From positions 21,840 through 53,839 of the forward strand of contig NZ_LZLY01000097.1 of the NCBI RefSeq assembly GCF_001673535.1: DNA of 32,000 nucleotides. Reading direction: 5' to 3'. A program made the position numbers and the translations under genes. The notes under the pieces were generated by a model that was given only the letters and a program-made list of their open reading frames with translations, did no database searches and was not told where the DNA came from. This document shows, one piece after another, positions 1-32,000 of the stretch. Within the stretch, counting starts at the first letter, position 1; every line of letters starts with the position of its first letter. The stretch is from Mycobacterium sp. 1081908.1. GTDB lineage: Bacteria > Actinomycetota > Actinomycetes > Mycobacteriales > Mycobacteriaceae.

Positions 1-834
1 GGTGACCTCGGAGGTGGAGGCCACCAGCACCACCGCCGAATCCTTGGTCATCGTGTCCAGTTCCACGGCCGCGGCCTGAACGCTGCCCTGCGAGATCACC
101 TTCGACTGCTCCACCACCTTGGTGAAATCGTCGGCCATCTTGAGGAAGTCGTCCTTGAACGAGCCCGTGGAGTTCTCGACGATGCGCTGCACGCCCTGCT
201 TGGCGTTGTTGAAGTCCAGCGACGTCAACGTGATGACGCCCTGGCGTGCCGCGGCGACGAACTCGGCGGCACGCTGTCGCTGCTGGACCGCGTCGCGATG
301 CTCCTTGATCATGTAGCCGCTGCCGGCCAGCGCGACGAGGGTAACGATGATCGCCAGGGAAGCGGCGAGGGTGGACCACTTGGGCCGGCGAAGCCGCCCG
401 GAAAGGCGGCGCCGGCGGGCGGCGGGCTCCGGCGCGTCGGCCTCGACGACGGCAGCGTCGGCGTCCCCCTCGGCGACCGGCTCTTCGCTGCCGGCACCCT
501 GCGCGTCTTCCGCGGCCTCGGTCTCGTCCGCCTCCACCTCGAGCGCCGAGTCGGACACTTGGGCCTCGACGGATTCCGTTGCGTCCGCCTCGTCTTCCGC
601 CGCGGCGGCTTCTTCGGTGGCTTGCTGCTTGGCTTCCGCGAGCTGGGCCTCGCGGCGCAACTGAATGGCGCGGGCCCGGGCGCGAGCGGCGGCGGCAAGG
701 GCTTCCGCTTCTTGGGCTTCCGCCTCGGCCTGGTCGGCGAGCGCCCGGATTTCGGCGGCAGTGCTTGGGGTTTCGTCCTCGTTCACCGGAACCGATTTCG
801 TGTCAGCGGCATTCTGGCGGGCGCCGCCACTCAC
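1..834 (-). CDS. Mce-associated membrane protein (Mas/Omam-like), 3' end cut by window edge
   Basis: Absent from the ORF track (no stop in window). My own minus-strand translation from GTG 832-834 gives an uninterrupted 278-codon frame. It has an Ala/Glu-rich N-terminus (VSGGARQNAAD...AEIRALADQAEAEAQEAEALAAAARARARAIQLRREAQ), then RRRRLSGRLRRPKW and a TM (LAASLAIIVTLVALAGSGYMI), then EFVAAARQGVITLTSLDFNNAKQG... The architecture matches, and is clearly paralogous to, the 13800-14543 product. An in-frame TGA at 838-840 bounds the 5' end. Confidence 0.7.
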   Translation of the reverse strand, partial: MSGGARQNAADTKSVPVNEDETPSTAAEIRALADQAEAEAQEAEALAAAARARARAIQLRREAQLAEAKQQATEEAAAAEDEADATESVEAQVSDSALEVEADETEAAEDAQGAGSEEPVAEGDADAAVVEADAPEPAARRRRLSGRLRRPKWSTLAASLAIIVTLVALAGSGYMIKEHRDAVQQRQRAAEFVAAARQGVITLTSLDFNNAKQGVQRIVENSTGSFKDDFLKMADDFTKVVEQSKVISQGSVQAAAVELDTMTKDSAVVLVASTSEVT

Positions 835-1166
835 CGCTCACCAGCCCGAGAACGAGGCTGCTCGTGACTCAATGCCAAACTCCTCTACCGCTCGCCCGCG
901 CTAGTTTGCTTCCGTCCGCCGACGGCCGGGCCACGGCGTCCCAGCGAGGGCGTCGTCGCCGTTGGGCCACCCTACTCGGGATGCGCATTAGCGGCGAGCA
1001 TCTGCGCCGATATTCTTGCGCCGCGAATGTCGCGACGACCAGGAGAGCCACGTTATCACCTCTTCCTGAGAGGCCCGGCCGCGCCAGCGCGCCGCCGCTC
1101 TACAAATGCATAACAAGCAGTGGAAATGGGGTTCTCTTATCGAGCATATGGAGAGGAGCCAAGGCG

Positions 1167-2696
1167 CTACTGGAGCAAGTCCTTGACCACCTTGCCGGTG
1201 GCGTTGAGGGGCAGCGCGTCGAGAAACTGCACCGAACGCGGCACCTTGAAGCCCGCCATGCGTTCGCGGCACCAACCGATCAAGTCCTCGGCGCTGAGCC
1301 CGTCTTCGCGGTCCTTACAGACCACGAACGCCTTGCCCACCTGTCCGAGCCGCTCGTCGGGAACGCCGATCACCGCCGCCTGCGCGACGGCCGGGTGGTT
1401 CAACAGGAAGCCTTCGATCTCGGCCGGATACGCGTTGAATCCGCCGACGATGAACATGTCCTTCTTGCGGCCGACGATGCGCAGGCGGCCGGTCTCCGTG
1501 AAGTTGCCCAGATCTCCGGTGTGCAGCCAGCCGTCGGCGTCGATCGCCTCTGCCGTGGCGGCCGGGTCATCGAGATAGCCCTGCATGACGCCGTAGCCGC
1601 GAACCAGCACCTCGCCGTCGTCGGCGATGCGCACCTCGACCCCCTCGCAGGGCACGCCCGCGGTGGTGGCCACGTCCTCGAAGGAATCGCCGGGCAGGGA
1701 CAGCGTGACGTTGCCGGCCTCGGTGAGCCCGTAACCGGTCATCAGCGTCTGGAACGGCAACTCGTCGTGGATGCGACGGACCAGTTCGACGGGGATGTCG
1801 GCGGCGCCGGTCACGCCGGCACGAAGCGTCGCCAGCTTGGACTTGTCTTGAACCGTCAGCAGCGAGTGGTACAGCGTCGGCGGCCCGGGCAGCATCGTGA
1901 TGCGTTCGCGCCCAATCAGATCCACCACCGTCTCGACGTCGAACACCGCGACCGGCAGCATTGTCGCTCCGCGCAGGAAGGACGTGACCAGTCCCGCTTT
2001 CAGGCCGAACGTGTGAAAGTACGGGTTGATCTGCAAGTAGCGGTCGCCTCGGCGCAGATCCGCCAGCGTCGCCCATTCCTCATACATGCGCAGCGTTTGG
2101 CGATGATTCATCATCGCGCCCTTCGGGCGGCCGGTCGTGCCCGAGGTGAAGATGATGTCCGAGACGTCGCCGCCGCTCACCGCCCGCTCGAATGGCGAAC
2201 CGCTGGAAAGAAAGCCGGACTTCAGGTCGATGACGGGTGTCCCCGCCGGCGCGGTGTAGTCCTGCCCGAGAAATCCCTTCTGCACCAGGACGGCCTTGAC
2301 GCCGCTTCGCGCGATGATGTCGCCGGCTTCTTCGGTCTTGAACCGGGTATTGACCGGCACCAGCACGCCGCCCGCGGTGAGCAGCCCGAACGCCGCGATG
2401 ATCCACTCCGCCGAGTTGGGCGCCCAGATCGCGACCCGATCACCCTTGTCGACACCAAGGCCCGCGAATGCGCCTGCGGCGCAACGGATTCGCTCGACTA
2501 CTTCGGAGAAGGTGAAGCGCAGCGGACCGTCCACGATCGCTTCCGCATCGCCGAAGCGGTCCGCCGCGCTCAAGACCATCTCGGGGATGGTCTGCCAGAT
2601 CCGATTGGCCGGCTCTCCCCCGCGAGCGCGAGGTTCCCCCACCTCATCGCGCTTCGCGCTCTGCATCGTCACCGCCCGGCAAGGCGTATGTGTCAC
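1167..2696 (-). CDS. Acyl-CoA synthetase / fatty-acid-CoA ligase (FadD family, adenylate-forming)
   Basis: 509-aa ORF with AMP-binding signature IIFTSGTTGRPKGAMMNH, plus GWLHTGDLG and GRKKDMFIVGGFNAYPAEIE motifs. The GTG start 2694-2696 overlaps the upstream stop by 4 bp (GTGA). An alternative ATG lies at 2664-2666 (MQSAKRDE). Confidence 0.9.
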   Translation of the reverse strand: MTHTPCRAVTMQSAKRDEVGEPRARGGEPANRIWQTIPEMVLSAADRFGDAEAIVDGPLRFTFSEVVERIRCAAGAFAGLGVDKGDRVAIWAPNSAEWIIAAFGLLTAGGVLVPVNTRFKTEEAGDIIARSGVKAVLVQKGFLGQDYTAPAGTPVIDLKSGFLSSGSPFERAVSGGDVSDIIFTSGTTGRPKGAMMNHRQTLRMYEEWATLADLRRGDRYLQINPYFHTFGLKAGLVTSFLRGATMLPVAVFDVETVVDLIGRERITMLPGPPTLYHSLLTVQDKSKLATLRAGVTGAADIPVELVRRIHDELPFQTLMTGYGLTEAGNVTLSLPGDSFEDVATTAGVPCEGVEVRIADDGEVLVRGYGVMQGYLDDPAATAEAIDADGWLHTGDLGNFTETGRLRIVGRKKDMFIVGGFNAYPAEIEGFLLNHPAVAQAAVIGVPDERLGQVGKAFVVCKDREDGLSAEDLIGWCRERMAGFKVPRSVQFLDALPLNATGKVVKDLLQ

Positions 2697-3883
2697 ACCG
2701 TGACGAGCCGGCCGAGGTTTCCGCCCATGATCTTCGCCTGGTCGTCGACCGACAGGTGCGACAGTGCGTTGACGTAGAACGTCGGCTCCGCCAGCCCCTC
2801 CGGGTGCGGCCAGTCCGAGCCGTACAGCACCTGATCCACGCCGACGAGGTTGATCAGATCATCGATGCCGTCCTCGAAGAACGGGCTCACGTGGATCCGG
2901 TTCTTCACCATCTCGACCGGGTCGCTCGGGAACGCTTCCGGCGCCTTGCGGAAGACCTCGGTCAGGCCGTCCAGCAGCGGGGTCATCCACTTCGAACCGG
3001 CCTCGACGATCGCGACCTTCAGCTTCGGGTGGCGGTAGAGCGCACCATGAATCACCCACGAGCCCACCGCGTCCTGGATCGGGCGCCACTCGTTGAGGAT
3101 GCCCATCGCGTTGGTTTGGAACGGCAGCATCTCCTGTTCGGCGCCATCCCACTCCGAGGTGTACCGGGAGTAGCCGCTGTCGCTGGAATGCATGCCGACC
3201 AGCACGTCGTGCTCGACGACCCGCTCCCAGAACGGATCGAACTCGGGCAGCGCGAACGACCGCGGGCCGCGGAAGCCGGGGACGGGGGCCGGGCGGACCA
3301 GGATGCACCGGGCCCCACGCTTGACGGCCCACTCCAGTTCCTCGATCGCCTTTTCGACGATCGGCAGGGTGATGACCGGCGTGGTGAAGATCCGGTTCTG
3401 GTAGTTGAAGCCCCAGACATCATCGAGCCATTCGTTCAGCGCATGGATCAAGACGTGGATGGCGACCGGGTCGTCGCGCAGCCGTTCCTCGAGCAGGCTC
3501 GCCAGCGTCGGAAACATCAGGGTGCGGTCCAGCCCCAGCTCGTTCATCTTCTCCAGGCGCGGGCCGGGCTCAAAGAACGCCGGGATCGCGCGCATCGGCT
3601 CGCCGAACAGCTCGCGCTTGGTTTTGCCGTCCGGGTTGCCGTACTTGAAGTACTCCTCCCAGGCACCCGGCCTGGCGACGACCTCGAACGTCGGGTTGGG
3701 GATGTAGTTGCTGATGTGGCCACGGATCGCGATCTTGGTGCGCCCGTTGACCTGGACGTACTGGACATAGTCCTTGTACGCCTTGGGCAGGAACTTGGTC
3801 AGCGCCTCCGGTGGCTCGTAGAGGTGATTGTCCGCATCAAAGATCGGAAACGGGACGTCCTCCCGGTGTGACAACTGGCCCAT
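2693..3883 (-). CDS. Amidohydrolase-2 family metal-dependent hydrolase
   Basis: 396-aa ORF. N-terminal FDADNH and C-terminal LYGSDWPHPEG resemble the metal-ligand motifs of the TIM-barrel amidohydrolase-2 family. A strong SD (GAAGGAGG) lies 5 nt upstream of ATG 3883. The gene is 4-bp coupled to the downstream fadD-like gene. Confidence 0.85.
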   Translation of the reverse strand: MGQLSHREDVPFPIFDADNHLYEPPEALTKFLPKAYKDYVQYVQVNGRTKIAIRGHISNYIPNPTFEVVARPGAWEEYFKYGNPDGKTKRELFGEPMRAIPAFFEPGPRLEKMNELGLDRTLMFPTLASLLEERLRDDPVAIHVLIHALNEWLDDVWGFNYQNRIFTTPVITLPIVEKAIEELEWAVKRGARCILVRPAPVPGFRGPRSFALPEFDPFWERVVEHDVLVGMHSSDSGYSRYTSEWDGAEQEMLPFQTNAMGILNEWRPIQDAVGSWVIHGALYRHPKLKVAIVEAGSKWMTPLLDGLTEVFRKAPEAFPSDPVEMVKNRIHVSPFFEDGIDDLINLVGVDQVLYGSDWPHPEGLAEPTFYVNALSHLSVDDQAKIMGGNLGRLVTV

Positions 3884-3905
3884 GAGATCCTCCTTCGCAA
3901 TTTGT

Positions 3906-3920
3906 GAGAATACTATTCTC
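3906..3920. promoter_or_regulatory. 15-bp palindrome GAGAATACTATTCTC, candidate operator upstream of the amidohydrolase-fadD operon
   Basis: Perfect 7-1-7 inverted repeat read directly from the sequence, centred 30 nt upstream of ATG 3883. On the gene strand it overlaps a TAGTAT (-10-like) hexamer. It shares the core GAAT-N3-ATTC with sites at 13679-13693 and 15174-15188. Confidence 0.45.
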
Positions 3921-3973
3921 TACCGACGCCCGTCCGCAACGTGCCCCCTGTCGGGGCGCGCGGTCCCGCGGGG

Positions 3974-4384
3974 TCAGCAGTTGGCGATGATCTTGAACGA
4001 GGCGGACGCCGGTTCGTTCGGCTTGTCCGTCTTGAAGCCGTTGGCCGTGCCCGTGATCGTGAATTTCTCGCCGCTCAGGCTCATGTCGGCGCTACCGCCG
4101 TCATCCTTCGAATACATGCCGGTGAAGCCGCCGAGATTTTGGATGCGCACCGATTGAGCGGTGAGTGGCTCCGCGCGTTGGTCGATGACGACCTTGGCCC
4201 CGGCGAAGTCGCCGCCGATGTCGATCGTCCGGTACCACTCCAACTGGTTGCACTTGACGACGTTGATCTTGGCGTCGTTTCCGTTGACGGTCACCGAGGC
4301 GGTGCTGGAGAGCTGCGTTTGCGCCTTGGGGCTGCAGGCGCCGAGGCCGGCGACAGCAAGCGCGGCGGCGACGACGACCACCAT
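3974..4384 (-). CDS. LpqH-family (19-kDa antigen-like) lipoprotein
   Basis: The track ORF is 3974..4495. I prefer ATG 4382-4384, which gives MVVVVAAALAVAGLGAC with an LGAC lipobox. The mature part (VTVNGNDAKINVVKCN...IDIGGDFAG...KFTITGTANG...FKIIANC) follows the LpqH pattern V.I.G......V.C....I.IGG......Y.ITGTA.G....F.I...C. Confidence 0.8.
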   Translation of the reverse strand: MVVVVAAALAVAGLGACSPKAQTQLSSTASVTVNGNDAKINVVKCNQLEWYRTIDIGGDFAGAKVVIDQRAEPLTAQSVRIQNLGGFTGMYSKDDGGSADMSLSGEKFTITGTANGFKTDKPNEPASASFKIIANC

Positions 4385-4506
4385 TCGGTTACCCACTGGG
4401 CCACCTCGATCCTGGATGACGAGCTTCTGGACCTGCTGCGATGATGTTATTCTCCCCGAAAGAGAATGCCAATATCGGCTTTTCGCCTTACCCAATTACT
4501 GGAGCG

Positions 4507-5259
4507 ATGCGCATGGTGGACCTGGAGTTCGATGACGGGCTTGCGGTGCTCACCATCGATCGCCCCCACGCGCGCAACGCCATCGCGCCGGACACCATGG
4601 GGCAGCTGGAAAAGGCGATCGACGCCGCGGCCGGCGCGCGAACCCTGGTCATCAAAGGCGCCGGCGATCGGGCGTTCGTCTCGGGCGGCGATCTCAAGGA
4701 GCTGAGCGCGCTTCGCACCGAAGAGGACGCCGCGGCAATGGCGAAACGGATGCGGTCCATCTGCGATCAGCTCGCCGCCTTCCCCGCCCCCGTCGTCGCC
4801 GCCCTGAACGGCCACGCCTTCGGCGGCGGCGCCGAAGTCGCCGTGGCCGCCGACATCCGGATCGCCGCCGACGACATCAAGATCGCCTTCAACCAGGTGG
4901 CCTTGGAGATCATGCCGGCCTGGGGCGGCGCCGAACGATTGGCCACGATCGTCGGAAAGAGCAAGGCGTTGCTGTTGGCCGGCACGGGAACCGCCCTCGA
5001 CGCCGCCGAAGCCGAGCGGATCGGCTTGGTGGATTTGGTGTTTCCGCGCGCCTCGTTCGACGAGGGCTGGCGATCGATAGCCACGTCGCTGGCCCGCCAC
5101 CCGGCGGCGGAGATAAAGCGGGTAATCAGCGGCGTTTCTCCCGACGAAGCGATAGCATCCTTTGCACGGCTGTGGGTTGCCGACGCCCACTGGCAGGCCG
5201 CAGAGCGGGTGATGAACCGCACCGCCAGTCCGCGCCCGGCAGCCGAAGGAGCGACATGA
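4507..5259 (+). CDS. Enoyl-CoA hydratase/isomerase (crotonase) family protein
   Basis: The track ORF is 4441..5259. I prefer ATG 4507 (MRMVDLEFDDGLAVLTIDRP) or ATG 4513, with GGAG at 4501-4504. Crotonase signatures are present: VIKGAGDRAFVSGGDLKE and ALNGHAFGGGAEVAVAADIRIAA. Confidence 0.85.
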   Translation: MRMVDLEFDDGLAVLTIDRPHARNAIAPDTMGQLEKAIDAAAGARTLVIKGAGDRAFVSGGDLKELSALRTEEDAAAMAKRMRSICDQLAAFPAPVVAALNGHAFGGGAEVAVAADIRIAADDIKIAFNQVALEIMPAWGGAERLATIVGKSKALLLAGTGTALDAAEAERIGLVDLVFPRASFDEGWRSIATSLARHPAAEIKRVISGVSPDEAIASFARLWVADAHWQAAERVMNRTASPRPAAEGAT

Positions 5260-5684
5260 TCAGCACCGCGAAAACACTGTTGGGCGTCGGCTCGGCGACG
5301 TTGCTGGGGCTGACGGGCCTGCTCGTTGGCCCCGGACGCGCACACGCCGACCCGGTCTGGCATCAGGTCGTGTACATCGTCTCGGCCAAGGTTCCGGCCT
5401 ACGTCGACATCTTCTACCAGGATCAGGACCCGACGCTGTTCTCCGACTACAGCCACAACAACTACGCGTTCACCCCGCAGGTGCACGCCGACGTCGCCCC
5501 GGGTAAGCCGTGGGTTCAGCCGGTGAACCTGTTGAACCCCGATCAGTGGGCGATGGTCACCGCGACCACCGGTCGTGAACCGCTGGCACAGGGCGGCATT
5601 CAGTGCGACCTGTCGGTGGACGGAAAGGTCGTGGTCTCCAACATCGGCCCCAAGGGCGCGCTCTGTTCGCTGCGAACCTGGTGA
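5256..5684 (+). CDS. MmpS-like exported/membrane-anchored protein
   Basis: ATG 5256 overlaps the hydratase stop (ATGA), with SD GAAGGA at 5245-5250. The N-terminal signal/anchor is MISTAKTLLGVGSATLLGLTGLLVGPGRAHA. The C-terminal IQCDLSVDGKVVVSNIGPKGALCSL resembles the MmpS pattern (C.I.VDG.V......A.C). Confidence 0.6.
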   Translation: MISTAKTLLGVGSATLLGLTGLLVGPGRAHADPVWHQVVYIVSAKVPAYVDIFYQDQDPTLFSDYSHNNYAFTPQVHADVAPGKPWVQPVNLLNPDQWAMVTATTGREPLAQGGIQCDLSVDGKVVVSNIGPKGALCSLRTW

Positions 5685-6301
5685 ACCACCCAGGCGGGAG
5701 GCACGTCCTCGATGGGCTGCGGCTCGCCTTCCAGCTGGCGCAGATAACTTTCGACCAGTTCTAAGGTTTCGGCGTGACCGCCGGAAATACCGACAGCCTG
5801 CTCGAGCACCAAAAACCGCGACAGGCTGGTCATCAGGACCGTCCAAACCACCGGCGGCATTTCGGCGCCGTCCACCCCGTAGCGCTGCAGCGCTGCGGCC
5901 ACAGCTCGGCGCTGTTCCTCGCGGAATCGTTCGGCGTAGTAAGCGATTTCGGCTCGCATCTCCTTGCGGTGGTTGGCCAGCGCCATGAATTCCATCGAGA
6001 TGCGGGTGAACGCGGGATCGGTGCCGAATCTCCACAGCGCCCACAACGGCTGAGGGCAGTCCAGCGCGCGAGCTTGCGCCTGAAGACCCTCCTCGGCCCG
6101 GCGGCGGAAGACCTCGAGGAAAAGCTCGTCCATGGTGCGGAAGTAGTAGTGCACCAGCTGTGGTTTCAAACCCGCCTTGCTCGCCAGCCGGCGCGAGGTC
6201 ACCGCGGCGTAGCCCTCTTCGATCATCAGCCGCTCGGCCGCGTCGAGCAGCAGGGCGCGATTCTTCGCGTCCGGCGCTCCGATCCTGCGGGCCGAAGTCA
6301 T
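5600..6301 (-). CDS. TetR-family transcriptional regulator
   Basis: The track ORF is 5600..6337. I prefer ATG 6299-6301 (MTSARRIG...). The N-terminal HTH is RALLLDAAERLMIEEGYAAVTSRRLASKAGLKPQLVHYYFRTMDELF. The gene is divergent from the P450 at 6487. Confidence 0.85.
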   Translation of the reverse strand: MTSARRIGAPDAKNRALLLDAAERLMIEEGYAAVTSRRLASKAGLKPQLVHYYFRTMDELFLEVFRRRAEEGLQAQARALDCPQPLWALWRFGTDPAFTRISMEFMALANHRKEMRAEIAYYAERFREEQRRAVAAALQRYGVDGAEMPPVVWTVLMTSLSRFLVLEQAVGISGGHAETLELVESYLRQLEGEPQPIEDVPPAWVVHQVRSEQSAPLGPMLETTTFPSTDRSH

Positions 6302-6389
6302 ATCCCTGCTCCGTATTTCTGCGTAGATGCCGACCACACGGATCGTATCGCGGCACGGCGTTGCGACCTTGACCCTGACAATACCGCCA

Positions 6390-6409
6390 TGCTAAGCAGG
6401 TGCTCAGCA
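6390..6409. promoter_or_regulatory. Tandem mini-palindromes TGCTAAGCA-GG-TGCTCAGCA in the TetR/P450 divergent region
   Basis: Two adjacent 4-1-4 palindromes (TGCTnAGCA) read directly from the sequence. They lie between TetR start 6301 and P450 start 6487. Confidence 0.3.
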
Positions 6410-6486
6410 CATTTTTTGACTTTCGGAATCGGGCGGCGGTGCCGCCGAACCCCACCGGTAGACCCAGCCCAGGGAGACGCAGTCCT

Positions 6487-7764
6487 ATGAGCAGCTTCGA
6501 CACGATCGACTTCTTCACCGATCAATCCCTGGTGCCCGATCCGCACCCGTACTTCGACTATCTGCGCGGCCAGAACCCGGTGCTGCGGCTGCCGCACCAC
6601 GAGGTCGTCGCCGTCACCGGCTACGAGGAGGCCAGCGAGGTCTACAAGGACCCCGACACGTTCTCGAACATCGTCGCGCTCGGCGGGCCGTTCCCGCCGC
6701 TGCCGTTCCAGCCCGAGGGCGACGACATCAGCCCCCAGATCGACCAGCACCGCAGTTACTTTCCGATGTTCGAGCACATGGTGACGATGGATCCCCCGGA
6801 GCACACCCGCGCGCGCTCGGTGCTGAGCAAGCTGCTGACCCCGAGCCGGCTGAAGCAGAACGAGGAGTTCATGTGGCGCCTCGCCGACCGTCAGCTCGAC
6901 GAGTTCCTGACCAACGGCGAGTGCGAATTCATCAGCGAGTACTCGAAACCGTTCGCCACCTTGGTGATCGCCGACCTGCTCGGCGTTCCCGAAGAGGACC
7001 ACAAGGAGTTCCGCGTCGTCCTCGGCGCCGATCGCCCCGAGGCGCGGGTGGGCGCGCTGGACCACGAGTCGGTCGGCATCAACCCGCTGGAGTGGCTCGA
7101 CGACAAGTTCTGCACCTACATCGAGGACCGGCGACGCGAACCGCGCAATGACGTCCTCACGTCGCTGGCGACGGCGAAGTACCCCGACGGGTCCACCCCC
7201 GAGGTCATCGAGGTAGTTCGTTCCGCCACATTCCTTTTCGCCGCCGGCCAGGAGACCACGGCCAAGCTGCTCAGCGCCGCGCTGCAGGTGATGGGCGAGC
7301 GGCCCGACTTACAGCAGCAGCTGCGCGACGACCGCAGCCTCATTCCGGGGTTCATCGAGGAATCGCTGCGGATGGACAGCCCCGTCAAGAGCGACTCGCG
7401 GCTGGCCCGCAGGGCCACCACGATCGGCGGCGTCGACATCCCCGCCGGCACCGTCGTCATGGTGTTGCCTGGCGCCGCCAACCGCGATCCGCGCCGGTTC
7501 GACAACCCGCACGAGTTCGACCTCCGCCGAAAGAATGTGCGCGAGCACATGGCGTTCGCGCGCGGGGTGCACTCGTGTCCGGGTGGGCCGCTCGCCCGGG
7601 TGGAGGGCCGCGTTTCCATCGAGCGCATCCTGGACCGGATGAGCGACATCAAGATCAACGAGGCGAAGCACGGCCCGGCCGACGACCGTCGCTACAGCTA
7701 TGAGCCGACGTACATTCTGCGCGGGCTCAGCGAACTCCACCTCACCTTCACGCCGAACGGGTAG
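6487..7764 (+). CDS. Cytochrome P450 monooxygenase
   Basis: The track ORF is 6400..7764. I prefer ATG 6487 (MSSFDTIDFF), preceded by AGGGAGA at 6471-6477. Signatures: heme-thiolate loop FARGVHSCPGGPLA, ExxR (EESLR) and I-helix FAAGQETT. Confidence 0.9.
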   Translation: MSSFDTIDFFTDQSLVPDPHPYFDYLRGQNPVLRLPHHEVVAVTGYEEASEVYKDPDTFSNIVALGGPFPPLPFQPEGDDISPQIDQHRSYFPMFEHMVTMDPPEHTRARSVLSKLLTPSRLKQNEEFMWRLADRQLDEFLTNGECEFISEYSKPFATLVIADLLGVPEEDHKEFRVVLGADRPEARVGALDHESVGINPLEWLDDKFCTYIEDRRREPRNDVLTSLATAKYPDGSTPEVIEVVRSATFLFAAGQETTAKLLSAALQVMGERPDLQQQLRDDRSLIPGFIEESLRMDSPVKSDSRLARRATTIGGVDIPAGTVVMVLPGAANRDPRRFDNPHEFDLRRKNVREHMAFARGVHSCPGGPLARVEGRVSIERILDRMSDIKINEAKHGPADDRRYSYEPTYILRGLSELHLTFTPNG

Positions 7765-7807
7765 GGGCGGTCCCGGGCGCAACCGCCGAGCCCAACCGGT
7801 GCGGACG

Positions 7808-9592
7808 TCAGGGTTGAGGTGCGGTTTCGATCTGCTCGAAGATCCCGGAGAACTCGAACGGGGTTTGCGCTATGCCGCTGCCGTCGACGGCGTCCACCGC
7901 GCCCAACGTGCCCGTGATGTCGCGGGGCAGTTCCCACATCGACAGCTCGCCGATGTCGTGCTGCTGGGCGAAAGCCGTCAGCTGTTGGGCGTCGGCGAGG
8001 CCGAAGATTTCGCTGGGATCGTCGTTGATTCCGATCAGCGGCGTCACCCCGAGCATGTGCCACGCCTGCTGGCTGGTCAGCGACGGATAGAGCGTCATCA
8101 GCTGGCTGTGGGTGGCCGTCGCGGCGTCGATCGCGTACGCGCCCATGCCCGGGTTGCCGGTCTGGTCGAAACCGTTGCCGTAGTCCATGGCCATGATGTT
8201 CACGCGAGATATGTTCACGCCGTTGGCCGTTGCGGTCTGGATGACGTTCAACCCGCCGCCCTGCCCCTCGACCAGGCCGCTCGGCAGCACCGGAAGCGTG
8301 TAGGACACCGTCACGGGCGTGCCGTTCGCCGCCTCCTGCTGCTGCAGGATCGCGATGGCCTTCGATTGGGTGGTCATCGCTTGAGTGTTGCCCTGCAGCG
8401 CACCTTCGACGTCGAAGTCGAGGTTGTAGATCTTGTAGGTGTTCACAATCGTCGCGTACTGCTGCGCCAGCGCGGTGGGTGTCTGACCGTTGACGGCGGA
8501 TAGGTCGGTGCCGAACGCGCCGCCAAACGAGATAGTCCCGTTAATGCCGGCGGCTTTCATGTTGGCGATCTGGTTGTCGATGAACGCGCTCTGGGAGCCG
8601 CCCGTCACGTCGTACGCCGAATAGCCGCCCCAGGAGGCCTGACCCGTCGGGTCGGCGTTGATGAAGGCAAGCGTGGCGTTCTTGACTCCGTGCTGGGCCG
8701 CCGTCGCAAAGTCATATCCGTTCGGCCCGGGCCAGAGCGTTATGTCGACGTAGGGCGAGTACTCCCCGGAACCCGTTCCGCCGGTGCCGGTTCCGGTGCC
8801 GGTGCCGGTCCCCGAACCGGTCCCGCCGAGGCTGGTGCCGTCGTGGCCCCTGCCGCCATTGGCGCCCGGATTGCCGAACATCGCCGAACCTTGGCCACCG
8901 GAGCCGCCCGCGCCGCCGACGCCGCCGACGGCCCCGCTGCCGCCGTCACCCCCGTTACCGCCCACGCCGCCATTGCCGTACAGCAGGCCGCCGCTACCGC
9001 CGGCGCCGCCGGTGCCCCCGGCGCCGCCGTTGATACCCGGGGAGCCGGCGGCACCGAGCGTGCCGGTCCCGCCGGTACCGCCCCGGCCGCCGTCGGCGAA
9101 CAGGCCGGCGTCGCCGCCCCGGCCGCCCGGCTTACCCGGAAGGCCGGACCCCCCGTTGCCACCGTTACCGGCCAGCAGCCCGCCGGGCCCGCCGTTCTGC
9201 CCGGGTGCCCCGTCGGCGCCGTCGCCGATCAGCGGGCGACCCAGCATCGCGTTCGTAGGCGCGTTGATCACGCCCAGCACGTCGGCCTCGAGGGCCTGCA
9301 AGGGCGACGCGTTGGCCGCCTCGGCGGCCGCATACGCGTTGCCCGCGCCGTTGAGCGCCTGCACGAACCGCCGGTTGAAGGTCGCCGCCCGGGCGTTCAG
9401 CGACTGATAGGCCCGGGCATAGGCGGAGAACAGCGACGCGATCGCGGCCGACACCTCATCGCCGGCGGCGGGCAGCACGGCGGTGGTTCCGACGGCCGCG
9501 AGCGCATGGGCCGCCGTAAGTGTCGAACCGATGCCTGCCAGCTCCGTGGCCGCCGCGGCCACTGTCGCCGGTGCGGCAATGAGAAACGTCAT
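7808..9592 (-). CDS. PE-PGRS family protein with C-terminal glycoside hydrolase family 18 (chitinase/lysozyme-like) domain
   Basis: 594-aa ORF. The PE domain is MTFLIAAPATVAAAATELAGIGSTL...YAAAE (YxxxE at aa 87-91). Gly-rich GGxGG repeats span aa ~123-256 and a Gly-Thr/Ser linker spans aa 257-276. GH18-type motifs follow: YSPYVDITLWP, YNLDFDVEG (nt 8405-8419 encode DFDVE) and NIMAMDYG. Confidence 0.85.
   Translation of the reverse strand: MTFLIAAPATVAAAATELAGIGSTLTAAHALAAVGTTAVLPAAGDEVSAAIASLFSAYARAYQSLNARAATFNRRFVQALNGAGNAYAAAEAANASPLQALEADVLGVINAPTNAMLGRPLIGDGADGAPGQNGGPGGLLAGNGGNGGSGLPGKPGGRGGDAGLFADGGRGGTGGTGTLGAAGSPGINGGAGGTGGAGGSGGLLYGNGGVGGNGGDGGSGAVGGVGGAGGSGGQGSAMFGNPGANGGRGHDGTSLGGTGSGTGTGTGTGTGGTGSGEYSPYVDITLWPGPNGYDFATAAQHGVKNATLAFINADPTGQASWGGYSAYDVTGGSQSAFIDNQIANMKAAGINGTISFGGAFGTDLSAVNGQTPTALAQQYATIVNTYKIYNLDFDVEGALQGNTQAMTTQSKAIAILQQQEAANGTPVTVSYTLPVLPSGLVEGQGGGLNVIQTATANGVNISRVNIMAMDYGNGFDQTGNPGMGAYAIDAATATHSQLMTLYPSLTSQQAWHMLGVTPLIGINDDPSEIFGLADAQQLTAFAQQHDIGELSMWELPRDITGTLGAVDAVDGSGIAQTPFEFSGIFEQIETAPQP
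8765..8824 (-). repeat. Imperfect hexanucleotide (GGTNCC)n tract encoding the Gly-Thr/Ser linker
   Basis: Five consecutive GGTNCC units at 8783-8812 on the plus strand (ggtgcc ggttcc ggtgcc ggtgcc ggtccc), with degenerate flanks. The tract encodes GTGSGTGTGTGTGTGGTGSG. Confidence 0.5.
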
Positions 9593-9762
9593 GGCGCCAC
9601 CCGCTTTGTCGGCGTATTACGAGATCTGGCAGATGCTATTGAGCGTGGACGAGACGCCAAAGACGCTGCCAGATAAACGTTATCCAACCGTTACGCAAGA
9701 CGTATATCTGCATGACACTACGCGTGTTGGCGTCCAGCGTGTTGACAATGGCGTCCGAAAAA

Positions 9763-10053
9763 CTAGGCGAGCGTCCTGCCGACGAAATAGCAGGCGAGCA
9801 ACGCGACGCCCATCAGCACAACCCAGGCGTCCGTCAGTCGACACAGCAGGGCGGGGGCTTGCCGCACCTCCATGAATTCCCGAAAGATGATGCGCACCTT
9901 GACGAGTGCGATCACGATCACGCTCGAGGTGACGACAGCGCTGGCCCTCAGCGTTCCGTCGAGCGAGTGATCGATCCATAGGTAGGCGAGCGTCAACGAC
10001 GCCAGCACGAGCCAGACGACCAGCAGTCTCCTGTTGAATTTGATGTCGATCAC
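9763..10053 (-). CDS. Small 3-TM membrane protein, prokaryotic cytochrome oxidase subunit IV (CyoD)-like
   Basis: GTG 10051-10053 overlaps the upstream stop (GTGA). The 96-aa product VIDIKFNRRLLVVWLVLASLTLAYLWI...VVTSSVIVIALVKVRIIF...AWVVLMGVALLACYFVG has three hydrophobic spans. Its size, topology and position after a subunit III-like gene fit the subunit IV family. The family call is tentative. Confidence 0.55.
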   Translation of the reverse strand: MIDIKFNRRLLVVWLVLASLTLAYLWIDHSLDGTLRASAVVTSSVIVIALVKVRIIFREFMEVRQAPALLCRLTDAWVVLMGVALLACYFVGRTLA

Positions 10054-10613
10054 CTCACCACGTACAACAACGCGAAGATGAGCACCCAGAGGAAGTCGAC
10101 GGTGTGCCAGTATGTGGCGCAGGTTTCCACGAGCTCCTGGGACCGCCGCAGTTGGTAGACGACGACGCCGAGGACGACGAAGCCGATCAAGAGGTGCACG
10201 AAGTGGATTCCGGTGAGGAAGAAGTAGTAGGTGAAGAAGTCGTTGCTGTCCAAGCCATTTCCCATGCGAACCAACCGGGCCCACTCGAACACCTTGAAAA
10301 ATAGGAACACTGCGGCCAGTGCGACCGTGATGAAGACGTCCCGCAGGGCCGCGCGGTAGGCGCCGGCGCGGGACGACTGAACGCAGCGCGCCACCGACCA
10401 CGAGCTCAGCAGCAAGACCAGGGTGTTGAAGACCCCGATACGCAGGTCCAGCTGCGCCTGCGAGTGCAAGAAGAGCTCGGGACTTCGGGCGCGATAGAAC
10501 AGGTAGAAGCCGAAATACCCTGTGAAGACCAGGGTCTCGAACAACACAAACGCCCACATGTCGGGCTGGCCGGGCACGAACCTGGCGCTCTTCTTCTCGG
10601 CCAGGTCGGTCAT
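10050..10613 (-). CDS. Heme-copper oxidase subunit III-like (CoxIII/CyoC/NorE-like) membrane protein
   Basis: ATG 10611-10613 overlaps the upstream stop (ATGA). The 187-aa product carries subunit III hallmarks FFTYYFFLTGIHFVHLLIGFVVLG and TYWHTVDFLWVLIFALLYV, and has five hydrophobic spans. Confidence 0.8.
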   Translation of the reverse strand: MTDLAEKKSARFVPGQPDMWAFVLFETLVFTGYFGFYLFYRARSPELFLHSQAQLDLRIGVFNTLVLLLSSWSVARCVQSSRAGAYRAALRDVFITVALAAVFLFFKVFEWARLVRMGNGLDSNDFFTYYFFLTGIHFVHLLIGFVVLGVVVYQLRRSQELVETCATYWHTVDFLWVLIFALLYVVR

Positions 10614-11425
10614 CGCGCAACGGCCTTCCGCGGCGCGCGCTCGGGCAACGGCCCGTCGCCGAAGTCCTCGCGCTGGATCATCCGAAACAGCATGACGATG
10701 AAAGTGACTTGGTAGACGCCGAACACCACCATGTCCAGCCACCACGCGATCTGACCGTTCCACGCCAGCACGCCACGCCGGAAGATCCAGCACGGCGCCA
10801 CGACGACCTCGGTCAGGGCGTTGCACAGGTTGAGGTAGCCGAACCACTTGGGGAACACCCGATTCTTGTCGAGCAGAATCGCGAGCATCCAGATCAGCGA
10901 GCCGATCAGGAAGACTCCCATGGTTCCGTCGAAAGACAGGAAAGCGAAGTCGTAGAGCCAGCCGATCGCTTCGGGGTCTCGCTCTTCTCGCAGCGTCCCG
11001 ACGACCAGCGCGATGTTGAGCAGCAGCATCCCGGGAACCGCACTGAACGAGTAGATAAGCAGATACGAGTATCCGAAGGCGCGGCTGACCGACATTCGCC
11101 GCATCGAATAAGCGATGAGGGCGTTGTTGGTCGCGATCATGCCGCTGATGGCGAAGATGACACCGAATCCAACGGGAATCCCGAGGTGGCGTTCATGGAA
11201 CCAGTGCACCTGCGTCGCGAGGTCCCACGTCGGCTGCGGCGGCGGCTGTACCTGCGCCACGATGAAGAACACCGGGAAGAAGAAGTTGTAGAAGACGACC
11301 AGCGCCGCCCACGCCAGCCAGAGCTCGCGCCTGGGGTCGCGCCGCAGGTGCCAGGCGATCCGGTGGTGCAGCGGTCCCGGGGGCGGCGTGGCTGGAGAAA
11401 CCGCCTGCGCCGCTACGGCACTCAC
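10610..11425 (-). CDS. Polytopic membrane protein, paralog B (function unknown)
   Basis: GTG 11423-11425 overlaps the upstream stop (GTGA). The 271-aa product has multiple TM spans. It aligns by eye with paralog A (MRRMS.SRAFGY / RRMAHRTPIFSY; RDPE / RSPE; VFPKWFGYLNL / VFGRWVAHFNL; AWNG / AWDG; ...RE C-terminus). Confidence 0.7.
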   Translation of the reverse strand: MSAVAAQAVSPATPPPGPLHHRIAWHLRRDPRRELWLAWAALVVFYNFFFPVFFIVAQVQPPPQPTWDLATQVHWFHERHLGIPVGFGVIFAISGMIATNNALIAYSMRRMSVSRAFGYSYLLIYSFSAVPGMLLLNIALVVGTLREERDPEAIGWLYDFAFLSFDGTMGVFLIGSLIWMLAILLDKNRVFPKWFGYLNLCNALTEVVVAPCWIFRRGVLAWNGQIAWWLDMVVFGVYQVTFIVMLFRMIQREDFGDGPLPERAPRKAVAR

Positions 11426-12207
11426 GCGCTTACCAGTTCGTCGCCGTGCTGACGGTTCTCGGCGCGCTCCCGGTAGATCGCTTGCCCCAGAACCAAACCC
11501 ATCACGATGATCCAGACGGCGATGGCGACGTTTTTCACCCAGAACGACAAAAAGCCGTCCCACGCCAGCGGTCCGGTCAATGACACGCCGACGAAGGCGG
11601 CGGGCACCAGGGCGGCCGCCACCAAAAGGTTGAAGTGAGCCACCCAGCGGCCGAATACCGGCCGCGGCTGGTCGTCGAAATAGATTGCCAGGGCCAGGAT
11701 CACGCTTTGGCCGATCAGAAACGGGACCACGATGGTGAACGTGATCCAGCCGAAGTCGTTGAGCAGCTGCGTCAGCTCCGGGCTTCTTTCGGGACGGAAG
11801 GCGGCCAGCAGCCAGCACACGTTGGCGACGAGGAACAGGGTCGGGCCGCCGGCCACGCAACCCAACATCGCGTAGGAGAAGATCGGCGTCCGATGTGCCA
11901 TCCTGCGGATCTGCAACACGATCAGGGTCAGGACCGGGACCAGGCAGACCCCGAACCAATTGAAAACGATCATGCTGTAGCGGATCTGTGGCAGCCGCGC
12001 CGGATCGCGATAGAACGCGGCCACCTGATCGGCCGACATGCTGGGCGACATCGGCGGATTGAAGCCCGGAAACAGGACAAAGCAGGCGACCCAGATGATC
12101 ACCGTCGCGGGCAACGTCCACAGCAGGATCAGCTCACCGTCGGTACGGCGCAATCGAGTTCGCGGAGATCGGCGGCGCTTTGGGTTGTTCTCGCCAACGT
12201 CGGACAT
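11422..12207 (-). CDS. Polytopic membrane protein, paralog A (function unknown)
   Basis: The track ORF is 11422..12240. I prefer ATG 12205-12207 (MSDVGENNPKRRR), preceded by GAAGGAG with a 7-nt spacer. The 261-aa hydrophobic protein is the first gene of a four-gene overlapping operon. Confidence 0.7.
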   Translation of the reverse strand: MSDVGENNPKRRRSPRTRLRRTDGELILLWTLPATVIIWVACFVLFPGFNPPMSPSMSADQVAAFYRDPARLPQIRYSMIVFNWFGVCLVPVLTLIVLQIRRMAHRTPIFSYAMLGCVAGGPTLFLVANVCWLLAAFRPERSPELTQLLNDFGWITFTIVVPFLIGQSVILALAIYFDDQPRPVFGRWVAHFNLLVAAALVPAAFVGVSLTGPLAWDGFLSFWVKNVAIAVWIIVMGLVLGQAIYRERAENRQHGDELVSA

Positions 12208-12256
12208 CGCCTGGCTCCTTCGCTGCGACGGCCTGGACACGGTTCGTGAGCGAAAC

Positions 12257-12296
12257 TAGCCGAACGGCTATCCTCGGGTCAATAGCCGATCGGCTA
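12257..12296. promoter_or_regulatory. Twin palindromic operators TAGCCGAACGGCTA and TAGCCGATCGGCTA
   Basis: Two copies of the TAGCCG-N2-CGGCTA inverted repeat, at 12257-12270 and 12283-12296 (the second is a perfect 14-bp palindrome), with centres 26 bp apart. They lie in the 100-bp divergent region between the membrane operon (start 12207) and the TetR (start 12308). Confidence 0.55.
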
Positions 12297-12307
12297 CGCT
12301 TCCGGGT

Positions 12308-12889
12308 GTGGTTTCCCCGCAGACCCGCAGCCGGTTTCGCTTCATCACGCGCAGTGCCGCGCAGACCCGCATTCTCGATGCGGCGCTGCAGTTGATCGCG
12401 CAGCACGGCGTCGGCGGAACCTCGCTGCAGATGATCGCCGATGCCGTCGGGGTCACGAAGGCCGCCGTGTACCACCAGTTCAAGACCAAGGAGCAGATCG
12501 TCCTCGCCTTGACCGAGCGGGAACTCGGCGGTCTCGAGGAGGCCCTGGAGGCGGCCGAGGCCGACGACCATCGGACCAGGGCGCGGGAGGCGCTGCTCGA
12601 CAGGGTCATCGACGTCGCCGTCGAACGTCGCGGCGCCGCAAGCACGCTGCAATTCGACCCTGTCATCGTGCGACTGCTGGGCGAACACGAGCCCTTCCAG
12701 CAATTCATCCAGCGGCTCTACAGCGTGCTGCTCGACGACGCGGCCGAGGACGCGCGGGTGTCGGCGGCCGTGCTGTCGGGCGCGATCGCGGTCGGGGTCA
12801 TCTCGCCTCTGGTGGCCGACATCGACGACGACGCCCTGCGTTCCCAGCTGGGCCGCATCACCCGCCGGCTGATCGACGCGGCCGACTGA
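12308..12889 (+). CDS. TetR-family transcriptional regulator
   Basis: 193-aa ORF with a GTG start. HTH: RILDAALQLIAQHGVGGTSLQMIADAVGVTKAAVYHQFKTKEQI. The gene is divergent from the membrane operon. Confidence 0.85.
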   Translation: MVSPQTRSRFRFITRSAAQTRILDAALQLIAQHGVGGTSLQMIADAVGVTKAAVYHQFKTKEQIVLALTERELGGLEEALEAAEADDHRTRAREALLDRVIDVAVERRGAASTLQFDPVIVRLLGEHEPFQQFIQRLYSVLLDDAAEDARVSAAVLSGAIAVGVISPLVADIDDDALRSQLGRITRRLIDAAD

Positions 12890-12950
12890 TCACCGCACCC
12901 CCACCGAAATTTTTGGTCCGGTTGGGCGGTCGCTCGGGTACGGTTCTCCC

Positions 12951-13226
12951 ATGAGCAAAGTCGCGCGTGTCGCCGCCGCAGCGATCATGGTCACCGCCGG
13001 CTTGGGCACCGCGACGGTCGCCCGCGCCGACAATCCGCCGTGGCCGTTCGTGGGCTATCACTGGTGCCCGGGGCAGATGTTCGATCCCTCCTGGGGACCC
13101 CAGTGGGATCCGACCACCTGCCACGACGCGCACCATCGGGACGTGGACGGCACGGTCCACAACTTCGACTACTGGGGACCCAGCCCGTTCCAGGACTGGC
13201 CGGAGATTCCGAACACCCGGCCGTGA
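12951..13226 (+). CDS. Small exported Trp/Pro/His-rich protein (function unknown)
   Basis: 91-aa ORF with G/C-rich third codon positions. The signal peptide MSKVARVAAAAIMVTAGLGTATVARA is followed by DNPPWPFVGYHWCPGQMFDPSWGPQWDPTTCHDAHHRD... No clear SD was seen. Confidence 0.55.
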   Translation: MSKVARVAAAAIMVTAGLGTATVARADNPPWPFVGYHWCPGQMFDPSWGPQWDPTTCHDAHHRDVDGTVHNFDYWGPSPFQDWPEIPNTRP

Positions 13227-13242
13227 GTCGGGCCGGAGCGGC

Positions 13243-13647
13243 CTAAGTGTCGCCGCGCTCCCAAACCTGTGTTCCGTCATGCGCGTTGCAGACGAGGAAC
13301 AGGCCGTCCGGCGCCTGCGCGACGTAGTACTCCGGGAAATCGACGCAAGACGAGCCCTCGACCTTGACGCCGGCCATCGGGGGGGACCGGAACCACCGGG
13401 GCTCGTACCTCCTGGGCGAGCCGCAGAACATCAGGCGTCCCGGCTGCGTAGCGAAAGACACGTAATAGTCGGCGGTTCCGAACACGTAATACGTGGTGTT
13501 GTCGCACGGCGCACCGAGCACCTGGTGCGGCATGATCCCCGGCGTGCAATCCGGGTAATCGCAATTAACCGGCGCGGCGGCGGCCTGCGGCGGCGCCAAG
13601 ACACCGAGGCCGAGCAACACGGCAAGCGTTGCCATTATGAATCGCAC
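13243..13647 (-). CDS. Exported Cys-rich protein (function unknown)
   Basis: 134-aa ORF. The signal peptide MRFIMATLAVLLGLGVLAPPQAAA is followed by a mature part with 6 Cys (PVNCDYPDCTPG...APCDN...FCGSP...SSCVDF...LVCNAHDG). Confidence 0.65.
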   Translation of the reverse strand: MRFIMATLAVLLGLGVLAPPQAAAAPVNCDYPDCTPGIMPHQVLGAPCDNTTYYVFGTADYYVSFATQPGRLMFCGSPRRYEPRWFRSPPMAGVKVEGSSCVDFPEYYVAQAPDGLFLVCNAHDGTQVWERGDT

Positions 13648-13678
13648 AGGATTACTTTAAATTACTTCGCCCACCGGT

Positions 13679-13693
13679 GGGAATAGAATTCTC
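13679..13693. promoter_or_regulatory. GGGAATAGAATTCTC, second copy of the GnGAAT-N3-ATTCnC motif
   Basis: Read directly from the sequence. It is centred 39 nt upstream of start 13647 (minus-strand exported protein) and 114 nt upstream of start 13800. It abuts the perfect 12-bp palindrome CCCACCGGTGGG (13670-13681). Confidence 0.4.
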
Positions 13694-13799
13694 GCGCCCG
13701 GAGAAGATGGGCGCCTGATGCCGCTGTCTCCGTCGCCGGCCCGCCCACCTGGCAGTGATAATGTGGCTCTCCTGTAGGCGCGGACGAGGAGGTGATCCA

Positions 13800-14543
13800 G
13801 TGCCTCGGCGCAAGCTTCCCGCTGGGGCGACCGTCGCCGAAAATCGACGAATGGGTGCCCTATCCACGTCACCGTCGACTTCGGCCGCGGAGGATGCCGA
13901 GGCCGCAGAAGTCGCGGAGGCGGAGGCCCGCGCCGCGGCCGCCCGTGCCCGTGCCATGCGGTTGCGCGAACAGGCCGAGGCGGCGCCAAGCGGCGACGGG
14001 GCCGCCGGCGCCGGATCGGCCGAGTCGCCATCGCGCTGGCGCCGGTTGCGGCCCCGCCGCCCAAGCCGGAAGGCGATGGCCGCGGCCGCGGCGGTTGTGG
14101 TCGGCTGCGCGGCGCTGGCGGGCAGCGGGTACCTGGTGTGGCATCACCGCGGCGTTGAGCAGGAAAGGCATCGCAGCTCGGAGTTCGCCGCGGCCGCCCG
14201 CGACGCCATTGTGACGATGATGACGATCGATCCGGCCAAGGCGAGAGAGGATCTGCAGCGTTTCGCCGACGACACCACCGGGACTTTCAAAATCAGCATC
14301 CTGATGGGCGGTGAGGATGCGGTAAAGGCGGTGGAGGAGTCCAAGGTCATCTCCAAGGGCTCGGTACAGGCCGTCGCCGTGGAGTCCATGAGCCAGGATT
14401 CGGCGATCGTGCTGATCGCCGCCAAATCCGAGATCACCAAACCCGGTGAGGCTAAGCCGGAATCGCGCCGGTTGCGGATCGTCGTCACCGTCCAACGCGA
14501 TGCCGGGCAGCTAAAGATTTCCCGACTCGAGTTCGTCCCGTGA
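13800..14543 (+). CDS. Mce-associated membrane protein (Mas-like)
   Basis: The track ORF is 13755..14543. I prefer GTG 13800, preceded by GAGGAGG at 13786-13792. The Ala/Glu-rich N-terminus (AEDAEAAEVAEAEARAAAARARAMRLREQAEA) is followed by a basic stretch and a TM (AAAAAVVVGCAALAGSGYLVW), then EFAAAARDAIVTMMTIDPAKARED... The protein is a paralog of the 1-834 product. Confidence 0.8.
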   Translation: MPRRKLPAGATVAENRRMGALSTSPSTSAAEDAEAAEVAEAEARAAAARARAMRLREQAEAAPSGDGAAGAGSAESPSRWRRLRPRRPSRKAMAAAAAVVVGCAALAGSGYLVWHHRGVEQERHRSSEFAAAARDAIVTMMTIDPAKAREDLQRFADDTTGTFKISILMGGEDAVKAVEESKVISKGSVQAVAVESMSQDSAIVLIAAKSEITKPGEAKPESRRLRIVVTVQRDAGQLKISRLEFVP

Positions 14544-15115
14544 CGGTCGACGGCGCAGCGCACGATGAGGCGGCCGAGGAGCGGACGCCTGCCCGCCGAA
14601 CCGGCGCGATCGGGCGCTGGACGCGTCGTTGCGTGGCGCGGTGGCGCCCAATCCTGTTGACTGTTCTGCTTATTGCCGCGCTCGGCAACGCGGCCCGGAT
14701 CTTCTACTTCGATTACCGTCCGGATTTGCAGACCGACCGCGCCGCGGCGCACCAGGTCATCCGAGCGGCCAGCGACGGCGCGGTGGCGTTGCTGTCCTAC
14801 TCGCCCGAAACTCTCGATCGTGATTTCGCCAACGCCAAATCCCGGCTCACCGAGGACTATCTGGCCTACTACCAACGGTTCGCCGACCAGGTCGTGGGGC
14901 CGTCGGCGCAGCGCGGCCAAGTCACGACGACCGCCTCCGTGGTCAAGGCCGCCGTGTCGGAACTGCAGGCGAATTCCGCTGTCGTACTTGTGTTCATAAA
15001 ACAGAAGACCACGAGCAAGGCAAAGCCGGAACCGGTCGTGACGTCGAGCAGCCTGAAGGTAGCGATGGAAAAGGTCAAAGGTTCATGGCTCATCGATAAA
15101 TTCGATGTCCTATGA
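14540..15115 (+). CDS. Mce-associated membrane protein (Mas-like), second of pair
   Basis: 191-aa ORF. GTG 14540 overlaps the upstream stop (GTGA). An N-terminal TM (ILLTVLLIAALGNAARIFYF) is followed by AAAHQVIRAASDGAVALLSYSPETLDRDFANAKSRLTEDY..., typical of the family. Confidence 0.8.
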   Translation: MTVDGAAHDEAAEERTPARRTGAIGRWTRRCVARWRPILLTVLLIAALGNAARIFYFDYRPDLQTDRAAAHQVIRAASDGAVALLSYSPETLDRDFANAKSRLTEDYLAYYQRFADQVVGPSAQRGQVTTTASVVKAAVSELQANSAVVLVFIKQKTTSKAKPEPVVTSSSLKVAMEKVKGSWLIDKFDVL

Positions 15116-15173
15116 GCGCCCCGGCAGGCTTCGCGGCAAACCATTCCGTGACACGCGGGGGCGGTGTTAGTCT

Positions 15174-15188
15174 GTGAATTCGATTCGC
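15174..15188. promoter_or_regulatory. GTGAATTCGATTCGC, third copy of the GnGAAT-N3-ATTCnC motif
   Basis: Read directly from the sequence. It is centred 46 nt upstream of ATG 15227. Confidence 0.4.
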
Positions 15189-15226
15189 TTGGAATTGGCG
15201 GTATTTAACGCCTCAAGGAGCACACG

Positions 15227-15742
15227 ATGCGTCCGATGAATATGGCGATAAGCGCAACCGTGGTGGCCGTCGGCGTGGCGGGCGGTGTGGGCGTGGCCCC
15301 GTCCGCATGGGCCTACGACCCCTCGATCAATGGGACATACACCGCGACCGTGGTCGGCGACTGGGCCCGCACGAACGAGGTGTTCCATCAGGAGCCGGTG
15401 GTGCGCAGCACCTGGACCATCACGACTTCGTGCTCCACTGCCTACCGGTGCGACGGCACGGTCGTCAGCGACCAAGGCTGGACCGCACCGATATTCATGA
15501 ACGAGGGCACCACCTGGTTCGTCAAACGCGACATTCCCAATTGGACAACCTGTCCCGACGGCACCTCGTTCACCGGTCACGACGTCATCCACTTCTATGC
15601 CGCCAACCCGGAGACCGGCGAGAAAGTGCTTGGGTCGCCGGTGCTGGCCGGGCGGGAACAGACGTCCGGCCCCAGCGGCGCCTGCGGCACCAACAAGCCG
15701 CTGTACATCGATCAACCGTTCAGGCTGGACAAAATAGGCTGA
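15227..15742 (+). CDS. Exported protein (function unknown)
   Basis: 171-aa ORF with SD AAGGAG at 15215-15220, 6 nt before the ATG. The signal peptide MRPMNMAISATVVAVGVAGGVGVAPSAWA is followed by a mature domain with 4 Cys (INGTYTATVVGDWARTN...). Confidence 0.7.
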   Translation: MRPMNMAISATVVAVGVAGGVGVAPSAWAYDPSINGTYTATVVGDWARTNEVFHQEPVVRSTWTITTSCSTAYRCDGTVVSDQGWTAPIFMNEGTTWFVKRDIPNWTTCPDGTSFTGHDVIHFYAANPETGEKVLGSPVLAGREQTSGPSGACGTNKPLYIDQPFRLDKIG

Positions 15743-15775
15743 CCCGGTTCACCCGACGATGGCCCTGCGCGGGCA

Positions 15776-17458
15776 TCAGGTGGCGAACATGTCCTTCCAC
15801 GTTTTCGGCGCCTTGGGCGACGTGGGCTTGACCAGATCCGATTGCCGGTAAACGTGGCCATCCGGGGTCACGTAGGTGCCGTTGCGCGGGTTGTACTGGG
15901 CGATCGCCACCGATGGACCGCTCTGAGACTCGTTGTGCCCGAATGCACTTGGCGCGGCCGAAGGCCCCGCGGGAGGCCCCGCCGGCGCCGCCGGCGCCGC
16001 AGCCGGCGCCGGCGACCCGGCGGGGGCAGCGGGAACGTCGATCGGCGCAATCGGTGACACCTCCCCCATCTGCGCCAACGGGCTGAGCGGCGCCGCGGGC
16101 GGCGGCAAGGCCGATGCCGGCGGCGTTCCCCGCGGCACCGCGCCCGGCGGCAGCGGCGTTCCCTCCACCGGCCCGAAGATTCTTTCGCGGTTCCAGTTGA
16201 CCCGGTCGTCGGGCGGGATGCCCTGCGCGATGAGGTTCGGGTCCAGCGGGTAAGTGCCGAACACGTGCTGTCTCATCGCCAACGGCTCGAAAGGCTTGTC
16301 GCTCTCGCAGATTTCGACGGTGGGCGCGCGTTTCCCCGGCTGTCCCATGCAGGGATAGTTTCGGGCACCGCGCACCGCGATGGGCGAATCCTGCGGCAGT
16401 TTGCAGTACAGCCCGTCCGGCGTGTCGATGGTGCGGGTGTCGGCTGCGGAACGCCATTGGCTCGGCGGCAGGAAGCCGACCGTGCAGGCGGGTGGGTCAC
16501 TGATGATGAGATTGAAGGCGCCCGTGGCCAATCCGGTCGGCGACTTCGTGCCGACGAACGACTGAATCGCCGCGGTGAACGGCGGCAGCAAAACCAGAAT
16601 CTGTTCGATCGAAGCGTGATAGGTCACGCCGATCTGGCCGATCGTGGTCAGGTTCGCAAGCAGCACCGGCAACGTCGGTTTGATTTGGTCGAGCAGCCGG
16701 GACGCCTCGTTGAGGGCTCCAGGCCCCTGTTGCAGCAGGGTGCGGAACTGTGGGTCGTCCTTCGCCAGCTGGCCGCTGAATCCGGCGAGGCTGCGCGCCC
16801 ACGTCCGGATCGAATCGGCGGTCTGGGCTTGCGCGTCCAGGAAGGGCCCGGTGTCTTCGGTCAGGTTCCGTGTCTGGTCGGCGACACCGTTGAGGTCACC
16901 CGAGACCCGTGCCGAACTGTCGAACAGCGATCCGAAATCGTAACCGCTGCCGTTGAATGCCTTGAACGACTCGTCGAGCAACTGACCGAGCTTGCCCTTG
17001 GGGATGCTGTTGATCAACGCGCTGGACTGGTCGAGCACTGGGCCGATCGGTTGGGGGATCGTCGTGTCGTTCATCGCGATCACCGAGCCGTCGTGCAGGT
17101 AAGGCGGCGAGTCGTTGCGGGGCCGCAGATCGACGTAATACTCGCCCACCGCGGAGATGCTCAGCACCTCCGCCTTCAGGTCCGCCGGTATCTTCGGCGA
17201 AGTATCAAGGGACAGCGTGGCTTTCGCGCCATCGGGGGTCAGCCCCACCGCGGTCACCTTGCCGATCTGCACCCCTCGGTAGGTCACATTGCTGAAGCGG
17301 TACAGGCCACCGGTGGCGGGCAGTTTCAGCGTGACCGTCATCTTGCCGATGCCGAGCAGGGTCGGCGCCTGGACGTACCACAACGCCATGACGACCACAC
17401 CGACGATCCCGACGATCGTGAAGATCGCCAACTGGATACGGACAAACCGGGTCAGCAT
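15776..17458 (-). CDS. mceF: Mce-family substrate-binding protein MceF
   Basis: 560-aa ORF and sixth mce gene. An N-terminal TM (IQLAIFTIVGIVGVVVMALWYV) is followed by an MlaD/MCE segment (MTVTLKLPATGGLYRFSNVTYRGVQIGKVTAV) and a Pro/Ala-rich C-terminal region. The start codon directly abuts the mceE stop. Confidence 0.9.
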   Translation of the reverse strand: MLTRFVRIQLAIFTIVGIVGVVVMALWYVQAPTLLGIGKMTVTLKLPATGGLYRFSNVTYRGVQIGKVTAVGLTPDGAKATLSLDTSPKIPADLKAEVLSISAVGEYYVDLRPRNDSPPYLHDGSVIAMNDTTIPQPIGPVLDQSSALINSIPKGKLGQLLDESFKAFNGSGYDFGSLFDSSARVSGDLNGVADQTRNLTEDTGPFLDAQAQTADSIRTWARSLAGFSGQLAKDDPQFRTLLQQGPGALNEASRLLDQIKPTLPVLLANLTTIGQIGVTYHASIEQILVLLPPFTAAIQSFVGTKSPTGLATGAFNLIISDPPACTVGFLPPSQWRSAADTRTIDTPDGLYCKLPQDSPIAVRGARNYPCMGQPGKRAPTVEICESDKPFEPLAMRQHVFGTYPLDPNLIAQGIPPDDRVNWNRERIFGPVEGTPLPPGAVPRGTPPASALPPPAAPLSPLAQMGEVSPIAPIDVPAAPAGSPAPAAAPAAPAGPPAGPSAAPSAFGHNESQSGPSVAIAQYNPRNGTYVTPDGHVYRQSDLVKPTSPKAPKTWKDMFAT

Positions 17459-18889
17459 CTACGAGCCCCCGTCCGTCGGCTGGCTCGGGGTCGGGGTCGC
17501 GCCCGGCACCGGGGCACCCTGGTCGGCCGGCGCGGCAGCGCCCGCCGGCGGCGGACCGGGCAGCGTCGCTGTCGGCGACTGCTGCGCGTCGGGACCGAGC
17601 CACCTCAGGCCCGCGATCAACGGCGACACCGGTGGCGGTGCCGCGGGCGGCGGTGTGTCTGCCGATTGCTGGTTCACCGGCCCCGGCGCCGCGGCCGGCG
17701 GCGGTCCGGGCAGCGGCCGCCCCCAGGGTGGCGGTGGCCCGAAGGGTGCCGGTTCCCCGGTCGGTCCGGGCTTGCTGAGCGCCCCGGGCGCCCCGGGCGG
17801 TGCACCGTATCGGAATTGCAGGTATTCCGGATCCGCGGGCCCGGGCACGGCCTCGGCACCGATCCGCTCCCAATGGGTGCCGCGGAGGATGCCCTTGCGC
17901 AGCCCGGCGTTCGTCAGATCGATGATGAAATACCCGTTGAGGTAGTCGCCCCGGATGTACCGGTCGATGATGCTCTGGGCCCACGGGAACGTCGGCGCGT
18001 ACGCGAGGGCGGCGTCCAAATCCGGCCCGATGTCGGCGAGCGCACCGAGTGCCGGCGCGAGGTTCGTCAAGTTCTTCACCAAGTCATCGCCCGCGTCGTT
18101 GACGAGCCTGGTCGCGGTGTTGCTGAACGTCCCGAGCTTGTTCAGCGCGGTCGTGATGCGGGGGCGCTCCTTGATCAGGACGTCCAGTGCGGGCGGAATC
18201 TTGTACAGCGCCTGGGTGATCACGTCGCGCTGGGCGGCGAACGTGCCGGACAGGCGATTGAGGGCATGTATCGACGCGACGAGATTGTCGCGCTGCTGGT
18301 CGAGTGTGCCCACGAACCGGTCGAGGCGCTCGAGCAGATCCCGAACGGCGCCTTCGTTTCCCGAGAGGGCGGCGTTGAAGTTGTGGATGATGTCCCCGAA
18401 TTGACCCAGCCCGCCGGCGTTGAGGATCACCGACAGCGACGACAGCGTCTGTTCGGTCGACGGATAGGTGGACGAGCGGTTCAGCGGGATCGTGGCGCCC
18501 GGCTGCAGGCGTCCGGACGCCGGCTGGCCCAGCGGCGGATTGAGCGCCAGATGCATGGAACCCAGCAGGCTGGTCTGGCCGACGCTGGCCACCGCGTTGG
18601 CGGGGATCACCGTGCCGGGCTTTACCGAGATTTCAACGTCGGCGTGCCATCCCCGCACCGTCATCTTGCTGATGCTGCCGACGATGACATCGTCGATCAT
18701 TACCGGCGAATTCGGTTCCATCGTAACGACGTTGGCGAGTTCCACGTGGTAGGTGGTGGCACCCGGGCCTCGTCCCACCGCGCCCGGCAACGGCAGCGAG
18801 TTCAGGCCGTTGAACGCGCATCCGCTCACCGCGAGCATGACGCAGCAGACGATGCCGAGCACGCGCCGCATCGCGATCCGGGGGGTCAT
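17459..18889 (-). CDS. mceE: Mce-family lipoprotein MceE (LprK/LprN-like)
   Basis: 476-aa ORF with the lipobox MRRVLGIVCCVMLAVSGC. It has an MCE domain (YHVELANVVTMEPNSPVMIDDVIVGSISKM) and a long Pro-rich tail. It overlaps the mceD stop by 4 bp. Confidence 0.9.
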   Translation of the reverse strand: MTPRIAMRRVLGIVCCVMLAVSGCAFNGLNSLPLPGAVGRGPGATTYHVELANVVTMEPNSPVMIDDVIVGSISKMTVRGWHADVEISVKPGTVIPANAVASVGQTSLLGSMHLALNPPLGQPASGRLQPGATIPLNRSSTYPSTEQTLSSLSVILNAGGLGQFGDIIHNFNAALSGNEGAVRDLLERLDRFVGTLDQQRDNLVASIHALNRLSGTFAAQRDVITQALYKIPPALDVLIKERPRITTALNKLGTFSNTATRLVNDAGDDLVKNLTNLAPALGALADIGPDLDAALAYAPTFPWAQSIIDRYIRGDYLNGYFIIDLTNAGLRKGILRGTHWERIGAEAVPGPADPEYLQFRYGAPPGAPGALSKPGPTGEPAPFGPPPPWGRPLPGPPPAAAPGPVNQQSADTPPPAAPPPVSPLIAGLRWLGPDAQQSPTATLPGPPPAGAAAPADQGAPVPGATPTPSQPTDGGS

Positions 18890-20331
18890 GGTTGCGCTCC
18901 TTCACCCGGGAGCAGCATGTCCTGAAGGTTCGCAGGGGCGCCCGGCGGCGGCGAGGGCGGCGGTGCTGCGGCGGGCGGCGGTTCCCCCGGCGGGGGTTCC
19001 GGCATCGCCGCGCCCGGGATCCGCCCCATCGGCACCGAACCCGGCGGCCCAACCGGGTCTCCCGGCAGCCCGGTGTACGCGGAAACGGCCGGCGGCATCA
19101 ACGGCGGGCCGGGCCTGGGCCCCTCACCGCCGGGCTTCAGCCGATCCTCGCTGTAGACAACGTTTTCGGGGGCGAACGAGGGAGCCAGGATCGGGTTGAC
19201 CGGAATCGGGAGATAGTTGAAGTTGACGATGAAGTTCGGGTTGAACACCTTCAGCGCCGGGCTCAGATACAGGCCGCACAGCTTGCCCGTCTCTACGGCG
19301 GTGACGTTCTCGATGGCCCCGATGCCCGCACACCACGCATACGTCGGATTGGTGAAGTTCTGCAGGCCGACGCCGCCGCGGATGTTGCCGGAGTCAGGGT
19401 CGTAGGCGTTGTAGGCGTTTGCGAGCGCGGTCGGCGAGATGTGTAGCACGTTTTTCAACGCCATCTTTTGGTCGACGAGTATCTGTGTCAGGTCGGCCAG
19501 CCGCGAAATCTGTTCGGAGGTCGCATCACGACTGCCGGCGATGAACCGCTGCACCTCGCCGACCGCGTTCGCCAGGTCCGTCAGCGCCGCGTCCAAATCG
19601 GACTTGTTGTCGTCGAGCACGCTGGTCAGCGTCGCCAGCCGGTTGTCGAACTGCACGATCTGCACATTGCTTTCGCGCAGCGCCCCGACGAATGCCTGCA
19701 GGTTCTTGATGATGTCGACCAGGTTGCCGCTGCCTTCGGCGAAGACCCGGGCGACCCCGGACAGTTGGGCCAGCGTCTGGTGCAGCTTCTCGCCGTTGCC
19801 GCCGCCCAGCGCGTCGGCTGCACTGTCGATGAACCGCGCCACCGACGGAGTGGACACCTTGCTGTTGGGACCCAATTCCGTTGCCAGACGCATCAATTGC
19901 TCTTTGACCTGGTCCCATTCGACGGGCACCGCCGTCCGTTCGATCGGTATCACCGCGCCGTCACGCATGGTGGGGCCGCTCGACCGGTAGGCCGGCGTGA
20001 GCTGTACGTAGCGCGCCGCCACCAGGTTTTGGGCGACGATCACCGCCTTCGCGTCCGACGGAATGGGCACGCTGCGATCGACGTGCATCACCAGCTTCGC
20101 CCGGGTCCCCTGGGGCTGAATGGACGAGATGGTGCCGACCTTCATGCCGGACACCCGCACGTCGTCGCCGGGATAGATCGCGGTGGCCGTGGGGAAGTAA
20201 GCGGTGATGGTCGTCGGACGAAAGAAGGTGTTGCGGATGGCGATCGCCGCGCCGACGACAACGAGACCCGCCAGCACGATCGCCAGTCCCACCTTGAGCT
20301 TGTTGCGCGGAATCGCCCGTAGCCCCGTCAT
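18886..20331 (-). CDS. mceD: Mce-family substrate-binding protein MceD
   Basis: The track ORF is 18886..20451. I prefer ATG 20329-20331 (MTGLRAIPRNKLKVGLAIVLAGLVVVGAAIAI), which overlaps the mceC stop (ATGA). It has an MCE domain (ITAYFPTATAIYPGDDVRVSGMKVGTISSI) and a Pro-rich tail. Confidence 0.9.
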   Translation of the reverse strand: MTGLRAIPRNKLKVGLAIVLAGLVVVGAAIAIRNTFFRPTTITAYFPTATAIYPGDDVRVSGMKVGTISSIQPQGTRAKLVMHVDRSVPIPSDAKAVIVAQNLVAARYVQLTPAYRSSGPTMRDGAVIPIERTAVPVEWDQVKEQLMRLATELGPNSKVSTPSVARFIDSAADALGGGNGEKLHQTLAQLSGVARVFAEGSGNLVDIIKNLQAFVGALRESNVQIVQFDNRLATLTSVLDDNKSDLDAALTDLANAVGEVQRFIAGSRDATSEQISRLADLTQILVDQKMALKNVLHISPTALANAYNAYDPDSGNIRGGVGLQNFTNPTYAWCAGIGAIENVTAVETGKLCGLYLSPALKVFNPNFIVNFNYLPIPVNPILAPSFAPENVVYSEDRLKPGGEGPRPGPPLMPPAVSAYTGLPGDPVGPPGSVPMGRIPGAAMPEPPPGEPPPAAAPPPSPPPGAPANLQDMLLPGEGAQP

Positions 20332-21410
20332 GGCCGCCCTCCCGGGTCCTGGTTGAACGGGAACGGGAAGAAGGCCCGCGGCCCGGCGGTGTCCGGCGGC
20401 TGACCGGGCGCGCCGTAGGCGCGGAACCCGAAGGCGTAGTCGAACAACCACTGGAAGAATTCAAGCTGGAAAAGGTTGGGGATGAACGGGTTGTAGTAGT
20501 AGCCGCTCGAGACGGTCTCCCCCTGCGTCAGCTCGTATTTCGCCAGTCCGGGAAGCGCTTTGGCGAGATTGTCGCGGTTCTTTTCCAGGACCGCCGTCAC
20601 GGAGTTCAGTTTTTCCAGGGTCGGCGCCAGCTTCGCTTCGTTGTCGTGCACTATGCCGGAGAGCTGCCGGGCCACCGCGGACGTGCTGGCCAGCAGCCGC
20701 ACGATCGCCTGGCGCCGCGCCACCAGCATCGACAATAAGTCATTGGCGTTGAGGATCAGTGTGTTCAGCTGCTGGCTACGTTGCCCGAGGACGCCGGTGA
20801 CGTCGGCGGCGCCCTTGAGCAACTGCCCGAGCGTCTGGTTGCGGGCGTTGAGGGTCTGGGAAAGCCGGCTCACCCCGTCGAACGCGGGACCCAGTTGCGG
20901 CGCAACCTGATTCAGCGTCGCCGACAGCGTGTCAAGGGACTGGTTGAGCGACTCGGTGTTGGTTCCCTGCAGGTCGGTCGTCAGGTCGTTGACGGCCTCG
21001 GACAGCGAATACGGCGAGGAGGTGCGCGACACCGGGATGACGGCCATCGGATGCAAGTTGCCGGTGCCCGCGGAGTCGACCGTGAGCACCCGCTGGCCCA
21101 ACAGCGAACCGGTCTTGATGTGTGCGGTGCTGGCCGAGCCGAGCAGGATGTTGCCCTTGGCGGTGAACGTCACCAGCACGTCGCCGTGCTGCAGCGACAT
21201 GCCCGTCACGCTGCCGACCTTGATTCCCGAAATCGTCACGTCGTTGCCCAGCGCGAGGCCACCGGCATCAGCGAACAGCGCCTGGTAACGGACCGTGGTG
21301 GCCCGCTGGACCAGCTGATCGGGGTTCAGCCCGACGGCGATGACCAGGGCTATGAGGACGGCGCCGATGAATCCGGCCTTGATGAGGCCCGCTCCGCGAT
21401 ACTTATTCAT
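20328..21410 (-). CDS. mceC: Mce-family substrate-binding protein MceC
   Basis: The track ORF is 20328..21533. I prefer ATG 21408-21410 (MNKYRGAGLIKAGFIGAVLIALVIAVGL), which overlaps the 3' end of mceB by 8 nt. MCE domain: YQALFADAGGLALGNDVTISGIKVGSVTGM. Confidence 0.9.
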   Translation of the reverse strand: MNKYRGAGLIKAGFIGAVLIALVIAVGLNPDQLVQRATTVRYQALFADAGGLALGNDVTISGIKVGSVTGMSLQHGDVLVTFTAKGNILLGSASTAHIKTGSLLGQRVLTVDSAGTGNLHPMAVIPVSRTSSPYSLSEAVNDLTTDLQGTNTESLNQSLDTLSATLNQVAPQLGPAFDGVSRLSQTLNARNQTLGQLLKGAADVTGVLGQRSQQLNTLILNANDLLSMLVARRQAIVRLLASTSAVARQLSGIVHDNEAKLAPTLEKLNSVTAVLEKNRDNLAKALPGLAKYELTQGETVSSGYYYNPFIPNLFQLEFFQWLFDYAFGFRAYGAPGQPPDTAGPRAFFPFPFNQDPGGRP

Positions 21411-22443
21411 CGGGGTCCTTCGGTTCCGCGCACCGCCCGGTGGTCTGGTGTTTGATGCCCACTTCCACCGTCCGGTACTGCAAGTCGGACACCCGCAGCG
21501 ACAGTCCGCACAGGTAGTAGGGGAACCATGCACCGTACGACCCGAGCCTGAGCAGTTTGCGGTAGTTGTGCGGCAACTTCTGCAGCGAGGTGTCGATCAG
21601 GTTCTTGTCCTTGTCCAGCAGCGGGGCCAGCCGATTCGCCTGGTCCACCGTCGCGGCCAGCGGTTGGCGGGCGCGGGTGAGCAGATCCGCGATCGATGCG
21701 GTGCCGTTGTCCAGGGCCGTGATCGCGGTGCCGATGGTGTCACGATCCTGGTCGAATCCACTGACCAATTTCTCCAGGCGGTCGATGGCGCCGGAGAACT
21801 TGGTGCCGTCCTTGTCGACGGTGGCCACCACTGCGTTGAGGTTGTCGATCAGCTCCTGCACCGTCTGGTTGTTGTCGGCCAACGTGTTGGAGAACGACGA
21901 CGTCTTCGACAGTAGCGACTGCAGGGTCCCGCCCTCGCCCTGGAAGACCTGGATGAGCGCCGCGCTCAGCGCGTTGACGTCTTGCGGATTGAGGCCCTGG
22001 GTAACGGGTTTCAGCCCGCCCAGCAGCAGATCGATGTCCAGGGCCGGCGCCGTCCGATCGAGCGGGATCTCCGATCCCGCCGGCAGGACCTTGGTGGACC
22101 CCGGGCCGTCGGTCAGCTCGAGATAGCGATCACCGACCAGGTTCAGGTAGCGAACCACGGCGCGGGTGCCGGTGGTCAGCACCACGCTGCGGTCGGCGTC
22201 GAACTTCACCTCGACCTTCTTGTCGGCGCGCAGCTTGACGCTGTTGACCGTGCCCACCCGGATGCCGGCGACCCGGACGGTCTCGCCGGTCTTCAGCCGC
22301 GACACGTCGGTGAAGAGCGCCGAATACCCGTTCGTCGAACCGGTGGTGTACTGCCCAAAGATGAAGAACAGGAACACGGTCAGCACGACCATCACGGTGG
22401 CGAACGCCCCGAACTTGAGGATCATCCCGCGCGAGCCGGTCAT
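21403..22443 (-). CDS. mceB: Mce-family substrate-binding protein MceB
   Basis: The track ORF is 21403..22626. I prefer ATG 22441-22443 (MTGSRGMILKFGAFATVMVVLTVFLFFIF), which overlaps the mceA stop (ATGA). MCE domain: YSALFTDVSRLKTGETVRVAGIRVGTVNSV. Confidence 0.9.
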   Translation of the reverse strand: MTGSRGMILKFGAFATVMVVLTVFLFFIFGQYTTGSTNGYSALFTDVSRLKTGETVRVAGIRVGTVNSVKLRADKKVEVKFDADRSVVLTTGTRAVVRYLNLVGDRYLELTDGPGSTKVLPAGSEIPLDRTAPALDIDLLLGGLKPVTQGLNPQDVNALSAALIQVFQGEGGTLQSLLSKTSSFSNTLADNNQTVQELIDNLNAVVATVDKDGTKFSGAIDRLEKLVSGFDQDRDTIGTAITALDNGTASIADLLTRARQPLAATVDQANRLAPLLDKDKNLIDTSLQKLPHNYRKLLRLGSYGAWFPYYLCGLSLRVSDLQYRTVEVGIKHQTTGRCAEPKDPDE

Positions 22444-23717
22444 CCGGGCATCCCGATCTGCATGGTGTTGCGAGGCGGTCCGTCGATCGGCCCGTACAGC
22501 AGCTGCTTGAGCGCATCGGAGTTGAGCAGCAGTTGCTGGTTGCCGTACTGCGTGGGGTTGGAGCCGTTGTCCGTCACCACGAACGGCGGCGCGACGTCGA
22601 AGGGCACCACCGGAAGGTCCCGGCATTGCGGCCCGCCGGTCGCCGCCACCTTGGGCAGGTTGGACGGGTAGCGGTAACGCTCGGCGCCGAGGCCGAGGAC
22701 GACGGTGACCTTAACCATCGGCTCGGGCAGGTCCGGCGCATGCAGGTTCCCCAGCGACCCGGCGATGCCGCAGTACAGCGCCTGATGGTACTGGTTGAGC
22801 AGATCGGTGGTCGGCACCAGCAGATGCAGGTCGTCCGTCAGCGCTTGCCGGTTGCCGCCGACCACCTCATTGCCCAAGTCCGCCAAGCCAATCGAGCTGA
22901 TCAGGAAGGCATCCAGGTTTTGTTGCTCGTCGACGATCGTCTTGCTGATCCGCACGGCATTGTCGGTCGTGGCCAGCAGGTGCGGCGCCGCGTCGGCGTA
23001 GGCCTCGCTCACCGCGGGCAGGGCCTCGAGGTCATGGCTCAGCGCGGGAAGGCTGGGCTCCTGGGTGGCCAGGAATGAATCCAGATCGCGCAGCATCTGG
23101 CCGATCTTGTGGCCGCGTCCGTTGACCGCAGACGCTAGTGCGCCGAGCGTTTCGTTGAGCTTGGCGGGATCGATCGTCGACAGCAGCGATGTGAGTTGCT
23201 GGAACACCGTGTTGATTTCGACGGTGACATGTTTGCCCTCAAGCACCTGACCCGCGCGCAGCGACTGCGGCGACGGCTCCGCGGGCGGTACCAGCTCAAT
23301 GAACTTCGCGCCGAACACCGTCGTCGACGCGATATCGACGAGAACATTGGCCGGGATGAGGTGCATCTGCGACGGTTGCATCGCGAGGTGCAGGACGGCT
23401 TCGCCGTTGGGCCGCACGTCGATTGAGGCGACCTTGCCCACCTCGACGCCACGCATCTTCACCTTGGCCTCGGGGTTCATCACCAGGCCGGCGCGCGGCG
23501 AGACGACGGTAACGGGCACGCTCGTGGTGAAGGAGCCCTGAAATAGGCCTATCGCGACGGCGAAGACCAGGCCGATGAGGACGATGGTCGCCAGCCCCGC
23601 CAACGGCCGCACGTACGACTGCGCGCCGAAGTGGCGCCCGGGCGATGCCGCGACGGGCCGTGCGGCACTGGTGGTTTCGGACCGGTGAATGGGGCCCGGC
23701 CCGAGGTCACGCGTCAC
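22440..23717 (-). CDS. mceA: Mce-family substrate-binding protein MceA
   Basis: 425-aa ORF with a GTG start at 23715-23717. A TM (LAGLATIVLIGLVFAVAIGLF) is followed by an MCE domain (VTVVSPRAGLVMNPEAKVKMRGVEVGKVASI). Confidence 0.9.
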   Translation of the reverse strand: MTRDLGPGPIHRSETTSAARPVAASPGRHFGAQSYVRPLAGLATIVLIGLVFAVAIGLFQGSFTTSVPVTVVSPRAGLVMNPEAKVKMRGVEVGKVASIDVRPNGEAVLHLAMQPSQMHLIPANVLVDIASTTVFGAKFIELVPPAEPSPQSLRAGQVLEGKHVTVEINTVFQQLTSLLSTIDPAKLNETLGALASAVNGRGHKIGQMLRDLDSFLATQEPSLPALSHDLEALPAVSEAYADAAPHLLATTDNAVRISKTIVDEQQNLDAFLISSIGLADLGNEVVGGNRQALTDDLHLLVPTTDLLNQYHQALYCGIAGSLGNLHAPDLPEPMVKVTVVLGLGAERYRYPSNLPKVAATGGPQCRDLPVVPFDVAPPFVVTDNGSNPTQYGNQQLLLNSDALKQLLYGPIDGPPRNTMQIGMPG

Positions 23718-23736
23718 TGTCCTTTCACCACCTTCC

Positions 23737-24585
23737 CTAGCCCGACAGGTTGAAGTTGCCGTTGGTGCCGTAGATGGACAGCGAGACGAGCAGCGTCACC
23801 GACACGACGACGATCAACGAGGTTCGCACCGCGTTACCGGTCGCGACGCCGACACCGGCCGGTCCGCCCGAAGCAAAGTAGCCGAAATAGGTGTGAATCA
23901 ACAAGATTGTGATCGCCATCAGGACGGCCTGCAGGAACGACCACAACAGGTCGATCGGATTGAGGAACGTCGAGAAGTAGTGCTGATACAGCCCGCCCGA
24001 CTGGCCGAACAGGACCACGGTGGTGAATTGGCTCGCGAAGAACGACAGGATGACGGCAATGGAATACAGCGGCGTGATCGCCATCATTCCGGCCGCGATC
24101 CGGGTGCTGACCAGATACGAAACCGGCCGGATCGCCATGGATTCCAACGCGTCGATCTCTTCGTTGATCCGCATGGCACCCAGCTGCGCGGTCACGCCGG
24201 CGCCGAAGGTGGCCGCCAGACCGATCCCGGCGACGATCGGCGCCGCGATGCGAACATTGATGAACGCCGCCAAGAACCCGGTCAACGCCTCGATGCCGAT
24301 GTTGCCCAGCGAGCTATAGCCCTGGACGGCCAGCGTGCCGCCGGCGGCCAGCGTCAAGAAGCCGACGATCACCAGCGTGCCGCCGATCATGGCCAAAGTT
24401 CCTGCGCCCATGCTGATTTCGGCGATCAGGCGGATGACTTCCCGCCGGTAATGCCGGACGGCAAAGGGGACCCCGGCAAGCGCCTTGCCGTAGAACAGCG
24501 TGTGATCGCCGATCCGGCTCAGGGTGCCGACCGGCTTTTCGAGCTGCCGCGTCAGGCGCGGGTACGTGGCTCTCAGCGTCATCAC
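23737..24585 (-). CDS. yrbEB: YrbE/MlaE-type permease subunit B of the Mce transporter
   Basis: 282-aa polytopic ORF with the conserved permease EExDA loop (RINEEIDALESM). The start is GTG 24585 or ATG 24582. Confidence 0.9.
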   Translation of the reverse strand: MMTLRATYPRLTRQLEKPVGTLSRIGDHTLFYGKALAGVPFAVRHYRREVIRLIAEISMGAGTLAMIGGTLVIVGFLTLAAGGTLAVQGYSSLGNIGIEALTGFLAAFINVRIAAPIVAGIGLAATFGAGVTAQLGAMRINEEIDALESMAIRPVSYLVSTRIAAGMMAITPLYSIAVILSFFASQFTTVVLFGQSGGLYQHYFSTFLNPIDLLWSFLQAVLMAITILLIHTYFGYFASGGPAGVGVATGNAVRTSLIVVVSVTLLVSLSIYGTNGNFNLSG

Positions 24586-24604
24586 GGTATGCCCCTATAC
24601 CTCC

Positions 24605-25423
24605 TCAGTGGCCCTTGGCCGACATGCGGATACCGATAGCCGTCACAACCACATTCACGACGAACAGCGACATGAACGCGTACACGACCGTTTCGTTGAC
24701 GGCGTTGCCGACCGCCTTGGCGCCCCCACCGGACACCGTCAGCCCCCGGTAGCACGCGACCAACCCGGCGATCAGGCCGAAAAGCGCTGCCTTGACACAG
24801 GAAATGACCACCTCGGGCACGCCGGTCAGCAGGGTGATGCCGGCGGCGAACGCACCGGGATTGACGTCTTGGACGAACACCGAGAAGACGTAGCCGCCGA
24901 CAATACCGATGATGACCACCAGGCTGTTCAGCAGCAGCGCCACCAGACCCGCGGCCAGCATGCGGGGTGTCACGAGGCGCTGAACCGGGTTGATGCCCAG
25001 CACCTCCATCGCGTCGATCTCTTCTCGGATCGTTCGGGATCCCAGGTCCGCGCACATCGCCGTGGAACCGGCGCCCGCCACGATCAACACCGTGACCAGT
25101 GGGCCGACCTGGGTCACCGCACCGAAGGCCGCGCCGGCCCCGGACAGGTCCGCGGCGCCCAGTTCCCGCAGCAGGATGTTTAGCGTGAAGCTGACCAGGA
25201 CGGTGAACGGAATGGCCACCAGCAGGGTGGGAGCGAGCGCCACCCGGGCGACGAACCACGACTGCTCCAGAAACTCACGCCACTGGAAGGGCCGGCGGAA
25301 CACGAACTTGATGGCGTCGGCCGACATCGCGAACAAGCCGCCGACGGCCTCCATGGGCTTGGAGCCCCGGCCGAGCGAAATGCCGCCGGTCCATCGCTCC
25401 GGGCCCGCGCGCTTAATCGCCAT
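24605..25423 (-). CDS. yrbEA: YrbE/MlaE-type permease subunit A of the Mce transporter
   Basis: The track ORF is 24605..25510. I prefer ATG 25421-25423 (MAIKRAGPERW...), preceded by GGAAGGGA. The product is 272 aa, polytopic, with the EExDA loop (TIREEIDAMEV). Confidence 0.85.
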   Translation of the reverse strand: MAIKRAGPERWTGGISLGRGSKPMEAVGGLFAMSADAIKFVFRRPFQWREFLEQSWFVARVALAPTLLVAIPFTVLVSFTLNILLRELGAADLSGAGAAFGAVTQVGPLVTVLIVAGAGSTAMCADLGSRTIREEIDAMEVLGINPVQRLVTPRMLAAGLVALLLNSLVVIIGIVGGYVFSVFVQDVNPGAFAAGITLLTGVPEVVISCVKAALFGLIAGLVACYRGLTVSGGGAKAVGNAVNETVVYAFMSLFVVNVVVTAIGIRMSAKGH

Positions 25424-25625
25424 CGGCCTCAGTCCCTTCCAACATTTTCGAGACCGATGGTCTTGTTCCGCCGAATGACAGGCTGTAGATTTGGCTGGAC
25501 CGACGGCCACAAACGCGAGCTACCACAGTCGAAATGCGTTGCGGACAGCCGCATTCCGGCATTCGCCTCGGTGCGACAGCCACTACCATCCTCACGCCAC
25601 TCCTCCGTTCTGTCGCGTGAGTTGG

Positions 25626-25659
25626 CGCTTCAAAACGAGGGGCCTCGTGTCTTGAAGCG
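25626..25659 (-). terminator. Composite GC-rich hairpin between the CoA-transferase and yrbEA (possible factor-independent terminator or leader structure)
   Basis: Outer 8-bp arms are CGCTTCAA/TTGAAGCG and inner 6-bp arms are ACGAGG/CCTCGT. On the transcribed (minus) strand the inner stem is followed by TTTTG. The hairpin lies 127 nt downstream of stop 25786 and about 200 nt upstream of yrbEA start 25423. Confidence 0.3.
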
Positions 25660-25785
25660 TCCGGCGATTATGACTCATGCGGTGTCCGGGCGGAATGGAA
25701 AATTCAAAACCGTTATCGGACAGCTCATCGGATGAAAAGCGGCGTTCGGCTCACACATTTCACACAGCTCCAGTCCCTGTAGTCC

Positions 25786-26991
25786 TCAAGTGACGGCGCC
25801 GGCCGTCTTGAGTTCGATGATGCGGTCCCAATCGAGTCCGATTTCCATCAGGATTTCGTCGGTCTGCTCGGCGAATCCGGGCGCCGGGCCGGTGCGTGGC
25901 GCCGTGACGTCGAACTGGACCGGGTTGGCCACCAGGTCGAGTTCGCCTGCGCGAACCAGGTACTCGTTGGCCCGGATTTGGGCGTCGTCGACCGCCTGCA
26001 AGGTGTCCTGCACGGGCGCCCATGGACCGGCAAGCGTGGCAAAGCGGTCGCTCCACTCGGCAAGCGTGCGGGTTGCGATCACCTTGGTCAAGATCTCGAC
26101 CGCATCCGCGGTATTGGCGGCGATCGTCTCGACGGTGGCGAAGCGGGGATCGTCGGCCAGCTCCGGCAACTCGACGTGCCGGCAAACGTCGGCCCAGAAC
26201 TTGGTGGGCTGCATCATCACGAAGGAGATGTAGCGGCCGTCGGAGGTGGTATACAGCCCGACCAACGGATTGTTCGGCGCGCCGTGCACGCCCGGCGGCG
26301 GCGCCTCCATCCGCTGGTCCAGATGCTTCGTCAGCGCGACCGTGTGTCCCATCGCCCAGAAGCCACTGCCCAGCAGCGACACGTCGACGACCGACGGTTC
26401 GCCGGTGCGTTCGCGCTTGAGCAACGCCGCCGCGATGCCGCCGGCGAGGTTGGTGCCGGAGATCGTGTCGCCGTAGGCCGGTCCGGGGGGCGCGATCATG
26501 CCGGGCATCCCGGCAGGGGTGATGGTCGCGGCGGTGCCGGCCCGGCACCAGAACGCGGTCATGTCGTAGCCGCCCTTTTCCGATTCGGCGCCCCGCGGGC
26601 CGAGCGCGCTCCCGCGGGCGTAGACGATGTTCGGGTTGACCGTACGAATGTCGTCGACGTCGATGCCGAACTTCTTCCGGTGAGCGGGAAGGAAGCTCGT
26701 GAGGAACACGTCGGACCGGCGGGCCAGCTCGTAGAGCACCTCTTTGCCCTCGGGCACCGCCATGTCGAGTCCGATGCTGCGCTTGCCGCGGTTGGCGTGT
26801 TCGATGTTGGGGTTCGGGTCGCCCTCGACGCGCAACATGCCGGTCTGCCGGAGCCCGCGTTGCGGGTCGCCCGTCACGGCGTGCTCGACCTTGACCACGT
26901 CGGCGCCCCACTCGGCGAGCACGGCGCCCGCGGACGGGACGAACCCGTACATGGCGACCTCCAGGACGCGGATGCCCTCCAGCGGCCTCAT
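25786..26991 (-). CDS. Family III CoA-transferase (CaiB/BaiF/Frc-like)
   Basis: The track ORF is 25786..27930, but the upstream part overlaps the ALDH gene in another frame. I prefer ATG 26989-26991 (MRPLEGIRVLEVAMYGFVPSAGAVLAEWGADVVKVE), which overlaps the ALDH stop (ATGA). The product is 401 aa and has the typical N-terminal Rossmann-like signature and a GGYDMTAFW region. Confidence 0.85.
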   Translation of the reverse strand: MRPLEGIRVLEVAMYGFVPSAGAVLAEWGADVVKVEHAVTGDPQRGLRQTGMLRVEGDPNPNIEHANRGKRSIGLDMAVPEGKEVLYELARRSDVFLTSFLPAHRKKFGIDVDDIRTVNPNIVYARGSALGPRGAESEKGGYDMTAFWCRAGTAATITPAGMPGMIAPPGPAYGDTISGTNLAGGIAAALLKRERTGEPSVVDVSLLGSGFWAMGHTVALTKHLDQRMEAPPPGVHGAPNNPLVGLYTTSDGRYISFVMMQPTKFWADVCRHVELPELADDPRFATVETIAANTADAVEILTKVIATRTLAEWSDRFATLAGPWAPVQDTLQAVDDAQIRANEYLVRAGELDLVANPVQFDVTAPRTGPAPGFAEQTDEILMEIGLDWDRIIELKTAGAVT

Positions 26992-28505
26992 GCGGGCGCC
27001 CCGACAACGGGAACTGCAAAGGTCTTGCCCTCCAAGAACTCCTCCAGCCCGGCGACGCCCATCTCGCGGCCGACACCCGACTGCTTGAAGCCGCCGAACG
27101 GGCTGTCGGCGGCGAAGTAGTTGCCGCCGTTGATGGAGAACGATCCGGTCCGGATCCGGCGCGCCACCGCCAGGGCGCGGTCCTGGTCGCGGCTGAAGAC
27201 CGCGCCGGCCAGTCCGTAGATCGAGTTGTTGGCGATGCGCACCGCGTCGTCGTCGTCGTCGAACGCGATGACCACCAGCACCGGTCCGAAGACCTCGTCC
27301 TGGGCGATCTCGCTGTCGGGGTCGACGTTGGTGAGCAGCGTGGGCGCATAGAAGTAGCCCGGATCCAACCGCTTGCCGCCCGTGACCAGAGTCGCGCCCG
27401 CGGCCACGGCCCGCTGGACCATTCCGTCGACCTTGTCGCGCTGGCGCTCGTTGATGAGCGGCCCCATGAGCGTCTTCGAATCGGCGGGGTCGCCGTGGCG
27501 CACCTTGGCGAAGTTGGCCGCGATCAGTTCGACGATCTCGTCGTGGTGCGACCTGGGCACCAACAGCCGCGACGTGAGCGCGCAGCCCTGCCCGGCGTGG
27601 GTGACCATGCTGAACGCCGCGAACATGCTCGCTCCGGCGAAGTCCGCGTCGTCGAGCATGATCACGGCCGACTTGCCGCCCAGCTCCAGGAAGACGCGTT
27701 TGACGGTCTCGCTGGCGGCGGCCATGATCTTGCGGCCGACGGCGGTCGATCCGGTGAAGGTGACGACGTCGACGTCGGGGCTGGTGGTCAACGCGACCCC
27801 GACGGCCGCGTCCGACGAAGTGAGGACGTTCACGACGCCGGCCGGGATGTCGGTGTGGTTGGCGATCACCTCGCCGAGCGCCAGCGTGACCAGCGGGGTG
27901 TCCGGCGCCCCCTTGAGCACCACGGTGCATCCGGCGGCCAGCGCCGGGGCCAGCTTGGCGAGCGCGAGCTGGTTCGGATAGTTGTAGGCGATGATGGCCG
28001 CCGCCACTCCCGCGGCTTCCTTCTCCACCCAGCGGTGATGAAGCATGCCCCGCGATTCGATCTCGCCGAGGTCTTCGGAGAACTGATAGGTGCGCAGCAG
28101 GTCGGCGTAGAAGCGCACGATCTTGATGGGGTCGTCGAGCTGAGCGCCCTGGGTGAGCGCGCGGGTCGCGCCGACCTCGGCGATGGTCAGCTCGCGCAGC
28201 TCCTCGGCGTGCTCGACCAGCGCCGCGTGCAACTGGTCGAGGCAGCGGATCCGCAACTCGACGTTGGTCGACCAGTCGGTCGTGTCGAAGGCGTGCCGGG
28301 CCGCCGAGATCGCCGCGTGGGCCTGCTCGACGCCGGCATCGGGCGCATGCCCGATGACCGCACCGGTGGCGGGGTTGATCGAGGGGAACGTCTTGTCGGC
28401 GGTGACGAGCCGGCCGTCAATCAGCAGTCGGCGATCGACCTGTGACTCGGGCGCGGCATCCGCGATCGTCTTCGCGGTGGTCTCTGCCGTGTCCTGCACT
28501 GGCAT
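26988..28505 (-). CDS. NAD(P)-dependent aldehyde dehydrogenase
   Basis: 505-aa ORF with the catalytic Glu motif FLELGGKSA, catalytic Cys motif HAGQGCALTSRLLV and cofactor motif FTGSTAVG. The SD GAGGGAG lies upstream of ATG 28505. Confidence 0.9.
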   Translation of the reverse strand: MPVQDTAETTAKTIADAAPESQVDRRLLIDGRLVTADKTFPSINPATGAVIGHAPDAGVEQAHAAISAARHAFDTTDWSTNVELRIRCLDQLHAALVEHAEELRELTIAEVGATRALTQGAQLDDPIKIVRFYADLLRTYQFSEDLGEIESRGMLHHRWVEKEAAGVAAAIIAYNYPNQLALAKLAPALAAGCTVVLKGAPDTPLVTLALGEVIANHTDIPAGVVNVLTSSDAAVGVALTTSPDVDVVTFTGSTAVGRKIMAAASETVKRVFLELGGKSAVIMLDDADFAGASMFAAFSMVTHAGQGCALTSRLLVPRSHHDEIVELIAANFAKVRHGDPADSKTLMGPLINERQRDKVDGMVQRAVAAGATLVTGGKRLDPGYFYAPTLLTNVDPDSEIAQDEVFGPVLVVIAFDDDDDAVRIANNSIYGLAGAVFSRDQDRALAVARRIRTGSFSINGGNYFAADSPFGGFKQSGVGREMGVAGLEEFLEGKTFAVPVVGAPA

Positions 28506-28534
28506 CCCCTACTCCCTCGTGTGGTGACGGTCAC

Positions 28535-28549
28535 GAAAATTTCATTCTC
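28535..28549. promoter_or_regulatory. Near-match to the GnGAAT-N3-ATTCnC motif (gene strand: GAGAATGAAATTTTC)
   Basis: One core mismatch (ATTT for ATTC). It is centred 37 nt upstream of ALDH start 28505, the same geometry as the perfect copies. It is weak on its own, because one-mismatch cores also occur inside coding DNA. Confidence 0.25.
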
Positions 28550-28786
28550 TTCCCCGGCGAATCTTACATTCGGGTCTCGATAATTCAAGAAAGTCTCAGG
28601 AATGGGACCGGGCCGCCGACCAGCGGCGTTATTGAGCGTGTGTTGCGGTAGTGGGCCTCTCGGCGCAGGCCGTGCGCGGTTTCGCGGCCATGTTGCACGC
28701 CGCTTCGCGCCGAGAGTAAGGTTCTCATAATTGTAAGGGAGATTCTTTGTGACTGAGATGGCCGCATTTGGAGACGAGGCCTCGAC

Positions 28787-29488
28787 GTGAAGACCGCGGT
28801 GGTCACCGGTGGCGGATCCGGCATCGGTCAAGCGGTCGCGCAGCGGCTGCGCGCCGACGGACTTGATGTCGCCACCATCGACCTCAGACCGTCGGAAGCC
28901 GACTTCGCCTTCACCGCCGACGTCACCGACCGGCCGCAGGTGGATGCCGCGCTGGCGGCCATCCGCGCCCAGCTGGGACCCGTGACGGTCCTCGTCAATG
29001 CGGCGGGCCTGGACGGCTTCAAGCGCTTCGCCAACATCACCTTCGAGGAGTGGCAGCGGGTGATCGACGTCAACCTCAATGGTGTCTTCCACGTGACCCA
29101 GGCGGTGCTGCCCGACATGGTGGAGGCCGGGTGGGGACGGATCGTCAACATCTCGTCGTCGAGCACCCATTCCGGTGCGCCCTACATGAGCCACTACGTG
29201 GCGGCCAAGTCCGCGGTCAACGGCCTCACCAAGTCGCTGGCACTCGAGTACGGCCCCAATGGCATCACGGTGAACGCCGTGCCGCCGGGATTCATCGACA
29301 CCCCGATGCTGCGCGCCGCGGAGCAACACGGATACCTCGGCGACATCGAAGCGACCATCGCCCGGACCCCGGTGCGCCGGATGGGCAAGCCGGAAGACAT
29401 CGCGGCCGCGTGTGCCTTCCTGATCTCCGAAGAGGCCGGCTACATCACCGGTCAGATCTTGGGCGTCAACGGCGGCCGCAACACCTGA
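28787..29488 (+). CDS. Classical short-chain dehydrogenase/reductase (FabG-like)
   Basis: 233-aa ORF with a GTG start. Signatures: TGGGSGIG cofactor motif, NAAG, the catalytic Ser region NISSSS and YVAAK (YxxxK). Confidence 0.9.
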   Translation: MKTAVVTGGGSGIGQAVAQRLRADGLDVATIDLRPSEADFAFTADVTDRPQVDAALAAIRAQLGPVTVLVNAAGLDGFKRFANITFEEWQRVIDVNLNGVFHVTQAVLPDMVEAGWGRIVNISSSSTHSGAPYMSHYVAAKSAVNGLTKSLALEYGPNGITVNAVPPGFIDTPMLRAAEQHGYLGDIEATIARTPVRRMGKPEDIAAACAFLISEEAGYITGQILGVNGGRNT

Positions 29489-29511
29489 GCATCGACTTAA
29501 AAGGAGACAGT

Positions 29512-30387
29512 GTGGGAGAGGGCGCACCGGGGCGCGTTAAGGGAAGGGTCGCCTTCGTCACCGGCGCGGCGCGCGGGCAGGGTCGCAGCCACGCGGTGCG
29601 GCTGGCCGAGGAGGGCGCCGACATCATCGCCGTCGACCTGTGCCGTGACGTCGACACGATCGGTTACCCCATGGCGGCACCCGAGGACCTCGAGGAGACC
29701 GCCCGGCTCATCGAGAAGACCGGCCAGGGCGCCGCGATCGCCCAGGCCGACGTGCGCGACGCCGCGCAACTGAGCGCGGCCCTGGAGCGCGGGGTCGCGG
29801 AGTTCGGCAGGCTCGACATCGTCGTGGCGCAGGCCGGGGTCGCCGGCATGAAGGGCCGCCCGCCCCTGCAGGCGTGGTGCGACGTCATCAACACCAACCT
29901 GATCGGCACCATCAACGCCATCCAGGTCGCGCTGCCCTACCTGGGCCAGGGCGCCTCGATTGTCGCGACCGGATCCACCGCCGCGCTGATGGATACCGCC
30001 AAGAAGGACAACCCCGGCAACGACCCGGGCGGCATGGCCTACATCCACTCCAAGCGGGCGCTGTCGCACTATGTCCACGACCTGGCAACCGAGCTGGCGC
30101 CGTTGGGGATTCGCGCCAACGTGATTCACCCGACCAACACCAACACCCCGATGCTGCAGAGCGAGCCGATGTACCGGTCGTTCCGGCCGGACCTCGAACG
30201 CCCGACCCGGGCCGACGCCGAACCGGTTTTCGGCGTGCAGCAGGCGATGAAAATCCCCTACATCGAACCCGAGGACATCAGCAACGCCGTGCTGTGGTTG
30301 GCCTCCGACGAGGCCCGGTACGTCACCGGCGTGCAGCTGCGCGTCGATGCCGGCGGCTACCTCAAGTGGTACGACTACGACAATTGA
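29512..30387 (+). CDS. Mycofactocin-coupled SDR family oxidoreductase (carveol dehydrogenase-like)
   Basis: The track ORF is 29050..30387, which overlaps the previous gene in another frame. I prefer GTG 29512, 5 nt after AAGGAG (29501-29506). The N-terminus GRVAFVTGAARGQGRSHAVRLAEEGADIIAVDLC...YPMAAPEDLEET...ADVRD and the C-terminus EPEDISNAVLWLASDEARYVTGVQLRVDAG match my recollection of the mycofactocin-associated SDR subfamily. YIHSK provides the YxxxK motif. Confidence 0.8.
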   Translation: MGEGAPGRVKGRVAFVTGAARGQGRSHAVRLAEEGADIIAVDLCRDVDTIGYPMAAPEDLEETARLIEKTGQGAAIAQADVRDAAQLSAALERGVAEFGRLDIVVAQAGVAGMKGRPPLQAWCDVINTNLIGTINAIQVALPYLGQGASIVATGSTAALMDTAKKDNPGNDPGGMAYIHSKRALSHYVHDLATELAPLGIRANVIHPTNTNTPMLQSEPMYRSFRPDLERPTRADAEPVFGVQQAMKIPYIEPEDISNAVLWLASDEARYVTGVQLRVDAGGYLKWYDYDN

Positions 30388-30403
30388 GCCGCAAGGAGAC
30401 ATC

Positions 30404-30604
30404 GTGAAGGTCTGGGTTGATTCGGAACGCTGCCAGGGCCACACCCTTTGCGCGATGATCGCGCCGGATTCGTTCCAGCTCAGCGACATCGACGGCAGTT
30501 CGTCGGCGGTCGACGAGGTGGTGCCGGCCGACAAGGAGGATCAGGTCCGCGAAGCCGCCCACTCCTGCCCGGAACAGGCCATCGTCATCACGGATGAAAC
30601 GTAA
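30404..30604 (+). CDS. Small [3Fe-4S]-type ferredoxin (P450 redox partner type)
   Basis: The track ORF is 30347..30604. I prefer GTG 30404, 5 nt after AAGGAG (30393-30398). The 66-aa product has the cluster motif CQGHTLC...CP (CxxHxxC(x)nCP) and lies immediately upstream of a P450. Confidence 0.8.
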   Translation: MKVWVDSERCQGHTLCAMIAPDSFQLSDIDGSSSAVDEVVPADKEDQVREAAHSCPEQAIVITDET

Positions 30605-30618
30605 AGGGAGACAGCGCC

Positions 30619-31995
30619 TTGAGTGTCGACGACAGCGTTGATGACCAACTCAGCGACAGCGACCGTAAACGGAACCGGTATCACTTCGATCGGCACTCCG
30701 CGGATTACCGTTCGCGGTTCAAAGACATCACCGAGGAGATGCACGCCCGCTGCCCGATGGCCTGGAGCGACACCTACGGCGGGCATTGGGTGGCGGCCGG
30801 CAGCCACGAGGTGTTCGAGCTCGCCCGCTGCCCCGCGGTCTCCAACGATCACGATGTGAACAACGAACGCCGTGGCTACAAAGGCATTTCGATCCCGACG
30901 GCCAGCCGCATCAACGGCATCCGGGGCGGCATCCTGGAGATGGACAACCCGGAGCACAAAACCTACCGCGCCGTGCTGAACCCCTACCTGTCGCCGGCCG
31001 CGGTCAAGCGCTGGGAGCCGTTCGTCGACGACGTGACGCGCGCCTGCCTCGACGAGAAGATCGAGGAGGGCCGCATCGACTTCGTCGACGACCTGGCCAA
31101 CGTCGTACCGGCCGTGCTGACGCTGGCGATGATGGGCATCCCGCTGAAGAACTGGCAGATGTACAGCGAGCCGACCCATGCCGCGGTGTACACCCCGGAG
31201 CATTCCCCGGACATCCAGCGCGTCACCGAGATGCACCGGCAGATGGGGATCGACCTGATCAACAACATGATCGAGATCCGCGAGAATCCGCGGCCCGGCC
31301 TGGTCAATGCCCTGCTCGAAATGCGCATCGACGGTGAGCCCGCGCCCGACCTGGAAATCATCGGAAATCTCGGTTTGATCATCGGTGGCGGCTTCGACAC
31401 CACCACGGCGCTGACCGCCCATTCGCTGGAATGGCTTTCGCAGAATCCCGATCAGCGCGAGCTGCTCAGCAAGCAACGCGAAACGCTGCTCGATGCCGCG
31501 ACCGAGGAGTTCCTGCGCTATTTCACCCCCGCCCCCGGCGACGGCAGGACGTTCTCCGACGACGTCGAGCTCGACGGCATCACGTTCAAAGAGGGCGAGC
31601 GGCTGTGGATTTCGTGGGCGATGGCCAACCGCGACCCCGCGGTGTTCCACGACCCGGACGAGATCATCCTCGACCGCAAAGGCAACCGGCACTTCAGCTT
31701 TGGACTCGGTGTGCACCGCTGCGCCGGGTCGAACGTAGCGCGCACGGTGTTCAAGTCGATGCTGACCGCGGTCCTCGACCGCATGTCCGACTACACCTGC
31801 GACCCCGAAGGGACCGTGCATTACGAGACCATCGGCGTCATCCAGGGCATGCGGAAGCTGCCGGCCACCTTCACCCCCGGCCGCAGGGTCGGGGCCGGCC
31901 TGGACGAGACGCTCGAGAAACTGCAACGCGCCTGCGACGAGCAAGAGCTGGCCAGGCCGATCACCGAGCGCAAGGAAGCCGCCGTCATCGACTGA
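30619..31995 (+). CDS. Cytochrome P450 monooxygenase
   Basis: 458-aa ORF with a TTG start at 30619, preceded by GGGAG (30606-30610). Signatures: heme loop FSFGLGVHRCAGSNVA, ExxR (EEFLR) and I-helix GGGFDTTT. There is a ~37-aa charged extension after the usual C-terminal LPATFTPG. Confidence 0.9.
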   Translation: MSVDDSVDDQLSDSDRKRNRYHFDRHSADYRSRFKDITEEMHARCPMAWSDTYGGHWVAAGSHEVFELARCPAVSNDHDVNNERRGYKGISIPTASRINGIRGGILEMDNPEHKTYRAVLNPYLSPAAVKRWEPFVDDVTRACLDEKIEEGRIDFVDDLANVVPAVLTLAMMGIPLKNWQMYSEPTHAAVYTPEHSPDIQRVTEMHRQMGIDLINNMIEIRENPRPGLVNALLEMRIDGEPAPDLEIIGNLGLIIGGGFDTTTALTAHSLEWLSQNPDQRELLSKQRETLLDAATEEFLRYFTPAPGDGRTFSDDVELDGITFKEGERLWISWAMANRDPAVFHDPDEIILDRKGNRHFSFGLGVHRCAGSNVARTVFKSMLTAVLDRMSDYTCDPEGTVHYETIGVIQGMRKLPATFTPGRRVGAGLDETLEKLQRACDEQELARPITERKEAAVID

Positions 31996-32000
31996 CGCTT

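Follow-up and report, generated by a model that had tools for sequence, protein, structure and literature searches.

A deeply conserved GAGAAT-N3-ATTCTC palindrome as the putative operator of a TetR-type repressor over a lipid-catabolic gene cluster of Mycobacterium

In a 32,000-nt stretch of Mycobacterium DNA (the window), comparison across loci and genera supported GAGAAT-N3-ATTCTC as a genuine, deeply conserved cis-regulatory palindrome. It occupies promoter cores, has the geometry expected for a dimeric repressor, and is regarded here as a putative operator. Further, we consider it probable that the palindrome is the operator of a homodimeric, autoregulated TetR repressor, designated TetR-S, which would govern a conserved lipid/steroid-like catabolic cluster.

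The palindrome and related sites in the window

An exhaustive scan of both strands returned perfect GAAT-N3-ATTC cores at 3908, 13681 and 15176 (sites 1, 2 and 3), which matched the original prediction exactly. All three were outside the genes assigned by GC3 and Pfam, with centres 30, 39 and 46 nt from the start codons 3883 (minus), 13647 (minus) and 15227 (plus) as read off the sequence. Indeed, such a set was improbable by chance, as had been claimed: three cores were observed against a mean of 0.12 in dinucleotide shuffles (maximum 2; 0/100 shuffles reached three), and no other GAAT/ATTC spacer from 0 to 11 had more than two matches in the window. The n positions of the proposed consensus, GnGAAT/ATTCnC, proved to be A and T in the sites of TetR-S loci and in the PWM, giving GAGAAT/ATTCTC, and the count of three sites was right for the perfect 8-base core but left out related sites at 28535, 28712, 4440 and 4462 (Table 1).

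Sites in the window were scored out of 15 with a composite model and also with a PWM trained solely on sites from metagenomic TetR-S loci, independent of the window, for which the best score in random sequence had a median of 11.6 bits and a 95th percentile of 17.6 bits. Five window sites had composite scores of at least 13/15 (simulated mean 0.02); the nine best PWM matches in the window were every one intergenic, with sites 1, 4 and 2 ranking first to third. Across 1.53 Mb of loci, the half-sites occurred as inverted N5 (81 copies) and everted N7 (125 copies), and other spacings had at most four copies each, except inverted N15 with nine. These nine copies are all upstream of LpqH and arise secondarily from the sites in that region.

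Table 1. Putative operators, promoter elements and neighbouring genes in the window.
Feature	Position	Strand	Sequence or context	Basis
Weak candidate	1122..1136	.	GGAAATGGGGTTCTC; between fadD and downstream Mas-like gene	PWM 12.9 bits; tentative
FadD3-family acyl-CoA ligase gene	1167-2696	-	operon 1167..3883	NCBIfam
Amidohydro_2 protein gene	2693-3883	-	operon 1167..3883	Pfam
Site 1, perfect operator	3906..3920	.	GAGAATACTATTCTC	PWM 23.6 bits, top in window
-35-like element of amidohydrolase promoter	3934..3939	-	TTGCGG	18 nt upstream of -10 in site 1
LpqH-type 19-kDa lipoprotein gene	3974..4384	-	lipobox signal MVVVVAAALAVAGLGAC in translation	Pfam Myco_19_kDa
LpqH/ECH promoter core	4440..4476	.	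two half-degenerate operators	overlooked in the original prediction
Half-degenerate operator	4440-4454		GATGATGTTATTCTC	PWM 14.8
Half-degenerate operator	4462-4476		GAGAATGCCAATATC	PWM 13.4
Enoyl-CoA hydratase (ECH) gene	4507..5259	+	divergent from LpqH	Pfam ECH_1; start 4507 read off sequence
Small exported Cys-rich protein gene	13243-13647	-	beside site 2	translation, locus synteny
Site 2	13679..13706	+	GGGAATAGAATTCTC, then N7 + GAGAAG	composite 15/15; PWM 19.3 bits
Two Mce-associated-membrane-protein-like genes	13755-14543, 14540-15115	+	beside site 2	translations, locus synteny
Site 3, perfect core	15174..15188	.	GTGAATTCGATTCGC	PWM 11.5 bits, about the random median of 11.6
ALDH gene, then CoA-transferase	26988-28505	-	divergent from SDR	Pfam
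Site 4	28535..28562	+	GAAAATTTCATTCTC (9/10), then N7 + GCGAAT	composite 14/15; PWM 21.4 bits, second in window; overlooked in the original prediction
Weaker site	28712..28726	.	GAGAGTAAGGTTCTC; upstream of SDR gene (28787, plus)	PWM 17.0 bits, near random 95th percentile 17.6
SDR gene, then second SDR, ferredoxin, P450	28787-29488	+		Pfam; gene calls on Logan contig

Promoter position and conservation of the sites

On the gene strand, site 1 reads GAGAA-TAGTAT-TCTC, which places a -10 hexamer at 3910-3915, inside the palindrome. Site 1 was unchanged in 80/80 mycobacterial species/loci while the flanking intergenic DNA was scrambled, and it was shared by M. marinum, E740, Nocardia, Saccharomonospora and Streptomyces, GAGAAT beginning about 37 nt before the ATG. 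Of the 79 upstream regions aligned, most kept a GTTGCG block, and the 13 nt up to the palindrome varied freely; the TTGCGG/-10 promoter assignment is our reading of this conservation and falls under the promoter scanner's threshold. In the operon behind site 1, the ligase scored 750 bits against the NCBIfam FadD3-family equivalog (cut-off 657), and the amidohydrolase had at least 96% identity across 80 species, with no M. tuberculosis ortholog among its best 120 homologs.

In the LpqH/ECH divergent promoter, the perfect inner half-sites form ATTCTC-N7-GAGAAT at 4449-4467 (composite 13/15), and the block CGATATTGGCATTCTC-N7-GAGAATAaCATC was kept in about 55/58 loci, including species without LpqH, as well as in M. 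marinum, Nocardia and Saccharomonospora. The scanner called the LpqH promoter as TTGGCA/17/TAACAT (4472-4444, minus), so the dyad fills the -35/-10 spacer. The true LpqH start is at about 4384-4396 rather than 4495, and Nocardia retains the divergent ECH/amidohydrolase pair. At site 2, a -10-like TAGAAT on the plus strand points to the Mas-like genes. Its orthologs reached at least 13 bits in 43/54 cases and at least 17.6 bits in 15/54; the full palindrome was limited to the subclade of the window, most species carrying TCTTCTCC-N6-GAGAATTTTCTTTTC. The centre of site 4 is 37 nt upstream of the ALDH start (28505, minus), and the equivalent SDR/ALDH divergent region of Saccharomonospora had two PWM matches. 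The E740 counterpart of the candidate at 1122-1136 scored 17.4 bits, 42 nt upstream of its Mas-like gene.

TetR-S as the candidate cognate regulator

Sequence comparison indicates that the cognate factor is likely a member of an unnamed, highly conserved actinobacterial TetR clade, our TetR-S (prototypes L087:11863-12546, P0151 and Nocardia P0434), encoded outside the window. The motif was confined to one gene cluster and the promoter of this one regulator clade. In Streptomyces, TetR-S and an ACAD operon diverge from a promoter region that contains a perfect site (L087:12638), and in Nocardia, a perfect site (L174:7941) precedes the TetR-S homolog by 46 nt, within the cluster that also has the counterpart of site 1. 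Moreover, 80 metagenomic loci anchored on TetR-S had 79 perfect palindromes in 440 kb and zero at other spacers. In 42/76 of these loci a site was located 105-125 nt upstream of the TetR-S start (41 perfect, one 11/12), and in 39/77 a site of at least 11/12 bases was located just beyond the TetR-S stop codon. Genes downstream of the sites encode TetR-S, ACADs, thioesterase, SDR, amidohydrolase, P450 and AMP-ligase.

These observations agree with what is expected of an autoregulated TetR homodimer: the operator was in the TetR gene's own promoter in Streptomyces, Nocardia and the metagenomic loci, the palindrome of about 15 bp had both arms invariant and a single spacing, and the operator covered the core promoter at site 1 and LpqH, as judged from predicted promoter elements, which is the geometry of a repressor. 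No TetR-S homolog was found in the window or within +/-10 kb of 83 mycobacterial loci, and look-ups of the TetR-S cluster gave names of Streptomyces, Frankia, Nocardia and Gordonia only; an ortholog in this Mycobacterium is therefore our presumption. The assembly breaks off at the right edge of the window. Against the NCBIfam models of known regulators, TetR-S and P0434 scored 20-21 bits for the KstR equivalog (cut-off 280); the scores were 23.7 bits for MftR (cut-off 224.9) and at most 36.8 bits for FasR (cut-off 330), and these assignments were rejected.

We propose that TetR-S would bind over the -10 element (site 1) or in the -35/-10 spacer (LpqH/ECH), a position from which bound repressor would occlude RNA polymerase. 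Release may be caused by a pathway metabolite, plausibly a CoA thioester from the FadD3-family ligase by analogy with KstR and KstR2. The predicted regulon in the window would comprise the Amidohydro_2-FadD3-like operon, which probably runs on into the Mas-like genes, LpqH, ECH, the unk134/Mas-like divergent pair, and the ALDH and SDR operons. Also encoded in the mycobacterial cluster are Mce-associated proteins together with a 19-kDa lipoprotein. Pairs of operators occur at LpqH/ECH, site 2 and site 4 with their centres 22 bp apart, an arrangement that suggests two dimers on one DNA face; for LpqH/ECH this is speculative, because the everted N7 arrangement is scarce in TetR-S loci (3 copies in 440 kb). 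As to the earlier proposal of one dimeric regulator linking lipid-activation and exported genes, its palindrome, promoter-core position and lipid-activation/envelope link were borne out, and the equivalence of the three sites was not.

Alternative explanations

The original prediction favoured either TetR of the window as the factor, of which TetR-A (5600-6337) is the better candidate. TetR-A is constantly linked to the cluster in Mycobacterium (78/80 loci, M. marinum and E740, no more than a few kb from the operon), and TetR-B is about 0.8 kb from site 2. However, both are unlikely factors, since each is associated with a separate conserved palindrome unlike GAGAAT-N3-ATTCTC, and GAGAAT sites are missing from both promoters: the TetR-A/CYP150A6 intergenic region carried TGCTgAGCA-cc-TGCTtAGCA in 73 loci, with PWM scores of at least 13 bits in 0/78 TetR-A promoters and 0/85 P450 promoters, and the TetR-B promoter carried an invariant TAGCCGATCGGCTA in 48/48 loci, 0/48 reaching 13 bits. 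In addition, TetR-B was absent from many loci that retain sites 1 and 2, the Nocardia, Saccharomonospora and Streptomyces clusters keep the operator without TetR-A or TetR-B and carry the apparently autoregulated TetR-S, and the similarity of TetR-S to TetR-A (E=3) and TetR-B (E=0.04) was not significant.

It is quite unlikely that the motif needs no dedicated regulator and that GAGAA-TAnnAT-TCTC is a core-promoter architecture (extended -10 plus discriminator) with an incidental palindrome. A -10 TAnnAT does occur in the same register at site 1, in the LpqH unit (TAACAT) and at site 2 (TAGAAT), and the first spacer base on the gene strand is always A; since the central T-A-n-n-A-T is also required by a -10 hexamer, part of the conservation reflects promoter constraint. 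Yet both arms are invariant and exactly symmetric, whereas RNA polymerase contacts are asymmetric, and the LpqH/ECH half-sites are in the -35/-10 spacer rather than at the -10. In TetR-S loci, the three central positions are almost unconstrained, with A, C, G and T in about equal shares, and the arms are fixed, so many of the sites cannot be -10 hexamers, and the restriction of the motif to a single cluster and a single regulator clade also argues for a dedicated factor.

Coincidence in AT-rich promoter DNA, with no common function of the three sites, is highly improbable for the pattern as a whole. Intergenic GC in the window is lower (0.57-0.64), and site 3 fits this explanation, its composite score of 11/15 being at background level. 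Site 3 was present solely in L029 and L041, an insertion breaks the L076 copy, and 0/32 orthologous promoters of its gene (sec171) reached 13 bits. Conservation at orthologous promoters was seen for site 1, partially for site 2 and not for site 3. Against chance stands the excess over shuffled sequence, and for sites 1, 2 and LpqH/ECH chance is excluded by the conservation combined with the independent PWM. Chance is refuted for sites 1, 2, 4 and LpqH/ECH and is most likely for site 3 alone; this site probably does not function as one of the set, or at best is a weak member peculiar to its lineage.

A role as RNA hairpins (attenuator, terminator or sRNA) in place of DNA operators is extremely improbable: folding of the LpqH/ECH dyad is somewhat stronger than that of shuffles (z = -2.2), but sites 1 and 4 show no such gain (z = +0.9 and +2.1), stems consist of 5-6 A/U-rich pairs, the window palindromes gave no Rfam matches or terminator-like sites, and sites at or upstream of the predicted -10 would escape transcription from these promoters.

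Comparison with known systems

Among the mce operon regulators, Mce1R and Mce2R belong to the GntR family and Mce3R to the TetR family. The sites described here flank the mce operon and precede Mce-associated-protein-like genes; however, the motif accompanies the catabolic cluster in genera and at loci where no mce operon is adjacent, and the region upstream of yrbEA, the first mce gene (25511-25800), had no PWM or composite match. An Mce-type regulator, the other suggestion of the earlier reading, is thus not indicated, and the predicted regulon does not include the mce operon.

KstR (Rv3574) and KstR2 (Rv3557c) are autoregulated TetR repressors with short palindromic operators over steroid/lipid catabolic promoters; they are conserved across actinobacteria (mycobacteria, Rhodococcus) and relieved by CoA-thioester intermediates, and KstR2 controls fadD3. 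The present system resembles them in its FadD3-family equivalog ligase. In contrast to the even spacing of the KstR (TnnAACnnGTTnnA) and KstR2 (AnCAAGnnCTTGnT) operators, GAGAAT-N3-ATTCTC has an odd centre and another sequence, and the gene content (Amidohydro_2, ALDH, Mas-like proteins and LpqH) differs as well. Site 1 was rejected as a KstR operator, having AAT-N3-ATT instead of the AAC-N2-GTT of the KstR consensus. KstR3 (Mn_4965) of Mycolicibacterium neoaurum, a TetR repressor, controls an operon for a steroid side-chain sub-pathway, with atf1 (thiolase-like aldolase), chsH4 (DUF35) and chsE6 (ACAD-type), which lies apart from the main sterol cluster (PMC10398937). ChsH2/thiolase and ACAD genes likewise adjoin TetR-S in Nocardia, and the E740 ChsH2 region carries a PWM match; this likeness is one of gene content and serves as a lead only, since the KstR3 paper prints no operator or protein sequence (PMC10398937).

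In the TetR/tetO system, too, a 15-bp palindrome built around a central base pair overlaps the promoter, and the regulator gene often diverges from its target with the operator between the two, as in Streptomyces and Nocardia here, but in Mycobacterium no regulator gene adjoins the studied sites. The tandem operators may take two dimers in the manner of QacR, and the difference from both TetR/tetO and QacR is that TetR-S would control a multi-locus regulon and not a single efflux gene.

Occurrence of the palindrome in the window

An exhaustive scan of both strands found GAAT-N3-ATTC at 3908, 13681 and 15176 only, so the original prediction was accurate in presenting these three perfect cores as the sole copies and in placing them at the distances from start codons given in the table. 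Dinucleotide-preserving shuffles contained 0.12 cores on average and two at most (0/100 reached three), and at spacers of 0-11 other than N3 there were never more than two pairs in the window. The source strain is a non-tuberculous species, kin of the M. avium complex, and its genes were mapped by GC3, Pfam and NCBIfam.

Genes of the window and matches to the position weight matrix (PWM) built from sites linked to TetR-S
Feature	Position	Strand	PWM score (bits)	Remark
FadD3-family acyl-CoA ligase	1167-2696	-		
Amidohydro_2 protein	2693-3883	-		
LpqH 19-kDa lipoprotein	3974 to ~4384	-		
Enoyl-CoA hydratase (ECH)	4507-5259	+		
TetR-A	5600-6337	-		divergent from CYP150A6 ortholog
PE-PGRS gene	7808-9592			
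Conserved gene	11422-12240			divergent from TetR-B
TetR-B	12308-12889	+		
Small exported Cys-rich protein (unk134)	13243-13647	-		
Two Mce-associated-membrane-protein-like genes (mas262, mas191)	13755-15115	+		
Rv2253-type secreted protein (sec171)	15227-15742	+		
mce operon	25510 to 15776	-		
Family III CoA-transferase	25786-26991			downstream of ALDH; gene call on Logan contig, missed by GC3 filter
ALDH	start 28505	-		
SDR, second SDR, ferredoxin, P450	28787-31995	+		
Of these, second SDR	29512-30387			gene call on Logan contig, missed by GC3 filter
Site 1	3906		23.6	GAGAATACTATTCTC; centre 30 nt from start codon
Site 4	28535		21.4	
Site 2	13679		19.3	GGGAATAGAATTCTC; centre 39 nt from start codon
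SDR upstream	28712		17.0	
LpqH/ECH	4440		14.8	
Near annotated mas262 start	13757		13.4	
LpqH/ECH	4462		13.4	
Between fadD and Mas-like gene	1122		12.9	
Site 3	15174		11.5	GTGAATTCGATTCGC; centre 46 nt from start codon

The Amidohydro_2 protein shares 96-99% amino acid identity over 80 Mycobacterium species and about 70% with Nocardia and Streptomyces, and its sole distant structural relatives with known roles, PtmU3 and DitZ, use CoA-linked terpenoid-type substrates. The PE-PGRS gene is missing at the equivalent position in most related loci, and the C-terminus of its protein has a weak glycosyl-hydrolase-18-like match (E = 7e-7, 29.7 bits against a curated cut-off of 29.6). Between this gene and the conserved gene divergent from TetR-B lie 1.8 kb (9593-11421) with a lowered GC content of about 0.62 and a strong AT skew of +0.24, in which there was no convincing ORF or Pfam match.

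Conservation of the sites and half-site arrangement

For the amidohydrolase-anchored set (80 loci from 80 species, each with at least 96% protein identity), the upstream alignment was fixed at the start codon and made without use of the motif. All 79 aligned sequences, each of them distinct, read GAGAAT-Ann-ATTCTC at site 1. Sequence varies freely in the 13 nt ahead of the palindrome and again past a conserved GTTGCG block; counted over 1.53 Mb of loci, 80/80 amidohydrolase upstream regions had a match of at least 9/10. The consensus proposed originally, GnGAAT-N3-ATTCnC, can be sharpened to GAGAAT/ATTCTC. On the gene strand the centre is always TAnnAT, 18 nt past TTGCG, and therefore the palindrome embeds a -10 hexamer. 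The full palindrome of site 2 is confined to the window's subclade (most species have TCTTCTCC-N6-GAGAATTTTCTTTTC), and site 3 is present in the two closest relatives only, a 1-nt insertion disrupting it in a third. The Mycolicibacterium peregrinum protein P0101 (75% identity) was set aside as a probable paralog; the motif is absent from its locus and the neighbouring genes differ.

The region between the divergent LpqH and ECH genes, overlooked in the original prediction, carries an everted arrangement, CGATATTGGC-ATTCTC-N7-GAGAAT-AACATCATCG. About 55/58 loci conserve it, the 7 nt at its core varying freely, and species without LpqH retain it too. A promoter scanner places TTGGCA/17/TAACAT at this point, so that the spacer of the predicted promoter is taken up by the dyad. 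Across the 80 loci, GAGAA-N5-TTCTC occurred in 81 copies and TTCTC-N7-GAGAA in 125, and at no further spacing between 0 and 15 were there more than four, except for a by-product at N15. A composite model of two 15-bp operators 22 bp apart, GnGAAT-N3-ATTCTC-N7-GnGAA, fits all window sites; at 13/15 or better it found five (site 1, site 2, LpqH/ECH in both orientations, and site 4, which lies 37 nt upstream of ALDH and had been missed originally) against a simulated mean of 0.02, and site 3 scored 11/15, the background level. In five loci (L044, L057, L060, L074 and L078) the mas191-sec171 gap has cggTTGCGGCG-TTCTC-N7-GAGAA-TAACACcgg ahead of the sec171 homolog, an everted dyad resembling that of LpqH/ECH, where the window's site 3 is a different, weak sequence.

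A conserved TetR clade linked to the palindrome

Remote amidohydrolase orthologs were decisive on the question of the factor. In M. marinum synteny is full and both elements, site 1 and the everted dyad, are kept. In Nocardia, Saccharomonospora and Streptomyces site 1 occupies nearly the same place relative to the gene, GAGAAT beginning about 37 nt before the ATG, and the first two genera retain the everted dyad as well. The Streptomyces locus has a perfect GAGAATGTTATTCTC in the gap that separates an ACAD operon from the gene of TetR-S, a separate, unnamed actinobacterial TetR clade (prototype L087:11863-12546) with 75-95% identity across Streptomyces, Actinomadura and Actinocorallia. TetR-S shows no kinship with TetR-A or TetR-B beyond the generic fold and matched none of the NCBIfam equivalogs, including KstR, FasR and MftR. 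The Nocardia homolog is a member of the cluster that holds site 1, which lies 13 kb away, and a perfect GAGAATTAGATTCTC precedes its start by 46 nt.

A metagenome scan anchored on TetR-S gave 80 loci, in which 79 perfect palindromes occurred in 440 kb (67.5% GC) and none at other spacers. In 42/76 loci a site precedes the TetR-S start by 105-125 nt (41 perfect, one with 11/12 bases), and in 39/77 one of at least 11/12 bases directly follows its stop codon. The genes downstream of these sites include TetR-S itself, ACADs, thioesterase, SDR, amidohydrolase, P450 and AMP-ligase. Mycofactocin genes mftA/B/C lie inside the TetR-S-regulated cluster in Streptomyces (L087 519-2185) and Nocardia (L174 13632-15200), which hints that the pathway uses mycofactocin-dependent oxidoreductases.

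Independent scoring used a PWM whose 54 distinct input sites were all linked to TetR-S and all came from outside the window and the mycobacteria. Its nine top matches in the window are all intergenic, the best score of simulated sequences having a median of 11.6 bits and a 95th percentile of 17.6. In the mycobacterial loci, 80/81 amidohydrolase promoters reached at least 17.6 bits, and 55/58 LpqH and 43/54 unk134 promoters at least 13, a level found in no sec171, TetR-A, P450 or TetR-B promoter. Two PWM matches in the SDR/ALDH divergent region of Saccharomonospora support site 4, and in mycobacterial E740 the Mas-like gene after fadD is preceded by a 17.4-bit site. An SDR divergent from ALDH-CoA-transferase is an arrangement common to the window and Saccharomonospora. 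M. marinum has GAGAATCCCATTTCC (L083 4438-4452, 15 bits) 44 nt upstream of CYP150A6, and no such site was present at the equivalent place in the window or in the other 85 P450 promoters. Of the original picture of one dimeric regulator, a real, regulatory motif probably read by one dimeric TetR-type factor holds, and its membership changes: site 3 drops out, LpqH/ECH, ALDH and SDR join, and the mce operon, around which targets had been expected, is itself no target.

Candidate binding factors for the palindrome

As the comparison of loci suggests, the most likely partner of the palindrome is a conserved, unnamed TetR whose gene lies outside the window. No TetR-S ortholog was present in the window or in any fetched mycobacterial locus, and cluster look-ups returned other genera only. 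These look-ups, the 50% representatives and a Nocardia-seeded search gave no named Mycobacterium member. The SDR-ferredoxin-P450 order at the window's right end is that which in Nocardia leads on to TetR-S, and the assemblies break 37 nt past the P450. Independent assemblies all stop within about 40 nt of the P450 stop (31995-32000 in the window; the end of L175), which suggests a repeat or other assembly-breaking element directly past the gene.

The original prediction had offered either TetR of the window as the factor, and for TetR-A we keep this as a minority view: TetR-A invariably accompanies the cluster in Mycobacterium, and in E740 it lies 7.4 kb upstream. However, both local TetR genes have other conserved palindromes in their promoters, none of which reaches 13 PWM bits, and an orthologous factor is favoured by a 12-base specificity maintained unchanged between Streptomyces and Mycobacterium. 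The TetR-A/P450 intergenic region holds TGCTgAGCA-cc-TGCTtAGCA in 73 loci; these tandem 9-bp palindromes (TGCTAAGCA-gg-TGCTCAGCA, window ~6383-6402), kept also in M. marinum and E740, are probably TetR-A's operator and overlap a promoter-like TTGACC/18/TAAGCA for the P450, whose true start, judged from an alignment to PDB 6dcd, lies at about 6487 instead of 6400. In the TetR-B promoter TAGCCGATCGGCTA is invariant in 48/48 loci, and the gap between TetR-B and its divergent neighbour holds two copies of this other type, TAGCCGAaCGGCTA and TAGCCGAtCGGCTA (12257-12270 and 12283-12296), probably TetR-B's own operator. A search of the window's unassigned stretches and of the DNA to the left revealed no further regulator gene. 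RNA-level explanations are unlikely because there were no Rfam matches and folds were unremarkable, and a CRP-like reading of the TGTGA flank at sites 1 and 3 was rejected on its odd-centred symmetry and unconserved flank.

Proposed mechanism and comparison with known systems

The sites, the extent to which they are conserved, their overlap with promoters and their occurrence together with TetR-S are direct observations. With TetR-S as the preferred factor, we infer from them an autoregulated TetR-family repressor. By occupying GAGAAT-N3-ATTCTC it would cover the -10 hexamer or the spacer of the promoter; it would govern a conserved catabolic cluster and be released when a metabolite of the pathway, probably a CoA thioester, is present. 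Because TetR-S loci seldom show the everted arrangement, a paired operator for two dimers at LpqH/ECH, site 2 and site 4 is a speculative reading. Further, we propose, at a little under an even chance, that the palindrome and TetR-S mark an unrecognised KstR-like actinobacterial regulon for an uncharacterised CoA-thioester pathway, which recruits envelope proteins in slow-growing mycobacteria. Such a regulon would span Mycobacterium, Nocardia, Gordonia, Saccharomonospora, Streptomyces, Actinomadura and Frankia. Its substrate would be a steroid-, terpenoid- or lipid-like CoA thioester, handled by a FadD3-family ligase, Amidohydro_2, ECH, ALDH, CoA-transferase, P450/ferredoxin, ChsH2/thiolase and ACADs, often beside mycofactocin genes. 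The recruited proteins would be the 19-kDa lipoprotein antigen, Mce-associated membrane proteins and small secreted Cys-rich proteins, so that substrate catabolism would be coupled to Mce-linked uptake and surface antigen expression. This suggests that the 19-kDa lipoprotein paralog and Mce-associated proteins of non-tuberculous mycobacteria are co-induced with lipid degradation. For annotation, the assumption that neighbouring TetR genes control these promoters is natural and probably wrong.

No published GAGAAT-N3-ATTCTC consensus was found in the literature, where text matches to the half-sites were primers, and the Lcin1 motif of Nocardioides simplex, TCCCGGTSACCGGGA, is different. KstR3 of M. 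neoaurum is a TetR repressing an aldolase/DUF35/ACAD operon (PMC10398937). It may be identical with TetR-S. The functional resemblance of the GAGAAT-N3-ATTCTC system is to the KstR and KstR2 regulons; however, its operator differs from theirs and TetR-S fails the KstR equivalog test, so it is a member of neither. Cholesterol catabolism in mycobacteria was defined through the operators of KstR and KstR2. As a third operator, GAGAAT-N3-ATTCTC is comparable to them in quality: its 12 bases are invariant, its spacing is fixed, and it is conserved between Mycobacterium and Streptomyces. It would delimit another catabolic regulon and render that regulon directly testable.

Follow-up and report, generated by a model that had tools for sequence, protein, structure and literature searches.

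Fusions of a PE domain to a chitinase have already been predicted in mycobacteria. Sultana et al. (2016; PLoS One 11:e0146786, PMC4758615) described in silico PE-chitinases, among them WP_012393793.1 and WP_012395848.1 (GenBank ACC40460.1 and ACC42687.1, respectively) and ABL03629.1, and a PE protein carrying a CBD plus a glycoside hydrolase family 18 (GH18) domain, WP_036414736.1. The PE-chitinases were modelled on Pyrococcus furiosus 2DSK and were restricted to certain slow-growing mycobacteria, and no experimental data accompanied them (PMC4758615). Elsewhere, the PE domain acts as a removable secretion module: LipY (Rv3097c, PE_PGRS63) and the PE-cutinase MMAR_0369 are exported by ESX-5 and trimmed by PecA (PMC6819658, PMC13578627). 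LipY and PecA are both ESX-5 substrates that possess YAAAE, and PE domains are removed by PecA (PMC6819658). YxxAE has been reported as a PecA cleavage site, with PecA cutting after Ala and often inside YxxAE, and this cleavage frees the hydrolase domain of MMAR_0369 (PMC13578627).

Here we analyzed a 32,000-nucleotide stretch of DNA from Mycobacterium sp. 1081908.1 (the window) that encodes another member of the PE-chitinase class. Like the proteins of Sultana et al., the window protein has an N-terminal PE domain and a C-terminal GH18 domain with a conserved DxDxE motif; its species is not listed in that set, and it differs in having PGRS repeats and no carbohydrate-binding domain. The ORF list gives an uninterrupted, ATG-initiated ORF of 594 aa on the minus strand at 7808-9592, with a GC3 of 0.87 that is typical for coding sequence within the window. 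Translation of the plus strand over the same interval yields a different product and not the PE-PGRS-GH18 protein. The closest in-frame stop upstream lies at 9617-9619, and therefore there is scant room for an N-terminal extension. By exact-sequence look-up the product is identical to WP_067010993.1 / OBK47554.1 from Mycobacterium sp. 1081908.1, whose public name is only 'PE domain-containing protein'. The module order is a PE domain, PGRS repeats, a Gly/Thr linker and a ~318-aa GH18 domain:

7808..9592, minus strand: complete CDS of the PE-PGRS-GH18 protein, 594 aa, with its stop codon at 7808-7810 (ORF list)
9296..9592, minus strand: PE domain, aa 1-99, two long predicted helices (Pfam PF00934)
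9320..9334, minus strand: YAAAE, aa 87-91, YxxxD/E type VII secretion motif in its YxxAE sub-form
9227..9241, minus strand: GRPLI motif, aa 118-122, PE-to-PGRS linker, a PE_PGRS signature
8825..9217, minus strand: PGRS domain, aa 126-256, GGxGG-type repeats (Pfam PF21526)
8765..8824, minus strand: Gly/Thr/Ser linker GTGSGTGTGTGTGTGGTGSG, aa 257-276, encoded by (GGN-ACC)n
7811..8764, minus strand: GH18 catalytic domain, aa 277-594, predicted (beta/alpha)8 barrel (matches to 9BUF and 2DSK, AF2 model)

A sequence-only reading of this DNA had proposed these four modules in one ORF, and all of them were recovered from the ORF list and Pfam. Every motif coordinate it gave proved correct when the ORF was re-read, while the strand, minus, was absent from it. 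The Pfam comparison that it had put forward as a check matched both PE (PF00934) and Glyco_hydro_18 (PF00704).

The PE domain has a Pfam PF00934 match at aa 4-94 (103.9 bits, E=5.8e-30) that spans profile positions 1-91 of 91. It also matches the solved structures of PE8 (5XFS, 8e-13) and PE25 (4W4L, 1e-9). A full-length AlphaFold model, built from 8 homologs only and used for secondary structure only (mean pLDDT 63.9, and ~35 in the PE domain), places helices at residues 8-37 and 46-92. Residues 8-9 are Pro-Ala (MTFLIAAPATV) rather than the Pro-Glu that gives the family its name, which is kept in the M. ostraviense and M. kansasii orthologs. Pro-Glu is a naming feature that the HMM match does not need, and as judged from the sequence the protein is a PE family member. 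The YxxxD/E motif was found where the earlier reading had located it, as YAAAE at aa 87-91 (nt 9320-9334), and in the alignments neither Tyr87 nor Glu91 varies among the PE-GH18 proteins, whether orthologs or paralogs. Within the 32-kb window we found no ESX, PPE, EspG or PecA genes.

The window protein follows the overall plan of LipY and MMAR_0369, in which a YxxxD/E-bearing PE domain leads through a linker to a C-terminal hydrolase, but their cargo is an alpha/beta-hydrolase lipase or cutinase whereas that of the window protein is a glycoside hydrolase TIM barrel. An identity as LipY itself was rejected, since NCBIfam NF052352 scored 98.6 bits against an equivalog cut-off of 450 bits and matched only aa 11-109, the PE part. 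MMAR_0369, the PecA-validated 'hydrolase' cargo, was likewise considered as a PE-chitinase and rejected, as it is a cutinase.

Between the PE domain and the cargo lie the GRPLI motif, the PGRS repeats and a low-complexity linker. GRPLI has been named as a PE_PGRS motif (PMC13578627). Alignment A4 shows no variation at G118, R119, P120, L121 and G123, and alignment A3 none from R119 to G123; Ile122 is the sole GRPLI residue that varies across PE-GH18 proteins. Pfam PF21526 (PGRS) matches aa 122-185 with E=1.7e-7 and 31.9 bits against a cut-off of 27, and Gly makes up 49% of aa 126-256. In the full-length model, aa 120-180 reach a pLDDT of ~80-87 without regular secondary structure. The Gly/Thr/Ser linker at aa 257-276 is the site at which orthologs carry an additional linker plus a CBM2 cassette (alignment A3).

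The C-terminal domain gives a Pfam PF00704 match at aa 298-505 that only just passes the gathering cut-off (E=6.6e-7, 29.7 bits against 29.6). This marginal score is outweighed by the matches to solved chitinases and by the fold search. The E-value is 4e-54 for Streptomyces venezuelae Chitinase 1 (9BUF) and 2e-35 for P. furiosus ChiA-AD2 (2DSK). Its AF2 model (pLDDT 94.8, pTM 0.93) shows strands alternating with helices, and Foldseek gives TM-scores for this model of 0.85/0.92 to 9BUF and 0.82/0.87 to 2DSK. The best 50 fold matches are essentially all GH18 proteins, with TM-scores up to 0.92, and a profile of the subfamily also reaches the canonical GH18 chitinases 4AXN (8.6e-7), 3IAN and 3EBV. 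The GH18 assignment made from the letters of the DNA is thus borne out by significant matches in both sequence and fold. The following motifs were located in the domain:

aa 278-288, minus strand: YSPYVDITLWP
8519..8530, minus strand: SFGG, aa 355-358 (80-83 in domain numbering), matching SxGG
8405..8419, minus strand: DFDVE, aa 392-396, DxDxE catalytic motif with Glu396 as predicted general acid
8177..8194, minus strand: MAMDYG, aa 467-472, subfamily form of the GH18 strand-6 motif
7934..7942, minus strand: SMW, aa 551-553, with Trp553 aligned to a conserved Trp in 'lafW' of 2DSK

SxGG is a hallmark motif of GH18. In the window protein it falls in a predicted strand (E76-82, domain numbering, AF2 model), and among 40 homologs Gly357 and Gly358 are invariant while Ser355 and Phe356 are at least 90% conserved. 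The DFDVE motif comes after predicted strand E115-119 of the same model and is aligned to DFDIE of 9BUF and P. furiosus ChiA, and to DFDIA in the mutant chain 3A4W. Asp392, Asp394 and Glu396 (D117/D119/E121 in domain numbering) are invariant in the 40 homologs and correspond to D522/D524/E526 of P. furiosus ChiA, so that Glu396 pairs with the catalytic Glu526 (Ala in 3A4W); the catalytic Glu had been described as apparently intact, and it is. Of the motifs named in the sequence-only reading, DFDVE at nt 8405-8419 holds as DxDxE, but MAMDYG is not a literal MxYD. In the canonical motif of strand beta6, M-x-Y-D, the Tyr and Asp assist the oxazolinium intermediate. Here the order is M-x-M-D-Y, with the Asp present and the aromatic residue after it instead of before it. 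The same order is common to the solved relatives (NIMAMDYG in 9BUF, NPMTMDYY in P. furiosus ChiA), which suggests a trait of the subfamily rather than a defect. Among the 40 homologs Met467 and Met469 do not vary, and conservation is at least 90% for Asp470, Tyr471 and Trp553 (Trp278 in domain numbering). The P. furiosus Trp that pairs with Trp553 is chain residue 258, which by count we take to be Trp664, presumably a substrate-stacking residue.

S. venezuelae Chitinase 1 is ~40% identical to the window protein over the whole catalytic domain (TM 0.85-0.92) and shares DFD(I/V)EG and NIMAMDYG with it; our literature search found no paper describing 9BUF. P. furiosus ChiA AD2 (2DSK, 3A4W, 3A4X, 3AFB) belongs to the same GH18 subfamily at ~30% identity (TM 0.82-0.87), but is archaeal, hyperthermophilic and multi-domain, with its own chitin-binding domains and without PE or PGRS.

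Syntenic orthologs are present in at least 8 other Mycobacterium genomes. The order COX3, COX4_pro, PE..GH18, P450, TetR is found in the window, at locus L001, in M. kansasii (L003) and in M. ostraviense (L084), the latter two also sharing PE, GRPLI, PGRS and GH18 with the window protein. PE, PGRS and GH18 form a single ORF at five further loci (L004, L005, L007, L008 and L010). GH18 identity to the window protein is 85-86% for M. kansasii (P0003, P0004) and 61% for M. ostraviense (P0015). An M. marinum copy (P0014) has ~62% GH18 identity and lies at a different locus. We take ACC40460.1 and ACC42687.1 to be M. marinum proteins and, from its accession series, ABL03629.1 to be an M. ulcerans protein.

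The GC-rich, repetitive PGRS and Gly/Thr-coding DNA is prone to errors, and public gene calls for the orthologs are split or short ('partial' around an N-gap in M. kansasii, 302 aa in M. ostraviense), as would be expected if the fusion were an assembly or frameshift artefact joining a PE-PGRS gene to a separate chitinase gene. However, the window ORF is uninterrupted, and the same continuous fusion ORF occurs in independent genomes, including the complete-genome record CP089224.1. The seemingly split M. kansasii and M. ostraviense genes are single ORFs once re-read, and the GH18 domain is preceded by neither a signal peptide nor an alternative start. We consider an artefact extremely unlikely; the frameshift that might have undone the sequence-only reading did not appear, and the fusion is one gene, continuous, conserved and syntenic in other species.

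Against close orthologs, all modules have dN/dS values of 0.09-0.40, i.e. below 0.5, with the GH18 domain lowest of the three modules (0.09-0.19) and PGRS at 0.22-0.40. By this comparison of coding sequences, every module is under purifying selection. In Mycobacterium sp. 050134, the homolog P0018 seems to be disrupted within the GH18 domain.

These values bear on whether the protein works as an enzyme at all. It could instead be a PE_PGRS surface antigen only, with a GH18 domain that is non-catalytic in vivo (a chi-lectin-like binding module or adhesin) or with a gene that is silent or decaying. The literature searched holds no expression or activity data, the disruption of P0018 indicates that decay does occur in the family, and many PE_PGRS genes are variable. 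Yet the catalytic and subfamily-invariant residues are all intact, the GH18 domain has the lowest dN/dS of the three modules, and the catalytic Glu, typically lost in chi-lectins, is retained here. We therefore regard a non-catalytic or decaying cargo as very improbable.

The distribution of the catalytic subfamily points to a change of export signal. Among the 80 loci compared, PE fusions are confined to Mycobacterium in the strict sense; outside it, a Tat/Sec signal peptide and CBM2 stand in place of PE-PGRS. The CBM2-GH18 chitinases of Streptomyces, Streptacidiphilus and Kitasatospora thus have a twin-arginine/Sec signal peptide and CBM2 where the window protein has PE-PGRS, the Streptomyces-type homologs opening with an RR-containing signal peptide followed by CBM2. 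A CBM2-GH18 chitinase architecture was accordingly rejected for the window protein, which shares the catalytic subfamily but has a PE N-terminus and, by Pfam and by a CBM2 probe, no CBM2. In a neighbor-joining tree of Kimura distances the PE-fused GH18 domains group together, which suggests a single PE-capture event; bootstrap is below 50% at the node uniting all of them, however, and a non-PE MAG sequence (L014) is nested inside the clade.

The ORFs of M. kansasii (at least 844 aa) and M. ostraviense (739 aa) both read PE-PGRS-linker-CBM2-linker-GH18, and so have a CBM2 and an extra Gly/Thr/Ser linker that the window protein does not. Alignment A3 shows that it is exactly the CBM2 cassette that the window clade is without, and direct Gly/Thr-coding repeats flank CBM2 in M. 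ostraviense L084. In slow-growing Mycobacterium, a PE-PGRS module probably captured an actinobacterial-type CBM2-GH18 chitinase that had a Tat/Sec signal peptide. The CBM2 cassette would later have been lost from the window lineage, and in-frame recombination between the Gly/Thr-coding linkers, which are repetitive, is a plausible route. In M. intermedium, P0027 is called as CBM2-GH18. Synteny, selection, the replacement of the signal peptide by PE and the loss of CBM2 lie outside the scope of the earlier in silico study (PMC4758615).

Taken together, the gene product is probably a modular type VII secretion substrate with an active GH18 chitinase as its cargo. Most likely, we infer, it is an ESX-5-exported and PecA-trimmed chitinase that is surface-bound or secreted. 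Judging from PE_PGRS proteins and from LipY and PecA, passage through ESX-5 would be directed by the PE domain, which probably acts together with a PPE partner and with EspG5 as chaperone. PecA at the cell surface would then cut after Ala within or near YAAAE and remove the PE domain, leaving PGRS-linker-GH18 surface-associated or released. The substrates of the GH18 domain would be beta-1,4-GlcNAc polymers, for example chitin or chito-oligosaccharides of arthropod, fungal or protist origin. Hydrolysis would follow the substrate-assisted retaining mechanism, in which Glu396 would be the general acid, and the GlcNAc oligomers produced could serve as nutrients.

The sequence-only reading had left chitin, peptidoglycan and N-glycans as candidate substrates. 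Chitin is the best supported of the three because, in searches with the subfamily profile, the closest solved relatives are chitinases (E=1e-132 and 1e-80) and Endo H is far weaker (~6.5e-4). Some observations would fit a lysozyme- or hevamine-like muramidase acting on the cell's own peptidoglycan (surface remodelling) or on that of competitors: among the database homologs one bears the name 'Lysozyme [Frankia sp.]' and others are labelled 'sugar hydrolase', hevamine, a GH18 enzyme able to act as a lysozyme, is found far down the fold matches at rank 48, and loss of CBM2 removes a module that targets chitin or cellulose. The Frankia label is, however, an unverified automatic annotation, and the solved structures nearest to the domain, far ahead of all others, were deposited as chitinases. 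In almost all non-mycobacterial relatives the domain is joined to modules that are usual in chitinases (CBM2, CBM5/12 or FN3), and ESX-5 export past the mycomembrane would put the enzyme on the wrong side for its own peptidoglycan. A muramidase thus has a small chance of being the correct assignment.

An endo-beta-N-acetylglucosaminidase (ENGase) or glycan trimmer, acting on host N-glycans or chito-oligosaccharide-like structures as a host-interaction factor in mostly clinical isolates of non-tuberculous mycobacteria (NTM), was weighed in the same way. GH18 includes ENGases such as Endo H, weakly reached by the profile at the value given above; CBM2 is absent from the window clade, and M. paraense (L008), a named species, is among the carriers. 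The numbered strain designations of carriers resemble, to judge from the names, those of clinical isolates. PE_PGRS proteins are generally surface-exposed host-interaction antigens (PMC7550000). Against this, the profile separates chitinases at 1e-132 and 1e-80 from Endo H at ~1e-3, no ENGase is found among the best 50 fold matches, and same-locus orthologs retain CBM2, which points to an insoluble-polysaccharide ancestry. An ENGase role therefore has only a slim chance.

For the predicted chitinase, the nature of the chitin is a further question. Without CBM2, which normally directs such enzymes to insoluble chitin, the protein may in nature act on a substrate other than crystalline chitin. 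It is conceivable, if on balance unlikely, that a Tat/Sec-type chitinase was re-routed onto ESX-5 and that CBM2 loss marks a shift from crystalline environmental chitin to soluble or host-/vector-derived GlcNAc glycans at the bacterial surface. A chitinase is ecologically plausible, as chitin has been reported to promote growth of M. ulcerans, in which chitinase genes are annotated (PMC5928104, PMC6468629); against it, on chitin two annotated chitinase genes of M. ulcerans were down-regulated and not induced (PMC6468629). The sequence-only reading had been unable to link a GH18 cargo to any characterised protein; our literature search indeed found no enzymatic, secretion or expression study of the window protein or of any PE-GH18 homolog, but the architecture itself was predicted in silico in 2016 (PMC4758615).

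PE-GH18 proteins are hidden by public annotation, in which orthologs are cut down to fragments named 'chitinase'. The causes are that the subfamily is hardly recognised by Pfam GH18 and that the repeats trip up gene callers. The ortholog series from signal peptide-CBM2-GH18 through PE-PGRS-CBM2-GH18 to PE-PGRS-GH18 is a natural experiment on swaps of secretion and targeting modules. Proof of activity and of ESX-5 export would bring glycoside hydrolases into the short list of enzymatic PE cargos established by experiment, which at present holds lipases, a cutinase and aspartic proteases. Such proteins would then explain at the molecular level the link to chitin reported in the ecology of environmental slow growers such as M. 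ulcerans and M. marinum. Should the target instead be soluble, host or vector glycans, the protein would be a previously unrecognised glycan-degrading factor in the interaction of non-tuberculous mycobacteria with their host or vector, and not a simple nutrient scavenger.

The open reading frame at window positions 7808-9592 is a single ORF of 594 residues on the minus strand, beginning with ATG, and translating this interval on the plus strand gives a sequence unrelated to the PE-PGRS-GH18 protein. An in-frame stop at 9617-9619, 24 nt upstream of the ATG, leaves scant room for an N-terminal extension. The sequence-only reading had described one ORF here, as we find, and all of its motif coordinates hold for the minus strand:

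aa 87-91, nt 9320-9334, minus strand: YAAAE motif
aa 126-256, minus strand: Gly-rich stretch, 49% Gly
aa 257-276, minus strand: linker composed purely of Gly/Thr/Ser
aa 278-288, minus strand: YSPYVDITLWP motif
aa 392-396, nt 8405-8419, minus strand: DFDVE motif
aa 467-472, minus strand: MAMDYG motif

The GC3 of the gene (0.87) matches that of the other real genes in this window of 65-70% GC. An identical protein from Mycobacterium sp. 1081908.1 is public (WP_067010993.1 / OBK47554.1), named only 'PE domain-containing protein'.

The N-terminal modules are readily recognized by Pfam, with a PE match at aa 4-94 (E=5.8e-30) and a PGRS match at aa 122-185 (E=1.7e-7). The PE module aligns over its full length to the solved PE8 and PE25, and the GRPLI linker motif of PE_PGRS proteins is present. 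Residues 8-9 (window 9566-9571) are Pro-Ala across the clade formed by the window protein and loci L001, L004, L005, L007 and L008, whereas the M. kansasii and M. ostraviense orthologs carry the family-naming Pro-Glu at this position.

The C-terminal domain matches Glyco_hydro_18 at aa 298-505 (E=6.6e-7) with 29.7 bits, narrowly passing the Pfam threshold of 29.6, and this marginal score is probably why public annotation misses it. Its assignment to GH18 is nevertheless secure. Residues 276-594 match end to end both the Streptomyces venezuelae Chitinase 1 hydrolase domain (9BUF, E=4e-54) and P. furiosus ChiA AD2 (2DSK, E=2e-35). An AlphaFold2 model built from an alignment of 40 homologs (pLDDT 94.8, pTM 0.93) alternates strands and helices in the manner of a TIM barrel, and a Foldseek search of the PDB returned 9BUF (TM 0.85/0.92) and 2DSK/3A4X (TM 0.82/0.87), with other GH18 proteins ranked next.

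The window DFDVEG aligns with DFDIEG of the solved relatives, and the residue aligned to its glutamate is the catalytic position replaced by Ala in the 3A4W mutant chain. The 40-homolog alignment, which reaches down to roughly 40% identity, shows no variation at Asp392, Asp394, Glu396, Met467, Met469 or either glycine of SFGG (aa 355-358), and conservation of 90% or more at Asp470, Tyr471 and Trp553. The catalytic Glu is thus intact, as had been proposed. The DxDxE motif stands, but the accompanying 'MxYD' does not, since the order in MAMDYG is M-x-M-D-Y; this order is common to 9BUF and P. furiosus ChiA and is therefore a trait of the subfamily. A non-catalytic or silent GH18 domain is very improbable, and the protein is likely a competent chitinase. 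A profile of the subfamily finds the canonical GH18 chitinases 4AXN (8.6e-7), 3IAN (1.7e-6) and 3EBV (4.7e-6), and reaches Endo H at only about 6.5e-4; an ENGase or host-glycan enzyme is highly unlikely, and we give as little credence to a peptidoglycan hydrolase.

On one side of the gene is a small COX3/COX4_pro-like operon and on the other a convergent cytochrome P450; past the P450 are genes for TetR, enoyl-CoA hydratase, a 19-kDa lipoprotein homolog, an amidohydrolase and an acyl-CoA synthetase. A matching neighbourhood surrounds the PE...GH18 genes of Mycobacterium sp. 852002-51057 (L001), M. kansasii (L003) and M. ostraviense (L084), which are therefore positional orthologs of the window gene. 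PE, PGRS and GH18 also occur as a single ORF in L004, L005, L007, L008 (M. paraense) and L010. Against five close orthologs, dN/dS (Nei-Gojobori) is 0.09-0.19 for GH18, 0.17-0.38 for PE and 0.22-0.40 for linker plus PGRS; against the ortholog of M. ostraviense, which is more distant, it is 0.45-0.49 for all three modules. Every module is under purifying selection, strongest on the enzyme domain. An artefactual joining of two genes is accordingly a very poor account of this uninterrupted ORF with its syntenic orthologs, and the fusion, put forward earlier as one ORF, is almost certainly real.

The features around the gene are as follows:

3974-4495, minus strand: Myco_19_kDa lipoprotein antigen homolog (Pfam Myco_19_kDa, E=2e-29)
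9763-10062, minus strand: COX4_pro-like gene, directly upstream of the PE gene
10050-10847, minus strand: COX3-like gene of the cluster upstream of the PE gene
10610-12121 and 11422-12240, minus strand: two ORFs with no Pfam match
12308-12889, plus strand: divergent TetR gene, next after the COX cluster
23737-25510, minus strand: two MlaE/YrbE permease genes of an mce operon, complete over 15776-25510
15776-23717, minus strand: six Mce/MlaD genes of the same operon with Mce4_CUP1 domains, after the permease genes

The conserved cluster at 9763-12240 accompanies the chitinase gene in each of the four genomes with synteny, and the counterparts of its two ORFs without Pfam match are about 250-280 codons long in L001, L003 and L084. 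The 19-kDa lipoprotein homolog, four genes from the chitinase gene, is also kept in the syntenic loci, and in M. kansasii an Mce gene lies at the corresponding edge of the locus. The remaining content is ordinary mycobacterial lipid-metabolism and transport genes, among them a CoA-transferase, an aldehyde dehydrogenase, a short-chain dehydrogenase, a second P450 and a second TetR. No gene for an ESX, PPE, EspG or PecA component is present within the 32-kb window.

The orthologs differ by one cassette. Read through, the M. kansasii ortholog (L003:9116-11650) encodes PE-PGRS-(Gly/Thr)n-CBM2-(Gly/Thr)n-GH18 in at least 844 aa; its public gene is split or 'partial' because of an N-gap inside the Gly/Thr-coding repeats. 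The M. ostraviense ortholog (L084:4690-6909, CP089224.1) is an intact 739-aa ORF with the same five modules, under-called publicly as a 302-aa 'chitinase'. Given these under-calls, several GH18-only or CBM2-only mycobacterial database entries may be truncated PE fusions. In the ortholog alignment the window clade is without exactly the extra linker plus CBM2, and the junction falls within the Gly/Thr linker. Direct (GGN-ACC)n repeats with a spacing of about 378 nt flank the CBM2 of L084, and the DNA coding for the window linker is a repeat of the same type. The simplest explanation, suggested by these repeats, would be in-frame deletion of CBM2 by recombination or slippage.

Scanning one genome per species, we obtained relatives of this GH18 subfamily, more than 583 in all, from Actinomycetota, Planctomycetota and other phyla; among the best 80 of these loci, PE lies upstream of the GH18 domain only in Mycobacterium in the strict sense. 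Mycolicibacterium copies instead combine GH18 with Calx-beta or other modules, and Streptomyces, Streptacidiphilus, Kitasatospora, Frankia and similar genera have CBM2-GH18. These CBM2-GH18 relatives have a classical signal peptide at the N-terminus, which often contains a twin-arginine run (e.g. MTSHAKPTGSRRRRSRRSTVIGASAAAAALVGG), so PE-PGRS sits where a Tat/Sec signal would be. In a neighbour-joining tree the PE-fused domains cluster separately from the Mycolicibacterium and Streptomyces-type clades, which are well supported; bootstrap at the deep node of the group is below 50%, and a non-PE MAG sequence with CBM2-FN3-GH18 (L014) is nested within it. A single PE capture event is likely on this tree, not proven.

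Several relatives depart from the common pattern. M. marinum P0014 (L085:855-2447) is a PE-PGRS-GH18 protein whose GH18 domain is about 62% identical to ours. Its gene sits at another locus, with regulator genes of the sigma-70 and DtxR families as neighbours, which makes the protein a paralog; it and P0008 read DFDDEG in place of DFDVEG, with DxDxE kept. An uncultured Actinomycetota MAG (L006, CAVVLC010000036.1) has two tandem GH18 genes (L006:1787-4951 and L006:1-1146). The upstream one clusters with L007 (bootstrap 100%); the downstream one, a segment of 1055 aa combining a PE domain with three CBM2 stretches and GH18, has the most elaborate architecture seen. In M. simulans (L009:3-3500), an ORF of more than 1166 aa, cut N-terminally by the contig end, apparently has two GH18-like regions around three CBM2 modules (phmmer matches across aa 48-1164; best Pfam GH18 stretch 882-1052). 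P0018 (Mycobacterium sp. 050134, 333 aa) reads DYDVEGAMQSN, then the unrelated stretch VLHPSRRAVGPRRRIEGG, then family sequence again, which suggests a frameshifted or decaying gene. The subfamily is otherwise bacterial and archaeal, yet two proteins of the chytrid fungus and amphibian pathogen Batrachochytrium salamandrivorans, P0044 (BSLG_005581) and P0102 (BSLG_005595), are about 42% identical over the whole domain and fall among bacterial clades; they could reflect horizontal transfer or contamination.

The architecture itself is already known. PE proteins with a chitinase domain were listed from M. liflandii, M. marinum and Mycobacterium sp., among others, with models based on 2DSK, a conserved D522/D524/E526 motif and a PE + CBD + GH18 protein (Sultana et al., 2016; PMC4758615). 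The literature searched yielded no experimental work on a PE-GH18 protein, so the window protein counts as a new member, absent from that list, of a class known from computational prediction. Added here are positional orthology, evidence of selection, PE in place of a classical signal peptide and the precise CBM2 deletion.

Finally, work on LipY, PecA and PE_PGRS proteins offers a model for export. The PE domain with its YxxxD/E motif would target the protein to ESX-5, and PecA would remove this domain at the cell surface. YAAAE is found in both LipY and PecA (PMC6819658) as in the window protein, where its surroundings are Ala-rich; PecA cuts after Ala, frequently inside YxxAE, and its release of a hydrolase domain from the PE-cutinase MMAR_0369 has been shown (PMC13578627). 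By this analogy, export is probably ESX-5-dependent. The PGRS-linker-GH18 portion, released or tethered, would then hydrolyse chitin or chito-oligosaccharides, and the CBM2-free enzyme may favour accessible or soluble substrates. Chitin stimulates growth of M. ulcerans, a species annotated with chitinase genes, two of which are down-regulated on chitin (PMC5928104, PMC6468629). Taken as a whole, an ESX-5-exported, PecA-trimmed chitinase is a likely picture, and among candidates for a first glycoside hydrolase carried by type VII secretion the window protein is a good one.

Follow-up and report, generated by a model that had tools for sequence, protein, structure and literature searches.

What does a pair of proteins resembling heme-copper oxidase subunits III and IV do when its operon partners are two polytopic paralogues? 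This question is raised by four genes, here called A to D, in the 32,000-nucleotide stretch of Mycobacterium sp. 1081908.1 DNA that was analysed (the window). In oxidases, subunits III and IV carry no cofactors and their role is still debated, as is the role of NorE/NorF in nitric oxide reductases. No description of this four-gene unit was found in the literature searched.

Operon structure and conservation

The features of the locus are presented in Table 1. As stated in the original prediction, all of whose coordinates hold in the sequence, the four minus-strand genes are linked by 4-nt overlaps: GTGA for the stop of A and the start of B, ATGA for B and C, and GTGA for C and D. The start codon of A is preceded by an AAGGAG positioned 8 nt 5' of it, and the length of its product is backed by homologues, which likewise have 261 aa.

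Table 1. Features of the A-D locus, with positions counted along the window.
Feature	Position	Strand	Description
Cytochrome P450 gene	6487..7764	+	CYP150A6-type; convergent with the operon; conserved neighbour, unit membership not implied
Gene D	9763..10053	-	GTG 10053; 96 aa; 3-TM, subunit IV-like (COX4_pro)
Gene C	10050..10613	-	ATG 10613; 187 aa; 5-TM, heme-copper-oxidase subunit III-like (NorE-like)
Gene B	10610..11425	-	GTG 11425; 271 aa; 6-TM paralogue of A
Gene A	11422..12207	-	ATG 12207; 261 aa; 6-TM protein of an unnamed family
Candidate operator O1	12257..12270		TAGCCGAACGGCTA; 26 bp from O2, 50 bp upstream of the A start codon
Candidate operator O2	12283..12296		Perfect 14-bp palindrome TAGCCGATCGGCTA; 12 bp upstream of the TetR start codon
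TetR-family regulator gene	12308..12889	+	193 aa; divergent from operon A-D

The original prediction had proposed a comparison of gene neighbourhoods, and the unit proved to be conserved. Of 84 loci from other Mycobacteriaceae, 82 have the order TetR-A-B-C-D with TetR divergent, and the remaining two are truncated; the TetR gene keeps its position and orientation in all 84. Given that the order is kept in 82 of these loci, the arrangement is not due to chance. A to D are four translationally coupled genes, and the block is conserved together with its divergent TetR gene.

The regulator scores 63.4 bits with the Pfam TetR_N domain (cut-off 24; E = 1.7e-17). The pattern TAGCCGNNCGGCTA has two matches in the window, where 0.04 are expected, and both are 14-bp palindromes located in the intergenic region between TetR and A. 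The same pattern is present in this region in 81 of the 84 related mycobacterial loci, distant Mycolicibacterium included, and the two-site layout with a spacing of 25-26 bp is common to the loci whose TetR is 78-95% identical to that of the window. With a TetR_N domain and a conserved palindrome (i.e., a candidate operator) in the shared intergenic region, the protein is assigned to the TetR-family repressors. Given the conservation of this palindromic candidate operator, the results support the dedicated repressor control of A-D that had been predicted.

Subunit III- and IV-like proteins

C obtained 43.8 bits with Pfam COX3 (PF00510), whose cut-off is 23.8 (E = 3.8e-11), in a match spanning profile positions 80-255, which correspond to the last five helices. 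It also matches the CtaE chain 6adq_G in the PDB (E = 3.7e-13), with residues 24-187 covered. D obtained 38.7 bits with COX4_pro (PF03626), against a cut-off of 28.9 (E = 1.3e-9), and has no PDB sequence match. D scores above this cut-off, is a small 3-TM protein and is encoded directly downstream of the subunit III-like C, and is classed as subunit IV-like. The profile searches bear out the subunit III- and IV-like identities that had been read from the sequence for both proteins.

Neither C nor D reaches the cut-off of any equivalog model for genuine oxidase subunits. With the NCBIfam equivalogs, C scores 76.7 bits for CtaE (cut-off 190), 67.8 for CyoC (223.75), and 62.8 for QoxC (239.9), and D scores 16.9 for TIGR02229 (caa3 subunit IV), whose cut-off is 37.25. 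Given these scores of C and the lack of a subunit I or II homologue in the window and in 175 related loci, an identity of C as a functional oxidase subunit III was rejected.

In terms of identity, C presents 39% over 175 aa to the NorE of a Thioclava norCBQDEF cluster, 34% to Labrenzia NorE, 26% to CtaE, and 22% to CyoC. True NorE and comparable stand-alone pairs are nearest to it, at 35-40% identity, and in a rough tree it groups with these, apart from CtaE and CyoC. D presents a weak match to Labrenzia NorF (E = 6e-4 in a small database), and shares a KVR...FMEL/VR motif with small proteins encoded after 6TM-linked COX3-like genes in other phyla. At the sequence level, C is homologous to oxidase subunit III and D to subunit IV, both being of the NorE/NorF-like kind, and the resemblance to NorE/NorF noted in the original prediction holds to this extent.

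The six-helix family of A and B

A and B align with 32% identity over 156 aa (BLASTP, E = 2e-15), which qualifies them, by alignment, as real paralogues. A has 2,633 relatives at E <= 1e-3, all labelled as hypothetical or with inconsistent names, and B has 950 relatives; the family amounts to 1,545 clusters at 50% identity. A is the "generic" paralogue, nearest to the single-copy proteobacterial members, and the mycobacterial and proteobacterial profiles of the family are homologous (HHalign E = 9e-46). The family is absent from the literature searched.

That the paralogues match nothing recognised, as had been remarked before, agrees with the profile searches, in which neither A nor B matches a curated family in Pfam or NCBIfam; the family has no PDB sequence match. 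The labels MFS, DUF998 and Frag1-DRAM-Sfk1 found on homologues contradict one another in their sources, and were rejected because A, B and 15 distant members leave the corresponding Pfam profiles unmatched at E <= 1. An AlphaFold2 model of B (pLDDT 79, pTM 0.74) presents six long TM helices and two short ones, and a Foldseek comparison of this model with the PDB yielded a best E of 0.32 and TM-scores below 0.4. The small number of conserved His residues, also remarked before, is confirmed by 48 A/B-family sequences, among which no His or Cys is invariant.

Some features of the family count against a transport role. No 3+3 internal repeat, which is typical of many secondary transporters, is detectable in it, and Foldseek against the PDB gave no fold match to any solved transporter. 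In addition, according to our own topology reading of the alignment, the conserved polar residues of A and B would be mostly in loops, and not in a membrane-embedded pathway.

Distribution and genomic context

The trio formed by a 6-TM, a COX3-like and a COX4-like gene is found again in Rhodococcus, Pseudonocardia, sphingomonads, Spongiibacter and Azoarcus, where it is embedded in TetR-rich clusters of genes for oxidative reactions and lipid catabolism. In Rhodococcus pRB98 it is directly downstream of an mce operon, a Mycobacterium branderi plasmid carries it, and another Mycobacterium has a second trio cluster amid genes for an FAD-dependent oxidoreductase, a LigB-type dioxygenase and a hydrolase. 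In Novosphingobium plasmids the trio adjoins TonB receptors, in a Pseudomonadota metagenome contig it follows Rieske, P450 and GMC oxidoreductase genes, and in Azoarcus it is present in a different order (COX3-COX4-6TM).

Among non-redundant metagenome loci, 35 of 74 contain the trio. Given that 6-TM genes occur without COX3/COX4 in 11 informative metagenome loci, and that Azospirillum has the COX3/COX4-like pair without a 6-TM gene, the partnership is frequent, yet not obligatory. The association of the two extends far beyond Actinobacteria, and does so without a catalytic subunit.

Queries with CyoB, CyoA, NorB and NorC returned nothing in the window at E < 1, so that the earlier statement that no subunit I or II homologue is encoded there stands. 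At E <= 1e-3, they also returned nothing in the 84 mycobacterial loci and in the 91 distant ones, i.e., in about 175 related loci. With neither NorB nor NorC in the window or the related loci, the assignment of C/D as the NorE/NorF of a nitric oxide reductase cluster was rejected.

In the window, the A-D unit is situated between an mce lipid-uptake operon and the P450 gene, whose product matches PDB structure 6dcd (CYP150A6) with E = 3.8e-244, and a PE-PGRS gene separates this P450 from D. Of the 84 mycobacterial loci, 72 have the P450 adjacent to D, but the Mycolicibacterium loci L001, L002 and L081 have no detectable orthologue. The neighbours in related loci include TetR regulators, aldehyde, acyl-CoA and short-chain dehydrogenases, flavin oxidases, luciferase-like monooxygenases, P450s and TonB receptors, the latter accounting for about 2% of 229 neighbours, which is probably not above the sphingomonad background. 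None of these belongs to respiration or denitrification, and the same-strand partners are heterogeneous. The surroundings are those of catabolism, not of respiration or NO metabolism, which argues against the NorE/NorF analogy as a functional assignment.

Proposed function and alternative explanations

We tentatively propose, with somewhat less than even confidence, that A-D is a TetR-repressed operon for a cofactor-free complex of the cytoplasmic membrane, which serves the catabolism of lipophilic compounds and is not part of a respiratory oxidase. A and B would associate into a pseudo-symmetric heterodimer with 12 TM helices in total. Resting on the C/D pair, this heterodimer would occupy the place that subunit I or NorB has in real enzymes, and C/D would act as a lipid-facing scaffold. 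TetR would be placed on the two palindromes and release them when a lipophilic inducer is bound, and the complex would then serve the catabolism of the inducing compound. The complex would be an accessory one that handles a lipophilic substrate; most likely, a hydrophobic substrate or product would be moved or handed over between the membrane and cytoplasmic oxidative enzymes, a transport or hand-over role suggested by gene context, which is qualitative evidence.

A broader reading is possible, albeit doubtful: one or two copies of a 6-TM protein, together with a NorE-like and a NorF-like protein, may constitute an unrecognised and widespread cofactor-free machine for lipophilic catabolic substrates. 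Oxidase scaffold subunits would be re-used with a non-oxidase core, this core would represent a new fold family comprising over 1,500 sequence clusters, and the substrates moved or processed would be terpenoid-, steroid- or lipid-like compounds. If true, this would amount to a new transporter or enzyme class and provide the first functional handle on NorE/NorF-type proteins.

The complex might instead export or exclude a toxic lipophilic compound, as an efflux or tolerance device similar to divergent TetR-pump units, which we consider unlikely. The divergent TetR gene next to membrane proteins, with candidate operators in the shared intergenic region, is what such a device would present, and the N-terminal domain of TetR has AcrR/MtrR-type efflux repressors as its best matches. 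However, the match to named NCBIfam regulators is confined to this generic DNA-binding part and reaches no equivalog cut-off, A-D have no similarity to any known pump family, and the genes nearby encode catabolic enzymes and uptake systems (mce, TonB receptors), not resistance functions. There is also little probability, in our view, that A and B are a membrane-embedded enzyme performing cofactor-independent catalysis (e.g., hydrolysis, isomerisation or cyclisation) on a lipid-like substrate, with C/D as stabilising subunits. Such an enzyme would be consistent with the Arg, Asp, Glu, Tyr and Trp residues that are invariant across A and B, with the recurrence of the 6-TM family near AveC-like proteins and diverse oxidoreductases, and with the one natural fusion of a 6-TM domain to a soluble DUF1214 domain. 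Nevertheless, A and B have no recognisable catalytic motif and match neither an enzyme family nor an enzyme fold, their conserved residues would cluster in loops, and the copy number of 6-TM genes is variable, reaching 5 per locus, which is unusual for a dedicated enzyme.

The remaining explanation preserves a respiratory role: C/D, perhaps together with A/B, would be alternative oxidase accessory subunits that dock on a heme-copper enzyme encoded elsewhere, such as aa3 CtaCD, and, when induced, stand in for CtaE/CtaF or work alongside them, adjusting enzyme stability or the access of protons, O2 or NO. C is indeed truly homologous to CtaE, among named proteins it is most closely related to the NorE of norCBQDEF clusters, and in clusters of this type norEF is co-expressed with norCB (PMC12883736). 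Yet no catalytic subunit is linked in about 175 loci, true nor loci have no 6-TM gene, C is far below the CtaE cut-off, and local TetR control and catabolic neighbourhoods are ill-suited to a respiratory role. Moreover, the Azoarcus copy sits among genes for 2-hydroxyacyl-CoA dehydratases, an oxygen-sensitive family. These observations make the explanation rather improbable.

The conserved coupling to a different membrane core suggests that a subunit III/IV-like pair can work independently of heme-copper catalysis, and the A-D unit is a simpler system for asking what such a pair does. No relative of the large 6-TM family has a solved structure. Its genes sit in catabolic clusters, and the hosts are environmental and opportunistic mycobacteria, rhodococci and sphingomonads, organisms with a use in, or relevance to, the breakdown of hydrophobic compounds. 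The conserved TetR and its candidate operator offer a direct experimental way in, through inducer screening.

Comparison with known systems

CtaE/CtaF of mycobacteria, CyoC/CyoD of E. coli and QoxC/QoxD of Bacillus are homologous to C/D and have the same 5-TM plus 3-TM architecture. Even so, C is only 22-26% identical to CtaE and CyoC, and no subunit I or II genes accompany those for C/D.

NorE/NorF, the accessory membrane proteins of cNOR clusters (norCBQDEF or norEF-norCBQD), resemble C/D in that a COX3-family protein with 5 TM helices precedes a small one with 3, and both are without redox-cofactor ligands. In contrast, the partners of C/D are a pair of 6-TM proteins, which the true nor loci used for comparison (L176-L178) do not have. 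A-D is placed under a TetR, whereas Crp/Fnr-type regulators are seen next to nor genes, and the context of C/D is catabolic, without norC, norB, norQ or norD in the window or related loci.

For A and B, the closest known group is DUF4386 (PF14329), which comprises uncharacterised polytopic membrane proteins of about 210 aa, similar to the A/B family in size and helix count, and is not mentioned in the literature searched. Three of 15 distant A/B-family representatives match it weakly (best E = 8.8e-5), and the distant member P0480 just passes the cut-off (28.2 against 27.6 bits), although A and B themselves have no match even at E <= 1. Judging from these profile matches, the A/B family, which is large and unnamed and has no Pfam model of its own, appears to border DUF4386.

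Finally, the TetR/TetA and AcrR/AcrAB units share with this locus a divergent TetR gene and palindromic sites in the shared intergenic region. They differ in that the A-D proteins belong to no known pump family, and in that the two-site layout at 26-bp spacing is specific to the present lineage.

Operon organization and conservation

The operon encodes two paralogous proteins with six transmembrane helices (6-TM), A and B, followed by a NorE/NorF-like pair, C (COX3-like) and D (COX4_pro-like). Its genes are presented in the table below, together with the surrounding features of this slow-growing Mycobacterium.

Features of the four-gene operon and its surroundings (nucleotide positions in the window)
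Feature	Position	Strand	Length	Remarks
A	ATG 12207 to stop 11422	minus	261 aa	
B	GTG 11425 to stop 10610	minus	271 aa	
C	ATG 10613 to stop 10050	minus	187 aa	
D	GTG 10053 to stop 9763	minus	96 aa	
TetR-family gene	12308-12889	plus		divergent from A-D
TetR of the CYP150A6-type P450	5603-6337	minus		divergent from the P450
CYP150A6 orthologue	6487-7764	plus		PDB 6dcd, E = 3.8e-244; tail-to-tail with the operon
PE-PGRS protein with C-terminal glycosyl-hydrolase-18 (chitinase-like) domain	7808-9592	minus		Pfam PE (5.8e-30), PGRS, Glyco_hydro_18 (6.6e-7)
Small predicted secreted protein	12951-13226	plus	91 aa	signal-peptide-like N-terminus; no Pfam match; adjoins the TetR region
Small predicted secreted protein	13243-13647	minus	134 aa	signal-peptide-like N-terminus; no Pfam match; adjoins the TetR region
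Complete mce operon	15776-25510	minus		two MlaE-type permeases and six MlaD/Mce4_CUP1 proteins

The 4-nt overlaps between consecutive genes (GTGA, ATGA and GTGA) were read in the sequence exactly as the original prediction had reported them. An upstream GTG at 12240 is an alternative start for gene A; ATG 12207 was chosen because AAGGAG lies 8 nt 5' of it and the homologues are 261 aa long.

When the five proteins were searched by tblastn against other Mycobacteriaceae, the TetR gene and A-B-C-D were found with their order unchanged at 82 of 84 loci, the two exceptions being truncated. Mycolicibacterium fluoranthenivorans and M. hippocampi are both represented in this set, and the A/B junction overlaps in most of its loci. 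Mycobacterium sp. 1554424.7 is the nearest locus among the matches listed, with 93% identity in protein B; the best 80 matches of a contig profile search are likewise all close mycobacterial loci. Given that the flanks in M. fluoranthenivorans (L001) are wholly different (a DMFA2_C protein, an MFS permease and a gamma-glutamyl transpeptidase), the five genes travel as a self-contained unit.

In the window, this unit is flanked by the mce operon on one side and by the CYP150A6-type P450 on the other. A P450, here the CYP150A6 orthologue, stands tail-to-tail with D in most slow growers, and since the gap between them is about 40-60 bp in most related loci, the PE-PGRS gene that sits there in the window looks like a lineage-specific insertion. 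Together with its own divergent TetR, the P450 forms a second TetR-controlled unit, placed tail-to-tail with the A-D operon. In M. marinum, the syntenic locus encodes a 96-aa Pilin_Mycobact protein where the window has the small secreted proteins.

Regulation

Two 14-bp palindromes, TAGCCGAACGGCTA (12257-12270) and TAGCCGATCGGCTA (12283-12296), lie 26 bp apart in the region between A and the TetR gene. The motif TAGCCGNNCGGCTA has only two matches in the window with one mismatch allowed, 0.04 being expected by chance, and recurs in the equivalent interval at 81 of the 84 loci, distant Mycolicibacterium included. This is strong comparative evidence for the palindromes as a candidate operator. 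The operon is translationally coupled, conserved and linked to this candidate TetR operator. A simple sigma-70 scan, which is uninformative for mycobacteria, found no promoter.

Two TetR lineages occur beside the operon, with 78-95% and 58-66% identity to the window TetR, respectively, while A-D remain at 80-94% (e.g., L005 versus L006). Loci with the window-type TetR have two strict palindromes 25-26 bp apart, and those with the other type mostly have one. The pattern points to replacement of the regulator, with one half-site of the operator kept.

Oxidase-subunit likeness of C and D

C passes the curated cut-off of Pfam COX3 (43.8 bits against 23.8), and D that of COX4_pro (38.7 bits against 28.9). 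C is far under the NCBIfam equivalog cut-offs for CtaE (76.7 against 190), CyoC (67.8 against 223.75) and QoxC (62.8 against 239.9). Among solved structures, C comes closest to mycobacterial CtaE chains (e.g., 6adq_G, E = 3.7e-13), and a search of D against PDB sequences gave no match.

That the window lacks a catalytic subunit I or II, as originally predicted, was confirmed: queries with CyoB, CyoA, NorB and NorC returned only noise there (E > 1), and none had a match at E <= 1e-3 in the 84 mycobacterial and 91 distant loci. These queries of the window and related loci rule out a hidden catalytic subunit nearby, and the A-B-C-D unit belongs to no heme-copper enzyme locus.

The 6-TM family

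A and B are true paralogues (32% identity over 156 aa, E = 2e-15, BLASTP), for which Pfam, NCBIfam and PDB sequence searches gave no usable match. They were rejected as degenerate COX3 or COX4 relatives (HHalign probability below 1%), and an internal 3+3 repeat was looked for and not detected. The AlphaFold2 model of B (pLDDT 79, pTM 0.74) has two short helices besides six long transmembrane ones. Foldseek found nothing significant for this model in the PDB (best E 0.32, TM-scores below 0.4), and its top matches, namely adiponectin receptors, GPCRs and rhodopsins, were treated as non-specific helical-bundle matches.

Glu, Arg, Asp, Tyr, Trp, Pro, Gly, Phe and Ala residues, together with a single Met, are invariant in 48 sequences of the A and B types. 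Since no His or Cys is invariant, the earlier argument against heme ligation gains support, for copper as well as for heme. From the positive-inside rule we infer an N-in/C-in topology, in which the conserved motifs PPPxP, FRPxRDP and GPxAWxG would face outward, and RRM and D-x4-P-x-FP-x-W inward.

An A+B profile reached 1,545 clusters (50% identity) at E <= 1e-3, 987 of them at E <= 1e-10. The family extends to Gammaproteobacteria (Spongiibacter, Zhongshania), Alphaproteobacteria (Novosphingobium and other sphingomonads), Betaproteobacteria (Azoarcus) and several actinobacterial genera, and the mycobacterial and proteobacterial 6-TM profiles are clearly homologous (HHalign E = 9e-46). Homologues are labeled in databases as hypothetical or in conflicting ways (MFS transporter, DUF998, Frag1/DRAM/Sfk1, MnhF), and profile scans support none of these labels. 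Pfam DUF4386, of which the literature searched makes no mention, is just reached by a few distant members. Two database representatives that seem to fuse A with B or B with C (P0290, P0241) look like read-throughs caused by frameshifts and not genuine fusions. A natural fusion of a 6-TM family domain with a soluble DUF1214 domain is seen in a 705-aa metagenome protein (P0306), and Spongiibacter (L085, 14887-17639) has DUF1214-type proteins 3-5 kb downstream of the trio described next.

Association in other lineages

The trio of 6-TM, COX3-like and COX4-like genes is found in Spongiibacter thalassae, on an M. branderi plasmid, beside TonB-dependent receptors on Novosphingobium plasmids, directly after an mce operon and on its strand in Rhodococcus oxybenzonivorans pRB98, and 3' of Rieske, P450 and GMC-oxidoreductase genes on a Pseudomonadota metagenome contig. 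Mycobacterium sp. NPDC051804 has a second, paralogous trio cluster amid genes for an FAD-dependent oxidoreductase, a LigB-type dioxygenase and a hydrolase. On plasmid pAZKH of Azoarcus sp. KH32C (L093, 6950-9022), the trio is rearranged to COX3-COX4-6TM; its flanks hold 2-hydroxyacyl-CoA dehydratase and activase on one side and acyl-CoA dehydrogenase, AMP-binding and thiolase genes on the other, a setting we take to be oxygen-sensitive and of anaerobic type.

With a narrower 6-TM family alignment as query, 74 non-redundant metagenome loci were scanned: in 35 of them a COX3-like gene lies no more than 1.5 kb from a 6-TM gene, 11 others, with 900 bp or more on each side, show no COX3-like neighbor, and the remainder are too short to judge. 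The 6-TM genes are often tandem or multi-copy (up to five), and none lies near the true nor loci or the Azospirillum stand-alone COX3+COX4 pair. The 6-TM and COX3/COX4 partnership is frequent, not obligatory, and A-B-C-D is part of a cross-phylum association pattern.

Of two genes following a 6-TM gene, the 185-aa one in L086 is not COX3-like, and the 242-aa one in L087 is a further 6-TM paralogue. The latter locus (TARA metagenome contig, 16560-20255) has AveC-like membrane proteins, a Rieske oxygenase and rubredoxin near its three 6-TM paralogues, as well as a CbbQ/NorQ-type AAA protein and a VWA protein, the kind of pair that accompanies norCB.

Gene neighborhoods and possible function

Pfam counts among 229 neighbor proteins of the metagenome loci are qualitative; the ORF calls are crude and under-call small genes such as COX4. 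They comprise TetR_N (13), aldehyde dehydrogenase (9), SDR (9), FAD/amine oxidase (about 8), acyl-CoA dehydrogenase (7), luciferase-like monooxygenase (6), APH-type kinase (6), AveC-like (5), TonB receptor (4), CoA-transferase (4) and enoyl-CoA hydratase (4). Same-strand genes adjacent to the 6-TM gene are mixed (TonB receptors, luciferase-like monooxygenases, APH, aldehyde dehydrogenase, AveC-like, amine oxidase, P450, SDR). Respiratory or denitrification genes were found neither among the 229 neighbors nor flanking the unit in the window.

The explanation we favor, tentatively, is that A, B, C and D would assemble into one complex serving catabolism of a lipophilic inducer. A 12-helix A/B heterodimer would take the place of the catalytic core as partner of the C/D scaffold, and the most plausible role would be to move its substrate or product, or hand it over, at the membrane. 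An efflux or tolerance device is less likely, and alternative subunits for a distant oxidase or a membrane enzyme are each slightly less likely still.

Comparison with NorE and NorF

Databases already contain orphan proteins annotated as "cytochrome c oxidase subunit 3 family" or "subunit IV family", and NorE and NorF are named proteins; the literature searched gives no description of the conserved coupling of such a pair to this 6-TM family, nor of the 6-TM family itself. In a plasmid-wide tblastn search, the top matches to C were COX3-like genes likewise preceded by a 6-TM gene, from Rhodococcus, M. branderi, Pseudonocardia and Novosphingobium. The second tier comprised true NorE genes and the stand-alone COX3+COX4 pairs of Azospirillum and Azoarcus; the NorE genes of Thioclava and Labrenzia lie within annotated norC-norB-norQ-norD-norE-norF clusters.

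The predicted analogy with NorE/NorF holds as homology: C is 39% identical to Thioclava NorE, against 35-41% for 6TM-linked COX3-like proteins of other phyla, 26% for CtaE and 22% for CyoC, and a rough neighbor-joining tree places 6TM-linked, stand-alone and NorE proteins together and CtaE/CyoC apart. D is weakly similar to NorF and has a KVR...FME(L/V)R motif in common with the small proteins of other 6TM-linked units. The analogy does not extend to gene context, however, since linkage to norCB, the defining genomic feature of NorEF, is absent from the A-B-C-D unit. We rate the unit as an accessory pair of the NorEF type joined to a new partner that is not an oxidase, and it is a real possibility that the trio represents a new class of membrane machine.

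Follow-up and report, generated by a model that had tools for sequence, protein, structure and literature searches.

A probable CYP188A-type catabolic module and its genus-wide pairing with an mce5-like importer in Mycobacterium

In Mycobacterium, an importer operon most likely of the mce5 type stands directly behind the CoA-transferase gene of an oxidative gene set, a pairing that is real and genus-wide, the full gene set being the exception. The case described here lies in a 32,000-nucleotide stretch of Mycobacterium sp. 1081908.1 (contig NZ_LZLY01000097.1), hereafter the window. We consider it about an even bet that the window holds an old actinobacterial catabolic module of the CYP188A type in its Mycobacterium version, joined head-to-tail to the mce5-type importer in an uptake-plus-oxidation pathway under two-part regulation. 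This layout already appears for M. marinum Mmar_4705-4717 in the supplement of PMC6237146, where it is listed but not analysed; our additions are the genus-wide junction count, the incomplete modules, the sister module of other genera with its co-occurrence, the P450 of outgroup genome G049 and the linking operator.

Genes of the module, the importer and their surroundings

A preliminary description of this DNA had named six oxidative and CoA-activating genes beside the importer, and all six were found at the coordinates it gave, their families being confirmed by Pfam and NCBIfam profiles and by motifs:

25786..26991, minus strand, family III (CaiB/BaiF-type) CoA-transferase (PF02515, 271 bits)
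26988..28505, minus strand, NAD-dependent aldehyde dehydrogenase, ALDH (PF00171, 494 bits)
28506..28786, no strand, divergent promoter region between ALDH and SDR1, with two GAGAAT-N3-ATTCTC copies
28787..29488, plus strand, SDR1, classical SDR, FabG-like (PF13561/PF00106; motifs TGGGSGIG, YVAAK)
29512..30387, plus strand, SDR2, mycofactocin-coupled SDR, subfamily 1, carveol-dehydrogenase type (TIGR03971)
30404..30604, plus strand, small single-cluster ferredoxin, Fdx5 type (PF13459/PF13370; CxxHxxC(x)nCP, three Cys)
30619..31995, plus strand, cytochrome P450 (PF00067; motifs GGFDTT, EFLR, FGLGVHRCAG)

All six frames are open, and in the proteins whose catalytic motifs were checked (ALDH, both SDRs, ferredoxin and P450) these are intact. 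The CoA-transferase/ALDH pair, coupled as described by an ATGA in which the stop codon of ALDH overlaps the start codon of the CoA-transferase, is divergent from the plus-strand set SDR1-SDR2-ferredoxin-P450, an operon that SDR1 opens and whose intergenic gaps are 23, 16 and 14 nt. The CoA-transferase, the last gene ahead of the mce operon, reached the cut-off of no NCBIfam equivalog model, and its closest solved structure is Rv3272 (E 6e-36). The ALDH carries both catalytic motifs (ELGGK and GQGC), and because its score against its best model, the Rv0768-type TIGR04284, is 661 bits, below the cut-off of 775 bits, it is taken to be a paralogue of the Rv0768 type. SDR1 scores 233 bits against NF009466 (cut-off 222) and SDR2 341 bits against TIGR03971 (cut-off 300); the mycofactocin gene mftC is found elsewhere in the genome (C121:85328-86347, 674 bits). 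The ferredoxin is expected to hold a [3Fe-4S] cluster, and its M. marinum counterpart Fdx5 (Mmar_4716) binds such a cluster with an E0 of +230 mV (PMC6237146). Directly past the P450, just outside the window, stand two acyl-CoA dehydrogenase genes (a FadE pair), as they do in M. marinum.

When CYP families were assigned by sequence, as the preliminary description had suggested, CYP188A came out as the probable family of the module P450, and the window's second P450 as CYP150A6. The module P450 has 84% identity with one from M. marinum and shares GFDTT and EFLR with the motifs tabulated for CYP188A3 Mmar_4717, its haem-loop motif differing at two positions; its closest solved structure is P450cin, at only E 1e-45. 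Assignment to CYP125, CYP142 or CYP124 was ruled out, the matches reaching E 1e-30 to 1e-42. CYP188A is an orphan family without an H37Rv orthologue.

The importer and the genes next to it are as follows:

15776..25510, minus strand, eight-gene mce operon (MlaE, MlaD and Mce4_CUP1 domains; two MlaE permeases)
24605-25423/25510, minus strand, yrbEA
23737-24585, minus strand, yrbEB
22440-23717, minus strand, mceA
21403-22626, minus strand, mceB
20328-21533, minus strand, mceC
18886-20451, minus strand, mceD
17459-18889, minus strand, mceE
15776-17458, minus strand, mceF
13755-14543 and 14540-15115, plus strand, two Mce-associated membrane (Mas/Mam-like) genes, downstream of mceF on the opposite strand

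The mce5 type is the most likely one for this operon, assigned by pattern and not by direct comparison with the MAP or MSMEG sequences. The E values of its MceA against Mce1A of M. smegmatis (1e-63) and Mce4A of M. tuberculosis (1e-22) show it to be an orthologue of neither mce1 nor mce4. For yrbEA the probable start is the ATG at 25423 rather than the GTG at 25510, which gives a spacer of 362 nt to the CoA-transferase. Both Mas/Mam-like proteins show in translation a single transmembrane helix ahead of a Mas-like domain, and neither matched Pfam. Additionally, the genome holds a second mceA-F copy without yrbE (C141, plus mceF on C17; 59-67% identity) and, on contig C14, an mce4-like region apart from these. 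The lack of an MceG ATPase gene in the window, already noted in the preliminary description, extends to the whole contig, from which the MlaF/MceG-type signature is absent; MceG is encoded elsewhere (G000:C121:53497-54570; E 1.6e-184 to PDB 8FED chain G).

A FadD ligase, an amidohydrolase, an enoyl-CoA hydratase and a TetR regulator with a second P450 had also been listed, and all are present in the window:

1167-2696, minus strand, FadD3-family acyl-CoA ligase (NF005801, 750 bits against a cut-off of 657)
2693-3883, minus strand, amidohydrolase_2 (PF04909), in one operon with the ligase (1167..3920 including the operator)
4441-5259, plus strand, enoyl-CoA hydratase, crotonase family (PF00378)
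5600-6337, minus strand, TetR regulator (TetR_N domain), divergent from the second P450
6400/6487-7764, plus strand, second P450, a CYP150A6 orthologue (PDB 6DCD, E 3.8e-244, full length)

Conservation within and outside Mycobacterium

Conservation around orthologous mce operons, proposed beforehand as a test of the pairing, holds in the genus: this mce operon directly follows the CoA-transferase on the same strand in 83/83 informative Mycobacterium loci, with CoA-transferase identities of 84-98%, and in three further genomes the CoA-transferase is followed by a yrbE-less mceA-F set. CoA-transferase orthologues (73-98% identity) occur in 11/11 sampled genomes of the genus and in 27 genomes of other genera, and those of the genus group in a single clade (SH-aLRT 95), consistent with the CoA-transferase/mce junction having arisen once. 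The junction persists even though many loci have lost other module genes. The claim of a complete toolkit around the importer is upheld in part, as the enzymes of the window between them provide for hydroxylation, for oxidation of the alcohol and the aldehyde, and for CoA activation, but all six genes are found together in only 23 of 76 genus loci. ALDH is missing in 37 of these 76 and SDR2 in 45 (both in 32), so that the full oxidation chain is not required wherever the importer is kept. The CoA-transferase, SDR1, the ferredoxin and the P450 are intact at 74-98% identity in nearly all genus loci; in genome G124, ALDH, SDR2 and the ferredoxin are gone and the P450 is partial. Roughly one in five high-quality genomes of the genus has no CoA-transferase, and two Mycobacterium genomes (G219 and G201) carry an mce5-like operon without it.

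Outside the genus, a sister module with an extra TauD-type dioxygenase is complete in 23 of 27 loci, and no mce5-type operon adjoins these complete modules. Among other-genus genomes with an mce5-like YrbEB (at least 75% identity), 12/14 hold the module, as against 2/162 module-less genomes with such a YrbEB, counts in which relatives are not independent; 15 of the 27 other-genus module genomes are without one. In outgroup G049 the module and an mce5-like operon are 19 kb apart, and the P450 beside this operon is sister to the Mycobacterium CYP188A clade (support 96/82). Genera g11 and g24 have a different mce type in the same supercluster, adjoining the TetR/CYP150A6 or the amidohydrolase/FadD3 genes; in g11 the TetR/CYP150A6 pair, 66% conserved, is directly upstream of that other mce type. 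The FadD3-type ligase, the amidohydrolase, echA and the TetR/second P450 genes lie 2-30 kb from the module in other genera too, the amidohydrolase/FadD3 pair being 2-10 kb from the CoA-transferase, and enoyl-CoA hydratase orthologues (63-75% identity) adjoin amidohydrolase/FadD3 in G049 and G182. Beside the CoA-transferase, other genera also carry extra genes, for a DUF35/ChsH2-type OB-fold protein and for a MaoC hydratase.

Operators, proposed pathway and alternative readings

The palindrome GAGAAT-N3-ATTCTC occurs in the window 7 times when up to 2 mismatches are allowed (0.49 expected), a 14-fold enrichment. A perfect copy (3906-3920) lies in the promoter of amidohydrolase/FadD3, and the divergent promoter region holds one copy with 1 mismatch (28535-28549) and a weak one with 2 (28712-28726). 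Across 120 loci, 80 of 87 classified sites (up to 1 mismatch) are upstream of ALDH, the CoA-transferase or SDR1, the same promoters carry it in several genera, and it is also upstream of the amidohydrolase in six other-genus loci; not one copy was found upstream of yrbEA in any of the 120. The mce operon is preceded by a region of its own:

25424..25785, minus strand, spacer between the CoA-transferase and yrbEA, with a conserved promoter-like block, a hairpin and an inverted repeat

Conservation of the spacer was judged from an alignment of 20 species. It contains a -10-like CATAAT (25672-25667), a hairpin at about 25660-25625 (fold z-score -2.5) and the inverted repeat CTCACGC-N17-GCGTGAG, and it gave no match in Rfam; the promoter-like block is kept even in short spacers and is absent only from L128 and L034. 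As to the co-regulation of the gene sets, on which the preliminary description had staked its proposal, the shared operator links the ALDH/CoA-transferase and amidohydrolase/FadD3 promoters, but yrbEA lacks it and has its own promoter-like block, which weakens the case for co-regulation of the module with mce.

From the gene identities, synteny, conservation and operator positions observed here, an uptake-plus-oxidation pathway is plausible, and we infer its functional coupling, reaction order and substrate as follows. An Mce5 complex driven by the shared MceG, which is encoded elsewhere, would carry a hydrophobic compound across the envelope, and CYP188A with its ferredoxin would hydroxylate it. 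The SDRs, one of them re-oxidised via mycofactocin, and the ALDH would take the alcohol to the carboxylate, which the CoA-transferase would convert to a CoA thioester. Further breakdown could involve the enoyl-CoA hydratase and the amidohydrolase/FadD3-type ligase of the window, together with the FadE pair just outside it. A putative repressor acting at GAGAAT-N3-ATTCTC would govern the ALDH/CoA-transferase, SDR/P450 and amidohydrolase/ligase promoters; the mce operon would be driven by its own conserved promoter-like leader, to which read-through from upstream may add.

It is possible, if somewhat doubtful, that these genes are neighbours by descent only, i.e., independent units with different substrates and separate regulation that came to stand side by side within a large catabolic island early in the genus and have remained there unopposed by selection. 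The persistence of the junction in every informative locus, across CoA-transferase identities of 84-98%, argues against this, as do the co-occurrence outside the genus, the sister P450 adjoining the mce5-like operon of G049 and the recruitment of other mce types to the same supercluster. Conversely, the separate promoter-like block of yrbEA and the missing module operator there, the free loss of module genes while the junction persists, and the existence of each partner without the other (module without mce5 in 15 other-genus genomes, mce5-like operons without CoA-transferase in G219 and G201) are what descent alone would predict, and M. marinum Mmar_4694-4770 houses six or more P450 genes belonging to different families (PMC6237146 supplement).

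A second sterol or steroid pathway, in which Mce5 and the module would serve the uptake and degradation of a sterol-like compound alongside Mce4 and the KstR regulon, is unlikely. FadD3 activates a steroid C/D-ring acid, and the window ligase passes the FadD3-family cut-off; the two-gene FadE pair after the P450 and the DUF35/ChsH2-type protein and MaoC hydratase by the CoA-transferase in other genera point the same way. Yet the P450 is not CYP125, CYP142 or CYP124, the genome has its separate mce4-like region, and we know of no steroid substrate for CYP150A6, the structure of which is solved. Nor do KstR or KstR2 operators, searched for with motifs that are reportedly those of Kendall et al., occur at any window promoter, the sole KstR-pattern match lying inside the lpqH ORF. 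In favour of this reading, the M. smegmatis mce5 cluster is reported as cholesterol-induced by one low-replicate RNA-seq study (PMC4881515). Very improbable is a decaying remnant, i.e., a module being lost in Mycobacterium, what is left by mce5 being near-functionless and the window an intact ancestral copy: the 30% of genus loci with all six genes, the losses in G124 and the fifth of genomes without CoA-transferase would accord with it, but four module genes are intact and well conserved in nearly all loci, the frames and checked catalytic motifs of the window are undamaged, and the operator is conserved.

Comparison with known systems

The Mce4/cholesterol genes of M. tuberculosis and Rhodococcus likewise set an Mce importer amid genes of side-chain oxidation by P450, of CoA activation and of beta-oxidation, under TetR-type repressors and with a shared MceG encoded elsewhere. 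The Mce4 system belongs to the KstR regulon and includes CYP125/CYP142 and FadD19. The window differs in its P450 family, in its operator (GAGAAT-N3-ATTCTC, at promoters without KstR/KstR2 sites), in having a CoA-transferase next to the importer where the Mce4 system has a ligase, and in splitting oxidation among SDRs and an ALDH, whereas the cholesterol pathway uses a single P450. Another likeness is to M. tuberculosis Rv0761c-Rv0770, where a P450, a CxxHxxC ferredoxin, SDRs and an ALDH are clustered, namely CYP51, CYP123, ferredoxin Rv0763c, SDRs and AldA Rv0768. There, however, the P450s are of other families, the ALDH is of the type to which that of the window is a paralogue, and presumably no mce operon adjoins.

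CaiB-type enzymes are frequently annotated as dehydratases. The gene order of the window is that of M. marinum Mmar_4705-4719 (Child et al., 2018, Chem Sci; PMC6237146 supplement), given as six mce genes, two "hypothetical" genes at the yrbEB/A positions, a "dehydratase" where the window has the CoA-transferase, an ALDH, a ferredoxin, a P450 and two acyl-CoA dehydrogenases; the M. marinum list has one gene between ALDH and ferredoxin, whereas the window has two SDRs. Gene-by-gene orthology is based on identities (P450 84%, MceA 81%) and gene order. Child et al. (2018) give the neighbours only, with no Mce link tested and no substrate (PMC6237146). The region is part of a large island with many P450 and lipid genes (PMC6237146 supplement), in which adjacent genes may have nothing to do with one another.

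The mce5 operon of M. paratuberculosis (MAP0757-0765), which has a second copy without yrbE (MAP2189-2194), was described without discussion of flanking catabolic genes (Casali and Riley, 2007; PMC1810536); the window operon resembles it in its eight genes, its non-mce1/mce4 character, the opposite-strand mas pair and the second yrbE-less mceA-F copy. Similarly, in mce1 of M. tuberculosis (Rv0166-Rv0174) yrbEA directly follows, on its own strand, a gene for a CoA-activating enzyme. In mce1 this is fadD5, an ATP-dependent ligase counted as the first gene within the operon (PMC1810536), whereas in the window it is a CoA-transferase, set about 360 nt from yrbEA with a conserved promoter-like block between them.

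The oxidation module and the two P450s

All genes named in the preliminary description were recovered from the window (GC-rich, 63-69%) by an ORF listing with third-position GC and by profile searches. The six genes of the oxidation module are as follows:

25786-26991 (-), family III CoA-transferase (PF02515, 271 bits)
26988-28505 (-), aldehyde dehydrogenase, ALDH (PF00171, 494 bits; ELGGK and GQGC motifs)
28787-29488 (+), classical SDR (SDR1)
29512-30387 (+), mycofactocin-coupled SDR subfamily 1 (SDR2; TIGR03971, 341 bits, cut-off 300)
30404-30604 (+), ferredoxin (66 aa; CxxHxxC...CP motif as CQGHTLC...SCP, only three cluster Cys)
30619-31995 (+), P450, probably CYP188A

The stop of the ALDH gene and the start of the CoA-transferase gene overlap as ATGA, and 281 nt separate ALDH from the divergent plus-strand set, in which SDR1, SDR2, ferredoxin and P450 follow one another at gaps of 23, 16 and 14 nt. 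By its CoA-transferase, the closest named relative of the strain is M. interjectum (97%). Past the end of the window (L168, G000:C97:53700-63700), the P450 gene is followed by a same-strand esterase gene, then by two convergent acyl-CoA dehydrogenase genes whose products (391 and 332 aa) resemble a heteromer pair, and then by genes for a nitroreductase and a LuxC-type acyl-CoA reductase.

The window ALDH is a PF00171 member with both the catalytic Glu and the catalytic Cys, and it falls below the equivalog cut-off of TIGR04284 (Rv0768/AldA-type; 661 vs 775 bits). SDR2 is assigned to subfamily 1 of the mycofactocin-coupled SDRs by its TIGR03971 score and by the presence in the genome of a gene for the mycofactocin maturase MftC (674 bits, above the model cut-off), which bears out the mycofactocin system that the earlier naming of this SDR had implied. 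Biochemically, members of this subfamily are expected to carry a tightly bound, non-exchangeable NAD that mycofactocin re-oxidises. The ferredoxin, encoded 14 nt upstream of the P450, agrees with the Fdx5 type in motif, number of Cys (three), length (~60-70 aa) and P450 neighbour; the [3Fe-4S] cluster type is established for the M. marinum Fdx5 counterpart only (Child et al., 2018; PMC6237146).

The module P450 has no close solved relative, the best match being P450cin (E 1e-45). A role in terpenoid catabolism, as P450cin and the carveol-dehydrogenase-type SDR might suggest, was set aside as a guess, given that E 1e-45 is ordinary among bacterial P450s. Under P450 nomenclature, subfamily membership requires >55% identity to a named member; the module P450 shares 84% identity with a 454-aa M. 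marinum P450, and the matched entry carries no CYP name. Its GFDTT and EFLR motifs, length and neighbours agree with the tabulated CYP188A3 (Mmar_4717), and its haem loop differs from the tabulated one at two positions (FGLGVHRCAG vs FGIGVHRCIG). On motifs, length and neighbours, it is probably the counterpart of Mmar_4717. The supplement of Child et al. (2018; PMC6237146) lists Mmar_4705-4710 as mce, 4711-4712 as 'hypothetical', 4713 as 'dehydratase', 4714 as ALDH, and then 4715, Fdx5 (4716), CYP188A3 (4717) and two acyl-CoA dehydrogenases. This neighbourhood is the same as that of the window, and the gene order is already in print, as a list only. In the literature searched for CYP188 and Mmar_4710-4716 we found no functional study of either; the family has no orthologue in H37Rv, and expression of CYP188A9 has recently been tried without success.

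The second P450 (6487-7764) matches CYP150A6 (PDB 6DCD) along residues 1-425 against 1-424 (E 3.8e-244), and its GQETT, ESLR and HMAFARGVHSCPG motifs are identical to those tabulated for CYP150A6, of which it is, judged by sequence, an orthologue. Between it and a TetR-controlled membrane operon lies a gene for a PE-PGRS protein (7808-9592, -), the C-terminal part of which gives a sub-threshold match to PF00704 (glycoside hydrolase family 18; 29.7 bits, cut-off 29.6, whole-protein E 6.6e-7).

The adjoining mce operon and its conservation

At 15776-25510 (-), two YrbE/MlaE permease genes are followed by six Mce genes. Both YrbE proteins match PF02405, MceA and MceF match PF02470 and PF11887, and MceB-E correspond position by position to their counterparts in the genome's other mce operons, which together identify a predicted Mce (MlaFEDB-like) lipid importer operon. 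The preliminary remark that no MceG-type ATPase gene accompanies it stands: none was found on the window's contig, and MceG is encoded on another (G000:C121:53497-54570; its match to chain G of 8FED, the Mce1 complex of M. smegmatis, has E 1.6e-184).

The operon is orthologous to neither mce1 nor mce4, and database names returned only the generic 'MCE family protein'. The mce5 operons described by Casali and Riley (2007; PMC1810536) are marked by opposite-strand mas genes and by a yrbE-less second copy. Likewise, two Mas-like genes lie beyond mceF on the strand opposite to the window operon, and the genome holds a second mceA-F set without yrbE, 59-67% identical. The importer is most likely of the mce5 type, an assignment to the group of MAP0757-0765 and M. 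smegmatis mce5 that is made by these shared traits. Of the yrbE-less set, the mceA-E part, 62-67% identical, lies at G000:C141:613-6469 (L156), and mceF on contig C17. On either side of the Mas-like genes beyond mceF are encoded two small signal-peptide proteins with several cysteines (13243-13647, -; 15227-15742, +), neither of which has a Pfam match.

The CoA-transferase was searched in 201 genomes of the family (one of those counted, G069, is unpublished, and no specific claim depends on it), and ~19 kb were fetched around 40 of its orthologues and 80 further named Mycobacterium loci. The preliminary description had made its proposal depend on conservation of the cluster around orthologous mce operons, an expectation that held inside the genus for the junction, with the module itself eroded: this mce operon follows the CoA-transferase gene on the same strand in all 83 Mycobacterium loci with enough flank (directly, save for a DUF35/OB-fold gene that intervenes in six), whereas all six module genes are kept in only 23 of 76 genus loci, and ALDH and the mycofactocin-type SDR are both absent from 32 of the 76. 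In a wider sample of the genus, the CoA-transferase occurs in 107 of 150 species and an mce5-like YrbEB in 119 of 150. Departures from the common arrangement include three complete genomes (G321, G325 and G230; L163-L165) with YrbEB encoded far away, in which the full operon directly behind the CoA-transferase gene is replaced by an mceA-F set that lacks yrbE. Two genus genomes carry an mce5-like operon without the CoA-transferase. In the tree, the genus CoA-transferases group in a single clade that branches from within the other-genus sequences.

Candidate regulatory elements of the module and the junction

Of an inverted repeat, GAGAAT-N3-ATTCTC, the window has seven copies when two mismatches are allowed, against 0.49 expected. 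They include a site at 28535, at a distance of 37 nt from the start of ALDH, and one at 3906 (the amidohydrolase promoter). At up to one mismatch in the 120 loci, 33 copies of this candidate operator stand upstream of ALDH, 37 upstream of the CoA-transferase gene where ALDH has been lost, 10 upstream of SDR1 and six upstream of the amidohydrolase gene. No copy was found upstream of yrbEA, at up to two mismatches in the window or at up to one mismatch in the 120 loci; a GAGAAT half-site before yrbEA in genomes G049 and G099 was considered too weak to count as an operator.

The spacer between the CoA-transferase gene and yrbEA (25424-25785, -) instead holds a block conserved in at least 20 Mycobacterium species, consisting of GATAACGGTT, a CATAAT -10-like hexamer, a hairpin that shows compensatory changes, and CTCACGC-N17-GCGTGAG, which surrounds a GGAGG. 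The spacer matched no Rfam family. This promoter-like block is kept even in short spacers and is absent in only two of the loci examined, L128 and L034, in which the CoA-transferase gene and yrbEA abut or overlap and the importer must be co-transcribed with the former. The block was also absent upstream of module-less mce5-like operons and of yrbE-less clusters, which indicates that it belongs to the junction and not to mce5 operons generally. From the CoA-transferase gene to yrbEA, then, neither a shared operator nor the lack of an independent promoter was found, either of which would have marked a single operon or regulon. Read-through from the CoA-transferase gene into the mce operon is possible.

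Related clusters in other genera and candidate readings

The six module genes are all kept in 23 of 27 loci from other genera, and within ~11 kb of such loci no mce5-type yrbE was found (0/29). In most of them a DUF35 gene follows the CoA-transferase gene, and in ~22 a gene for a TauD/TfdA-family Fe(II)/2-oxoglutarate dioxygenase lies between ALDH and SDR1 (e.g., L045:3985-4935, -). Among solved structures, this enzyme is closest to dioxygenases for 2,4-D and phenoxypropionate (E 5e-29). No examined Mycobacterium locus carries its gene, and an orthologue is also missing from the window's genome (best match 29%). A pair of amidohydrolase and FadD3-type ligase genes, sometimes with an enoyl-CoA hydratase gene, lies 2-10 kb from the CoA-transferase gene in other genera and on the far side of the mce operon in the window, so that the genes scattered over the window are members of a single old supercluster.

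Mce importers have been gained by this supercluster more than once, since an mce operon of a different type (YrbEB 42% identical, without a close orthologue in the window's genome) is part of it elsewhere. In genus g11 (stitched regions of G064, L161/L162/L056, and of G171, L159/L160/L047), orthologues of the TetR/CYP150A6 pair (66%) and an SDR gene stand directly upstream of such an operon, the whole set lying 20-30 kb from a CYP188A-type module, and in G198 (genus g24) the same mce type directly precedes amidohydrolase/FadD3. In G049, 19 kb separate the module from an mce5-like operon, and a second P450 gene adjoins the operon. The P450 tree places this mce-proximal P450 as sister to the Mycobacterium clade (96/82), with the P450s of the TauD-bearing modules in a separate clade (99/93). 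This topology does not support the simple version of a history in which the other-genus module is the direct orthologue and mce was inserted in Mycobacterium. Vertical descent fits the CoA-transferase tree. A second CoA-transferase copy in a genome of another genus (L042, G099:C1:853362-872558) falls inside the Mycobacterium clade at 81% identity; its locus is rearranged and includes a clade-A P450. The copy may represent a transfer between genera.

We consider it an evenly balanced call that module and importer form an uptake-plus-oxidation-plus-activation route for some hydrophobic compound, by analogy with Mce4 and cholesterol. The constant position of the mce operon behind the CoA-transferase gene in the 83 genus loci speaks for this reading. 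Outside the genus, 12 of the 14 genomes with a YrbEB of at least 75% identity carry the module, and such a YrbEB occurs in 2 of the 162 genomes that lack the module, a link to Mce that is only suggestive because the relatives are not independent. The main rival, adjacency merely inherited inside a large catabolic island, is a doubtful but serious contender: the promoter-like block and the operator-free start of yrbEA are compatible with it, and the constancy of the junction in the genus speaks against it. A decaying remnant, with which the many incomplete modules would agree, is less likely. Less likely, too, is a sterol-specific version of the route: with the operator patterns of KstR (TnnAACnnGTTnnA) and KstR2 (AnCAAGnnCTTGnT), the window gave no KstR2 match and a single KstR match, inside the lpqH ORF (4239-4252), with none at promoters.

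More tentatively, and with the balance slightly against it, the CYP188A, ferredoxin, SDRs, ALDH and CoA-transferase together with Mce5 could be a dedicated route by which a class of lipids or terpenoids is taken up and broken down. Such a compound class would be one used by environmental and non-tuberculous mycobacteria, the ability having been lost in M. tuberculosis; the repressor acting at the operator would sense a pathway intermediate, and other genera would have a variant of that pathway in their sister module, which includes the TauD-type dioxygenase. If true, an Mce system outside mce1-4 would gain a substrate for the first time, and the CYP188 family its first function.

Lipid import in mycobacteria depends mainly on Mce transporters, Mce1 taking up fatty acids and Mce4 cholesterol. 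To our knowledge, firm substrates are available for only a few Mce systems and for none of the additional mce operons that non-tuberculous species carry. The value of the locus is that it makes testable what a non-tuberculous Mce system imports: a concrete entry point is the genus-wide junction that joins mce5 to an orphan P450 module, through the ligand of CYP188A or the compound that releases the repressor. The locus would also supply a physiological role for a mycofactocin-dependent SDR and for the unusually high-potential ferredoxin Fdx5. It is no new kind of system; the proposed route of module plus importer follows the same logic as Mce4 and the cholesterol genes.
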